From the NCBI GenBank assembly GCA_047967505.1, contig CM106538.1: a stretch of DNA of 64,000 nt. The stretch is one strand, 5' to 3'. Below, piece after piece: positions 1 to 64,000 of this stretch. The first letter of the stretch is position 1. Every line of letters begins with the position of its first letter. The notes under the pieces are model-generated. The model worked only from the letters and a program-made list of their open reading frames with translations, had not been told where the DNA came from and did no database searches. The translations under genes and the position numbers were made by a program. This DNA is from Dipteris shenzhenensis. Taxonomy: Eukaryota.

Positions 1-1240
1 TCTTTCAGCCACCGGGTCCTAGACCGCACCCTGGACAGCCATTGCTTAGGGAGTTCTGGAGATTGGGACCTTGGAATTATCTTGAGGTCCCTGATGCGTA
101 TCCTCTGTTGCTGGAGATGACTGTGCTGGTTTTACATCCCCTCGAACGAGGGTCTATCGGCTTGGTTGGCTCCCGTACCCGTCCTTTTTGGGGGTGCATT
201 TTGCCTCCACTAGAGAGGACGAGTGGACCCCGTCCTTGTTTGACTGTATGATGGGTGAGCAGATGTATCGCATGATGGAGCAGTGGATGGGTCCATAGGG
301 GATTGACTTATGGCTCAACCATGGGGACTCTGTCATTTATTAGCTTGGCTTTCCTGCATCGTGTCCGCGAGAGGGTTTGGCAGCTGTCGTGATCTGTCTG
401 CCCCCGGAGGTGGGGATCACGCATTTGACCTACTGGACGCTTCAGCTGCAGACTTGGGCAGATGGTAGATGGCTGGGACACTTCTCTAGGACAGCTATCC
501 CTCTACGGGTCATGATGCGGCATGATAGTGGTTGAGTCAATTTCTTCAGAGTAGGGACGGGGCGACTTCTCGAGTCACTGTTAGAGGGAGACCCAACGGT
601 GGATGGAAGCCTTGACTCATTACATTGGTAGTTGATCAGGATAGTGGGCCTTTTAGGCAAGTCATGGTTTATCGACCCCCCAACATCCTAGATCAGGAGA
701 CCCCTCGGTGGCGACTGGCTTTGGGAAGATCCTGAGGATGGTGTGTGGGAGATAGTGGCCAGCATCATGGCATGGAACATCTGGGTTGCACGATGCAGCC
801 TAGTATGGGAGGTCTTCAGGTTCCACTGGCAGCCACTCTGGTTGCTATTTAGCAGGATATCATCTATACTCAGCGCGCCATCTATTAGCGTGGGCCATCA
901 CATTCTATTTGGCAGGATATCATCTATACTCTGCGTGCCATCTAGGAGCTTGGGGCATCAGACTCTAGAGCTACCGCCGAAAGGTGGAAGAGTTTCTGCA
1001 AGGCATAGCCTGCAGGTATTTTTTACATTCTCACGCCACGAGGGATTCACTGGTGTATAGTCTCCCCCCCAAGGTTGCTAGTCCCTACCCTAGAGATACC
1101 CTAGGCAGTGAGTTTGGTTTTTAGGATGCAAGCTGGCTTGTGCCAAGCTTGAGGGTCTTTCGGTCGGCGCGTTTGGGATAGCTGACTTGTATTGTTTTTC
1201 AAGCATTGATAGAAAGCTATTTTTTCATGTTTAAAAAAAG
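1..1240 (+). mobile_element. Degraded non-LTR (L1-like) retrotransposon 3' remnant
   Basis: ORF 743-1060 contains WEIVASIMAWNIWVARCSLVW, resembling the W-x-IW-xx-R motif at the C-terminus of plant L1 ORF2. Broken Trp-rich frames lie upstream and an A-run near 1233. No RT motif is visible. Confidence 0.4.
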
Positions 1241-3479
1241 GTGTGCTTTGGCATACACCCACCATAAGAAAGGGATGTAAGTGCTCACTACCTACTCATA
1301 GGTTCCTATATGAGAACGATTCTCAAGTTTGAGGTCTAGATGAACACATGAGAATTATCTTAATTGTGAGCTATCTGCATTTCATACCATAAGAACCCTT
1401 GCCAGAAGTCAAAGACAAGATCCATCTTATGTGGGACATCAAGGAAAAGCAACCCAATTTACCCCTAGTTGTACATCAGGTCTACTCTTTGGAGAATTGC
1501 CACCCAAGAACACTAAACAATGAGCCCTTTGCTTAGATTCTTAGAATAGCCTTGCTTTGTAAAGAGTGCCCTTTTGATGGATCTAGACCTTATCCAATGC
1601 TAGCTGGCCCTAGGCTATTGCCAACACCCGGTCAGGGTACACTCCTACCCCCAATACAGAAATGATATTGAATATATCCGGCCTCTCTGTGGGGGCTCAC
1701 TTAGTGAGCATGTTTTCAGTAAGCAGAGACCCCAAAAGGTGCACTGCATTTATTATCATTGAAGATGCTAATTGAAGATGGGATACTAAGCGTCACATTA
1801 CTTGGTAGGAGTTGAAGTCCCCTCACTACTGATTTCTTACATTTTTCCAACTCCGATTGGGTAAGGTTTGCAAGAGTAGCCCTACACTCTAGGTCCATAG
1901 TTTTACACAGATATCAAGAATTTGAGGGGAGGATAAGGGAATTTGAGAGAGAAGTTCATTTTGTAGAGGGATAGTTAAAACTTTCAAAAGGCTTGAAGCT
2001 CCTTCACTATGGATTTGAGTTCTTGATCATTTCCAAGGAGTTTATGTGATAACACATGGAAGTCATAGGAAGAGATGAAGGGAATGATGGATCTTGGCTA
2101 ACAAGTTGCCACTAGTCCTCACAAACTCTTCCAAATCCTTGGCATCCTTAGCTAAGATTTATTCTAATTCATTTAGGATATCCACCAAGTGGACTCGTCA
2201 CTCAACACATCTTTGCAAAAAAGTAGACTCAACACAAAAGACTCTGAATCCTTTCTGTCAAGCTGATCTAGTCATTTATCCCAAGTGTGGATACTAGTGT
2301 ACGGGTGATGGATGATTTTTAATGCTCCAGGGGGTGTATCTATCACCTGTCACCATTCAACGAAAAACCATTGTTGATTTCTTGGTGGGAAGAAATTCGA
2401 GGATGATGCATCATACTTGTTAAGATGAGATAATAATGACGCTGTACAACGTGGACACAATTCTACAGTTAAGCTGGGAGTATCATGTAGATAAAACAAA
2501 ATGAACCTAAAAGATGTTCTCAATTTTTCAGCCACTGGAAAAGGAGTAACACCTTATATCAATGCTTGCATCATCATAACCTTGTTGCAACCTACAAGTA
2601 GACCATAAGACAGCTCACATAGGTAACACTAATTGCATTATTGCTGGAGCTAGAGATAATCAACAGTGCTTTTTGTAACTGAGGTATACTAGTGGTAAGC
2701 AACCCTATAATCTATTAATATTCCCTTAGGTTAACAAACCAAAGACAACTAGGAAAGTGGTAGATTGGAGATAGACTGAAACAATCTCCAAATAGAAGAG
2801 TTTTTTATAAAGCCGTCTAAGCTACAGTGCAAGACAGTAAAGTAATGCATGTACAATACTAGCCGGCATCTTTTACTAGACTGCAATAAAAGATGGGTAA
2901 AGCATAATAGCTAATGTCAACATTTGACCCCCTTCATTGGGCATCTTCAACATACAAATGTAACTGTTAATTTCAAGAAAACGTCTGTCATAGTAATAGG
3001 AACATCCAAATTTTTAGGACATAGATAGGTCCTTAATGAGAATATGGGCTAACACAAAAGCACAGCTATAAGGGAAGCCTCATGATTATACAGACTACAG
3101 GAAGAAAATCGCATGTTTTGAGCATTGTCATGATTAGTCAAGCAATATTCTTGTTCCCAAGCAAGAGCATAAATGCATATCCCTTTCTAACTAGGCATAA
3201 AGGGTAAGCCTATAAACATAAAATCCACTCTATAGGTTGTGTATCTGTAGCAGCATAGCAAAAATCTCTTTATACCTGTTATAAAAACACTATCACTGGC
3301 GGATCCCGTCAAAACAACCCAAAAGGAAACACATTACCAAAATTTGTGGCTTTTAAAGAGCTGTCCATACAAAAATCCATCCAAAAGTGGACTGCAGCTC
3401 ATATTAAAGTAGAAAAGAGCCATAGATTTAAAGTTTAGTGCTGTTAAGTCAAGAATTAGAATGCAGGGGCAACAGAGTA

Positions 3480-4990
3480 TAACCAATCCCCTGGATCACC
3501 TGTAGAAAGTCACAGACTAGAAAGCTTGCATCCAAAGGGAATTACACGATGTGTTTTAATCTACAAGATAGTGTCCTCATGCATTCAAGAAAGACAACTT
3601 GCGAAGAACATGCCAAAGCTATTTGGTATATCGGTGGTTATGAGAAGATAAACATGTCATTTGTTCCCATAGCTTTCCATCGGCTCTTTTCTATTGGGCA
3701 TGTGTGATTGATAGATGTACCAAATGAAAACACACTCAATCTTAGGTTGGTAGCCCAATATTTCCTGACAGGCCATGTAACAGGCATCCATGAAACACTT
3801 AGTAACAGCAGGCGTATGAGGGATTCTCCTTGTGCACCTTCTCATCCAACCAGTCACAAAAGGATCACATAAGCTTGTAGATCATTTTTGCAATGTTTCC
3901 ATGAGCCAATGGCCATTTCCCAGAAACGTACTCAAGAAATGTTACTCAACCGACAGAGAGAAATCAGCAGACATGGTGTTTTCACAACATGTGAATGACA
4001 AGCGTTGGATTCCCTGAAAAATATTCCACATTTGAGGGAAGCATATGCTCCTTATCCAAATGAGATCGGGCGAAACGGCAGGGTAAGCATGATAATTGGT
4101 TTGCCAGGGGGATAGCAACTGACATTGAGACATCATCTACCCAAATGCAAATGAGTAGTCCAAATGGAAAGAAATTCAAGGAAGAATCCACTTGAGCGTG
4201 GATATGAAGATTAAATGTTCCTATTCAAACCACAAATAAGCAAGATAAATGGAATATGGGAAGGGAAAAACCTGTTGATTGATGAGGACAGAGACAGAGG
4301 AAGTGTTAAGACTATTGCCATGCCATCCAATAGGAGCTCTTAATTCTTGTCAATGGGGTGTGTATGTTGCAAGGGTGAGATTACCTTGTCTGTTAGCAAA
4401 TATAAAGGACCACGTACCCATGAAATGGCAGGAATCTGGTGCATTGCCATCTCCCTGGATACATGCAGTGATCTATGTTCCAAAATGTGATCCTACATCA
4501 AAGATCGATGCGGCACCATCAAAGCCTATATACAAAACAAATCCACAGATTATATAGGTAGGATAAAGCTCCATGTGTGATGTGGTCTTCTATCCAAGGG
4601 AATCTCTCCATGAGGTCTCTTCCATAAACATAGAATGTATTTTCCATAGGCTGGAATCTCTTTGCAATAGAAGCTACAAGAAAAGTCTAAGATTACTTCA
4701 AGGGATTGCCCAGAAAACAGCGCCCAAGTTTTTGTGTAGTTAAATACTATCTCACTCAATAGTGCTAGAATTGCACTTGGGAGGTGACGACATTGGGCAG
4801 GCAGAATAGATGAGATGGTCTATCTTTCCTTCTAGTTGCACTGACATTGCACCTATAGTGAAGCCTCATGCATCCACATGCACATGGAATAATAGGTCCC
4901 ATCTTGGATGGTGGATTATGGGAGAACACTTCAACTCTTGGAAAGATTAGCATATCTCATTGCTCCAGAAGAACCAACGTCAATTCCAAG
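3480..4990 (-). pseudogene. Possible heavily decayed DDE transposase remnant (CMC/Plavaka-like)
   Basis: Across frameshifts the minus strand gives ordered fragments: ICIWVDDVS, LPSNVEYF, FLGNGH..CDPF..RRC, HEDT..H..IPFGCK. These loosely follow the order xLxxDDxSG / NIxF / GDNP..CRxC / HxDTPVExLH..LG seen in some CMC-type transposases. The match is weak and by eye. Confidence 0.25.
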
Positions 4991-7882
4991 TGAATTTGTA
5001 CAAAGGCTCAACAGGTCGAGCAAGTTCTTTGGTGAACGCAAAAAGGTCACAAAATTAATGAATGACCTCAACTGATGGATGACCTAAATCTTGGACCTCT
5101 TAACCATGATGGTCCCATCTCTGGAGATGGTGCAACCTTGTAGAACTCCTGAATGATTATAAAAAATAATTAAAATTAAGTGTAGCAAGCTCACCACAGC
5201 CTAGGCCATGCAGCAGAAGGTTTCTTGCTCAAGATCCTACCTTGAGATGGATCACACATTCAACATAGAACTTAAGAGCACACATAAATCTAGCCATAAA
5301 TCTAGCTAGATGTATTGAACAACGATATTGACAACCCAGTAGAAGGAATATATCCGGCTCTAAAAGGACAACCTACATACAAAAGGTTACCCCCTCAGCC
5401 TGTGTGCTGCTCCACTGATTAAGAAAACATGGGCTCCAACTGCTGCACACTCTGGTGCTGTGTGTCCTAGTATAAGGGCTTCACTAGCTGCAAGATTAGA
5501 TGCCTTAATAAAGACTTAAGGCGCCCTTTTTATATGTGAGGAGCTGGCTACCCCCCACCCTGCAGATCTGGCGAACCTGCCAACCTGTAGTTATGCTAAC
5601 CTGCCTTTAATGGTTGACCCAATCGGCCCCATAGATTGGCTGACCAGTGTAAGGGTCTTTTAGTCCACTTCTCTACTCAAAGTTGGGCCTCATGCTTAGC
5701 CATGGCCTACTTGATCTCCCCAGATCTGCAACAGATCTGCCCTTGTCCAGGTCCAGAACTATGCCATTACATATGCAGCCCACGTGGCTGATCTTTCTCC
5801 TCCATATCTCGGCCAGAATGCTCCGCATCTTGCAGCCATTCCTGCTACCAAAGTGGCAGCCCACCATCTATTTGTAGATCCAGCACTATCAGCGTATCTG
5901 CTGACCACATGGCAGTCCAGATGTTGGGCCATTTCCACATTGATCTGTCCATATGGCACCAGAAGCTTGAGCTCACTTGGCAGCCCCATCCTATGCAAGT
6001 GTCGTTCCTATTTCTTATACGGGGGCTCACAATTGGGGCACTGATACTTCTATTCCAACAGAACATGCACTTGGTAAGATTCAATGATATGCTCTTAACT
6101 TAGCACCTCTAAAAGACCTTTTCTAGGCAACTTTGTAGTGTATATACTGAAATAATCCAATCCAAGTGCCAAAAACTTGATCAAACTAATCCCAAAAGGT
6201 TTCCACTGTAAAACTTGGGAAATTTGACAGTACATTTTTTAATAAATCCTAATGGCATGACTCTTTAGGCATATGCTCCCTATTTGTGATGACACCCATT
6301 TTCTATCGGTCTTCCTCTAGAATTGAAATTTAATTGTAGATTCTATGGCTATCCATGAAGAATAAGCCTCATACCATATATTTGATCCTGTATGCTACTT
6401 GTAAATGGTATCGAGAAGGAGTCAAGCAGTATTTCTGCACTTACCTTTTTGCATCTGTTCAAGCACCACAACACTATGAAACATAAATCAGTCTTATCCA
6501 CGTCGAATTTCTCCTTCGTGGTCCTCATGAAGAACTCATTGATTAGCATTGGGAAAGACCTTACTAGTTGTTCATTGCAAGGGGATTTTTGACCTGGCCG
6601 ATGATCCTTGTGGTGAGGGATTTCTCTATACGGTTTGCTAGTGGGTTTTATTAGTGATTTCCTAATTGTGGGTGGTGCAGTTCCAAATCCAACACTTTCC
6701 CATTAATTGTCATGAAAAGGTAACTAGCCAAGGATATTCTTCAACACTATCTCAATCAAAGCTAGTTGCCCTTTCCTATATGCCACTTAAGTGACCTATG
6801 TATAGTTATTTTAGGAATCCTTGTTTTGAGGTTTGATTCTTTCCTTAACCTCCCAGATCTATCATGCATTGTTTACCTTAGCCCAATGCATTGTTTTACT
6901 TAGCCTCCCAAATCTACCTTGTATTGTTTACCTACCTATGCACCCTATTTCACTCTCACTTGCCGGATGTTTTACTTGAGGCAATGTATATATGTTTTCA
7001 ATCCTATCTAGCTACTACCCAAGTCGCTCAAATTTTGATTCAGCCTCCTTTACGTGGATCATTTTTATTGACTATACATGGACTCTCACTTAACGTCCGT
7101 TATATGAACTCTTGGTGTACTAATGCTAGCTCCCTCGATGGATAGTGTGAGCAATTTGTTTAGATATTCAATTAGTTAGTAGTTTGTTTAGCTCTTCAAT
7201 TAGTGCTAGCTTGATTGAGTTGAGATAACTGGTTAACCACCCCCTCTAGTTGTTGATATAGCGCCCTTATTGCCTCCCTAGCTCTGTACAACTTGGCCTA
7301 CTTCATGCATGGTCTTCTAAGTATCTCTAGTTATGCTTCATGTAGGCCATATTTATAAAGTTGAATCCCAGATTAAACACACAAGCCACTAATGTCAAGA
7401 GGATCCCTATCCAACTCTAGATCTCCACATTTCTCTAGCTAAAGAAGACATACTGGCCTCGCTTTGTAATGCTTGGAGTGGAAGGATGCAAGGGCTCGAC
7501 ACAAATATTGAATCCTCAGGGGAACCCTTGTCCTAGAGAATTATCCATACCAGGCGGGGGAGCCAAGAACTTTTGCAAACAATCTCTCCGAGACTCAAGG
7601 ATGGTGGAGTCTATCTCCAAGACTTAGGGATGATAGAGTCTATTTCTAGCATCCGCATGCCTGTCCCCTCAAGTGAGAGAGGGCTTATGCACGTGCCTCT
7701 ATCTTAATGGGGAGATGACTATGTGCTTTGAAAGATCTTATTGGGCCACTTTCTCACTACACCTAACCAAAGTGTGTCTGTTGCCCTAGCATGAAGCCGT
7801 CTTGATTTGAGGTGTGCAGATGCAAGAGAAGGGGTTGGTGCTCAAACTCCTCATGATACTGAGGGCTAGATCAGATGGGTCC

Positions 7883-8372
7883 TGACACGACCCCGCAGGA
7901 TCTGACCCTATCGTTGACCTAGAATCTCGTCCTCAATCCAACCAGAATCATAGCGCAGGTGCCTCGATCCTCCCAACCACCCTCGAGCACAGGGGCTATA
8001 GCTCGCTCATCCATAGGCACATATCTAACCCAGGCGTCCCATACCACTTGAGCTTGTCCAGAGGACCTTCGATACACCACCTATGATCCGCCATGTAGAT
8101 GGCCAGAGTCTCGACCTGGGTCCAAGTCCCATCCATCAGTTGAGGAGCGCTCAACTGATCTATACAATAGCACTAGCCCTCCCTCTATATAGAAGGAAAC
8201 TTGCTATCGATAGCACAATGCTATGAATAGCTCCCTCCATATAAAGCGAGCACTATATATGAATCAATCTCTATATATAGCAATCTCGGCTAAAAATAGC
8301 CATCCAGCCCTATGCTATCCCGTAACCCACATTCACCTGCTATCCAACCCTAGGTACACCATGCACATGACA
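7883..8372 (-). repeat. 3' LTR of the non-autonomous element
   Basis: Near-identical to 11167-11634 and adjacent to the PPT. Confidence 0.9.
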
Positions 8373-11166
8373 TACTCCCCTTCCTCTAAAGAACTCACTC
8401 ATGAGTTCACCAGAAAGCCCGAAAACTCTCTGTGAAGATGAGTCAATGCCAATAACGATACTCTGATTATCAGTTTGAGTGTGCTATACTTTCCATGAGA
8501 TTCAAATCAAAGAGAATCTAAGGCCAAAGCCACAATCTATGATAACCAACCCAAGGAAAGTAAATCTCTCAATCTAAACAAGGGTACATATCATCGAGTA
8601 GTCTCCTCGAGAAATCAAGTAACGCCTGAATCCACAGAGTTAGTTCCGGTGACATATCCGTACACAAGCATGGTAAAATCCGTACGTGAAGGTAAATGAT
8701 TCTATCAACCTTATCTATTGAGTTCTAATTGGGAATTCGCGAAAAAATATTCATCATGCTGAATACCCTTGAACTAAAAAATCTTAGGTTGAGATCGAGG
8801 AATCATTGTTCAAACAACTGCATCAATTGAGCCCCTCGAGGTGAATTCTGGGGTTGCAATTCCTATCAGCCCTAATTCTTGAATTACTTAGTATTCAGAA
8901 AATCCCTCAATGGAATACCCTTCTAATTCAAATTCTTGGGTTGAAATACATGACAGACTTTCCATTGTGGAACAATTAGGTATCAGTTCATAACTCATGA
9001 TGGAAGAATCTTCATGGAAGTATCAATGGGCAAAATCCTGACCAAAGATATGGTCCCCCTGATCTATCCTCGAAATGCCCCTACATGAGGATAACTAGTA
9101 AAATTCAGTTGGTTATATCCAGTCAATGGTAATGTTCTAGACATGTATATAGTCAACCATCATAGGAATAACATCCTATGTGATCCAAAGACTATGGAAA
9201 CATACAATCCGAAATCTCTTAAAACAAGATCCACTATCGAATATCCTGTATAAACTTGTGCACAATAAACCGCTCCGATCACAGGATCATCCAGTTCTTA
9301 GGATCTCTTATCTAGGAACATCAAGTTCCAAACAAGGCACTGACAGACCATCAAAAGAGATGTGGTAACCCTCCCTAAGATTGAGTCTAGACTATGGAGC
9401 TCCAGGGTTGAACCCAAAAAATACATGGCTTCTCTCAGGGTAAAGAATCTTAGTCAGCCCTCGTAAAAAATCTAATCAGGTTGCCCCCAATTCAATTCAG
9501 CCTACTTGTACTTCACCCTAGAGGTCCTTGGGTATTATTTCACGCTGGATTATACCACCACATGAGAGAATCTTAAATGTACCAGACCTTGGTGTCCCAT
9601 ACCACCAAAGTATACTGCAAATAAAAACCTTAGTGGACAATGAGTGACTCAGGGTAGCCAATCCCTCTTCAACTCAGATGATCCCAGATTGAGTCAGGGT
9701 GGCAAATCCGTTCTCAATCCTTTTCTTAATGTGAGTATATCACTCCCTTGTGTTACAATACTCTAACCAATAGGTCAAAGAAGAAAACAAGGAGGTATCA
9801 TCGCTAACAACTCTTGAATCTTGACTATCCATGACCTTGGGCCAAAAGAGTGAGAATCACAATGACCCCGCTTTTGGACATGATACAAAGCAGGTATCCA
9901 ACAAGACGCATCGTGGTCTAATCAATAAGAACCTTCATATGTCCAACAGTAACTCGAAGGAACGTCATAACTCACAATCACATCGAGATCAAAACTTCAA
10001 ATAGAAACCAAACAAGAATCTACGCACCAAGGTTCGAGAAAGGGCAATTCAATTATCTTAGTTAAATCCAGTTTAAGATGTAACAAAGTCTCAGGCATCC
10101 TCAATGTACCACATATCTAAAAAACATCAAGATATATGGAACAAAAGTACATGTTATATAATTTGAAAAAAAAACCCCATCAAATTATAGATGCCACAAG
10201 TTGTATACAAATCATAACCAAATTAACCAAAACCTGGTCAATTTAATAACAAGATAGCTTATAATTCATACAAAATTGGGAAACATCTTGAACCAAACGT
10301 GGTTCAAAAGATCCAGTCGAGCCAAAAAATAATTGGGTGTCTGTCAAACTAAGAATTTCAACTTCTTCATCGCTTCTCAATGACTCGGAAGTGGTACGAA
10401 GACTGTAAAACAAGTTGTCTACATTTAGAACAATATGAGCCTTCTTCAATATATTTCTGGTATTAAGGGGTTTTATAGTAGTGAAGAGCTGCCCAGAGTT
10501 CATCCATCAAGGAATCCATCTCTTGTAGCAGGTCATGAGGTCTATGATTAATAGATCTGGTCTCGCTTTTCTCCAACCAGCCAAAAATAGCCAAAATGTG
10601 CTAAAATCAGGCCATACGCTCCTTCGCAAAGCCAAGCGCTTGCCCCCATCATATCGCCCCTATCTCTAATGCCCGAATTTCCTAGACAAGCCGTTCTCTG
10701 TTGGCTTATGAATGCCCTCTCTTTCCTCCTACTTCTCAACTGCAGCAAATCTAGGTCGCTAGGGTAGGAATCTCATCCTTGAGAACCTAGAGTGAATTCT
10801 TTCCCTAACCAGCCTACTCTTCCCCACACAGCCAATCACATAAACAACCCAGGCATGGGAAGTTATAGGTCAGAAACAACACATACTTATATCTCTTGCT
10901 GAAACATCAAGTCTTCTCATCGCCTATCCTTCGTAGGGAATCTCAATTTCCAAATACGTAGCAACTGAGAGAGCACATAGCCTATGGACTTCTATTTCTT
11001 CCATAACTCTCCCAATCATGAGCGCACATCATCAGCCAACGTTTCAGCCCATACATGAGCGGAAATTCAGATTTGCAAGAGCAATCTCAAAAAGCATACC
11101 TGGAAGACATCTTTTCTACATACCTCGCGTTGAATTCCATCGTCATAGGACAGCTCTGATATTAAG

Positions 11167-11634
11167 TGACACGACCCCGCAGGATCTAATCCTATCACTG
11201 ACCTAGAATCTCATCCTTAATCCAACCAAAATCATAGCGCAGGTGCCTCGATCCTCCCGACCACCCCCGAGCATGTGGGCTACAGCTCGACTCATCCATA
11301 GGCACGTATCTAACCCAGGCGTCCCATACCACCTGAGCCCACCTATGATCCGCCATGTAGATGGCCAGAGTCTCGGCCTGGGTCCAAGTCCCATCCATTA
11401 GTTGAGGAGTGCTTAACTAATCTATACAATAGCATTGGCCCTCCCTCTATATAGAAGAAAACCCGCTATAGATAGCACAATGCTATGAATAGCTCCCTCC
11501 ATATAAAGCGAGCACTATATAGGAATCAATCTCTATATATAGCAATCTCAGCTAAAAATAGCCATCTAGCCCTATGCTATCCTGTAACCCACGTTCACCT
11601 GCTATCCAACCCTAGGTACACCATGCACATGACA
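11167..11634 (-). repeat. 5' LTR of the non-autonomous element
   Basis: Near-identical to 7883-8372 but lacks a ~22-bp segment. Adjacent to the PBS remnant. Confidence 0.9.
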
Positions 11635-13029
11635 GGTCCCCCAAAAAACGTTGCCAAATTCTAGGTAGACTCTTCATCAACAATAATCCCTTCTGAGAGG
11701 GGGAGTCTCTGAGAAGATCCACCTATAAGACTATTATCACTAGCCTCTTGTGTGAGGGGGTGATCCTGAGAAGCCCTCTTTGAAGCAAGAGCTACTAGGG
11801 TTCTGAGCTTGGGTGAGACCTCATAGTATTGGCTTGCCCAAATGGGCTCTACTCTCCATCTTTAGGTCTTTCATGGCAAGTCCTCCCTCTTTCCAGGTCA
11901 GGATCACCGTCTGCTAGGCGATTGTGGTTGTAGTGTTCGTCATGCCATTTGATCCTACCCATAAGAAGTTGCACACCAAGGGCTTGAGCTATCCCATGAA
12001 ATCCTCATGAAAGCACTAGCATGAGGAAATGTACCAGACTACGGCTAAGAGGACTATTTGGCCATGAGGGCCTATCTTGCAAGGTAGAGTTTGGCTAAGC
12101 TCATCTGCAAAAGCTTGTGCCATAAACTCTCTAGTAGAGGGACAATCTTTTGCACTGTTGAAATGTTAATGCCGCCATGGATGCCTAAGCACCTTGCTAT
12201 CTAACCGCGTAGAATCCAACAAAAGCAAGATCACCCCCCAATTTAGGATCTTCTTACCTCCTCAATCGCCATGTGAAGGCTAACTGATTTGGTCTAGTTG
12301 ATCTAGCCATAGTTTAGGACTTCTCTCGGTCCCAATCCATGGCCTCCCACAATGTGAAGATATTTCCCATGATACAACAAAATCTAAGAGGACTGCTATA
12401 GTTTAGGACTTCTCTTGGTCCCAATCCATGGCCTCCCACAATGTGAAGATATTTCCCATGATACTCGTTATGTGAGAAAACCTACTTGCATGTCATGAAT
12501 GATGTCAGTAAGATGAGGCGATAACTCTAGACTCAAGATATTGGCTAGGATTTTGTAGGTGATATCTAGCACGATGATTGGTGCCACTGCTGAATGTCTG
12601 ATTGATCCCCCCCTTTTAAGATCAAATAAATCCACCCTTGACTCAATATTGTAGATTGAGATGAAGTAAAAAGTTATAGAGAATTAAGAGACCGTTCAAA
12701 GTCATGTTATTGATTACATACAAATTCAACACTATTTGGGAGAATGGGTCTCCAAAGATGGCTAATCTTTTAGTTTTTATTTTTGAAAAGCAAGACAAGA
12801 TTAGAAATTATGTGACTTGATTTTAAACAATAGATTTTTGGAGGAGAACAATTCCCCTCTACTGATTTGCAAAGAAGCTTCATCCATGTTGATTTCGAGG
12901 TAAATTGAGAGAAACTCAGATTCAAGAAATGGATCGAGATCAAGACTAAGGTTCCATGTGTAGATTTTGAGAGGGCAATAATTGGAACTAAGATTGTGAT
13001 TTAGTATCATCTTCTACCTCCAACTAAGA

Positions 13030-13300
13030 TTGAGATCAAGATTAAGATTGAGCTTGTGATTGTGATCGTGATCGTGATCATGATGGTGATTGTGATCGTG
13101 ATCGAGGTCGAGGTCGTGGTTGTGGTTGTGGTCGTGGTCGTGGTCATGGTTGTGGTCACCATGGCCATTGCCATTGCCATTGCCATTGCCATTGTCATTG
13201 CCATTGTCATTGTCATTGTCATTGTCATTGTCATTGTCAGTGTCAGTGTTTGATATTGTGATTAAGATATGAGATACTAGATTGTGATTGTGATTGTTAT
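13030..13300. repeat. Compound hexamer microsatellite (GATTGT/GATCGT/GGTCGT/GCCATT/GTCATT)n
   Basis: Visible 6-bp periodicity with a unit sequence that drifts gradually along the array. Confidence 0.9.
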
Positions 13301-16023
13301 TAGGATACTAGATACTTCTCTCTTTCCACCTAAAAAGAAATCTTTGTAAAGGATTATTTTTCAATTTAAAAAAATCATACAAAAATTGGCCTCATTAATG
13401 AGGGAATGTGCTAACAACAAGTGCAATTTTTTTAATGCAAAAAAAAAAAAGGCAAGTACATATTGCTTTAGACAAAGAGACATGGCAACCGTTTTTTGCT
13501 TGGAAAGGATTACTTGCTCACCACTTGGTAGTTTGTTTTTTGGAAAAGGAAAAAGACAAGTATAAATTGCTTTAGGTTGGGTTCAAACAAAGAGGCACCT
13601 ACTTCACCCCTTGGCAACCCTTTTTGCCTAGAAAGGGTTACCTGCTACTTCCTTCAACACAAGAGGGGTACATAAGATACAAAAAAAATGGTTAAAGAGG
13701 GGTTTCTTTCATACCCTTCAAACACATGCCATATATATGGCCTGCACAAGGGGCACCCCCTAAGGAGTATGATTTGCAAATGTTACGAATGATGCTCCAA
13801 TTCTACACATTATTAAAACCACCTATTTTATGGCCAAAACATGGCATTTAATTGACCAATAATAAACTGTTTTAATGTCTCATTTCATTATGTAATATAC
13901 TCTAAAAGTAATATTTTATCAAAAGGTATTAAAACAAGCATGCTATGATGGGAATCAACCAATCCACCAAGCACCAAAGAATAGAACCCTTGATCATAGG
14001 TTTTTAAACCCTTGATCAAACTAATATTAAAACAAGCATGTTATGATGGGAATCGACCATTCTACCAAGCACCAAAGAACATAACCCTTGACCATAGGTT
14101 TTTAAAGATTTTCATTTTTTTAATTGATTAAGTTGATGTAAGTCATCATTTTAAACCAAATCATTTAAATCCCTTAAAAATCCTTAGGTGGGATAGTTTT
14201 TAGACCAAAAGTTTCTCCTCTAGTCTTTAAGGTCAACTACAATCATACAACCCAACTCCTCTTCTGGTCCACATATTGAACAACCCATATCTCCAAGTAG
14301 TCTAGGGCTATGATTTTCAATTAAAAATAAGCAAAGTACCTCTTTCCTTCATATCCTAATCTCTATCTGGTTAGTTTTTCTTTTCTTTTACTTACTTAAT
14401 TGATATGAAGCAAAGAATTACTATGCTTGTAGCTAGAGGAAAGCCAATACCCATGGACCTTTTGGAGGTAGGGTTTGTTGAGTATGTAGGACCAAACGAT
14501 GAGTAAAGTTATATGATGGCAATTGATCTCAAAGACCTGAGGAGAAACATCTAGTCTAAAAAATTCAGTCACTATGAGCTACACCCTCTGAATATGTATG
14601 GGATTAGAGCGCTAGTGACAAAATCTAGGTGTTTGGTTGTGGAGTGGGGGTGTTTGTATGTTAGTAGCCCAATCTCTGGCCTTAGACGTGTATGATCAAG
14701 GAGAGATCATAGGAGGATGGGTGGTCTAGATGGGTTTGAGAATGGGAGACTCCAGGATTTTATGCCCCTAGTTGTCGACAAGAGCAACCCTTCTTCTAGA
14801 GACAGATTTCTAGAAATGGCTAACAAAGAGCCTCGCAGATGTCACACTCTTGGATTGTTGGAGGAGACTTCATCAATCTAAAGTTTAAGGAGGACAAGCA
14901 AGGCGGAGCCTTCTTCTCAGCAATGCCTTGTATCGAGTACAATTCTTGGGAGTAATTCATCTTCACAATCGATTCTACCTATAGGGTTGCACTATTCACT
15001 AAAGGGGGAGTTACGGGTATTTTGGTAAGGGAGACAATATCAGATCATTACCCAATGTGATGCACATAGAGCTACTTCGTCGTCTTAGATCCATACTGGA
15101 AGGGGGTATGCATTCTCGATACCTTGTTATACTAGAGATGGGGGTGGAACATGCCATAAGAAGAGGTCTGGCAACAACTAGATACCCCCCCCCTTCGATC
15201 ACCCCCCGCACCCCCTTTGAAGGATAGTTGGGCCAATTGGATAGCAAATGTGATCTACAGGAGCAGTGAGGAGCACTTTAGCATTGGCACTCTTTAGGAG
15301 CAGGAGAGAGCATTGTGATGGGATTTGTCTTCCATAGAGAATATGAAGGAGGAGTTGGCCTCTCAATGGCTCATAGGCTAGCATGAAAGTGCACAGCTCT
15401 CAATGGCTAATAGATTAGAAGTGTCTCAGGGAGTAGGACCCAACCTCTCAGTGGTTCAAAAATTGGCATGAAAGCATGAATCTTGATCTCCACACCATTG
15501 AGGTCCACCAAGCCAAGTTTGCCTATCACTCCTCTAGGGTAGACTAGTCTAGAAGGGGAACAAGATGACCAAGCAAGACTAGTGACCCTTGCTCAACAAT
15601 TTCAAGATGAGATTAGCCAAATGCACTCAAACCCTCAAGAGATTCTAGAGATGATCACTTCATTCTATTGCTAGTTGTTTGAATCTAAGGAGTCGTCCCC
15701 CTAGATTCTTATAGCCCAAAAGTCAGTCTAGACACAAACTCCTTTAGTGGTCTCCCATAGCATGAGTAGAAAGGTTAAGGCCTCATTCAATGATGGCAAG
15801 CTCTTGGTTCTCCCTCCATAGAAGTGCCATCGCAACAACACATTAACGACATCTCTCTTTAGATCCTTCTAGGAGTGCATACTTACAAGCTCGCATGTGG
15901 CCTTCCATGAGAACTTTGAACCTAGCTCACTTTCCTACTAATATTTTCCATTCTAAGGCTCAATCTACAAATATGTGATAACAAAACATAGAAATAACAT
16001 AAAGTGTAGTGAGCTGAGACCTC

Positions 16024-16700
16024 ATACACCCCCCCCTTCAAAACACTCTATCCATGGAGCCAAAGTCCAAAATTTTTGCACATAGAACATCCCAAGGTTC
16101 CCACGTTCCATCCTAAGTAGTCAAAGATTGCACTTTACCAACATCTCTTGGATAGTCTTATTCTTGAGTTCCTTCACTTGCTTATCCAAAATGGCTTGCA
16201 AAACCACTCTTAGAATTTCATCATCCCCAATTGATGTAAATCTTGTAAGACATGATGAGGATTGACCACATACTTTTTCAACAAGATAACATGGAAAATA
16301 GGGACGACTTTAATTGCCTTGGGAAGTTCTAGTTTTGTAAGCTAAGTTTTCAAATCTTTTCACAATCTTAAATGGACCCTCGTATGTATGAGAAAGTCTT
16401 TATCTTGTCCCAACCTCAAGTTACTCTTCTTATGTTAGATCCTAAAAAGGACTAACACCCTTTCTTTGATTTCTCACGCCATCCTCTTTTTGTCATAGTA
16501 CTTATTTTGTCTATTCTCGACTTTCTCATACATTATTTGCTCATCTTGAAGTCTTTTTCCATACTTTCAAGCATTTCCCTTCAGACTTGTGCTCGATTTG
16601 GGGGATTAGAGAAATTAACCAATACACTTATAATATTGTGTTTACACTGAAGTATAATCCCTACATGGTTTTGAATGGAGACATTTTATAGACAAATGCC
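16024..16700 (-). mobile_element. Ty3/Gypsy integrase C-terminal remnant with PPT
   Basis: Minus frames give LSHTYEGPFKIVKRFENLAY and PIFHVILLKK-like GPF-motif fragments. A purine tract (rc of acccccccttc) lies at ~16028-16040. Confidence 0.65.
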
Positions 16701-19139
16701 ATGAACACACACACTTCCCCTTACCTTGACCTCCCTTGAGAGAACTAGTCATTTACTTGTATATCGTAATATGGACATTCTAATAGTCCAAGAAAAAGGA
16801 GTTGATAATAGTGCATGGTTATATTAGATAGGTATTAAAGAAATACTTATAACTAGAGGAAATATAAGTGAGAAATCCTCGCAAATCTTTGGACTGCGTC
16901 CTACTATGAATATACATACTCTACATATAATTATTTGAGATAGACCCCACATGGATTATTTGGATTTCCTCCCCCTAATACATGCATTGGTTACGAGGAG
17001 TATTTAGAGAGGACCCTTTGGACATCACTGGATATAAAGCCACTAACCTAGGGAGGAGATATTAGGAGCATAGTTAATTTGCCCTAAACAATCCCTAGTT
17101 TGTCTCTCGATAATGATTAAGAGAAGGGAAATCAAGATGATAGCCCTTATATCTAATCACTCCAAGTAGCGACGTTCATCCATCTAGATAGAAGTAGCCA
17201 CTGACACCTTGTTATAAGCTAAGGGCCTACTATATTAAGTGATAGCACATACCTCCCTTTTAAATCCCTGTGACAATACATAGAATAAGGAATGAATAAT
17301 ATACTGCATACACAAGAGGGGCATTTCTATAAAATAATGGAAGGGATCATGTATGATTAGACCCATATTCAAGTTTAGAACTATATATTACTAAGAATAA
17401 TCCTAAGAAATTTAGGCCTAGCCTACTATCCCGTGAAGTAATAATGCCACCACTAGGCCCATTGATAAGGGTCTCCATAAGGGAAATAGGACTCTGGTTG
17501 CTCGGAGATATGGACTCCACGTGCCCTCATGTATGTAAAGCTACTAATTCTTAGATACATTTTATATTGAAGTTGTTTGGGTTATATTTCTAAGCTCATG
17601 GGTGAGAAGTCCTCATTATTTTTTAGCATAGGATACAAAATATGGCATAAAGAGTGTTAGCATGACCAAAATTAATTTAATTTTCTATACACTTTATGTG
17701 ACATACATCATTATTTTAATTTCTCACTTTAAGATTTATCCTATGATAAATCACTCAGAGTCATGGCGGCTATACATGGACCACTAGATTCACCTAAATT
17801 CAGGGGGGATAATACATAAGGGAGAATGTGCATATTGGTATTGGACCAATACATCTACATACCAGTAGATATGAACAAGGGACCCCCATGTATTCAAGGA
17901 AAATTCTATTGATGCAATGGATTAACCGATGAATAAGTAACATACCCCTAGTGGACAAAGATAGGTTCTCTTATAAGGCACCAAAACGGGATTGACACCA
18001 ATACCAAGAAAAGAGAAAGAGAGCCCTGGATTGCAGGCATAAGGTAATGGTACTAACTTTATTATGATGAATGCTGCCATTATTTTGTAAGGGTATATGA
18101 AGATCCTTGGCCTTTCCTACCTTGAGAGAAACAATCCAACTCGAGTTACAAGGAGAGAAGGAAATTTTAGGGAATTCACATTCTGAGGAGAAGGTTATGA
18201 TAGAAAGAATGACTACCACACGAGGCTTGAGGATCTGATAGCTTGAACACCTTGTTGAAAAGCAATGAGGGAGCCAACGAGTAGCTCCATGGGAGATACC
18301 CACGACTTATTTCCTTCCACCCTCCATTGCACTCAATCTCACTTTGTCAATTCCCAATTGAGACACTCTTGACCATGGACGTTAAGGATTGGTGCCAATA
18401 CACCAATAGTATTTGATGGGAAGGTGGTGGCTCTGAGTAGCAACAAGTAGAGCTATTTGGCCTTAAACCACATAAACACAATATTATTTGAGATTAGTAC
18501 TTACAAATTGGGCCTCCCATGATGCAATACCCCCTGCTTTGAAATGCGAGGATCGATTTTGCTCCATTTGGATCCATCTGGATCCGTCGTGCCTCTTTGT
18601 GCTGTAGATTGGGGTCCTCTTTAGCTAGCTTCAAGGCTTGCTTCCACTTGTGCTTATGAGCAATGTGTGGCTAGCCCCTTGGCAGTTGTCCACCCTCTAT
18701 CCTAGCAATCTCGACCTTTTCCTGCCTCTTTAGCAAAGACCTCTTATTGGCAAGGGTGTTTGAAATAATTTTTCTTGCCCATTTGTCAGTGAACTCCTGG
18801 TATTATCGATTGGGATACCTCTTTTGTAGACTTTTGATGGTATTCGTAGCTACACTTTCTTTCAGATCTTTGAATTTTGTAAAACAATCTCTATAGTTCT
18901 TATGAACTACAAAGCGCATTAAGGACATGATTTCCTTCCCCCGTTCATCCTCTAAGTTGCCGTTCGTCTCAGTGATATCATAGTATAACATATCGTCACC
19001 CGCTGGCACATCTACATTTGAATCATCCCCGCCACCAAAGCACTGTGCCATGCATCCTGTGTGGCCACTCTCCCTGCTACTATGCCTATTGCTACATCGT
19101 GTGACGAGCTACTGCGATGGGCACTCACTGCTGGAGAAG

Positions 19140-19320
19140 GGGCTCTCGACTACATGGAAATAGGCGTGCAGCTTTGTGATCTGGAAGGGGCTTCTGACTA
19201 CACGAGAGTAGGCTGGTGGCTCTGTGATATGAAAGAGACTGCTGATTGCATGGGAGTAGGTTGGCAGATCTGTGATATGAAAGAGACTGCTGATTGCACG
19301 AGAGTAGGCTGGTGGCTCTG
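19140..19320. repeat. 48-bp tandem repeat (~3.5 copies)
   Basis: The unit ctgtgatatgaaagagactgctgattgca... recurs at 48-bp spacing. Confidence 0.8.
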
Positions 19321-20345
19321 CCTTCTTTTGGGTTGTCTTGACTCCACAGGGGTGACCATAGTGGTGTGGGGTGGGTAGGAGTTAGTACTCTTGACTCTTG
19401 TAGGGTGTTTTGAGTGTTTGTCATGTAGTTAGATAGATCGTGGACTAGGAGGGTGCCCCAAAAGGTTATATAACTATTGCAAGAATGCATCTCGAGGATC
19501 AGGCAAACCTCCTTAAGAGCTTCCTGGTCACATGATGAATTGCAAATACACAAAGACACAAAGGCATATACACAAATACACATGATGATACACAATACAT
19601 AAATACATAAAGACATAAAAACACATACACAATTACACATGCTTTCCCTCAAGCTCTTTTTCCTCACATGCTTTCCCTTACTTTCATCCCTCTTCCCCTA
19701 TCTACATGTTCTATTGCATGTCTATCAGCGCATTTACTAGTGCATCTACACTAGTTCAAAACAACATAGATGCACTCTTGTTCCCAAATTCTGACAAAAA
19801 ATAGACAGCGACTGACATTCCAACCTGATGACATGCAAAAAAGGCAAAAGAATCTTCCAAGTTGTTGGTAACGAGGACAAAACTGGAGACCAAAGATCCT
19901 GGAACAAGTACAAGATCTAGCAAGAAAAGAGACTCACTTGGAGAGGTATGGAAAGCTTCTTGTCCTCCTTCTTGTCCTTCTTCTCTTGTGGTTGGAGTGC
20001 TTGGAGATGAGGCCTCTTTCTTGTCCTTCTTGTTACAGAGATGAGTTTAGGGGGAGATTTTGTAGGTGATGGACTGGAAAAGGATGGAAAAGCAAAGTGG
20101 CAAAGTGACGATTTGCTATTCTTAGTGTAGGTTTTAAAGAAGTTGAGCGTCTAAAAATGTGTCTAAAAGCGCGTTTGACTATGCTATAGACGCATTGATA
20201 GACGCTTATGTAGATGCATTTTCGCACAATGTAGACGTGCTTTAAGATGCATTTCCAGATAGTGTAGAGGTGGTAATAGAAACATTTAGAAGCGTTTAGT
20301 AAAAAGTTTCAAGTCATTTTGAGCTGTGATTGTTTTTATTTGTAG

Positions 20346-23300
20346 GATGTCTTCAACAAGCACCTCCAGCAGTGACGATGAATCCCTCCATCTCCACAAT
20401 CGAGAAATGTAGTTGGAGCAAAAAGTCAAATGTATGTGTGATTGATGTCAAGGGAACATGTACCGTTCATGAAGAATTACATTCAGTCACATCTTAAAGT
20501 ATAGAGAATGGGATGTGATCATATCCATGGTAAGTGTTTAAATGTTAAGGTTAATTGAGATACCTATGTTTGTTCAAGTGTTTGATATATGCTCCTTTTC
20601 TATTTGATATAGGATACATTGCCACACCCGCATATGTTGCCCTATGCTTGTTGTGAAGAGATGATGCGTTGGTGATACAAGGTGGTATCTTTAGAAGGGA
20701 CCGTTACAGATGCATGGAGTGATGGTGATAGTAGCCCTCCACCATTACCTCATGAGGCCATGGAGGAGGAGGTGTTTGATGATATGGTGCGACATCTATT
20801 TGCCCATGAGTCCTCAGGGAGGGATGATAGCATGGAGTAGGACCATCTTTTTATTGCATCATCGACACCAGTATTTAAGAGGTGCACATTCTCTGTTCTA
20901 CATGCGTTCCTTGAGTTACTAAACTTGCAAACCATTTATGGATGTAGCAATGCAAGTTGAATGACTCAAGTAAACTTTCTATTTTACAAACACGGTGAAT
21001 TATGCTAATGGATCAACTGGAATATTTTTTCTCATTTATGGTCTTCATGTGTAGGCTATTGTCTAACATGCTTCCAAGGGAGTATAAATTACTGACCTCA
21101 AGAGATATGGTGAGGCACTATGTGACATCTCTTGGAGGGTTGGATTATAAGTACATCCATGCATGCGTCAGTGATTGCATTCTATTTCGTGGAGCACATA
21201 AGGAGGATCGAGAGTGTCCTATTGGTGCAAGGCAAGATATAGAGTAGATCTCAAAAATTTAGATGTGCCTCGTAAGGTTCTATGTCATTTTCCCATAATC
21301 CCTCACATCCAACATATGTTCAAATGCAAATCCATTACAGAGCTCATGTCATGGCATTCCCCCCATCGATCAATGGATGGCAAGTGGAGAACTCCCGTAG
21401 ACACTCCTGTGTGGAAGCACATTGAAGACACATGGCAAAGCTTCAAGGAAGAACCCAGGAACTTGAAACTTGGATTGGGTATGGATGGTGTGAACTCATT
21501 TGGTCTCAAAAGCACCTCCTTTAGTGTATGGCTAGTGATATTGGTGAATTATAATCTTCCACCCTCTATGGTGATTAAGAAAGGGCATGTTATGTTATCC
21601 TTCTAGTTCCAAGGAAATATAAAGTCAAAAACATGGATTTTTATTCAGAGCCTTTGATGAGCTGGAGATATTTTGGAGAGGTATCGAGGTGCATGACATG
21701 AGTAGGCCTCCCTCGACGGAACTTCATGTACAAGGCAGTGGTGATGTGGACAATGCATGATTTCCCAGGCTATGGCGAGTGTTCACGTAAGCATTGAAAT
21801 TTTAATTATGAGTATTTGCAATTGATGTGGCATTGAGAACCCACCTTACTTACGCAATTGCATCTATTGTTTATGTCTCACTACATCGGGTTACCATGCA
21901 TGTCGTGTTTATGGTCCTTCGCTAGTTGCTTCATGGCGAGAGGACTTGAAGAAGCTCATTTATGAGAATCTCCATCAACCTCTCCCACTTGATCATCCTA
22001 GATATGTCGCCCCTTGGAATGAAGTCCCTCAATAGTCACTCACTGCAAGAGATTGAAAGAAAAGTCGAGACCTTTCCATGACTCTTCCACATGGCATGAG
22101 CTGATAAGGGTTTGTAGCTATTGTGTGCTATATTGAATGGAAATAAAGATTACACGCTAATACCATATTTATTTAGATAGTCCATCTTTTATTGGCTACC
22201 ATATTGGTCCCACCTCAAGATTAATCACTTGCTTGATCCCATTCATATCTTCAAGACTGTGGCATCTACCATTTGGGATCATTTGATTGGGACACGAGAT
22301 TCCTTGAGCATAAGGGAGGATTTGTGTACCACAAGGACGATGCATGAAGCTTGGCCACAAGAGTAACGAAATGGGTGTGTATTTTTACCCCATGCATCAT
22401 GGATGTTATCAAAGAAAGAGATGGTGGTGGTGAAGCAGGCTATCACTACAATTCATACTCCCACTAGATGCATGACGTGTTTGAAGGGAACCTTCAAAAA
22501 GAGCAAGAAAAGAGGTGTAGAGAAATTATACAACTTGAAATCTCATGATTGGCACAAGATGCTCCAAGTAAGTATGACTTGGCGTAATCTCTTTTTCCTT
22601 CTAAATTTGTGAGTCTAGAAGCAACTAATCAACCATCGCTCATGTGTTCAGTTCATACTACCTTCGAGCATTTCTCATTGTGCATCAAAGGACATGAAGG
22701 ATTGTATTTACAAGATGGGTGAGCTTGTGAGGTACTTCACACAATACAAAATGTAAAGCGTATCCATGCTTGATGCAAGGTTTTCATATTGCTAATATGG
22801 TGCACTTTTTTCTTTTTAGGTGTGTGAGCTCAAAGGAAATAAATCCCATTATGCTTGAGGATGATCGAGCTATGTCAGTGGAGGTGGTTTGTTTAGTGGA
22901 GGAGACCTTTCCGTGTTCTATTCTCACAAGCCAACTACATCTCATAGTGCATTTGGTGGATGAGATTGCTATATGCGGCACTATACATGCACAATGGTTG
23001 TTCTTCCTCGAGTGCTTCATGAAGACCTTGAAGGGTTTTGTGAAGAAAAATACAAGGCCCAAAGGTAGCATGGCCGAGGGTTGGTTGGTACAAGAGTCAA
23101 TTGCATATGACCTCTATTATGCCTCAAGGGAAAGGATGGAGCAAAGTAATGGACAAGGAGTCGCTTAATAATCTAAACATCTATTGCATGGTTAATAGTG
23201 ATGTGATGAGAAGATGGGTGACAAGATATGAGGATGCAAAGGCAAGAAGATAAGGAGAAACAACCCTCTTTTGTACACACCATGAATCTTGTCTGCCATA

Positions 23301-23960
23301 CCTTGAGCATCTAAGAGCACTTCCAAATGATATTCATGTCAATTGGCTACTTGAGGAAATGGAGAGAGTAGAGGGAGACAAGGGGATGCATATCACAATG
23401 GAAGAATGGGAGTATGCTAGAGAATGCATGCAAAAGGTTGGTATATATAATGTTTTGCATAAGTTAGGAGCTTTCAACAATTTAGATTGCTTATTCAATT
23501 GATTTGGTCTTGGTGTAGTGTACTATGTTCAATGCTATATGGTGTGAGGGCAAGCATTTTTGGACACAACGGATTAAGTGATAAGAGAAACACACAAGAT
23601 TGCAGTGTCATTGCTAGATTTGAGGGAGTCAATGGAGCCATGGATGATTATTGTGGCATAATCCAAGATATTATTAAGCTTGACTTTTGGCGCTTCTTTG
23701 TATATGTTTTGGATGTTAAGTCGTTTAAGGACATGGTGGAAAGAAGCCCTAATGCAACAATCAAATGCCATGCAAGTGGCTTGGTAACTATTGACTCCAC
23801 AAAGTTTTGGCAAAGCAAGGACACACTAGTACTACCAAAACAATGTGAACAGGCACTCTACACATATATAAAAATGCTCACTTATATATATTTGATACCT
23901 TTAATGCAAGGAAATTAATATGTTTGTATTTGTGTTTGAATAGGTTGTCTATCAACCAAT
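20346..23960 (+). pseudogene. CACTA/EnSpm TnpD-type transposase pseudogene (multi-exon, decayed)
   Basis: YKYIHACVSDCILFRG and VPRKVLCHFPIIP...WKHIE.TWQSFKEEPRNLKLGLGMDGVNSF...WLVILVNYNLPP (Transposase_21-like). LKSHDWH and QLHLIVHLVDEIAICG...FLECFMKTLKGFVK..RPKGSMAEG (DUF4218-like). DYCGIIQDIIKLDF (DUF4216-like). Many stops and frameshifts; TIRs not located. Confidence 0.9.
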
Positions 23961-25563
23961 CATGGATAATAGAACCGCCTAGCTAGCCAACTTGTCAAAA
24001 GCAGGCATTCTTTGATATCTTATATTAAGAAACCAATAAAAGCTATGATTAATGGCTTTTAAAAAAAATGATGACAAATTTTATCTAGCATGCATACAGT
24101 CAAGTTTTCTTTGGTAATATTATGACTGATCTTAGATGCAGAAGTTAAAATCTTTCCCTCTGAAGCTAGGCAACTCTTTTTGTACTTTTTCACACTTTAT
24201 TAAAGCTAACCTCTAATTATTAAAGTTTTTTTCCCTTAAGAATATGGGAAGCACTATTAGCTCTATATATCTATTTATGATATTGGTTTTATTAGGATGT
24301 TTATATAACTAAAAACATCCTTTAGTACATTAAGCAAAAACTCCTCAATTTAAAGGGCTAGCATAGTTTTCCCATGTTACATTTTCCTTGATTGCCTTGG
24401 TTCTAACATTTTGCTTTTATATATATAATAAATGACAAAGCACAAGGAGAAAAGGCCTTTAAGGTCAAATAAGAAGAATTTATTTAGTTCATGTTGAAAA
24501 ATTGAAATTGCCAACATTTGTTCTGTATAAGAAGTGTATATTGTTTATTATTACAATACTAGATTGAGTGATATGGATAACAACTCGGTCTCAGCATTGA
24601 AGCATGGCTTCCATCACAAGAATGAATTGTTCTAACTTTCATTCCATTGTGATGGTGCTAGGTGACTTGGTGCACTTCTCAGTCAGGTATGCAAAGTAAT
24701 TTCATTGGCATAATAGTATTGGAGATGTGATTGATGTTGGTAACTAAACAACTTACTTTTGGATGCACTGACCATACCAACCTTTATGAGGACCCTTTTT
24801 GCAATAGTTTTCAGACACTTGAAGGGATTCATTTTCTCAGATGGAAATCCCAACCACTTGGACAAAACCATAGGAGATAGTGGGATACCCTCATTGGTCA
24901 TTTTGCCTTGAATTTTAATGTATATGACCTATATTTCCTCTATAAAAAAAAATTACGGTTATGAATGACATAGTAATATAGCCTTTAGAAGTTGACCCAT
25001 AAAAGCTCACTAGACTAGCTTGCCAAGGTAAAAACTGAAAGGATAGCTGGAATGCATGGGAGATTTTGTGTCATTAGAAAACTTGGATCAGTTTGTTATA
25101 ATACTGATAATTCAAAGATGGGAAGGTTCCTTTGATATAGAAAAGTATTTTGACTATGACAATCTCGGACACAAGGTAGCTTTTGACCTGAACAATCAGA
25201 GTTTACATCATGATGGTTCGTTATTTATGGGACACCAATACCATGGAAATATTGGAAGATGTATTTGGAAAAGACTTGCAATAATAGAATCCTTTTATCA
25301 ATGCAATATGGGCTCTTTTGAATTATTTTTGTATGGACTTGGACTGCTTTCATGAAGTGTAATTAACTTGAAATGAGAAAAGTAAGGGTAGAGATCTAGG
25401 TACACTAATGTTAAGTTTATTACCATGGGAAAAAGAAGTGGGAAAAACGATGTTTAATTATATTATCAGCAAAAGCGAGGTTTATTATATTATATGCTAG
25501 TTGGATGGGGAGGAGCTAAAAGTGGTGCTCGGGCATCCTCGCTTTGCGTTGTGCCGGCTTCTT

Positions 25564-26113
25564 TTACCAGCCAGCTTTCTTCTTCTCGCGATGCTCATAC
25601 AGTGCGTAACCCGCAGATCCCAGAGCTGCTACTCCAGCCAGCTCTGCTTCTGTCTTATGCCTCCCAGCATCCGCTACATCGGTCTTTGCTTTGTGGCCTT
25701 CATACTGCACACAATTAACCACGAAACATCGGTATTAGAATCCTCTCCTTCCTCATCGCATCGACTTTCCCCGCACATACTAGAAAAGGAAAAACGCTAG
25801 CGTCCGGGAGGACGTCCCACAGCGACGTCTGTAATGATCTTACCAAAGCGAATGCTCCTGCCGCAACGGCACCCAGCTCACCGAGGTGCTCGTTGCGCTG
25901 ATAGGCGCCCTTCTCCTGGCGGCGAGAGTAATCGACTTCCTCCTCTCTTACACGCTCGTAGGTCTCTCCGTAAGGACGGCTGGCGTAGCGGTCGCCATAA
26001 ACGTAAGATCCTTCGTGGCAACGAGGGGGCGGAGCTTCCACGTAGGAAGTCCTTTCGTAGGAGTCATCATAGTAGACTTCTTCGGGCTGGTGGTGGTGGT
26101 GGTGGTGCGACAT
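25564..26113 (-). CDS. ASR: ABA/WDS-induced (ASR-like) protein, copy 1; exons 26113-25844 and 25704-25564; 136 aa
   Basis: N-terminal His run. EHLGELGAVAAGAFAL|YEGHKAKTD...HKTEAELAGVAALGSAGYALYEHREKKK matches the ABA_WDS family pattern. Phase-0 GT-AG intron; in-frame stop at 25564. Confidence 0.92.
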
Positions 26114-27834
26114 GTTGAATGAGGTGATGAAGAACAAGAGGGGGAGCTGTGAGCCTGCTGCAAGTTGGAAAGACTGGCTTTCCGAGTTCCTATTTATCAT
26201 AGAAAAGCGGCAGTAATCAAAGATGCGAAAGGGCTCACAGGGTGGAGGCGTGACGAATCCGATTCGTTCCCGTTACGTCAAAAACTATTGCGCCAGAAAA
26301 AGTCGTGATTCGGTGACACTTCACAGAAGCACTCCGGCCAATATCTGCTTGATTTCGATATCTCGAGATGACAAAATATCGTGAGGTTTTTATGATTATA
26401 GACACCTGGTTTTTGAAATTCATTGCACACAACTTAGTACAACAATGGAATGTTGAGGGGTGTCGTGCTTGAATCTCCACTTTCATTTCCATGGTGGGAA
26501 ATCAAATCACTTTAACTATACGAACTAAAAACTCGTTTTGGAGCCAATTGCTCCAGTAGTAAACCCCTCAAACTCCAAAATTACATCTTTGAAATACCTA
26601 TACTTTTCTGAGGAAAAGGAGATAAGGGAGGAGATCATTATTCAACACATCATAGTCTCGTCTATTGTAAAAGAATCTGGATATATACAAATTTTTTGTA
26701 GGATCTACATACCCCTTAAATAGACTATCATCGATAAGCGAGGTGTTATTGCTAGTGAATAATAAATCATTTGCTCAAATAGCAAGCAAAGTTTTAAGCA
26801 TGCATTCAACACCTGGCTTGTCGAGTTTATATATTTTATTTAAGTAATGTGAGTGGTATTACTATTAGCCCCTATTTTCATAAAACAGAAGCTCCTCAAA
26901 AATTCTTCTCAACTTACACAGCCCCTCGAGGGCATTTTCCCAGGTGGCTCTCCATGCTCCTCAAGCTCTCTTGGAAGTTGTTGGAACGTGGACAAGTTTT
27001 GATTCTTGTGTCACGAAGCTTTCAAGTGAGTCCCTATTCCTCTTCACAAGCTAGCTAACTAATAACATAAATCATTTCTTGTTTCTTTGTTTGCTTTCTT
27101 AATTTAAACCAAGGAACCACATGGTACAATGAAGTTTGTCATGAGTTGTAAGAGAACTAGACAAAGGCTGTGAGATAGGAAAGTTGATATACCCGATCAA
27201 GGTATGAGGAGGAGGTTGAAAGCCATGGAAGTTGATGATATGATATCTAAACAACGATGGAAGACACATTTGCAATGAATGCCGAGGGAGAGACAAATGC
27301 TACTCTCATAGGTAGTAAAGAGGGAGAGACAAATGCTACTCTCGAAGGCTACTAGTAGATGCACCCATTTGAGCAGTGCCATCAAAATGAAGAACACGAG
27401 ATGTGGTTTCAAATCTATAAGGAGCATTTGAGGTAGCAACATTAGGTCAGTTAGTTGGCGATGAGGCTCGTATCCTTAGAAGGTTTACCCTATACCCAAG
27501 AATTCATTGAGTTTCCACTCTTCCAATGCCCCAAGACTAGAGTTACATGCCCAAGAGGTCATACTCTCTAACTCTAGGGATGGCCTCGACAATGTGAAAG
27601 GGCTGAATAGCTTAGATCAACTAGCTGCAAAGAGGGAAATATTAGTTATGTTATTTTCATCTGAAACAAACATGAAACAGCTTGGGTGCACAATGTCAAA
27701 GATGTTGTCCATTAGAAGGACCAATGCAATTCTAGTAATTAGTGTCAATCGGAAGCGATGTAGCTCGATGTGAGAATCTTGAGGGTATGTATTACCTAAT
27801 TGCAAGAAAAGAAGCGACTACCTAAGTGAGGAAG

Positions 27835-28983
27835 TGTGACGCTCCAATTTTGTATATGAAATATTTTGGAGTATATATCACAGATAGTGTTCAAAAAGGA
27901 TGGTTTTGATGTTTTAAAGGTTTTGGGAAAGTTTGGTGTTGGTCGAAAAATTTTGGTTTTTGTCCATTATGGTGTCGGCTGGATTTTGCGGCTTGATTTG
28001 AGTTGGTTAGAGAAATAATTTGAAGAAACTCTATATGAGAGAGTTTTAGATTTTGTTGAGTAGAAAAACTTTGTCCTGGTGAAAAATTTGTGGTTCACTC
28101 GTTTGCATGCCTGTATGGAGGTCAGAAGTTGCTAACAAAGTGGTTTTGAGCTAAAAGTGCATCTAGATTTCCGTGTCAAGAGTTGCAGGCATTAGACGGA
28201 GGTCGAGATGGAAGAGTTAGCCATGAAAGGTCAAATGCAAAAGGGAAAGAAGAGGGTCCGATCTTCGAGATGAGCTATTGAGCTTGTCCATTGGATCTAC
28301 GAGGCAGGCGTGGTGATGCTCCGAACAGGGCTGTTTTCATGCCTTTAAAAAACAAAAAGAAAAAAAGAAAAAAAGAGACACGTCGAGATTCCGTACGCGT
28401 TTGCTATCATAAGCGCACGCTAAAAGAAGGTGAAAAGCACACGCACGCTTTTGGAGAAAAGCTATTTTTGGCCGATTTTGGAGGCTTTTGGCCGCTTATT
28501 TTGGAGTCGTGAAAGGCTATAAAAGAAGAGGAGATCGTGAGAAGGAGAACACACAATCCAACGCATGCATATCGAGGCTGAGCGAAAGAGAAGAGAAGGC
28601 ACACATCTCGAGGTTGCTCGAGCGAAGAGAAGGCATGCATATCGAGGTGCTGCGAAAGTGACAATAGCGCACGCGAATCGAGGCAGTGCAAAGAAGAAGA
28701 TAAGATCAAGATATTTTGAGAGAGAGAGTGAGAGTGAGAGTGAGTGTGATTGAGATTTGATCATTGGATCATCTAATTTGAACATCTTCATGCGAGTGGG
28801 AGTGAGAGTGAGATATCTCGGGGGTGGACGGGTGGTATCGAGCTCCTTCACGGAGTGATTCTTCTCCAAAATTATTGTAAATACTCATCAGTTTGATTCA
28901 TACTGCAATCTTTCTTCTTGTTCATTCGTGATTATTATCTTGCTACAATTTTGATTGTGATTGTGAAAGAACGATGCGTGACA
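27835..28983 (+). repeat. 5' LTR (1149 bp)
   Basis: Direct repeat of 48265-49408 with scattered substitutions. Contains the TATA-like ctataaaag. Confidence 0.97.
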
Positions 28984-28985
28984 AG

Positions 28986-28997
28986 TGGTATCAGAGC
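28986..28997 (+). promoter_or_regulatory. Primer-binding site (initiator Met tRNA)
   Basis: TGGTATCAGAGC 2 nt after the LTR end. Confidence 0.95.
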
Positions 28998-29072
28998 ACG
29001 GTTTCGATGGTAGACAACGAGGGAATTATGAAGAAACTAGAAGAATAAGATTCTTTGATTCGAAGGCTAACC

Positions 29073-32000
29073 ATGGAATTAAATAGATTGTCCAAAGGAA
29101 AAGGCGTAGCGGATGATGGAGCTAGTGGTGGTGATGCTGGCAGAAATTTAGAAGATGAAGAGGTCTATGTCGAGCTTGCTGCCGGGGTACCGAGCCGAAG
29201 GTGACAAAGAGGTGAGGAAGATGTTGCCGAATCTGCTCTTTTGCAAGTTTTAAGAAAGCGAAACTCTCTGAATTTGATGGTGAGAAGAAGACCGGGGAAG
29301 ATTTGGAAGCGTGGCTCGAAGAACTTGAAGATTTCTTTGCTCTACGAGAGTTTGATGAAGCGGGAAAGACTAAGATCGCGGTACTACAGTTACGTGGAGT
29401 TGCAAAACTATGGTGGAAGTCGCATGTGCAAATCCGACAACATCAAGATCAACCCATCACATGGGCTGAATTCAAAACTGCAGCTGAAAAGTGGTATTGT
29501 TCTCCACATTATTATATGGAAAAGAAGATGGAGTTCTATAATTTTAAGCAAGTACAAGAGGGAAAACATAATCTTTCTATGGATGAGTATAAAGAGAAGT
29601 TCCTGCGATTACATAAGTACGCACCTGAGGTCACAGGTGAAGCTCTTACTCACAAATTTGTGGAAGGGCTTAAGGAAGATCTTTTATATATGATGAAAGG
29701 AATAGGATCAAGTGATTTCTTGGATGCTATGGCTAAGGCTGAAAACTTTGAAAAGATGGAAGAATATAACCTAAGAAAGATAGAAAAATCAAAGTTCATT
29801 CCAACAGGTCATCGTTTTTAAGGGTCACAAGGTTCAGGTATGCCTCAACGAAAACCTGATTATTCGAATATGCCTAGATTTCAAGAGAGGAGTAGCCAAC
29901 CTGGGTACAACCAAGTGGGAAGGCCAAACTTCAATAACCGAAATTAGAATCAGAATCAAAATCAAAATCAAAGAAATAAAGGAGTTTTAAATCAGAAAAC
30001 CCGAGAAAACGCACCTTGGAAAAGTGATCGAGAGTTTATTGAATGGGCAAGAAGATTGGGATTATGTTTTAGATGTGGTGAGCAAGGTCATCAAACATTT
30101 GAGTGCGTGAATAAAGAAAAATTTAATTTTATGAAAGGACCAATGATGGGAGCAAAGACAAATCAGACGAATCCAACCATCGACGAAGCGGGGGACAAAG
30201 GTAAGTGCTTGGAACCTATGAAATGTATGGCATCTTCCACAACTCATATGCATGCGTCTGTGATTAAAACAAAACATAAGTTTTCTTATTGACTCCAGTA
30301 GCACTCATTGTTTTATATCCACGAAATTCCTCAAGACTCTAAACCTAGAAATTAGGGATCAAGTCAGAAGACTAGTCCAACTTGCTAATGGAAAATTAAA
30401 TTATACTCAAGGGCTTCTAGAAAATCTTTTAGTTTAGCACAGAGGAAGAGTAAGGGAGATTTTTATGTTATTGAGATGGGGAAGTGTGACGCTATTATTG
30501 GAATGGATTGGTTAAATGTAAACAAAGCAGTTATTGATTGTGGAGAGAGGACCGTTAGTTTTCTTAATGAAGATGGTAAAGATAAAATTATTCAAGGAGA
30601 AGAAAGAGATAGTAAACCTTCTCTCATATCAGCCATGAAATTGCTGTGAGGAGTAAGGCAGGGCTGTGACACATTCCTCGTCTTTGCTGATAAGTTAAAG
30701 GAGGGAAGTGAAGATGAGACAATACCACACTATGTTACAAAACTCCTTGAAGAATTTTCCGATGTGTTTCCTGATGATTTACCTAGGATGCCACCGCCTA
30801 GACATCTTCACCATGCTATAGAGTTAAAACCAGGCACAAGTCCTTATTGTCGGGCTCCCTATAGATTTAATGTGGATGAACTAAAGGAGTTAAATCTTCA
30901 ACTGAATGACTTGTTAAAGAAAGGGTTTATAAAACCTAGCGTTTCTCCTTGGGGTGCTCCAGCCTTATTTCAAAAGAAAAAGGATGGAACTTATAGGCTT
31001 TGCATTGACTATAGAGGATTGAATCGGCATACTATAAAGAATAAGTACCCTCTACCTCACATTGATGAATTGTTGACTCAATTGAATGGTGCCACAGTGT
31101 TCTCTAAAATTGATTTGCGATCTGGTTACCATCAGATTCGTATTAAGGAGGAGGACATTCCTAAAACTGCTTTTAGAACTCGCTATGGCCATTATGAATT
31201 TACTGTGCTTGCTTTTGGCTTGACCAATGCACCCGCTACCTTCATGTGTCTAATGAATGATGTATTCCGTGAGTATTTAGATGAATTCATTCTAGTTTTT
31301 TTGGACGACATTTTTGTATATTCCAAGAATGGGGAACAACATGAACAACATTTAAGGAAAACACTTGAAAAGTTACGGGAGCATAAACTTTATGGGAAAA
31401 AGAGCAAATGTTTCTTCGCTAAAGACAAGCTTGTGTATTTGGGTCGTGTGATTTCAAAAGATGGTATTCATATTGATCCTGACAAAGCAAGCTTATTTCA
31501 GAGTGGCCTAGACCGAAAAATATAAGGGAGGTAAAAGGCTTTATTGGCTTAGCACAATATGAGAGAAAACATATCAAAGATTTCTAAAAAATAGCCTCTC
31601 CACTTACTGATTTGACAAAACTTGACAAGCAGTTTATATGGACGGAGAAATGTCAACAAGCTTTTGATACTATGAAAGACAAAGTGGCTGAAAATTGTGT
31701 TCTCAAGATACCCCAGATGGGTAAACCTTTTGTAGTGACATGTGATGCTAGTGGTACCCAACTTGGATGTGTACTTTCTCAAGATGGTCGTGTAGTGGAA
31801 TATGAGTCTCGAAAATTAAGGAAGCATGAAGAGAACTATCCCACGCATGATCTCGAATTGGCTGCTGTTGTTCATGCATTGAAACATTGGAGACACTTTC
31901 TACTTGGTGTAAAGTTCGAACTTCGAACGGATCATGAAAGTTTGAAGTACCTCTTCACTCAACCATTATTGAATAATAGGCAAAGAGGATGGATGAATCT

Positions 32001-33544
32001 TCTTTCCGAGTATGACTTTGAGATTAAGTACATTGAGGGAAAGGAGAATAGGGTGGCTGATGCTTTAAGTAGAAGACCTTTCGTGAATGCCATCACCCTT
32101 ATTCGTTCCGATCTTGGAGAAAACATTAGAAATGAACTTGAACATGATGTTTCTTATGCACCTATTCTTCAAAAGATTGCTCAAACACCTTGTGAAAAGA
32201 TTGAAGGAAAGTCTCATTTGGTGAATGGTAATTTATATTGCCATGATAGACTTTGTGTACCATGTGATTCACCTTTGAGATGGAAAATCTTGTATGATTG
32301 TCACGATGCTCCATTTTCGGGACATGTTGGATATAACAAAACATACAGCAAGGTTCGAAAATCATTTTATTGGCCTACACTAAAGCATGGTGTTCATCGT
32401 TATGTCCAAGAATGCTTACAATGTCAACAAGTGAAGGTGGAACAACATAAGATGCCTGGTAAGATGCAACCTTTGGATATACCTTTCAGGAAGTGGGAAT
32501 CAATATCCATGGATTTTATTACTAAACTACCTACAGCTCGAGGGGGATATGATACCATTTTTGTCATCGTTGATCGTCTTACTAAAATGGCACATTTCTT
32601 TCCTATGAAAAAGACTGATGGTGCTCTTGAGGTAGCTAAGTTGTTTGTGAAAGAAATTTTCCGATTGCATGGGATGCCTAATAGTATTGTGTCAGATAGG
32701 GATTCCAAATTTACTTCTAATTTTTTGGAAGGTCACATTCAAAGCAATTGGGACGGAGCTTAAGATGAGTACAGCTTTTCACCCACAAACAGATGGAGAA
32801 ACTAAAAGGGTTAATCGCGTACTTGAGGATATGCTTCGAATGTATGTTAATGAGAAGCAAACAAATTGGACTGAATTCCTATCCTTAGCTGAGTTTGCTT
32901 ATAATAGTTCATGGCATAGCTCCATTCAAATGACTCCATTTGAAGCCATGTATGGTCAGAATTTCCACACTCTTGTGAATTTTGCAGATCCTCAAAATAG
33001 AGTCGAAGTGTCTAGACAAATGCTTGAGAGGATGGATGAGGAAGTGAAACTGATTCGGGAGAGCATTCAAAGAGCACAAGACATGCAAAAGCATTACTAT
33101 GATAAGAAGCGGTCTTTCCATGAATTTCAGATTGGGGAGATGGTATCTCTGAAAGTAATACCTAAACGCAGTAATCTAATCCTTGGGAAGGATAGAAGAC
33201 TCTCACCTCATTTCGTAGGACCTTTTCAAATCTTAAAGAGGGTGGGAACGCTTGCATATCAACTTGAACTGCATGAGAACATAAAAGTGCATCCTGTTTT
33301 CCATGTCTGTTTATTGAAATCTTATGTTGCCAACCCAACTCATATTTTTCAGGACAAGTCTAGGATCATGGAGGATGGGACTTTGAAAGTCGAACCTGAA
33401 TATATATTAGATAGGAACACGAAGCGGCTTAGGAATAGAACAATAGAAGAAGTTTTGGTTAAGTGGGATGCTTATCCTGTAGAAGATGCTTCCTGGGTAG
33501 ACTTAGATGCCTTACTTAATGAGTTTCCTTCATTTAAACTCTGA
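29073..33544 (+). pseudogene. Gypsy gag-pol (gag, CCHC knuckle, protease, RT, RNase H, integrase, chromodomain), disrupted by stops and frameshifts
   Basis: gag 29303-29821; CFRCGEQGHQTFEC knuckle; protease remnant near 30285; RT with [11 protein letters not shown] and FLDD (30764-31525); RH/INT with HHCC and SISMDFITKLP (31612-32763); GPF motif and chromodomain EVLVKWDAYPVEDASW (to 33544). Confidence 0.95.
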
Positions 33545-33546
33545 GG

Positions 33547-33573
33547 AACACACTATTCAAAATTTTTGGACTT
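33547..33573 (+). repeat. Left TIR AACACACTATTCAAAATTTTTGGACTT
   Basis: Exact reverse complement of 48209-48235. Confidence 0.95.
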
Positions 33574-33898
33574 TCTCTCTTGGTTTGGACTTTTTTTTGG
33601 AGCATATCCTTTCCACTCAACTTCACTTAGTGAGCTAAAAAATTGGGTTTTTTGAGCACTTAATGGGTCACTTATATACAAATATGGCCTTATTAAGCTA
33701 GTAAAAAGTCAAGTGGTAACCTCTAATTTTAAAAAAAATGGCTCGCTGAAGCTATAATTCCCAAACTCATGCATGGTGCCTCCATCCAATAACTATAATA
33801 ATAATAATAGTAGTCTCCTAACTCAAGTTCAATTTTAACACTATGAAGTGAAAATATGACACCATATGAAAAGAGTTTGTTGAATTCAACATATAAGT

Positions 33899-34158
33899 GG
33901 TGTATAGATACACCATTTAAAAAAAAAAAAAGAGTTTGTTGAATTCAATACATAAGTGGTGTATAGATACACCCTTTTTTAAAAAACAAACCATACAATA
34001 AATTATCTTATTGGTGGTGTATAGATACACCATTTGTATGGAAAAAAGCATACAAAACATTATCTTATGCATCTGAATCTCGTTATTGGTGGTGTATAGA
34101 TACACCATTTGTATGGAAAAAAGCATACAAAACATTATCTTATGCATCTGAATCTCGT
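33899..34158. repeat. Left subterminal repeats carrying the palindrome GGTGTATAGATACACC (4 copies)
   Basis: Copies at 33899, 33958, 34016 and 34091. Includes a ~75-bp tandem duplication overlapping the transposase stop. Confidence 0.85.
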
Positions 34159-37100
34159 TCAGAGTCATCAGACTCATGTAATGTATTTGAGCTTGATGGG
34201 TCAAGTCTTGCCAAATGATGTTTAATATGGACACGACTTGGATCAGGGATTGTGATACATTTTTCAACATTGTATCCATGCTTCTTTTTAAAACTTCGTG
34301 TCCTCGATTTCCAACAATGAATAATGCTACTGACTTCCACCTCTGTTAATCCCTCATTATTTGGAACCCATTCACGTTTCTTTTGCAAGCATCCCTCATA
34401 GAGTTGTTTTATTGTATATCTTCTCGGGAGATTTTTTAATGGCTTTGGTTCATACCATAAAGCTGTAAATGTTATAGGAGTTCCCTTGTCATCCCTTTCT
34501 ATCTTAGTAACCTTTGCAACCCAAATTGGGCCACCTTGGTCATCCAACTCTGAACCCGGATCACATGCCCAAACTGCAACAAATAGACCCTCTTCAATCT
34601 CATTACATGGTATAAACTCTGGTAAGGGTTTGTCTCCCTTCCTGCCACAATATTTTCGAGGTAAAAGGCATTCCTCTGCTTCCTCCATATCTACTAACAT
34701 ATTTATATCCAAAGGAAAACTTGGTGACCTAGCTTGTTCCGGCCAAAAGGATTCAGAGTATTCAATGCTCATTAAGTTTTCTTGTCTTTCTAAAGATTGG
34801 ATAAGTGCTTTAGTTGATTTAATTGTCTCCAAATTCTTAGTTGATTGCTCAGGATATTTCTGCATCATACTTTGAAGATGTTTAATGAAGGCTTTCAAGC
34901 CTTTCATTTCATCTATGTCAAGTGATTTGTTTTTTGCAAGAACAAATCTAGTTTCCTCCAATGGAATTATTCGTTGTAACAAAGCATATGACTCACTCCA
35001 TAAATGATCTCCATCTACTGAGTAGTGCTTCCATTGCATCACTGGAATATTGTTATGCATGTGAAACTGAAAGTAGTGTGGATTTGTGTGTCCTATTAGG
35101 GCATCATCTCCTGTTTGTAAATGTGGCTCTATAAATGCTCTCCAATCTACCATCCTCTCTAAGATAGCCACTTCTGATTCTTCCTTACGAGAACCTCCAA
35201 TTTTTTTCCCAATTCGAAATAGCATATCCTCCATTGTCAAAACATCCATTGCCTTCAACTCACCAGAGATAACACTGAAGATTTGATCTATGTCTTCATG
35301 TGTATGGCCGACAAGAAGAAAGCCAACTTCCACTTCTTCAAATATTTTCAGACCAACCAACATAGAGCATAAAGCAAATATATATTTATTCTTGTTCTCT
35401 CTCCAATAATTATCAGCTTGTATTCGCAATGTGTTAGGCAAACATCCGCGAGCATCTCTGACCTTTCTTATTGCTTTCATGATTGATGTAACAACCTGGT
35501 TACTATCATGGTCATGCAAACTATCAATCCATACATCACAAAATATTCGGTATCCATGTACTAATACTCCACACAAGTGTGTTTTTAGTCCACGTTTGCC
35601 CTCCAATGCCGGTGGGATACGTCTATATCGTGGCAAAGTGGTTGTATTCTGGTCCATGCCATCAATGGTGATGCACATGGACTTATTGACATGTGAAATA
35701 GCTTCCTCTCTCCAAGAAGCATACAACTTTCGAGCATCCTGCACATGACGTAAATGGATTGATCGCCATTTAATATATCTTCCTCGCTGCTGCTCACATT
35801 TACTATGTTCAATGGCATTTTTTAATTCATCACATGTCTTACATTTTGACATCCTTTGCTTTGATGGTGTCTTGACATGGCAAAAATCTCTACGCCAAAT
35901 TTTGTACAAGGTTGATCGTGAAATCATGCTCTCGTCTCTGTCTTGTAAAGTTTTATTGACAGTCTCTAGGACGACCTTCTTTGGCATTGGCATTCGACAC
36001 GTCCATCTAGCATTGTTTGTTGAAGATGAGGCTGTGGTAATGCATGGTCTTCGAGAACTTGCTTTAATGTTGCGGTTGCATTTATAGTGCTTCCATGGCA
36101 TTTAAGCTTGTACGTATTTCCATGAATTGTATGAATAACTTTTTCTTTCACCTCTGCCCAGATGGTCCAATATGTGCCATGTGATAGTCCAGTTAACCAT
36201 TGATATCCTCGATTGCAAATGGGTCTCCCATTAACCATGGGTTTCAATCTAGGTTTACAGTGTCCTGTGCTCAAATCTTGATTAGTGCCTTGATGAAGAA
36301 AGCATGAAAACTCTTGAAGAAGATAGTTATGTCTATTAGGCGCTGTCTTACTCCAAATACCAAGGCGTATGGCTGCACAATCATCTTTCCCAACTTTTCT
36401 AATGCAAAGTCTCTTGCAACAAACTCGCATAAGCATCCTTTCCATATTCTCCTCGGATAGCATCACATGTCTCTTTGGTTCTGGAATTGATGCCATGATT
36501 CTTCGCCTCTTCACACTCACATACTTTCTTTTTGTAAATAGTGTCTTGCGTTTTCTAGTTGTAAGACCATCAAACCTCGAATCCATTTCCCTTGAATCTT
36601 CATCTTTATAATCAAATGCTGTGTAGGCTTGAGAATTATTTGATACCTTATAATATCTTGGAAATGGCAATCTGGTCGACATGTTCATTGATGTCAATTT
36701 GTTGCTAATGCCTCTTGAATTTTGTGGTTGAACTGTTTCTCCTTCGTAACTCAAGATTCTCCCATCTATATTCTCTGGCATGCTAGCAACAATATTCTCA
36801 GATTCTCTGCCCCTTTTGCCTTGTATTGGAGTGGTAACATCATGATCATTGTCACTAATATCATCAATTCCTGTTATTGCATCACTTATCCCATTGATCT
36901 TTGCGTGTATTTTTCTTTGTGGTCCCATCTTATTATTTTCAACACATCTTCTGTCTTTTATATCAATAAGCATGTTTGAGTCACTTGCAGCACAAGACAA
37001 GTCTTCTATACCAGTGAGCCTGTTTGAGTCACTTGCAACACAGGATAAATCTTCTATACCAGTGAGCCTGTTCGAGTCACTTGCAACACATGACAAGTCT

Positions 37101-40100
37101 TCTATACCAGTGAGCCTGTTCGAGTCACTTGCAACACAAGACAAGTCTTCTATACCAGTGAGTATATTTGAGTCACTTGCAACACAAGAAACCTTTTCTG
37201 CATCAACATCTGTTACTATAATGTCCTCGATACCTGTGAGCATGCCACTATGATACTCTTGATTACTACTATAGCTTCTTATCAATTTGGATCCCATTTG
37301 TGTTATAGTCTTTTTCTTCTGATAATATTCTGTTGTGTCTTCCATGACATTGAAGGAAACTGTCTTGGGCAAACTTGATTTCAAGAAAGCTAACCCCCAT
37401 TTACAAGTACTATGAACTTGTAGTTGAGACGTAGTATTATGGACGTCTAATTGTGAAGTACTATCCATTGCATTTTGAATGACACCTGCACTAGTCAACT
37501 TAATTATCTCCACTATACAGAGAAAACTCTGAGCATAGCCCTTAAAGTTGCCAATTGCTAAAACTTCTCCGAAGCGAGATAACATCTGTACTTTTTCCCC
37601 CTGGATATAAGTTTTCTTGATATCTTGAAAGTATGTCTTTGGAACAATTTCGTCTTGGTCCCAGAGTGTTCTGTGTGCTTGCATATCAAATATATCACAT
37701 TGTAAGATATCTCCCAATGTTTCAAAGTCTCCATGTGGATATTTTAAATGTACTTCAGGATTTACAACGTTGGTGATTATCACTACACATCTTCTCTCAC
37801 CACAACGTTGAAAATGACACACATTCATAGGATCAAGACTATGAATTCGTCCAAAAGCCACCACTTCATTCTTCTCATATAACACCACATCCATACCCTC
37901 TGTTAGGGTGAATACCTGTTTTATGTATAAAAGTAAATTAGCAACTCAAAATGAACATTTAATAAATAACCATTGAGCTTATTATTACTTAATAACTTCT
38001 ATATCAAAACTAGCAGAGAAGGCATTAACCTAAACCCTACATCCTAAACTTTAAATAATTAATACCAAAACATCTTAACCACCGTAAATCCTAAACTTTA
38101 AACATTTAATTCTTAAACCCTAAATCCTAAACCCTAAAAATATAATCATAAACACTAAACCCTAAACACTAAATCTTAAATCCTAAGCCCTAAATCCTTA
38201 ACCCTAAATACTAAACCCTAAACCCTAACCTAAAATACAATCAAAATTTTATGATTTTTCTCGATTTGTACAACATGTTAGATATACCCCCAACTCAAGC
38301 AACACGTTGGGGGGTATATCCGACCTGTTGCACAAATCTAGAATTTTCTCGATTTGTGCAACAGGTCGGATATACCCCCCAACCTGTTGCTCAAGCAACA
38401 GGTTGGGGGATATACCTGCAACCTGTTGCTTAAGCAACAGGTTGGGGGGTATATCCAACCTGTAGCACAAATCGAGAATTTTCTCGATTTGTGCAATAGG
38501 TTGGATATACCCCCAACCTTGTTGCTCAAGGTTGGGGGGTATATCCTACCTGTTGCACAAATCGAGAATTTTTTCGATTTGTGCAACAGGTTGGATGTAC
38601 CCCCCAACCTGTTGCTCAAGCAACAGGTTGGGGGATATACCCACAACCTGTTGCTTAAGCAACAGGTTGGGGGGTATATCCAACCTGTTGCACAAATCGA
38701 GAATTTTCTCGATTTGTGCAAGAGGTTGGATATACCCCCAACCTTGTTGCTCAAGGTTGGGGGGTATATCCTACCTGTTGCACAAATCGAGAATTTTCTC
38801 GATTTGTGCAACAGATTGGATATACCCCCCAACCTGTTGCTTGAGCAACAGGTTGGGGTATATCCAACTTGTTGCATGAATCAAGTTGGATATACTCCAA
38901 CATGTTGCACAAATCGAGAATTTTCTTGATTTGTGCAACAGGTTGGATATACCCCCAACCTGTTGCACAAATCAAGAAAATTCTCGATTTGTGCAACATG
39001 TTGGAGTTACTCCCCAACCTGTTGCTTGAGCAACAGGTTGGGGGGTATATCCGACCTGTTGCACAAATCAAGAATTTTCTGGATTTGTGCAACATGTTGG
39101 ATATACCCCCCAACCTGTTGCTTGAGCAACAGGTTGCGGGTATATCCCCCAACCTGTTGCTTGAGCAACAGGTTGGGGGGTATATCCGACCTGTTGCATA
39201 AATCGAGAAAATTTTCGATTTGTGCAGCAGGTCGGATATACCCCCAACCTGTTGCTTAAGCAACAGGTTGGGGGTATATCTAACATGTTGCACAAATCGA
39301 GAAAAATCATAAAATTTTGATTGTATTTTAGGGTTAGGGTTTAGGGTTTAGTATTTAGGGTTAAGGATTTAGGGCTTAGGATTTAAGATTTAGTGTTTAT
39401 GATTATATTTTTAGGGTTTAGGGTTTAGGATTTAGGGTTAAAAATATAGGGTTTAGGGTTTAGATTTTAGGGTTTATGATTATTGTTTTAGGGTTTAGGA
39501 TTTAGGTTTTAAGGTTTAGTATATAAGATCATGAGCTTAGAGTGTAGAATCTAGGGTTTAGAATTGAGAATTAGGTTTTAGAATTTAAGTTATAGGGATT
39601 AGGATTTAAGGTTTAGGAATTATAACTATTATATAAGTTTAAGAGCTTAGATTATATAACCTAAGATTTAGGAAACTTTAGGATTTAAGATTTAGGGTGT
39701 AAGATTTAAGATATATAGACTATATAAAATATGCATTCTAAAGTATTTAGTTTAGATATATATAGACTATATGTTATATGCTTTCCAAAGTGTTTTGTTT
39801 ATAGGTATGATACATTGCAAAGGCTTTACTTTAAGTAAGTATAAGTCTACCTAGTCAAAGTAGGATCAAAGTATCCTACTGATTAGGGACAAGCACATAG
39901 GCTAAAAGCACACCGATTCATATTTTTTTACATTCATGCTGCATGGTGTATCAAAAGGTACGATCCTTTGCAAAGGCTTTACTTTAAGTAGTTACAAGCC
40001 TACCTACTCAAAGTATCCTACTGATTAGGAACAAGTACATAGGCTAAAAGCACACCGATTCGAAGAAGTGATGTATGCACACTGATTAGGAAGAAGTGCA

Positions 40101-41693
40101 TGGTGTATGAGAAGAAATGAAAAAGTATTTGATAAGAAATATTCGAAGAAATATATATTCCATATCATGGACATTCTAAGAAATATGTATTCCATATCAT
40201 GGATACCATGGATATCTGGTGCTTGCTAAAGTAAAAAAAAATGATATGGATGCAATGATAATGTAGTCTTCTAGATTCTATGGTTTTAAATACCTACCTT
40301 ACAAATACATTATCTAATTTTGCATTCTTTCGACTAACCAACAAGTATTATACACATGGAATCATGGATATCTGATGGTTACTAAAGTAAAAAAATGATA
40401 TGGATGCAATGATAGTGTAGTCTTCTAGATTCTATGGTTTTAAATAACTACCTTACAAATACATTATCTAATTTTTCATTTTTTGACTAACTAACAAGTA
40501 TTATACATATGGAATAAAAGCATACATGCTAAAAGTAAGTGTGTAAATTTTAATATTTTCTAAATTTTAAAATTAATTTAATTCTTTTATTGACTACTTT
40601 TTAAAATTGAAAGGTTATTAGTATATAATCTACATAATTTTAAATGTTATTAATGTATAATATTAATTATTTATATATTTATTTAAATTTATATAATAAT
40701 TAATTTATATTTATATTAGTTTTTAAGTTAATAATGTATAGAAGAGCAATATATTCACTAATTCTTCATTGTTTTAAGACTAAGTATTATATAAAGCACA
40801 TATGCTAGAAGATCTCCTTTCAATTTTTTTCTTAAATTAATGTATTTATATATTTATTTATATAATAATTATATAATATTTATATTAATTTATAGATTAA
40901 TAATATATATTTTTAGTAAAATTATATTTTAACATTAGTTAATAAAAATTTAATTAATTATATTATGGGGTAAAAATATTATAAATGGATTTCTTATATT
41001 AATAAAGTGTAGTGAGAAGAGTTTTTTGAAAAGATTTATGATTGAATTTTGTTTTGAAGTTGTTGCGTACGCAATAGGTAGGACATTTGAGTGGTTTTGA
41101 GATTGATAGAGATATTTGTAATAACGTGTAGTGAGAAGAGTTTTTTGGAGGATTTGTGGTAAAATTTTGTTTTGAAGTTGTTGCGTACGCAATAGGTAGG
41201 GAGGTTTGAGTGCTTTTGAGGTTGAGAGAGAAATGTGTTATAGATTTTTTTTTTTTTAAAAGGAGTTTTTTGGAGAGATTTATGATTGAATTTTGTTTTG
41301 GAGTTGTTGCGTACGCAATAGGTAGGGAGGTTTGAGTGGCTTTGAGGTTGAGAGAGAAATTTGTAATAGATTTTTTTTTTTGGTTGATGAGTTTTTTTGA
41401 GAGATTTATGATTAAATTTTGTTTTGAAGTTGTTGCGTACGCAATAGGTAGGGTTTGAGTGTTAAATTTTGTTTTGAAGTTATTGCGTATGCAATAGGTA
41501 GGGAGGGGTTGTGAGAGTTTGAGTTAAAGAGGAAAATTTATGGAAAAAAAGATTTAATGCTAAAATGGTTTTTTAAGTTGTTGCGTACACACAAGTTTTT
41601 TAGAAAAAAATCGGATTTGAAAAAAAATTCAAATTTATAAAAACTTGATTCTTAGAAGTTCTTGCGTACGCAACAACTCACCTCTTGCATCAT
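34140..41693 (-). CDS. DDE/DDD transposase gene (Sola-like/DUF7869-like core). Predicted exon 1 41693-41682 (MMQE), exon 2 from 37915; one frameshift near 35990
   Basis: Core motifs: CKTC, ITIDGMDQ, LRIQADNYWRENKN, FLLVGHTHEDIDQIFS. The N-terminal ORF (37894-35966) has Tnp1/EnSpm-like VAFGRIHSLDP domains and a CCKRLC...PICNR Cys region. Splice signals: AG|GTGAGT donor at 41681, CTAAT branch and CAG acceptor at 37916; the splice is in frame. Confidence 0.85.
36975..37190 (-). repeat. Coding 48-bp (16-aa) tandem repeat LTGIEDLSCVASDSNR, ~4.5 copies
   Basis: gagtcacttgca recurs every 48 bp and stays in frame in ORF 35966-37894. Confidence 0.92.
38027..38233 (+). repeat. Degenerate plant telomere-type repeats (CCCTAAA)n
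   Basis: Runs of taaaccc/taaatcc/taaacac. Confidence 0.85.
38113..39440. repeat. ~1.3-kb fold-back (inverted-repeat arms) filled with nested palindromic units
   Basis: Arm ~38113-38290 is the reverse complement of ~39270-39440. The interior is built from ACCTGTTGCTYRAGCAACAGGT and TGTTGCACAAATCGAGAATTTTCTCGATTTGTGCAACA units joined by GGGGGTATATCC/GGATATACCCCC. Confidence 0.92.
39327..39710 (+). repeat. Degenerate plant telomere-type repeats (TTTAGGG)n
   Basis: Runs of tttaggg/tttagga that decay with distance from the fold-back. Confidence 0.85.
39800..40510. repeat. Two local tandem duplications (~120-150 bp each)
   Basis: ~39805-39920 repeats at ~39957-40060; ~40207-40360 repeats at ~40362-40514. 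Confidence 0.75.
41010..41680. repeat. AT-rich ~120-bp tandem array, each unit with TGTTGCGTACGCAATA
   Basis: Motif at 41061, 41179, 41305 and 41431, with variants at 41481, 41579 and 41660. Confidence 0.9.
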
Positions 41694-41789
41694 TTTGAAA
41701 ATTTTTGCGAATCCTGCAACAGGTTGATGAGAGAAGAGAAGCGTGGAGTGTAAACGAATGATCTTTGAATGAAAGAGAGAATGAAGAAT

Positions 41790-41885
41790 GTTCTACTTAT
41801 AGTGAACCTAAAAGAACTAAAAAAACCTTAAAAACTAAAAAAAGCGGACTTGACCTAAAAGCTATCCATTTCCTATAAAACTCTA
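41790..41885. promoter_or_regulatory. Candidate bidirectional promoter of the DNA transposon
   Basis: Plus-strand TATAAAA at 41874-41880 and minus-strand TATAAG at ~41796-41801. Each is followed by a pyrimidine-rich leader and a splice donor (41964 plus; 41681 minus). Confidence 0.65.
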
Positions 41886-41963
41886 CTTCTCCTCATTCTG
41901 TCTCACAACTCTCTTATTCTCTTTCACAACTCTCTCCTGGAGCTCCACCACCTCTCCACTCAG

Positions 41964-43832
41964 GTACTCCCTCCCTCCCTCTTCTCCAACTTCCTCTCTC
42001 CCCTCCCCTTCCCGTCCCTTCCCCTCTCCTCCCGCTTCTCCCCTCCCTTCCCTTCCCCCTTCTCCTCTCCTCCCTCCCCAAGGCCCCTTCCCTTCCCATT
42101 GCCTGCTCCCTCCTCCTTCCGTCCCCTTCCTTCCCTTCCCCCTGTCGTCGCTACCCCGCTCCCACCCCCCTCCGCCCCCCTTCCCTCTTCTCCGCCCTTC
42201 CCACTCCCCTCCCTCCCTCCGTCCCGCCCTCCGCCGCACCCCCCTCCTGCCCTGTCGTTGACCCTTTGCCCCCCCTTCCCTTCGCCCTCCCCTCCGTCCC
42301 TCCCTCCCTGCCGCCCTCCCCCCCTCCGCCTCCCCCTTTCCTCCCCTCCGCCCCCAAGCCCCCCCTTCCCTTCGCCCTCACCCCCGTCCCTCCCTCCCTG
42401 CCGCCCACCCACCCTCCCCCCCTCCGCCTCCCCCTTTCCTCCCTCCGCCCCCAACCCCCCGCCCCCTCCCGCCCTCCCCACGCCCCCCCCCGCCGGCGCG
42501 CCCGCCCCCTTCCGTCGTCGGAAGGGGACGGGCGCACCGGGGGGGGGGCGTGGGGAGGGCGGGAGGGGAGGGGAGGGGGGCGGGCGTGCCGGGAGGGGGG
42601 GTTGGGGGCGTGGCGAGGGCGGGGCGGGCGCGCCGGGAGGGGGGCTGGGGGCTGAGGGAGGGGGGGGTGTGGGGAAGGGGAGGGGGGGCAAGGGCGCCCC
42701 CCCCCCACCTGTTGCGCACGCAACAGGTGGGGGGGGGGCGCCCTTGCCCCCCCTCCCCTTCCCCTCGCGCCCGCCCCCCCTCCCCTCCCGCCCTCCCCAC
42801 GCCCCCCACCGCGCACGGGGGGGGGCGTGGGGAGGGGGGGAGGGTCGGGCGTGGGGGGGGCGGGAGGGGAGGGGGGGCGTGGGTGGGGCGGGGGGCGTCG
42901 CGAGGGCGGAGGGGGGGCGGGCGCGCCGGGAGGGGGGGCTGCGGGGGGTGGGGAAGGGGAGGGGGGCGAGGGCGCCCCCCAACCTGTTGCGTGCGCAACA
43001 GGTGGGGGGGTCAATCCCCCCCACCTGTTGCGCACGCAACAGGTGGGGGGGCGGCCCCCCCCACCTGTTGCGTGCGCAACAGGTGGGGGCTTCCCCCTCC
43101 CCTCCCGCCCTCCCCACGCCCCCCACCGCGCGCCCGCCCCCCTTCCGGACGGAAGGGGGCCCGCCCCCCCCTTCCGAACGGAAGGGGGGGCGTGGCGTGG
43201 GGGGCGCGGGAGGGGAGGGGGGGCGTGGGTGGGGCGCGGGGGGGCGTGGCGAGGGCGGAGGGGGGGCGGGCACGCCGGGAGAGGGGGCTGTGGGAGGCGG
43301 GGTGTGGGGAAGGGGAGGGGGGCGAGGCGCCCCCCAACCTGTTGCAACAGGTGGGGAGCTTCACCCCACCCGCCCCCCTTCCCTCCCATCCGCCCATCCC
43401 TCCCGCCTTCCCCTTCCCTCCCCCAACCCCTCCTTCCCGCCCCCCGCGCGCCTGTCCCTCTCCCCTCCGCCCCCACGTGCCCTCCCCTCCGCCCCGTTCC
43501 CTCCCCTCCAACCCTCGCACACCCCCGTCCTCCCCACGCCCCCGCGCGCGCGTTGAGAGGGGGGTTGGGGGCGGAGGGAAGGGGGGGTGGGGGAGCGCGA
43601 GAAAGGGAGGGGGGCATCGATGCCCCCACCTGTTGCGCACGCAACAGGTACCCCTCGCCCCCCTCCGCTTCCCTCCGCCCGCCCGACCCCCGCTCCTTCC
43701 TTCCCTTGCCCCTCCCCTTCCCTCACCACATGCACACACACGTGTGGAGAGGGAAGGGGAGGGGCAAGGGAAGGGGTGTGGGGAAGGAGCAAGGGGGAGG
43801 AGGGCGGGCGGAGGGAAGAGGTGGGCGTGGGT
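41964..43832. repeat. Extremely GC-rich low-complexity tract with G/C runs and embedded palindromes (predicted 5'-UTR intron)
   Basis: Alternating C-rich and G-rich blocks. ACCTGTTGCGYRCGCAACAGGT cores at 42710, 42985, 43026, 43066 and 43631. CCCTTCCG..CGGAAGGG hairpins near 42516, 43150 and 43178. Confidence 0.9.
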
Positions 43833-44012
43833 GATTAAAATAAACTAACTAATTAAAATAAAATAATTTAAAAAAATATTTTATTTTAAAAATTAAAAAT
43901 AAATAAAACTTAAAAAATATTTAATTAAAAATTTATTTAATATTTTGAGTTTGAAAATCATTGTATTTCTCATTTTTTATTTTTGATTGTTTTTCAGAAA
44001 ACTATAGCTTTC

Positions 44013-47000
44013 ATGGCTTCCAGTTTTGGTTCCAAGGTGTCTTTCAAATACCTTGAACATGCTTGGTATTTTATGGAGCGGAAATCAAAGTATTTTTTGG
44101 TGATCACTTCAGAGAACATATCAAGCCCGAAATATTCTGCAGAGGCAGTAAGAAATGGTGGCATGGTATCAAACATCAATATTAAAGAAAACAATTTAAT
44201 AGAAATTGTGTGCCAAGGAAAGAATGACGAGGTGGTTTACAAGTTACGAGTTACTCCGAAGCACTTCTTGAAACCGTTACCAGATTCAATTGAGGGATCC
44301 CAAGAATTACTTAATGCCTTAGAAGCATTGAAGAAAATGTGGGATGCATTTCCAAGTGGTGGTGTTGAACCTTCAGGGGCATTAATTATGCCATCTATTC
44401 AAGTACCGTCAATATCTGTGGCGGTAACTCCGATAACTCCAACAAGTGTAACTACAGTATCTCCAACTGTACCTATGCCATCGACTGCTGCAACTACAGG
44501 AACAAGAAGGAGTGATCGTGGAGTAGACTCAAGTGCTATAGCTATTCCTAGAAAGAGAGCAAAAATAACTCCTACTCCACGTGGAGATCGCTCAAGTGCA
44601 GGCTATTTAAAACCTGGCGAAAAATTGGATAGCGATGAAGAGAAAGATCAGCAAGAAGAAGATACAAGTCTCGAAGACTTTTCTATAAGTGTGGCGGACT
44701 TACATCCTCCAGAGGATGAGGGATACATTTGGGGATTTTCACAATTCAGCGTGGCCACAATGCTTATTGATCGAGCTTCATTGTTCACAAATCAAAGAAA
44801 GCTCGATAAGATATTTGCACGCAAATTGTATGAAGATACAAGGAAAACAAGAACTCCCGTTGCCACTAATATCACTCTTCGTCCTATGGCGTTTAAGAGA
44901 CTTCAAGAAGATGATCCCACATTGCCTGATGTCACATTTCAAAAGCGCGTGGACTTTCTTGATGCTTTTGAGAACTTTAGAAAGAGTGACTTTGTTCGTG
45001 GAGAGGCTTTGTATCAAAGCCGATATGGGAGTGACATCGAGAAGAGATACATGCTGGCAAAGAATAGATTCTTAGAAAGATGTAGGTTTGAGCCCATTGA
45101 TGGGCAACACTTTTGTGAGGCTTGCAGGATCGCCCTTGATGAGGGAAGAAAAGGAAACTTGCCACAGATTGAGTGGATGGAAAAGTTTCAACGGGTCATT
45201 TGTCATATATGCATATTTAATGATGACTCGAAGTACATTCTAGAATCAGAGAGGCTGAACTCTGCTCCATTTAGGTTGAAAAAAAGCTCTTCTCTTTCTG
45301 AGATCTTGATAAAGGCAAGGGAGTTATGGATGGGCTGTGGAAAGCCACAAACAGTGAAGGGCAGGAGACCTACATCAGAGTACATGACAAAGAGGACTCG
45401 GTTCTATAGATGCTTGAAAGGTGTTGTAAGCAATACGCAAGGCATACCAGGTAACAAGGTTGAGGCAAAGGATTTGAACACCGCTGTTGCAAGATATAGG
45501 GATGTTACCTGCATTGTCTTCCGTGAGGAATCAGTGTTTCAGAGCATCGTGGATGTTTGCCAAGCATATGAAACAGGAAAGATATCCTTTGAGGCACCAG
45601 AGCACATTGCAACTCAGAGGAAAGAAATAAAGAAACCGATGTCTATTGTTTGGTGGAGAGCTTTAAGGTTTGTTCCAGATGCAATAACAGAAGAAGTATG
45701 CAAGAAGATCCTAAGTGGTGACTGCTTCTTTGGAAAGAAGAGCAAGCATAGCAACTTAGATGAAGTGGTCACCCGAATGATTCAAAGTGAGGCTGCTCTC
45801 TCGGCACTATTATTTTTATTGAAATCTGATGATGAGTTAGCTGGCAAGTCAATTGATGTGGATAAGAAGAAAGCACTTAGCCTAGGTCAACTCCTTGATA
45901 AAACATGGGCTAGAAAGTGGTTGGCTTCAATGGATGCAGATGCCACACCAACAAAGGATCTAAGAGCTAAAATGCCAAAGGTTGTTGAGACAGAATATAT
46001 GGACATTAAGAAAAAGGCCTTGCAGTCCAGTACGCAAGGTAGAGCAATTGGTGGTTTAGATGATGGTTCTTCATTCAGCTTCTCTTATGATATCCTGCTA
46101 TCAGAGAATGATACAAAATTTGCACACATCAATGGCATTGATACGGAGCATTTCATAACAATGAGCGGTCATGCTTGGGAGAAGCCATGCGTATTTTTCA
46201 TAAATGAATTGCAAGACCTTGCAGTGTCACAGATAGTTGAACTTGTGCGGTTTATTGTTGAAGGTCCTATGGCAGATAAGAAAAGATCAACGTTGGTCCT
46301 GTTCGTGACAGAATCACAAAGGGATGCCCTATATGCGAGTTTGACATCTTCATTTGGGTATTTACTTTCAAAAGTATACCATGGTATAGTCCTGCGTAAT
46401 CATATGACTGTCTTGGAAGGCACTGCCATTCAAGTCTTGCAGCCTTTCTTGATGTGCTTCTTATCGAGGGGTGGTGGTAATCTAATCCAAACTCCTTTAA
46501 GGACTCTCGAGCTTCATTACTTTGAGGACCATAAGGTTAAGCTTGATGCAGCAATGGTGGATTACAGAAAGCCGATGGATCCTGATGTGATACTAGAGAT
46601 GACAAAGAATTTATTGAATGATGGGTGGGAAGTAGCATTGTATCGAATGGGTTTTGCTGCTGAGAAATTGCTACGGCAAGGTAAAAATGTAAATGTTATT
46701 GATACCCCCCATCAAATTGAGTTCTTTGACACATATTACAGTTGCACTACTTTCTTTGAGGAGGAAAATGTCAAAGAAGAGGGTAGTGAGTCTGAGGGTG
46801 ATGATTCTAGCTCAGGTGATGATGAGGATGAAAGCTCTGCATCCGATGACTTACGGCAAGAAGAAATCCGCACAAAGAATAAGGGTGATCAATTGTCAAC
46901 TAGAGTCAAGGAGGTTCCACTCATCATACGGGAAGGTTCACGGCAACAAGAAGTTACAGTAGTACAGCACGTCACAGGTAAAGGTAAGGCTAAAGAGGTG

Positions 47001-47417
47001 GAAGCACTTCCCTTAAAATTAAAAGTGAGAAAGGCACCCTTGATCTTGGATGAAGGACAGGCAAGTGGATCGATCTTGGGTGAAGGACAGGCAAGTGGAT
47101 CAAGCAAGGAAGCCTTACTCAAAGAAGGTATGGACGAGGCAAAGCATGACCAGGAGGAGTTACCAGGAGGCATAGATGGTTCTTCAACCATGACCTTACA
47201 GACTCCAGAGCAGCCTACTAGTCAGGAACCTAGTAGCCAGGTCCCTACTTACCAAGAACTTGGTCATGAGACTCTAGAGCAGCCTACTAGTCAGGTGCTT
47301 GGAACTGAAGAGCAAACTAGTAAGGACCTTGCTACTGAGACTCCAGTCTTAGAGCAGCCTATTAGTCAGGACCCTGGTAGTCAAGGGCCTGGCATTGAGG
47401 ACATTGGTACTGAGTAA
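44013..47417 (+). CDS. Intact ~1134-aa transposon-borne protein: ParB/Sulfiredoxin-like domain, degenerate N4/N6 DNA-MTase-like domain and acidic repetitive tail
   Basis: Uninterrupted 3.4-kb ORF; first ATG at 44013 just after a polypyrimidine-CAG acceptor (43997). NQRKLD..FARKLYE..NITLRP..FEPIDGQHFCEA (DGQH at 45099-45110). The MTase-like pattern spans ~46119-46730. Domain calls are by eye. Confidence 0.85.
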   Translation: MASSFGSKVSFKYLEHAWYFMERKSKYFLVITSENISSPKYSAEAVRNGGMVSNINIKENNLIEIVCQGKNDEVVYKLRVTPKHFLKPLPDSIEGSQELLNALEALKKMWDAFPSGGVEPSGALIMPSIQVPSISVAVTPITPTSVTTVSPTVPMPSTAATTGTRRSDRGVDSSAIAIPRKRAKITPTPRGDRSSAGYLKPGEKLDSDEEKDQQEEDTSLEDFSISVADLHPPEDEGYIWGFSQFSVATMLIDRASLFTNQRKLDKIFARKLYEDTRKTRTPVATNITLRPMAFKRLQEDDPTLPDVTFQKRVDFLDAFENFRKSDFVRGEALYQSRYGSDIEKRYMLAKNRFLERCRFEPIDGQHFCEACRIALDEGRKGNLPQIEWMEKFQRVICHICIFNDDSKYILESERLNSAPFRLKKSSSLSEILIKARELWMGCGKPQTVKGRRPTSEYMTKRTRFYRCLKGVVSNTQGIPGNKVEAKDLNTAVARYRDVTCIVFREESVFQSIVDVCQAYETGKISFEAPEHIATQRKEIKKPMSIVWWRALRFVPDAITEEVCKKILSGDCFFGKKSKHSNLDEVVTRMIQSEAALSALLFLLKSDDELAGKSIDVDKKKALSLGQLLDKTWARKWLASMDADATPTKDLRAKMPKVVETEYMDIKKKALQSSTQGRAIGGLDDGSSFSFSYDILLSENDTKFAHINGIDTEHFITMSGHAWEKPCVFFINELQDLAVSQIVELVRFIVEGPMADKKRSTLVLFVTESQRDALYASLTSSFGYLLSKVYHGIVLRNHMTVLEGTAIQVLQPFLMCFLSRGGGNLIQTPLRTLELHYFEDHKVKLDAAMVDYRKPMDPDVILEMTKNLLNDGWEVALYRMGFAAEKLLRQGKNVNVIDTPHQIEFFDTYYSCTTFFEEENVKEEGSESEGDDSSSGDDEDESSASDDLRQEEIRTKNKGDQLSTRVKEVPLIIREGSRQQEVTVVQHVTGKGKAKEVEALPLKLKVRKAPLILDEGQASGSILGEGQASGSSKEALLKEGMDEAKHDQEELPGGIDGSSTMTLQTPEQPTSQEPSSQVPTYQELGHETLEQPTSQVLGTEEQTSKDLATETPVLEQPISQDPGSQGPGIEDIGTE

Positions 47418-47559
47418 CATGTTGGCTAACGGCTTTGTAATCACAAGTTTTGAACTTCTATGTAAAGCTAATATCTAATGAAAAGTTTACTACTTTTTTT
47501 ATTTCTTTACTCTCATTATTATGTATAAAGATTGTTTATGAGGGCCATTTTATACTTAA

Positions 47560-48135
47560 CGGTGTTTTTTAATACCAAGTGTGGTGTATATGTACACTAC
47601 TTACACATAAAAGGATTTATCTACACTACCTTTCTAAGGGCTTTATGTACACCACCTTTCTAAAAGAAATGGTGATAAAGGTGTGTGCACACCACTTATA
47701 CATAAAGGTGTTTATTTACACCACCTTTCCAAGAGAATTGGTCATGTATTGGTCATCTATTGATGTTCTTACGTGATTATGAAGATGTTTATGTAGACCA
47801 CTTTGTAAGAGAATTGGTCATCTATTATTGGTCATGTATTGATGTTCTTAGGTGATAGTTGCTCAATTCACAAGAAGTTATAAAGATGTTTATGTAGACC
47901 ACTTTGCAAGAGATTTTTGTGAAGTTATGAAAATGTTTATGTAGACCCCTTTGTAAGAGATTTGGTTATGCATTGATTTTTGTGAAGTTATGAAAATGTT
48001 TATGTAGACCCCTTTGTAAGAGATTTGGTTATGCATTGATGTTCTTAGTACTTAATTATTAAATCTTTTGTTTTGAGTTGGCAAATCTAGTTCAAAATCA
48101 TTAAATCTTTTGTTTTGAGTTGGCAAATCTAGTTA
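47560..48135. repeat. Right subterminal tandem repeats of the DNA transposon
   Basis: Repeated atgtttatgtagacc.cttt units, a duplicated aaatcttttgttttgagttggcaaatctagtt, and GGTGT-N6-ACAC[C/T] palindromes at 47583 and 47707. Confidence 0.75.
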
Positions 48136-48208
48136 AAAAACAACATTACTAGTATATTCAAAATTTTTGGACTGTTTTTTAGTCCATTTCTCAAATTGGA
48201 CTTTACAC

Positions 48209-48235
48209 AAGTCCAAAAATTTTGAATAGTGTGTT
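48209..48235 (-). repeat. Right TIR
   Basis: Reverse complement of 33547-33573. A 19-bp internal inverted copy lies at 48155-48173. Confidence 0.95.
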
Positions 48236-48250
48236 GAGGATAGAGTTCCT

Positions 48251-48264
48251 GAAGAGGGAACGGA
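48251..48264 (+). promoter_or_regulatory. Polypurine tract of the Gypsy element
   Basis: GAAGAGGGAACGGA immediately before the 3' LTR TG. Confidence 0.9.
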
Positions 48265-49408
48265 TGTGACGCTCCAATTTTGTATATGAAATATTTTGGA
48301 ATATATATCACATATAGTGTTCAAAAAGGATGGTTTTGATGTTTTGAAGGTTTTGGGAAAGTTTGGTGTTGGTCGAAAAATTTTGGTTTTTGTCCATTTT
48401 GGTGTCGGCTGGATTTTGCGGCTTGATTTGAGTTGGTTAGAGAAATAATTTGAAGAAACTCTGTATGAGAGAGTTTTAGATCTTGTTGAGTAGAAAAACT
48501 TTGTCCTAGTGAAAAATTTGTGGTTCACTCGTTTGCATGCCTGTATGGAGGTTAGAAGTTGCTTACAAAGTGGTTTTGAGCTAAAAGTGCATCTAGATTT
48601 CCGTGTCAAGAGTTGCAGGCATTAGACGGAGGTCGAGATGGAAGAGTTAGCCATGAAAGGTCAAATGCAAAGGGAAGGAAGAGGGTCCAATCTTCGAGAT
48701 GAGCTATTGAGCTTGTCCATTGGATCTACGAGGTAGGAGTGGTGATGCTCCGAACAGGGCCGTTTTCATGCCTTTAAAAAAAAAGAAAAAAAAAAGAAAA
48801 AAAGAGACACGTCGAGATTCCGTACGCATTTGCTATCCTAAGTGCACGCTAAAAGAAGATGAAAAGCACATGCACGCTTTTCGAGAAAAGCTGTTTTTGG
48901 CCGATTTTGGAGGCTTTTGGCTGCTTATTTTGGAGTCGTGAAAGGCTATAAAAGAAGAGGAGATCGTGAGAAGGAGAACACACAATCCAACGCACGCATA
49001 TCGAGGCTGAGCGAAAGAGAAGAGAAGGCATGCATCTCGAGGTTGCTTGAGCGAAGAGAAGGCACGCATATCGAGGCACTGTGAAAGTGACAATAGCGTA
49101 GGCGAATCGAGGCAGCGCAAAGAAGAAGATAAGATCAAGATATTTTGAGAGTGAGAGTGAGAGTGTGATTGAGATTTGATGATTGGATCATCTGATTTGA
49201 ACATCTTCATGCGAGTGAGAGTGAGAGTGAGAGTGAGATAGCTCGGGGGTGGACGGGTGGTATCGAGCTCCTTCACAGAGTGATTCTTCTCCAAAATTAT
49301 TCTAAAGACTCATCAGTTTGATTCATACTACAATCTCTCTTCTTGTTCATTCGTGATTATTATCTTGCTACAATTTTGATCGTGATTGTGAAAGAACGGT
49401 GCGTGACA
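48265..49408 (+). repeat. 3' LTR (1144 bp)
   Basis: Direct repeat of 27835-28983, followed by TSD GGAAG. Confidence 0.97.
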
Positions 49409-49615
49409 GGAAGTCATGGTTGCCTTGACATTGTTCTAGCACAATAATATGAGAGTTTCTCTAAATAATAAGAACATTTGTGGGCTACAGATTGGATGCA
49501 ATACACATGGTTGACACAATGTAGGTCAATCAAAATTTCAAAGCTGTCTTGGCCTATCTTTTTTCCTCGCAAATCATTATGTTGGTACATTTACAGTTGC
49601 ATCTTATGAAATTTG

Positions 49616-49641
<26 letters not shown>
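49616..49641. repeat. (GA)n microsatellite
   Basis: Visible dinucleotide run. Confidence 0.9.
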
Positions 49642-49647
<6 letters not shown>

Positions 49648-50197
49648 ATTCTCTTACAAGCTTGGTGTTGAAATAACAATCATCGTGCTGGTTCTAGTTG
49701 AGTGTAACCATTTTTTGTGAAGTTCAAGGTGATGATGGAGTGCCAATATTTAAACATCATGCTGGGTGTGTCGGTTTGGAGAGGAAGATTTTCTATTGAA
49801 TTCATGAGTCTGCAACTTGTTGGGGAGGGTTGTTAGCGAGAGAGAGGGAGCTACTTGCCAAGGAGGGGAGAAATAACAATGGTTGCAACCACTATGCTAG
49901 TTGTCTATTGGTATTATGATGGTCAATTTTCATTTGCATTTTCTGAAATTTGGGGGGCCAAGCCCAATTTGAGCTCCTTGTCTTTAAGATCTTTTGCCCA
50001 AATGGAAAATTGAGCTGCAACATCTACTTTCTTGTCGTGGATAGTTGTAGTTGGCAGGCACATTTGATTTGTCCATGACTTGGGAATGCCAAATGGCATT
50101 CTCTACGTAGTGATTTTGTATGCACAAACACTCCAAAGCAAAAAACGTGCACAGAGTGGTAGAATGCAGGCCATCAGAAACAGCAGTCGTCTATGAT

Positions 50198-51115
50198 GGG
50201 GGTGTTGGAGGTAATGGCCTTCACCCTCATGTGCATGTGTGGAAAAATACAAGAAAAAGAGGGGGAATACCCTGTGTTGTTGACACGTGTACAAAAAGGG
50301 GGATGACCATCCCATAATCACTTGTGGCCCTTGGAGAACCTTGTATATAATGCCTTGATTGAGCCCCTCTCTCTCATTCCTCCTGGGACATTTTGGGAGA
50401 AGAGAGAGGCTTCTTGCATGTGGCTATGGGGTGGGGCTTGGGACCCCTACACCCGATGTGTTTCCCAAGGTGACACATGGCATTTGCTACATGTCCCTTT
50501 AGTTGGTACCAGAGCCTTCTTTGGCGATGTTTTTGCAAGCTGTGGCAACACGTGGTAGTGTGATGCATTTTTCAGATAGGTCCTTGGCTGCAGAGTGTCA
50601 TGATCTATGGCGGATATTGAAAGTGTGACATTATTATGGTAGGGTGGCTATTGCTAGCACCGGCGGTTGTTTGTTTATCAACTAGTTTGGTTTGACACGT
50701 GGGATTTGAATGCAATTTGGGGCAGCTTTGATTTGTGCATATCTCGGTGTTGTTTGTGATGCATGAACCTTTGTGTATGGTTGGATTTAATGCTTTGGGT
50801 TCGTCCATGGGGGGGTGTTGGAGGTAATGGCCTTCACCCTCATGTGCATGTGTGGAAAAATACAAGAAAAAGAGGGGGAATACCCCGCGTTGTTGACACG
50901 TGTACAAGAAGGGGGATGACCATCCCATAATCACTTATGGCCCTCAGAGAACCTTATATATAATGCCTTGATTGAGCCCCTCTCTCTCATCCCTCCCGGG
51001 ACTTTTTGGGAGGAGAGAGAGGCTTCTTGCACATGGCTATGGGGTGGGGTTTGGGACCCCTCACTCGGCATGTTTCTCAGGGTGACATGACGTGGCGTTT
51101 GCTGTGTGTCCCTTC
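50198..51115. repeat. ~300-bp direct duplication (50198-~50500 and 50811-~51115)
   Basis: gggggtgttggaggtaatggccttcaccctcatg... occurs twice with high identity. Confidence 0.85.
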
Positions 51116-52504
51116 AGGGGGTATGGTAGACCATGCATTTTGGACCTTGCTGCATAGAAGGATATGCATCTGATTTAACTATTGTGACCGTCAATACCAC
51201 AGTCTTTCTCTGTACATGACAAAGTTGCTTCTTGATTCCTTCCTCCCTCATCCTAAGGCTGCGAATGTTCACCTTCATCTCTGCCACTTTTTGCTCACTC
51301 TGTGCAACATCTTCATCTGAATCCCTCAGCATCTATTGAAGCTGCGTAAATTGCTGAAAAAAATCTTCATGGGCGGTTGACAAGACTTCCACTTTAGTTT
51401 GGAAATCTTGTAAGACGATAGACTTCTTTTCATAACTATCAAAAGCCACGACACGCTCGTGCAAACAACTATCCCGATCTTCTTTCAGGGTCTTGTAGCT
51501 TGCTCTTTGGACTTCCAATAGTGTTTCAAAAAAACAACCCTCACTGTGGTTACTGTAAAGTGCTCCACCGTAGTGACTGGAACTTGCTTCACCATGCTGG
51601 CTGGAACTTGCTCCATCATGGTGGCTGGAACTTGCTCCACCATGGCTTCTCTCTGCATCCTTCCTGGCCTAGGGAGCTGTCTCATTGTAAGGCTTCTAAA
51701 AAGATTTTTTTGAGGAAGAGAAAGAGGGGACTTCTAAGAGAATTTCAAGGGAAGCTCCAATATAATGACAATTTGGTGATCACAAGTTGGCATCGTGAGA
51801 AGTGCAAAGCCAAACCAATAAAGTATCGTCATAACAAAGACTGAAGCAGCCATAGTTGCATGATGTTCCAACCATCGAGTTGGTTTAGTAAAATGACAAT
51901 ATATTGCGAAATATATTGCTGTTAATTTCTGCTCAACCATGCGACTGGGTTGGACAACTAATGTCTGTTCAACCACACTAGTTCAGGACAATCACATAAC
52001 TGGTGATTGGGCTGAAATATTGACTCCACCATATTTACTAATATGAGCGTTGGGGTATATGTCTAGAATGTCCTGTCTCTTCCACTTCTTCTCAAAAAAG
52101 TGTGCTTGCAAACTGCCTCCAGAAATTCCTAGAGCATTTTCAATCATGCTTTCATTGATGGTAATCTTCTGACCTTGACAGACTAGTTGCCCCTCCTTCA
52201 CGTTCACCTCATGTACCATCCTGGTGAAGTTTTGGAGAGCATCCAAATTGGGCTTTTGAAGAGCAAGAGAGGAGCTCCCATATGTCACGATTTCAAGATT
52301 AGGGGAGGAGGGGCTCTCGAACTGTGCTGCAGAGGGGGAGGAAAGATTGTGTGAGGAGCTCTTGGACTGTGCAAGGTCCATTACAAGAGGGGATAGAGAT
52401 TTGAAAGAAGAGTGAAAGGGAGATAGAAATGGTCGAGAGGGATAAAAGATGAAATAGTGAAGGAAATGGAATAGTCGAGGCTTGAGTTTGTAGTCTGATT
52501 GCAA
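51114..52504 (-). pseudogene. Decayed TE accessory ORF (coiled-coil and plant-transposon-protein-like fragments)
   Basis: Collinear minus ORF fragments, including GQKITINESMIENALGI and coiled-coil-like stretches, with 21-bp internal repeats. Family not identifiable. Confidence 0.3.
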
Positions 52505-53833
52505 GGGAGAAAGAAATGGTTGAGAGGGATAGAAGATGAAGCAATGAAGGAAATGGAATAGTGGAGGCTTGAGATTGCAAGGGAGAACAAAACGCTCGAG
52601 AGGGATAGAAGAGGAAATGGTTAAGGGAATGGAATAGCGGTTTGTAGCCCGACTACACTGTCAAGGTGAGAGCCACCACGGTGGCTCTAGTGGAGGCTTG
52701 AGATTGCAAGGGAGAATGAAACATTCGAGAGGGATAGAAGAGGAAATGATTAAGGGAATGGAATAGCAGTTTGTAGCCCAACTACACTGTCAAGGTGAGA
52801 GCCACCGTGGTGGTTGTAGCCCAACTATTGTCAAGGTGAGAGCCATTGTGGTGGTTGGCCCAAATCTTGAATAATTCAAGGCGGCAGTACTAACTTGCAT
52901 GGTAATGAATGGTTAGAGGTGGTGGCATCTAAGATTCCCAGCCACGTCTGTGGTGGTGGCTAAGACCCACCCTCGACCCACCAGGCTAGCAGTTAATTAC
53001 TAGCCACTGCAGTGGCCCGCAATTACTGAGCTTCCAGGTACCACCACCGGGCTTATTACTATGAGTGTAGTAAATTATGGTAATGAGGGATTAGAGGTGA
53101 TTAGGCTTCATGATTTACATTTGTGGGAATTACTGCCCAATGGTGGTGGTTCTCATCAGCCATGTCTATCATGGTTACGATTCCACCGTGCCACCGCTCA
53201 CCCACCACCGCACTTTAGCATGCATGATCACTATGGGTGCAGTAAAAATTACCAGTCAGTGGGATCACATGATCAATAGAGAACTAGAGTGCATGGTCAT
53301 GAGTGATTAGACATGGTAATGAGAATAACTGCCCAATGGTGGTGGCTCTCATCAATCACGTCTGTCATGGCTAAGATTCCATCAAGCTGGTAGTTAATTA
53401 CCAGCCACCAGAGTGGCACCACATGGCGTCTTCTTCATGATTACTAGCTCGTTTGGGGGATTCCACCATGGTGGCTTGCAATTAATATGCATGGAACCCT
53501 AGGCTCCAGCCACTGCGGTGGCTTGAACTTTATAATATATATAAGATCCATGGCTTTTGGCATTTTACTATGTTGCTCTGATCCACCCATGCTCCACACC
53601 CCTCCTCTAGCTCTTTTCCGCCCCTACTCTACTTTGCTCGATGCTCCCTCCTCCAACTCTCATCCACTGCATCTGCTCCCTTGCTCATCTGCTGCTCATA
53701 CACTCATCTTCAGCATGCCTAGTACCACCCCCCCTTGATGCTTTGTGATGCCAATAATATCTGCTTTCTCATATAAGGTGATTGCGTTGCACTCACCTGG
53801 AGTAGAAATGCTAGCACTAGTGGAGACCCTTCG

Positions 53834-54269
53834 TTCCCACAGGTGATTCCCCACACATTTGAATGTCATTACCTTAAATAACATGCTCATAGAGGTCCTC
53901 TTTATGGCTATGCTATATGGGTTTCCCCTAGATGTCAATGAAGGCCTCAATATTTTTTGATTAGAGTACTCTCAACTTGTTGGGGGGGCTGTAATCTGTC
54001 CTGGCAATGTGCATAGTCTTTAGCCTCTCCATCATATCCTCCTTTGGCTCATTCCCACAAGTGATTCCCCACACATTTGAATGTCATCACCTTAAATAAC
54101 ATGCTCATATAGGGCCTCTTTATGGCTATGCTATACAGGTTTCCCCTAGATGTCGATGAAGGCCTCAATATTTTAGATAAGAGTACCCTCGACTTGCTGG
54201 GGGGCCTGTAATTTGAGTCCTGGCAATGTGCATGGTCTTCAGCCTCTCCATCATATCCTCCTTTGGCTC
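53834..54269. repeat. ~218-bp tandem duplication
   Basis: ttcccaca.gtgattccccacacatttgaatgtc... at 53834 and 54052. Confidence 0.85.
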
Positions 54270-54818
54270 CCTAAATTTTTTTAATGCAACAAGCTAGATT
54301 GGTGGAAAATTGAGTTGTACAAATTTTCTCTTTCTCAGACGAGGCTCTCAGCAATGGTTGGATGTAATCTTTTGGGCTCTCATTGATCTTTTGGCTCACT
54401 GGATGTAATGTTTTGGTCTCTGAGGCATTTATGTAATCTCTTTTTGTTCAATTTGAGGCTCTCAGTATGCATAGTTGTTAACTTTATATTTGTATTTGAA
54501 TGGTTATGGCTGCTACCTGTAATCTTTTGGCCTTTAAGGCTCTGAGCAATTACTGAGTTTTTATAAATGTAAGATCCTCTGTTCAATTTTTGCTCGGTAT
54601 AAGTTGATAATTTTTATGTAACCTGTTATTGGACACAGATGTACATTGTAATCTCTTTTTCTCAAATTTTCCTCATTTATATTTACTACAACAAGGACTA
54701 CAATTTCCTTGGTTTATGACCAAAATAGCGCTAAAATAACTCCAATGACCCCACCATTGTGGTTGCATGGAGATACTTCTAGAAAAATACAAATAAACTT
54801 TCAAAAAATGAAATTGAT

Positions 54819-54956
54819 GATATGGCCCTTGAGGGGTCCCCTCTAGGGGCAAGGGCCATATCGACGTGCATTATATAATATCTAGGATGCCACTGGATAG
54901 AAATGGAATGTCGATATGGCCCTTGCCCCTAAAGGGGACCCCTCAAGGGCCATATC
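54819..54956. repeat. Double hairpin: 47-bp inverted repeat whose arms are themselves palindromic
   Basis: 54819-54865 versus 54910-54956 (1 mismatch). Each arm is bounded by GATATGGCCCTTG...CAAGGGCCATATC. Confidence 0.85.
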
Positions 54957-55559
54957 TTCAATTACATTTTGCTTGGTTGCACAACGGAATACATTTTCCT
55001 TGGCACACAAATATATACTTCCAAGAACCAGCGCTGTGGCTTTCATAGATCTCGTTCTATTTGCGAGTGCACTGGTCATCATAGACCTCCTCCTATAATA
55101 CGTAAAAATAGGTAATGGAGCTATAACTCCAAGAACTAGTGCGGTGGTCTCTCCAAGACAACCTTAAGTTTTGGGCGATGACATGTGGTCAGCTGTGCTG
55201 AGGCAATGCTCAGAATGATAGATTGCATCTCATTATTATGCCAAAAACCAGCGCAGTGGTCTCTCCAAGCCAACCTATGATTTGCATGGTTTGCAAGAAA
55301 AGAAGCGGCAAAAGGCTACACGATGACAAGTGGTCAGGACAGAGACTGTGCTGTAGCGGTGTTTAGAATGATAGATTGCTTCTAATTATTACAGCAAGAA
55401 CCAGCACGGTGGTCTCTCTAATCCAACCTTCAATTTTAATGATTTGCATGGGTGTGTGCCCAGTGACAGGTGGAAAAGTTACAGCAAAAGGATGCATGAT
55501 GATAACTGATCAGGCGGCGTAGGCCAGAGACTGCACTGTGCGAAGTAGTGCAGAGCTCA

Positions 55560-55799
55560 GGGGGGTCACTATGTATAAACCCTCTATATCACGTGCGTTC
55601 AAGGCCTATATTTAAAGTCCCTTATCTGTAAAAAATTTCATTAATAAAATGTACCCCTTTTCTATACAAATCTGTAAATTTTTTCCAAAACTATTTTAAA
55701 TAGTCCCTTATGTATATTTATTTTTGTAAATTTTAGAAATAAAAAAAATCCTTCTGTTGAACTCACGTGATAGGGTTACATATGATGAGTGACCCCCCC
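55560..55799. mobile_element. Putative MITE (~240 bp), copy 1
   Basis: Termini GGGGGTCACT...AGTGACCCCC with an AT-rich interior. A related copy lies at 57129-57357. TSD not clear. Confidence 0.55.
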
Positions 55800-56034
55800 A
55801 AGGTGCAGAGATGCCATGTGTCAAGCTATGTGGTGTTCTAAACAAATAGACTGCGTCTCATTATTACACCAATGTGCCTTCATGACATCGGGGAAATTTC
55901 CAATGAGAGAGTGGGTCCACGCAAAATTTAAATATTCACCTAGGAGCGCATCGTGTCGCAACCCCAAAATGGCCCCGAAAATAGTTCTGCGATTGGCTAC
56001 ACCCAAGCAAACGTTGACCCAAAAAGTACAAGGC

Positions 56035-56300
56035 ATGCGAGCATTGTGAAAAGACCAATCATCTTGAAAAAGATTGCTACAAGATCAATCCTTGCACTTA
56101 TTGTGGTAAGAACAATCATTCAGAGAAGTTTTACAATGAGAAGAAGAAAAACATGGCAAATCTGGTTGAAGTGAGAACTTCATCAGCAAATGAAGAATCA
56201 AACATTGTGGTAGAATATAAAGACTTTGTCTTTTGAGCTTTTTTAATCATCACTTGGTGAATTTTGAGGTTCTCTACCTGGAATAGTACTCCAAAAAGAA
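56035..56300 (+). mobile_element. Copia-type gag zinc-knuckle remnant
   Basis: CEHCEKTNHLEKDC followed by CTYCGKNNHSEKF (tandem CX2CX4HX4C-type knuckles), read from 56036. Confidence 0.6.
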
Positions 56301-57128
56301 TGATATGTGTTTTGTGTTTTGTGTTTTGTAAATCACCTTTGGTCACCATATGATATAGGCCATGTGATATGTGTTTGCCTCCATGGTACCTCTTGTAGAC
56401 ATGAGAAACTAGGTTCACACAAAGGCCTAAGATTAATCCTTATACATGCAAGGGAGATAACCATTGGGGGGGGGGTCCATTGCATTTTTGTAAACCTTGA
56501 CCCTTGGGCACCCTTGCTAGCATGAGATCCTAGCCATATATTTATCCTTGACCACCATGAGATGGCTTGTGAAACTATGTGACTAGATGTATCCTTGACA
56601 TAGCAAGAGGCAAACCCTTGAGGGGGGGGTATGTTGGGATATGTGTGATCAAGGGCTTGCTAGGTGCATGTGTGCATCCACTAGCAGTCATATGGTTGTG
56701 TGTGTGTGTGTGTGTAGAAGAGGCATACTTAGTGCCATATTCCATGACATAGGTGATGATGTAATGCAAGGCCCCCCACATGGGGTGGTACCTATGATTG
56801 TGGAGTTCCTATGATTTAGGAGTTACCTCCTTTGATGTAGGAGAGGTGCCATTGATTTAGGCCACCCTCTCTCCCATTCTATAAAAGAGAGGACTTCCTC
56901 TCAACTCAATGGAACATTTTGCCATTTGGTTCCCACACTCTTCTCCATGATGTCCATCTTCTCTCCCACGCCCCAACAAAAGATCAAACTAAAATAAGCT
57001 AAAACTAAAACTACCACTAGAAAACTAAGAAAAGCTAAAACACTAAAACTAAGACAAACACTAACAAAAACTAATCTATGTTTTATAACCAAAAACTAAA
57101 CCAAACATTTATACTTAAAAACTAAGAC

Positions 57129-57357
57129 GGGGGGGGCACTATGTAAAATCCCATATGGCACAAGTGATCAAGGGGTATTCAACCTATACATACCCCTTTT
57201 GTAAAATTTGAGATGATCAAAGTATCTCTTATGTATGAAAACTTTTAATTTTTGAATTAAGAAATCCTTTATGTATGTATATTTTCTGTCACTCCATAAA
57301 AGTATAAAACCCCTTCTGTTGATCGCGACGTGCTATCTTACATGTCTCAGTGACCCC
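57129..57357. mobile_element. Putative MITE, copy 2 (diverged)
   Basis: GGGGGGCACTATGTAA...CAGTGACCCC; the interior resembles 55560-55799. Confidence 0.5.
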
Positions 57358-59815
57358 TCGAGAACTAACACTAATATCATCAAAAGATAATCTAAGATTT
57401 TTTCTAAGTACCTTCAAATATTTAACTGAGTCATCCAAAAGGTGTTGAAAAGTTTCTATGCAAAGTGCATGGCTTTGAAAGTAGAAATGAAAGAGCTGGA
57501 GAAGAGGCATGAGAGAGGCATGGTGTCCAATTGCAAAAACTGGTAGGGTGAAAGAGGAGAGAGGAATTATATGATGTGCAAAAGGTTACAAGGCGTTTGC
57601 CACCTAATCACCTCATGAAGACTTAATTGTTCATCACACATATTGACAAATGAACCTCGTGGGTTGGTACATTGAGTCCCTATTTTCCTGTCCAAGGAAT
57701 AATGACTATAATTATCAAATCCCTATCTTCCTAGTCATCAAATCCCTATCGCCCTTTCTATGCATATGATTATCTCTCTCACACAATGCACAATTTATTT
57801 AACACTAGTTTGGTAGAAGGACATAAAAATGTCCTAGGATACTTTTATGTCCTCTTAACTTAGCCACTTCCTAGAATTATTCAAAAGCATCCATAAGCTA
57901 TTTTGAGGTTTTTATTATTTGCCATAATAGCTTATATGCTGAAAAAAACTTGAAATTATGATGGATTAGAACTTGCACCTATTACTTTGAGTTCTACCGA
58001 GTCAACCTAACACCAAAATCTCAAGCTGTTTCTCAGGTTTTAGATAAAATGACCATACTTCTTCATTAGAATGAGTTTTTTTAGATTTTGTAAGTTCTAG
58101 AGTCTAAGGATAACTATAACACATATGCTTAGATTGCTTTGGAGCTAGATAATTATATTTATTATGATTTATGGCCTCAACGATCATTTTAGAGAATCCT
58201 GACAGCGAGGCAAAATTTGATCTTTTGCAAACTCTTTGACATGTATAACAAGTTATACCATACTTTGCATATGTCTTGAATGGGATATTATGGAGGATCC
58301 AATAGGCCTAAAACTAAAGTTGTAGAGGACTTATCTAGAAAAATAATTGGATGTTTTTAAAAAAGAAATTTAATGTGTACTTTTTCTAATTCATTAGTAA
58401 TGCTAGGTTGATCTAAGCTTAGTTTCAAAATTGATGGAGTATAAATGTGTCATACCCTCTTTTTGATATATCCCTTTTATGAAATGTGTGGAACTTTCTT
58501 GACAGAGTGCATATATCCTTTAGAGCGATGTATAATTCAAAATATGTTCACATGAGCATGACTTTGGATGACCTTTTTGCACAATGGATTGATAACATGA
58601 ATAGATATGTACAAGGAAATTTTCCAAATGCAAAGGGAGAATTGTTACTCAAGAAGATGACAAGCACAAAGCTTCTCACCTATGGAGAAGTGGGAGAAAT
58701 TTCCCAAGCGAAGGGAATAAGGTTGGGACCGATAATTTTTTGGTGTATATTAGGGAATATGGAATATTTCATGATCTTCTATTTGAAAAATGAGAGGGAA
58801 GCACACTGTGGATCATGCTCTACAATCAATGTGTTTAATTCTTGGATATATTAGCACTTTCATGTGGGCATGTTCAGTCAATTGCATGACATAAGAATAT
58901 GCGTAAGATGAGAAGAATTGTTAAGGAGTTTCATAAAAAAATTTCCATAAAACTAAGGGCCATAGGAATGCTACTCACATTACGTAAATAAATTATATAG
59001 ATTGGACAAGCGAGGCATTGAATGCATGCTTCAAACCTTACTTGCAATTTAAGCAAATGATAAAGAATTCACTACTACTAACACCTTTCTTATTGATGAT
59101 AGTCTATTTAAGGGGGTGTGTAGCCTTTAAAAAATTGTATTATATCCATTTTGTTTTATGGTAGATGAGACTAGTGATAATGATCTTCTCCCTTATGTGC
59201 TTTTATTGCTCGAAAAGTGTAGACATAAGGAACATTAACAAGATTGATGATTATGAAAATGAGCCAATACATGTCACTCATCATTTGTATAGGTATTTCA
59301 AAGATGTAATTTTGGAACGGGAGAACTTTACTACTAAGTACCTTGGACCAATTGGCTCAAAATGAGTATTTAGTTCATGTAGTTCCACAATGAACAATCA
59401 ACAAAATCTCGAGACTCTCATGTTGCGTTTGTATGTCGTCAAGGTCGTCACTCGTCAGGAATACAGTTGCAATCAACCTTTCTTGACAGACGAAAAAGTA
59501 CCAAGGTCGACCTGCAGGCTCCCTGCAGGCCTCCCTAGGTACTTTCCCTTGAGATTTTGAAATCAAGCAGATATTGCCATTGAATGACCGGAGTGCTCCT
59601 GTGAAGTGTCACCAAATCACTACTTTTTCTGATCGCGCAATAGTTTTTGACGTAACGGGAAGAGAATCGGATTCGTCACGCCTGCCCCCGTAACCCCCTT
59701 TCGCATCTTTGATTACTGCCACTTTTCTGTATAAATAGGAACTTAGGAAGCCAGTCTTTCAAACTTGTAGCAACCTACACAGCTCCCCATCTTGTTCTTC
59801 GTCACAGCATTCAAC

Positions 59816-60352
59816 ATGTCGCACCACCACCACCACCCCGAAGAAGTGTACTATGATGAATCCTACGAAAGGACTTCCTATGAGGAAGCTCCGCCCCCTC
59901 GCTGCCATGAAGGATCTTACGACCGCTACGCCAGCCGTCCTTACGGAGAGACCTACGAGCGTGTAACAGAGGAGGAAGCCGATTACTCTCGCCGCCAGGA
60001 GAAGGGCGCGCCCTATCAGCGCAACGAGCGCCTCGGTGAGCTGGGTGCCGTTGCAGCAGGAGCATTCGCTTTGGTAAGACGATTCCAGACGTCCCTGTGG
60101 GTCGTCGTGGACGTTAGTATTTTTCCACCCTGGTTTTTAGGGGGTGATTGCGGGAAAGTCGATGAGTAATAGACGATTCTAAAACGATGTGTCGTGGTTG
60201 ATTGTGTGCAGTATGAAGGCCACAAAGCAAAGACAGATGTGGCGGATGCTGGGAAGCACAAGACAGAGGCAGAGCTGGCTGGAGTAGCAGCTCTGGGATC
60301 TGGAGGTTATGCACTGTATGAGCATCGCGAGAAGAAGAAAGCTGGCTGGTAA
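59816..60352 (+). CDS. ASR: ABA/WDS-induced (ASR-like) protein, copy 2; exons 59816-60073 and 60212-60352; 132 aa
   Basis: Same structure as copy 1. TATAAATA at ~59730, phase-0 GT-AG intron, intact frame. Confidence 0.93.
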
Positions 60353-60820
60353 AAGAAGCTGGCAGTATGCAAAGCGAGGATGCACGAGCACCACTTTTAG
60401 CTGTCCCCATGTACTTCATCCAACTAATATAATATAATAAACCTCGCTTTTGTGACATACTAAGATTTTCCCAATTCCTTTTCGAGTAACTTTTTGGCAT
60501 GCCAAAGTAGAGTTTATGGTTTTCAATCGTATGATGACTCTCGTGAGATTGAAATTGCACTATGTTGTGTTTTTAGAGGATGAGTTTGGGAATGTTCGTG
60601 GATTCATCTTGGTATATGCCAAAGTAGCGTTTGTTTTGGTCTCTCTTATTATGGGACTTGTGTGATAGAAGGGTAATGTGAGAGGGGCTTTAGGTGTTAT
60701 CATAATCTAAGGGTGAGAGGGGCTTTAAGGGTTACCATAATCTCATTTGGCAGGCCTAGTGAAATTTTTACGTTATTAAACTTAACATAAGTGTTGAAGT
60801 TATTTAAAGACAAAGCCATA

Positions 60821-62385
60821 TGATTTTATTGGCAGTATGATAATGGAACAAGTGCCAATGCACATGTGAGTTTAGGATTCCTAGTGCCATTTTTCAAGTC
60901 TTGGTATGAGATAGGCAACACTGCCATTCTCTGCAAAGTGACATGAAGATTGACATGAATCCATATGATTTCTATCCAAGAAAGACTATGATCACTACAT
61001 AGGAGGAAGGTTGAATTTCCCTATTCTACCCTATACATTTCAAAGATGAATTTACTCTATACTTAGAGATTGGCATCTGAAAGATGAGTATCTTGCCATA
61101 ATCTACCCTATACATTTTGTGCCACTATAGTAGTCGGAGAATGGCATTTAGAAGCTGAATTTCACATTTTTTGCTATATTGTGCGCTATGTATTGATCAT
61201 ATATATTTAAGAGAATGGAATATCAAAGATTAGTTTCTTATTTCTTGCAAGCCCACCAATGTGCAGTGTCATGTGATCAATAGGGTAGTGGCATTCCAAT
61301 GAATATTGGCACTGGGAGAGTGGCATCGGTGCCAATCTATATGTAAGTTTAGGGTTCATAGTGCTACTTTCCAGGTTCCAGCTTGAGATTGGCACCACTG
61401 CCATTCTCCATTGGTGTTTTGGAGGATGGCACCACTGCCATTGTCCACCAGTGGAACATAGAAGAATGCACATGGGACTTTAGGCTTCTCAGTCCCATTT
61501 TCTAGGGCCCAATAAGAGACCAGCACCACTCTCATTCTCTAGTGGTAGAAATGTTTACCGTAATATTCTAGGTTGGGTATTCCAGTGATCATAGGAGAGT
61601 GGCACTAGGTTCCAATTGACATGTGAGTTTGGGGTTCTCAGTGCCATTTTCTAGGTCCCAGCATCAGATTGGCATCACTGCCATTCTCCATTGGTGGCAA
61701 TCTGCACAAACTCAACATGTAGATTGGCATTCCACTGATTTTATTGGCAGTAGGATAATGGCACAACTGCCAATGCACATGTGAGTTTAGGATTCCTAGT
61801 GCCATTTTTCAAGTCTTGGTATGAGATTGGCAACACTTCCGTTCTCTACTGGTGGCATCTGCAGAAAGTGACATGGAGATTGACACAAAACCATATGATC
61901 TCTACAAAGGAGAGACTATGATCACTACATAGGAGGAAAGTTGAATATCCCTAATCTACTCTATATATTTCAAAGATGAATTTACTGTATAGTTGTTGGA
62001 AACTGGCATCTGAAAGATGAGTATCTTGCCATAATCTACCCTATACATTTTGTGGCAGTATAGCAGTGGGAGAATGGCATTGAAAAGCTGAATGTCACAT
62101 TTTTGGCTATATTATGCCTTATGTATATCATTGAGAGAATGGAATTTCAAAGATGAATTTCACATTTCTTGCAAGTCTCCAATGTGCAGTGTCATGTGAT
62201 TAGTAGGGTAGTGGCATTCATATTGGCACTATGAGAATGGCACATGTGCCAATCTACATGTAAGTTTAGGGTTCATAGTGCTACTTTCTAGGTTCCACCA
62301 CTGCCATTTTCCATTGGTGTTTTAGAGGATGGCACCTTTGCCATTCTCCACTAGTGGAAAATAGAAGAATGCACATGTGAGTAGG
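60821..62385. repeat. TGGCA/TGCCA-rich repeat block with ~915-bp higher-order duplication
   Basis: 60821-~61478 is repeated at 61736-~62385. Dense short units such as cactgccattctcc. Confidence 0.8.
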
Positions 62386-63102
62386 TCAAACATTTGGGAT
62401 ACCATTTGATCGCGTAAAAAAATTGAGCTTGCATGGGCATGGATTTCTTCAATGAATGGGTGTGTAGTGATCTAGTGCATGCAACAATTGTTTTGTAAGA
62501 ACTCAAATTTGAAAATAAAGAGCATCCGAAATACACATGGAAATTTTCAATGTTGGTGAAACTAAACCACTCAAAAGCAATGTGCAAGATGCAACATCAT
62601 TAAAATTTCTAAATAACTTTCACATGAGTCACGACTTCCGATCCTTAGAATGAATTACTAACTTTCCAAGGCAATGGTATATTACGTCAACTAATTCGTA
62701 TCTCACACTACTATCGCAATCAGTCATGATCTACTATTATAAAGTGAATTTTGTGAAGTCACTATCGAAAAAAGTACGTACCTTTATTTAAAAAAACATA
62801 CTTTTTAAATCCCTGATAAAATAGTACTTTTGTTTGGCTCTATAACCCAAAAATGTCTAAACTTTTGAATTACAAAAAGATTTCTATTATTCAAATTGGA
62901 AAACATGACAAATAACAAAGAATAAGAATCTATTCCATTGAACTAGGAGAGTCCTTTAATCTTTTGATTTAAAATATCAATGTTTTTTTGGTGCAAATGT
63001 CAAGAACTTTTGACTCAAATCCCCATACACATGAATTTCTACATCTTGCAAATTAAGAATGTCCACACAGTGATGGCTCTCACTTTTCTTTTTTTTTTCC
63101 CT

Positions 63103-63357
63103 CTATTTTGTCATCTTTGGATCATACTTTCCCTTGAGTTTATCAATTGAATGAATTCTATACCAATGTACTTCCACAAAAGTAATAACATTGCCCTCAT
63201 AAATAAGCTTTGTGACTTTTACCAACCAAAATGGATGATTTTTTCCATCATCATTAGCAAGAACTGCTGTCATTGTGCCCTCATTTAGCTCATTAACATT
63301 ACCCTCCCATATTTCCTTCTCTTGTAGACAAAGTTTGACTATTGCACTACAATCCAT
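63103..63357 (-). pseudogene. Relic C-terminal domain related to the Sola-like transposase C-terminus
   Basis: LNEGTMTAVLA..HPFWLVKVTKLI..ITFVEVHWY aligns by eye with IEEGLFVAVWA..GPIWVAKVTKIE..ITFTALWY in ORF 34140-36101. Confidence 0.55.
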
Positions 63358-63572
63358 GTTGCTTAGCTCGAACTATTGCACATGCTGTAATGGGTAATAA
63401 GAGCTTGAGTCCCTCCTATGGGATCCAACTTTTAGAGTTGGAATATTATTTGCTCCACTCCATGAGAGTATTTTCATCCTATTTCTCTATTTTAAATTGA
63501 TGTTGAAAGCTATATCATTGAGCTGCACATGTCATAGATACCGTCTCTAGTTCCATATGATCTAAAATCACA

Positions 63573-64000
63573 TGTTGTTGAGAGGAAGAGAAAGAGGAGA
63601 GAGACGGATACAAGAGTTGTGTTGAGAGGAAGAGACAAAGAAGAGAGACCAACACAAGAGTTGCTCCCAACAAAATGATTCTATTCATAGATCATAGGCA
63701 TATATATAGTTGAGGACTAGGTTGAGTTAGGGCAAGCTATATATAGCTCTAACACCCCCACTCAAACTAGGCCCTCTAGCTACGGATGAAAAAACCCTTG
63801 GGGAGTACAAGGGAAAAACCCGAGCCACTATATATATCTATGTGAAAATATATATACAAAGGATGGCCATATGCCAATTTGAATGATACAGTGTAATGCT
63901 GGATGATACAATGCAAATTGCATGTGGATAGTACAAGGAAATAAGACAAGCACTTGTCCATAGTATAGTGCAAAGTACAGGCACTATGTTTGGTGCATGA
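63573..64000 (-). mobile_element. Probable 3' end of a Copia-like LTR element (short LTR ~63573-63754 and PPT), running off the window
   Basis: TGTT...AACA-bounded segment followed by cccccactcaa (rc TTGAGTGGGGG, a Copia-like PPT). Confidence 0.45.

Follow-up and report, generated by a model that had tools for sequence, protein, structure and literature searches.

The window analyzed here, a 64,000-nucleotide stretch of DNA, contains a DNA transposon whose accessory gene, ORF2, encodes what is probably a ParB-like protein that binds the DNA of its own element and carries a conserved, Rossmann-like and non-catalytic C-terminal domain; judging from sequence comparisons and predicted structures, we put this reading as a whole at about 60%. 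According to this proposal, ORF2 would bind TGTTGC-N4-GCAACA palindromes as a dimer, and the palindrome-bound protein would mark or organize the transposon's own DNA, with possible roles in anti-silencing, in the control of transposase or ORF2 expression, or in synapsis. The C-terminal domain may serve not in methyl transfer but in dimerization, or as a surface that contacts a ligand or DNA. This domain had originally been predicted to be a catalytically dead beta-class N4/N6 DNA methyltransferase (MTase).

The transposon, 14.7 kb in length and nested in a Ty3/gypsy chromovirus, is bounded by terminal inverted repeats (Table 1), with a flanking target-site duplication of 4 bp (GAGG) or up to 6 bp (TGAGGA). 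A CACTA-type duplication of 3 bp was ruled out, as the bases beside CACTA are inverted and not direct. The transposase matched the Pfam family DUF7869 (E = 6.9e-52) and is of the DDE type, with the motifs DGMD, QADN, and GHTHEDID (D..D..E-like); its gene is split over two overlapping ORFs, an arrangement that points to either a frameshift or a small intron. With inverted repeats, a target-site duplication, and a DDE transposase all present, the element is a cut-and-paste DNA transposon, and the C-terminal domain of ORF2, located between the 27-bp repeats and adjoining this transposase, is transposon-borne, as had been stated. The N-terminal part of the transposase weakly matched TNP1/EnSpm (Transposase_23, E = 0.032), and the element may be CMC/Plavaka-like. 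The transposase had no match in the PDB sequence search and no NCBIfam family, and DUF7869 was not found in a literature search.

The block of 65–88% GC is flanked by a TATA-like site and a GT donor-like site (about 41870–41963) and by a ttttcag acceptor-like site (about 43998). Given its position between the donor-like and acceptor-like sites, this block is possibly an intron in the 5'UTR of ORF2. The CCCTAAA repeats, together with an ABA_WDS-like ORF, give the host the apparent look of a land plant.

Table 1. Coordinates of the transposon features in the window.
Feature	Position	Strand	Remarks
Left terminal inverted repeat	33547..33573	+	27 bp, AACACACTATTCAAAATTTTTGGACTT
Transposase gene	34140..37945	-	overlapping ORFs 35966-37945 and 34140-36101
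Inverted telomere-like CCCTAAA arrays	38024-38239 and 39321-39603		around the palindrome repeat array
Repeat array with 9 perfect palindrome copies	38253..39305	.	bracketed by the inverted CCCTAAA arrays
AT-rich tandem repeats	41016..41675	.	5 one-mismatch palindrome copies, TGTTGCGTACGCAATA
Block of 65-88% GC	41960..43835	.	5 perfect palindrome copies, TGTTGCGYRCGCAACA
ORF2, accessory gene	44013(ATG)-47417	+	second gene of the transposon; intact, uninterrupted, 1134 codons
Probable ParB/Noc/KorB-like region of ORF2	44694..45722	+	residues 228-570; motifs TNQR, TLRP, EPIDGQH..AC
Predicted C-terminal alpha/beta domain of ORF2	46065..46802	+	residues 685-930; includes 46119-46730, the stretch of the original prediction
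Right terminal inverted repeat	48209..48235	-	perfect reverse complement of the left repeat

ORF2 consists of an N-terminal domain, a low-complexity linker, the ParB-like region, a helical region, the C-terminal alpha/beta domain, and an acidic tail, and it belongs to a set of 49 family proteins with colinear relatives. A homologue search with the single protein returned no relatives, and alignment-based searches recovered P0022 and P0049, or P0002 and P0007, only; the family alignment is therefore shallow (19 sequences). Two alignments of full-length relatives with fragments (A3 and A4) were excluded, having been misaligned by MAFFT. The ORF2 protein matched no Pfam family at E ≤ 10 (including PF14072, PF03235, and any 2OG family), and no MTase or ParB family was found for nine relatives at E ≤ 1, their sole matches being unrelated and sub-threshold (E = 0.057–0.23, far under the gathering scores). 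NCBIfam gave no family for ORF2, P0049, or P0031, and for P0022 two unrelated phosphonate diphosphatase matches far below the cut-offs (E = 0.009 and 0.055). PADLOC found no match for ORF2 and five relatives, and the PDB sequence search returned nothing for the whole of ORF2 or for the alignment A1, and one chance match (E = 1.1) for P0022. ORF2 and its long relatives, which match nothing in Pfam, NCBIfam, or PADLOC, would represent a new conserved domain even if the C-terminal part is not an MTase.

The middle region is the better resolved of the two modelled parts (pLDDT 84.7, pTM 0.77). When residues 228–570 were compared with the PDB using Foldseek, ranks 1 to 6 were all ParB, Noc, or KorB proteins (probability 0.41–0.85, E = 0.10–0.28, TMt at most 0.48), as were ranks 9, 10, 13, 14, and 40 among the matches listed, with no match at E ≤ 0.001; a profile of the same region had no match among PDB sequences at E ≤ 10. 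Two motifs are conserved in 27 aligned sequences, TN[QH]R with its QR pair and [EK]P[VI]DGQH[FIV]xxAC, and both the QR pair and DGQH are described in the consulted portion of PMC4619093 as hallmarks of the DGQHR domain. The family alignment has QR, DGQH without the final R, and no clear FxxxN. It does not contain GERRxRA, which is given in an excerpt of PMC7022226 as the CTP-binding arginine patch of ParB; DGQH[FIV]xxAC stands at that place. Taken together, the predicted structure and these motifs point to a probable ParB/Noc/KorB-type fold with two motifs, QR and DGQH, that belong to the DGQHR/DUF262 branch.

Candidate cognate sites are found in cis to ORF2. The palindrome TGTTGC-N4-GCAACA occurs in 19 copies, all within 38385–43646, against 0.12 expected, and none of 100 shuffles reached 19. 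They are confined to the interval that separates ORF2 from the transposase gene, in 5.3 kb of DNA upstream of ORF2. The palindrome is equal in length to the parS consensus TGTTNCACGTGAAACA, as taken from the same excerpt of PMC7022226, and has the same outer bases, TGTT...AACA. Palindromic targets of this kind would imply a dimeric binder.

The stretch for which an MTase fold had been proposed corresponds to residues 703–906 of ORF2 in frame +1, and all the peptides that had been listed (AHINGIDTEHFI, PCVFFINELQ, IVELVRFIV, RSTLVLFVT, FGYLLS, GIVLR, LQPFLMCFLSRG, and YRKPMDPDV...NVNVID) were recovered there, at 46119–46730. It is covered by at least 10 independent fragments that are 32–91% identical, indicating that it is a real protein domain and not a chance reading frame. 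In hhalign, the second half of this domain aligned over 121 columns (E = 1.9e-4) with its colinear counterpart in three distant relatives of full length. Across the family, the first core strand is followed by a conserved D/N and the second is preceded by a conserved R; a conserved W stands ahead of the late strand, and G..h.h[IL][DE] marks the last one. The clades are only 11–15% identical, yet a few polar positions are common to both, and the 19-sequence alignment of the domain has no invariant column. The predicted secondary structure reads b-a-b-a-b-a-b-b ... a-b-a-b-a. The structural model has a mean pLDDT of 66.6, falling below 50 in parts of residues 105–168, and it is poor exactly where beta6 and beta7 are expected. 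All Foldseek matches of this domain had E ≥ 0.046 and TM < 0.5, none reaching E ≤ 0.001, and the best E-values in the PDB went to generic three-layer alpha/beta proteins (tubulin/TubZ/CetZ, OmpA-like, macrodomain) over 93–165 columns with TMq of about 0.2.

The catalytic motifs of an MTase are missing, in agreement with the original prediction. None of the 49 family proteins contains [DNS]PP[YFWH] (motif IV) anywhere in the protein, so that no relative retaining DPPY or SPPY was found, and neither D[PL]F.G nor [FLIV].G[ST]G (motif X/I), nor FxGxG, occurs in the domain. The motif-IV column reads N-E-L-Q, D-E-L-Q, or D-C-R-R, with D/N kept in 12 of 13 sequences, and the last strand ends in a conserved acidic residue.

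Profile comparisons with N6_N4 MTases were negative. A search of the 49 proteins with a YhdJ-family HMM (hmmsearch --max) gave no match at the claimed place. In hhalign, the domain alignment scored E = 0.41 against YhdJ, 0.31 against a diverse beta-class MTase profile, and 0.29 in a further run, whereas true phage MTases of about 24% identity, used as positive controls, scored 4e-15 to 3e-53. A semi-global hhalign run gave no colinear alignment. With the three distant relatives only, a marginal match was obtained (E = 0.016), with motif I in a register unlike the one proposed before. An ungapped PSSM of motifs X-I-II placed that earlier register at rank 96 of 1088 windows in the ORF2 protein, and shuffled sequences reached its score in 200 of 200 trials; in distant relatives the ranks were 36 of 1052, 4 of 1443, and 2 of 1294, none of which beat the shuffles. 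The spacing KP...D...G[RK]...I[DE], which by eye equals that of YhdJ over 46 residues, is thus at chance for ORF2 and was not used as evidence. The best local hhalign match, which set GFAAEKLLR..NVNVIDTPH on the N-terminal GDALxxL..VDLIFADPPY of MTases, was also rejected (E = 0.41). The beta-class motif order that had been claimed (IV to VIII, then X-I-II) is compatible with the order of secondary-structure elements, but it fits no better than chance by the sequence statistics applied.

Structural and language-model comparisons were less uniform. A Type III Mod protein (7dsu_A, TMq 0.35) stood at rank 4 in the Foldseek search of the PDB, and a phage 'DNA methylase N-4/N-6' (TM 0.34/0.36) at rank 4 in BFVD; the best MTase matches had E = 0.06–0.18 and TM = 0.34–0.36, with the longest alignments among the top matches. 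In the ESM Atlas, every family row listed among the best 30 matches of P0022 residues 905–1125 was PF01555 (ranks 12, 16, and 28). The ten best family-bearing matches of this P0022 domain share one family or clan, with 136–155 shared features (below 170), an all-one-family outcome that the calibration of the Atlas itself shows in a third of shuffled proteins. Residues 640–925 of ORF2 itself gave no usable match. N6_N4_Mtase (PF01555) is the only named family that recurs among these weak matches, and it remains a weak lead. Of the two findings that would together have refuted the original prediction, one was obtained, as no homologue has catalytic motifs; the fold is Rossmann-like and may or may not be that of an MTase.

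It is conceivable, at less than even odds, that this is a beta-class N4/N6 amino-MTase fold in which catalysis was lost (DPPY to NELQ, FxGxG eroded) and which persists either as a relic or as a 'reader' of DNA or SAM. The order of secondary-structure elements fits beta-class topology, D/N persists at the first position of motif IV and an acidic residue ends the last strand, and the two rank-4 Foldseek matches and the PF01555 rows of P0022 lend some support to this idea, as do the ParB-PF01555 fusions of phages and the inactive, transposon-borne MTase domain of DIRS1 (PMC4738411). However, no score was significant anywhere, the hhalign values of 0.29–0.41 are far from the 1e-15 to 1e-53 of true MTases, the proposed register is at chance in ORF2 while the marginal match sets motif I elsewhere, and no beta3/alphaC follows the last helix because the acidic tail starts there. 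Alternatively, the domain could well be a Rossmann- or flavodoxin-like module unrelated to MTases, for instance a lineage-specific dimerization or nucleotide-binding end replacing the C-terminal dimerization domain of ParB, a reading that also falls somewhat short of even odds. The negative MTase profile tests and the dimer that palindromic targets would imply are consistent with such a module, and its generic alpha/beta counterparts had the best Foldseek E-values, but these matches are short and of low TMq, and PF01555 recurs across methods when no alternative family does.

Two enzymatic readings appear less probable. One is an active enzyme with non-canonical motifs, in which the D/N, R, W, and terminal D/E would form the site of a nucleotide-dependent transferase, hydrolase, or nuclease that targets the DNA of the transposon. 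In its favor, a few polar positions are shared by such distant clades, and fusions to nuclease or DNA-modifying domains are frequent among ParB/Srx-family proteins (PMC4619093, PMC4738411); it is nonetheless unlikely, as no catalytic family was matched and the alignment has no invariant column. More improbable still is a counterpart of the 'putative 2OG-dependent oxygenase' reported for PAG3 (Plavaka accessory gene 3) of red algae, in its C-terminal part, with 2OPW_A as the authors' best HHpred match (E = 0.016; bioRxiv 10.1101/2025.02.11.637652, from the excerpted text). No 2OG oxygenase was found among the matches listed in either Foldseek library (top 50 ranks), no Pfam 2OG family was matched, no HxD...H triad is conserved (the H of YHGIVL in clade 1 is W in the distant clade), and b-a-b units are seen at either end of the model. 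The architecture of ORF2 does fit the description of PAG3, with a ParB-like part, a C-terminal enzyme-like domain, and adjoining inverted-repeat arrays in a giant transposon.

For the preferred reading, a ParB-like accessory protein with a non-catalytic C-terminal domain, the origin of that domain can be considered separately. That it derives from a phage-type fusion of ParB with an N6_N4 MTase, as the MTase half of that fusion, is plausible, if short of an even chance; otherwise, it would be an unrelated Rossmann-like module. A bolder version, which we regard as rather unlikely, holds that ORF2 is a plant-genome descendant of such a fusion, that it retained neither methyl transfer nor the CTP arginine patch, and that it serves today as the parS-like system of a transposon. 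A dimeric ParB-like reader would then load on the palindrome arrays, where the dead MTase fold would add a second clamp that senses DNA or SAM, and the reader would protect, position, or regulate the element.

Transposon accessory proteins that bind their own DNA are rare: in the excerpted text of the above preprint, only the anti-silencing protein of eudicot VANDAL elements is named, and PAG3 is proposed. As an intact ParB-like gene and 19 parS-sized palindromes are found in one transposon, self-recognition is directly testable on a defined 16-bp site. If the C-terminal part is a decayed PF01555 MTase, PAG2-type MTases, PAG3-type ParB proteins, and phage ParB-MTase fusions would share one history, and ORF2 would be a further case of a dead DNA-modification fold reused for binding. 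Descent from a phage fusion, if true, would point to a eukaryotic, transposon-private 'centromere/operator' module and to an entry route of PF01555-type domains into Archaeplastida.

The phage ParB-N6_N4 MTase fusions (416-aa 'DNA methyltransferase', PV036450.1 and PV036444.1) have the order of ORF2, with a ParB-type part first and then a C-terminal alpha/beta domain of ~220 aa. In these phage proteins DPPY, HPTxKP, and DPFxGSG are intact, and MTase profiles match them at 1e-15 or better, whereas ORF2 lacks all three motifs, scores at chance, and has a helical spacer of roughly 300 aa. Beta-class PF01555 MTases such as YhdJ and 7dsu_A share with ORF2 a compatible strand order and the D/N after the first core strand, but ORF2 is without motifs IV, X, and I and the beta3/alphaC equivalent. 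DIRS1, whose MTase domain has lost the residues for catalysis and for substrate binding and is presumed to work through binding alone (PMC4738411), is a precedent for a transposon-borne dead amino-MTase, although it belongs to the PCIF1-like group 2 and to another transposon class and, unlike ORF2, is recognizable by sequence.

ParB, Noc, and KorB, with their ParB/Srx N-domain and HTH, are the top structural matches of residues 228–570, and the palindrome has the length of parS; ORF2 differs in being eukaryotic, transposon-borne, and 1134 aa long, in having DGQH[FIV]xxAC for GERRxRA, and in that no ParA partner was seen. With the DGQHR/DndB and DUF262 (GmrS) domains, ORF2 shares the QR pair (TN[QH]R) and DGQH, but the R of DGQHR is missing. 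Its layout resembles that of GmrSD, in which, according to the consulted portion of PMC4619093, a ParB-like domain at the N-terminus is joined by 200–400 aa of helical linker to a C-terminal effector domain; a GmrD-type HNH domain was excluded in the C-terminal part of ORF2, where the HNH motifs are absent.

Finally, the closest parallel by description is PAG3, as presented in the same excerpt (bioRxiv 10.1101/2025.02.11.637652). PAG3 comes from red algae, whereas the present host resembles a land plant; the element shows neither a PAG1- nor a PAG2-type gene, unlike the red-algal Plavaka transposons, whose PAG2 carries PF01555; and for the C-terminal 2OG oxygenase suggested by the authors, ORF2 shows no sign in Pfam or among the Foldseek matches listed. 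Both, however, are transposon accessory proteins with no InterPro domain and a weak ParB-like DNA-binding region, that of PAG3 being N-terminal and best matched in HHpred by 7BNR_B, of which another chain, 7bnr_A, stood at Foldseek rank 9 for ORF2. PAG3 lies beside tandem inverted-repeat arrays in giant EnSpm/Plavaka transposons, and inverted-repeat arrays likewise adjoin ORF2 inside a large (>14 kb) cut-and-paste element; self-binding was also proposed for PAG3 by the authors of the preprint.

The stretch 46119–46730, which the original prediction had read as a catalytically dead beta-class N4/N6 DNA methyltransferase (MTase) fold, corresponds to residues 703–906 of ORF2, the second gene of a 14.7-kb DNA transposon, and all the peptides quoted in that prediction were found in frame within ORF2. 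The better-supported finding, however, concerns the whole gene: an intact ParB-like accessory protein, encoded by a DNA transposon that is itself nested and bears parS-like palindrome arrays of its own. The transposon lies within a chromovirus, inserted directly after the chromodomain stop codon, and its terminal inverted repeats (TIRs) are flanked by a target-site duplication of GAGG, up to TGAGGA.

Features of the nested transposon and its host element
Feature	Position	Strand	Remarks
Host Ty3/gypsy chromovirus LTRs	27835–28539 and 48265–48968		direct repeats, 95–97% identical
Chromovirus gag, RT, RNase H, integrase and chromodomain ORFs	29216–33544		
TIRs	33547–33573 and 48209–48235		27 bp, perfect
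DUF7869 transposase gene	34140–37945	−	Pfam DUF7869, E 6.9e-52; DGMD, QADN and GHTHEDID motifs
GC-rich block	41960–43835		1.9 kb; 65–88% GC against ~40% GC in the surroundings; sharp AT-rich borders
ORF2	44013 (ATG)–47417	+	1134 codons, single very long open frame

The transposase gene is read in two frames that overlap at 35966–36101, which implies either a frameshift or a small intron; ORF2, by contrast, is intact. Four 48-bp tandem repeats (36937–37199), encoding LTGIEDLSCVASDSNR units, lie in the N-terminal part of the DUF7869 protein. A weak tblastn match to the C-terminal part of this transposase (35% identity, E 1.8e-4) at 63124–63297 (−) may be the remnant of a related element. The window also contains inverted long duplicates (25514–26865 and 58962–60402, ~34 kb apart, pieces 83–98% identical). 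An ORF overlapped by one copy weakly resembles ABA/WDS-induced proteins (E 3.4e-5, slightly under the Pfam cut-off), a hint of a land-plant source.

The ORF2 protein matched no Pfam family and no PDB sequence at E ≤ 10, and NCBIfam and PADLOC likewise gave nothing. Across 1.84 billion representatives, a full HMMER scan returned 47 relatives at E ≤ 1e-3, the majority being short fragments; three long, distant relatives (P0022, 1488 aa; P0031, 1097 aa; P0049, 1339 aa) are colinear with ORF2 across all regions. No above-threshold Pfam family, whether MTase, ParB or other, was found in nine of the relatives. Residues 228–570 align well over 27 sequences, with the conserved motifs TN[QH]R, [TV]LRP, EP[VI]DGQH..AC and YDD..Y..S.R.N, and were modelled confidently by AlphaFold (pLDDT 84.7, pTM 0.77). 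Foldseek returned no match at E ≤ 0.001 for this region; ParB-family structures (Noc, ParB, KorB, pNOB8 ParB) occupied ranks 1–6, 9, 10, 13, 14 and 40, the best with probability 0.85 and TMt 0.48. Of its conserved motifs, the QR pair and DGQH are described as hallmarks of DGQHR/DUF262 ParB-like domains (PMC4619093). The region lacks the arginine patch GERRxRA reported to bind CTP in ParB (PMC7022226). In GmrSD, such a domain is described as being followed by a 200–400-aa helical linker and then an effector domain (PMC4619093).

Between the transposase gene and ORF2, the 16-bp palindrome TGTTGC-N4-GCAACA occurs in 19 copies (≤1 mismatch), all within 38385–43646, against 0.12 expected, a count reached by no shuffle. 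Spacings of 39–41, ~95, ~186 and 118–126 bp recur, and the copies are grouped in three blocks that differ greatly in base composition: a mid-GC array flanked by inverted CCCTAAA-type repeats, an AT-rich array and the GC-rich block. The flanking repeats of the first array, degenerate and plant-telomere-like (CCCTAAA/TTTAGGG), lie inverted at 38024–38239 and 39321–39603, deep within the transposon. In the GC-rich block, C-rich and G-rich arms (CCCTCCC/GGGAGGG) surround the palindromes, and the block looks prone to G-quadruplexes or i-motifs. With a TATA-like/GT site on one side and, immediately ahead of the ORF2 ATG, a ttttcag site on the other, the block may be an intron in the 5'UTR. The palindrome equals bacterial parS in length and shares the outer TGTT...AACA bases of its consensus, TGTTNCACGTGAAACA (PMC7022226). 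A ParB-like protein adjoining 19 such palindromes suggests that ORF2 may bind the repeats of its own element.

The C-terminal domain (residues 685–930) contains FF[ID][DN]ELQDL-like motifs in ten sequences and [FI]DCRR in the three distant relatives. Its two clades were joined by hhalign (E 1.9e-4, 121 columns, second half of the domain), which marks the flagged stretch as a genuine conserved domain. [DNS]PP[YFWH] was found in none of 49 family proteins, and neither DPFxG nor hxG[ST]G in the C-terminal domain; 12 of the 13 sequences carry D or N at the first position of motif IV. Two MTase profiles were used, one built from E. coli YhdJ, a member of PF01555 (N6_N4_Mtase), with 80 homologues and the other from 14 diverse phage beta-class MTases. 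With hhalign, the domain alignment gave E 0.41 and 0.31, respectively, and the close clade alone E 0.29. The three distant relatives alone reached E 0.016 (probability 2.8%), in a register unlike that originally proposed, with motif I falling on GEVFIVLRYPEG. As controls, the phage MTase set matched the YhdJ family at E 2.9e-53, and single phage MTases at E 4e-15 and 2.5e-18. Semi-global hhalign yielded no colinear alignment of domain and MTase, and hmmsearch --max nothing at the MTase position claimed. Scored by an ungapped PSSM of motifs X-I-II, the claimed register ranked 96/1088 in ORF2, 36/1052 in P0031, 4/1443 in P0022 and 2/1294 in P0049, and exceeded the shuffled-sequence maxima in none of the four proteins. 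The peptides are real as sequence; their tracking of the MTase motif order is not above chance.

The AlphaFold2 model of this domain (19-sequence alignment; mean pLDDT 66.6, pTM 0.66; pLDDT <50 in stretches within residues 105–168) shows a hairpin and a short helix followed by b-a-b-a, several strands and a-b-a-b-a, an order that fits a beta-class layout and also generic Rossmann-like folds. Foldseek against PDB and BFVD gave no match at E ≤ 0.001; the best E-values (0.046–0.1) were to tubulin/TubZ and OmpA-like domains over 93–165 columns, with a Type III Mod subunit (7dsu_A; 278 columns, TMq 0.35) at PDB rank 4 and a phage "DNA methylase N-4/N-6" (TM 0.34/0.36) at BFVD rank 4. Language-model neighbours of ORF2's own domain included no usable match. 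Residues 905–1125 of P0022 had 30 neighbours, the best being unnamed clusters (0.94); the three family rows listed were all PF01555 (ranks 12, 16 and 28; scores 0.89–0.90; 136–155 shared features), which the search's own calibration treats as a lead only. PF01555 is the sole recurring weak neighbour; as three weak leads converge on it, with no significant score and a negative, well-controlled profile test, we put the probability of MTase ancestry at about 40%. The modelled domain itself appears Rossmann-like. The dead-MTase reading is partly supported: the transposon setting and the absence of all MTase catalytic motifs were borne out, but the domain failed the defining motif and profile tests of MTase membership. 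Among the precedents first invoked, co-option of 4mC methyltransferases has reportedly occurred in bdelloid rotifers and in Marchantia. For an inactive MTase domain on a transposon, DIRS1 provides a precedent (PMC4738411). Fusions of ParB and PF01555 exist in phages: two ~416-aa "DNA methyltransferase" genes (PV036450.1 and PV036444.1) encode an N-terminal ParB-type motif (GHGR / GHQR) followed by a canonical PF01555 domain.

In the literature examined on DUF7869, plant transposon ParB, eukaryotic DGQHR and Plavaka, a ParB-like transposon accessory gene was described only in a preprint of 2025 (bioRxiv 10.1101/2025.02.11.637652), which deals with the red alga Bostrychia and reports giant transposons of the Plavaka (EnSpm) group that carry three accessory genes. 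Of these, PAG2 combines PF01555 and SET. In PAG3 the N-terminal part is ParB-like (HHpred 7BNR_B, E 0.29) and is accompanied by a putative 2OG oxygenase (2OPW_A, E 0.016); tandem inverted-repeat arrays adjoin the gene, and the authors suggest self-binding. No 2OG-oxygenase signal was found in the ORF2 tail by Pfam or among the Foldseek PDB and BFVD matches listed. Plavaka-like transposases are reported from red algae, chlorophytes, streptophyte algae and moss (PMC13519894), and CA..TG termini with 2–5-bp target-site duplications from the CMCT clade (CACTA/EnSpm-Mirage-Chapaev-Transib; PMC12730594). In architecture the present element fits this kind of transposon, and ORF2 with its palindrome arrays would extend the lately described PAG3 type by a further, new variant.
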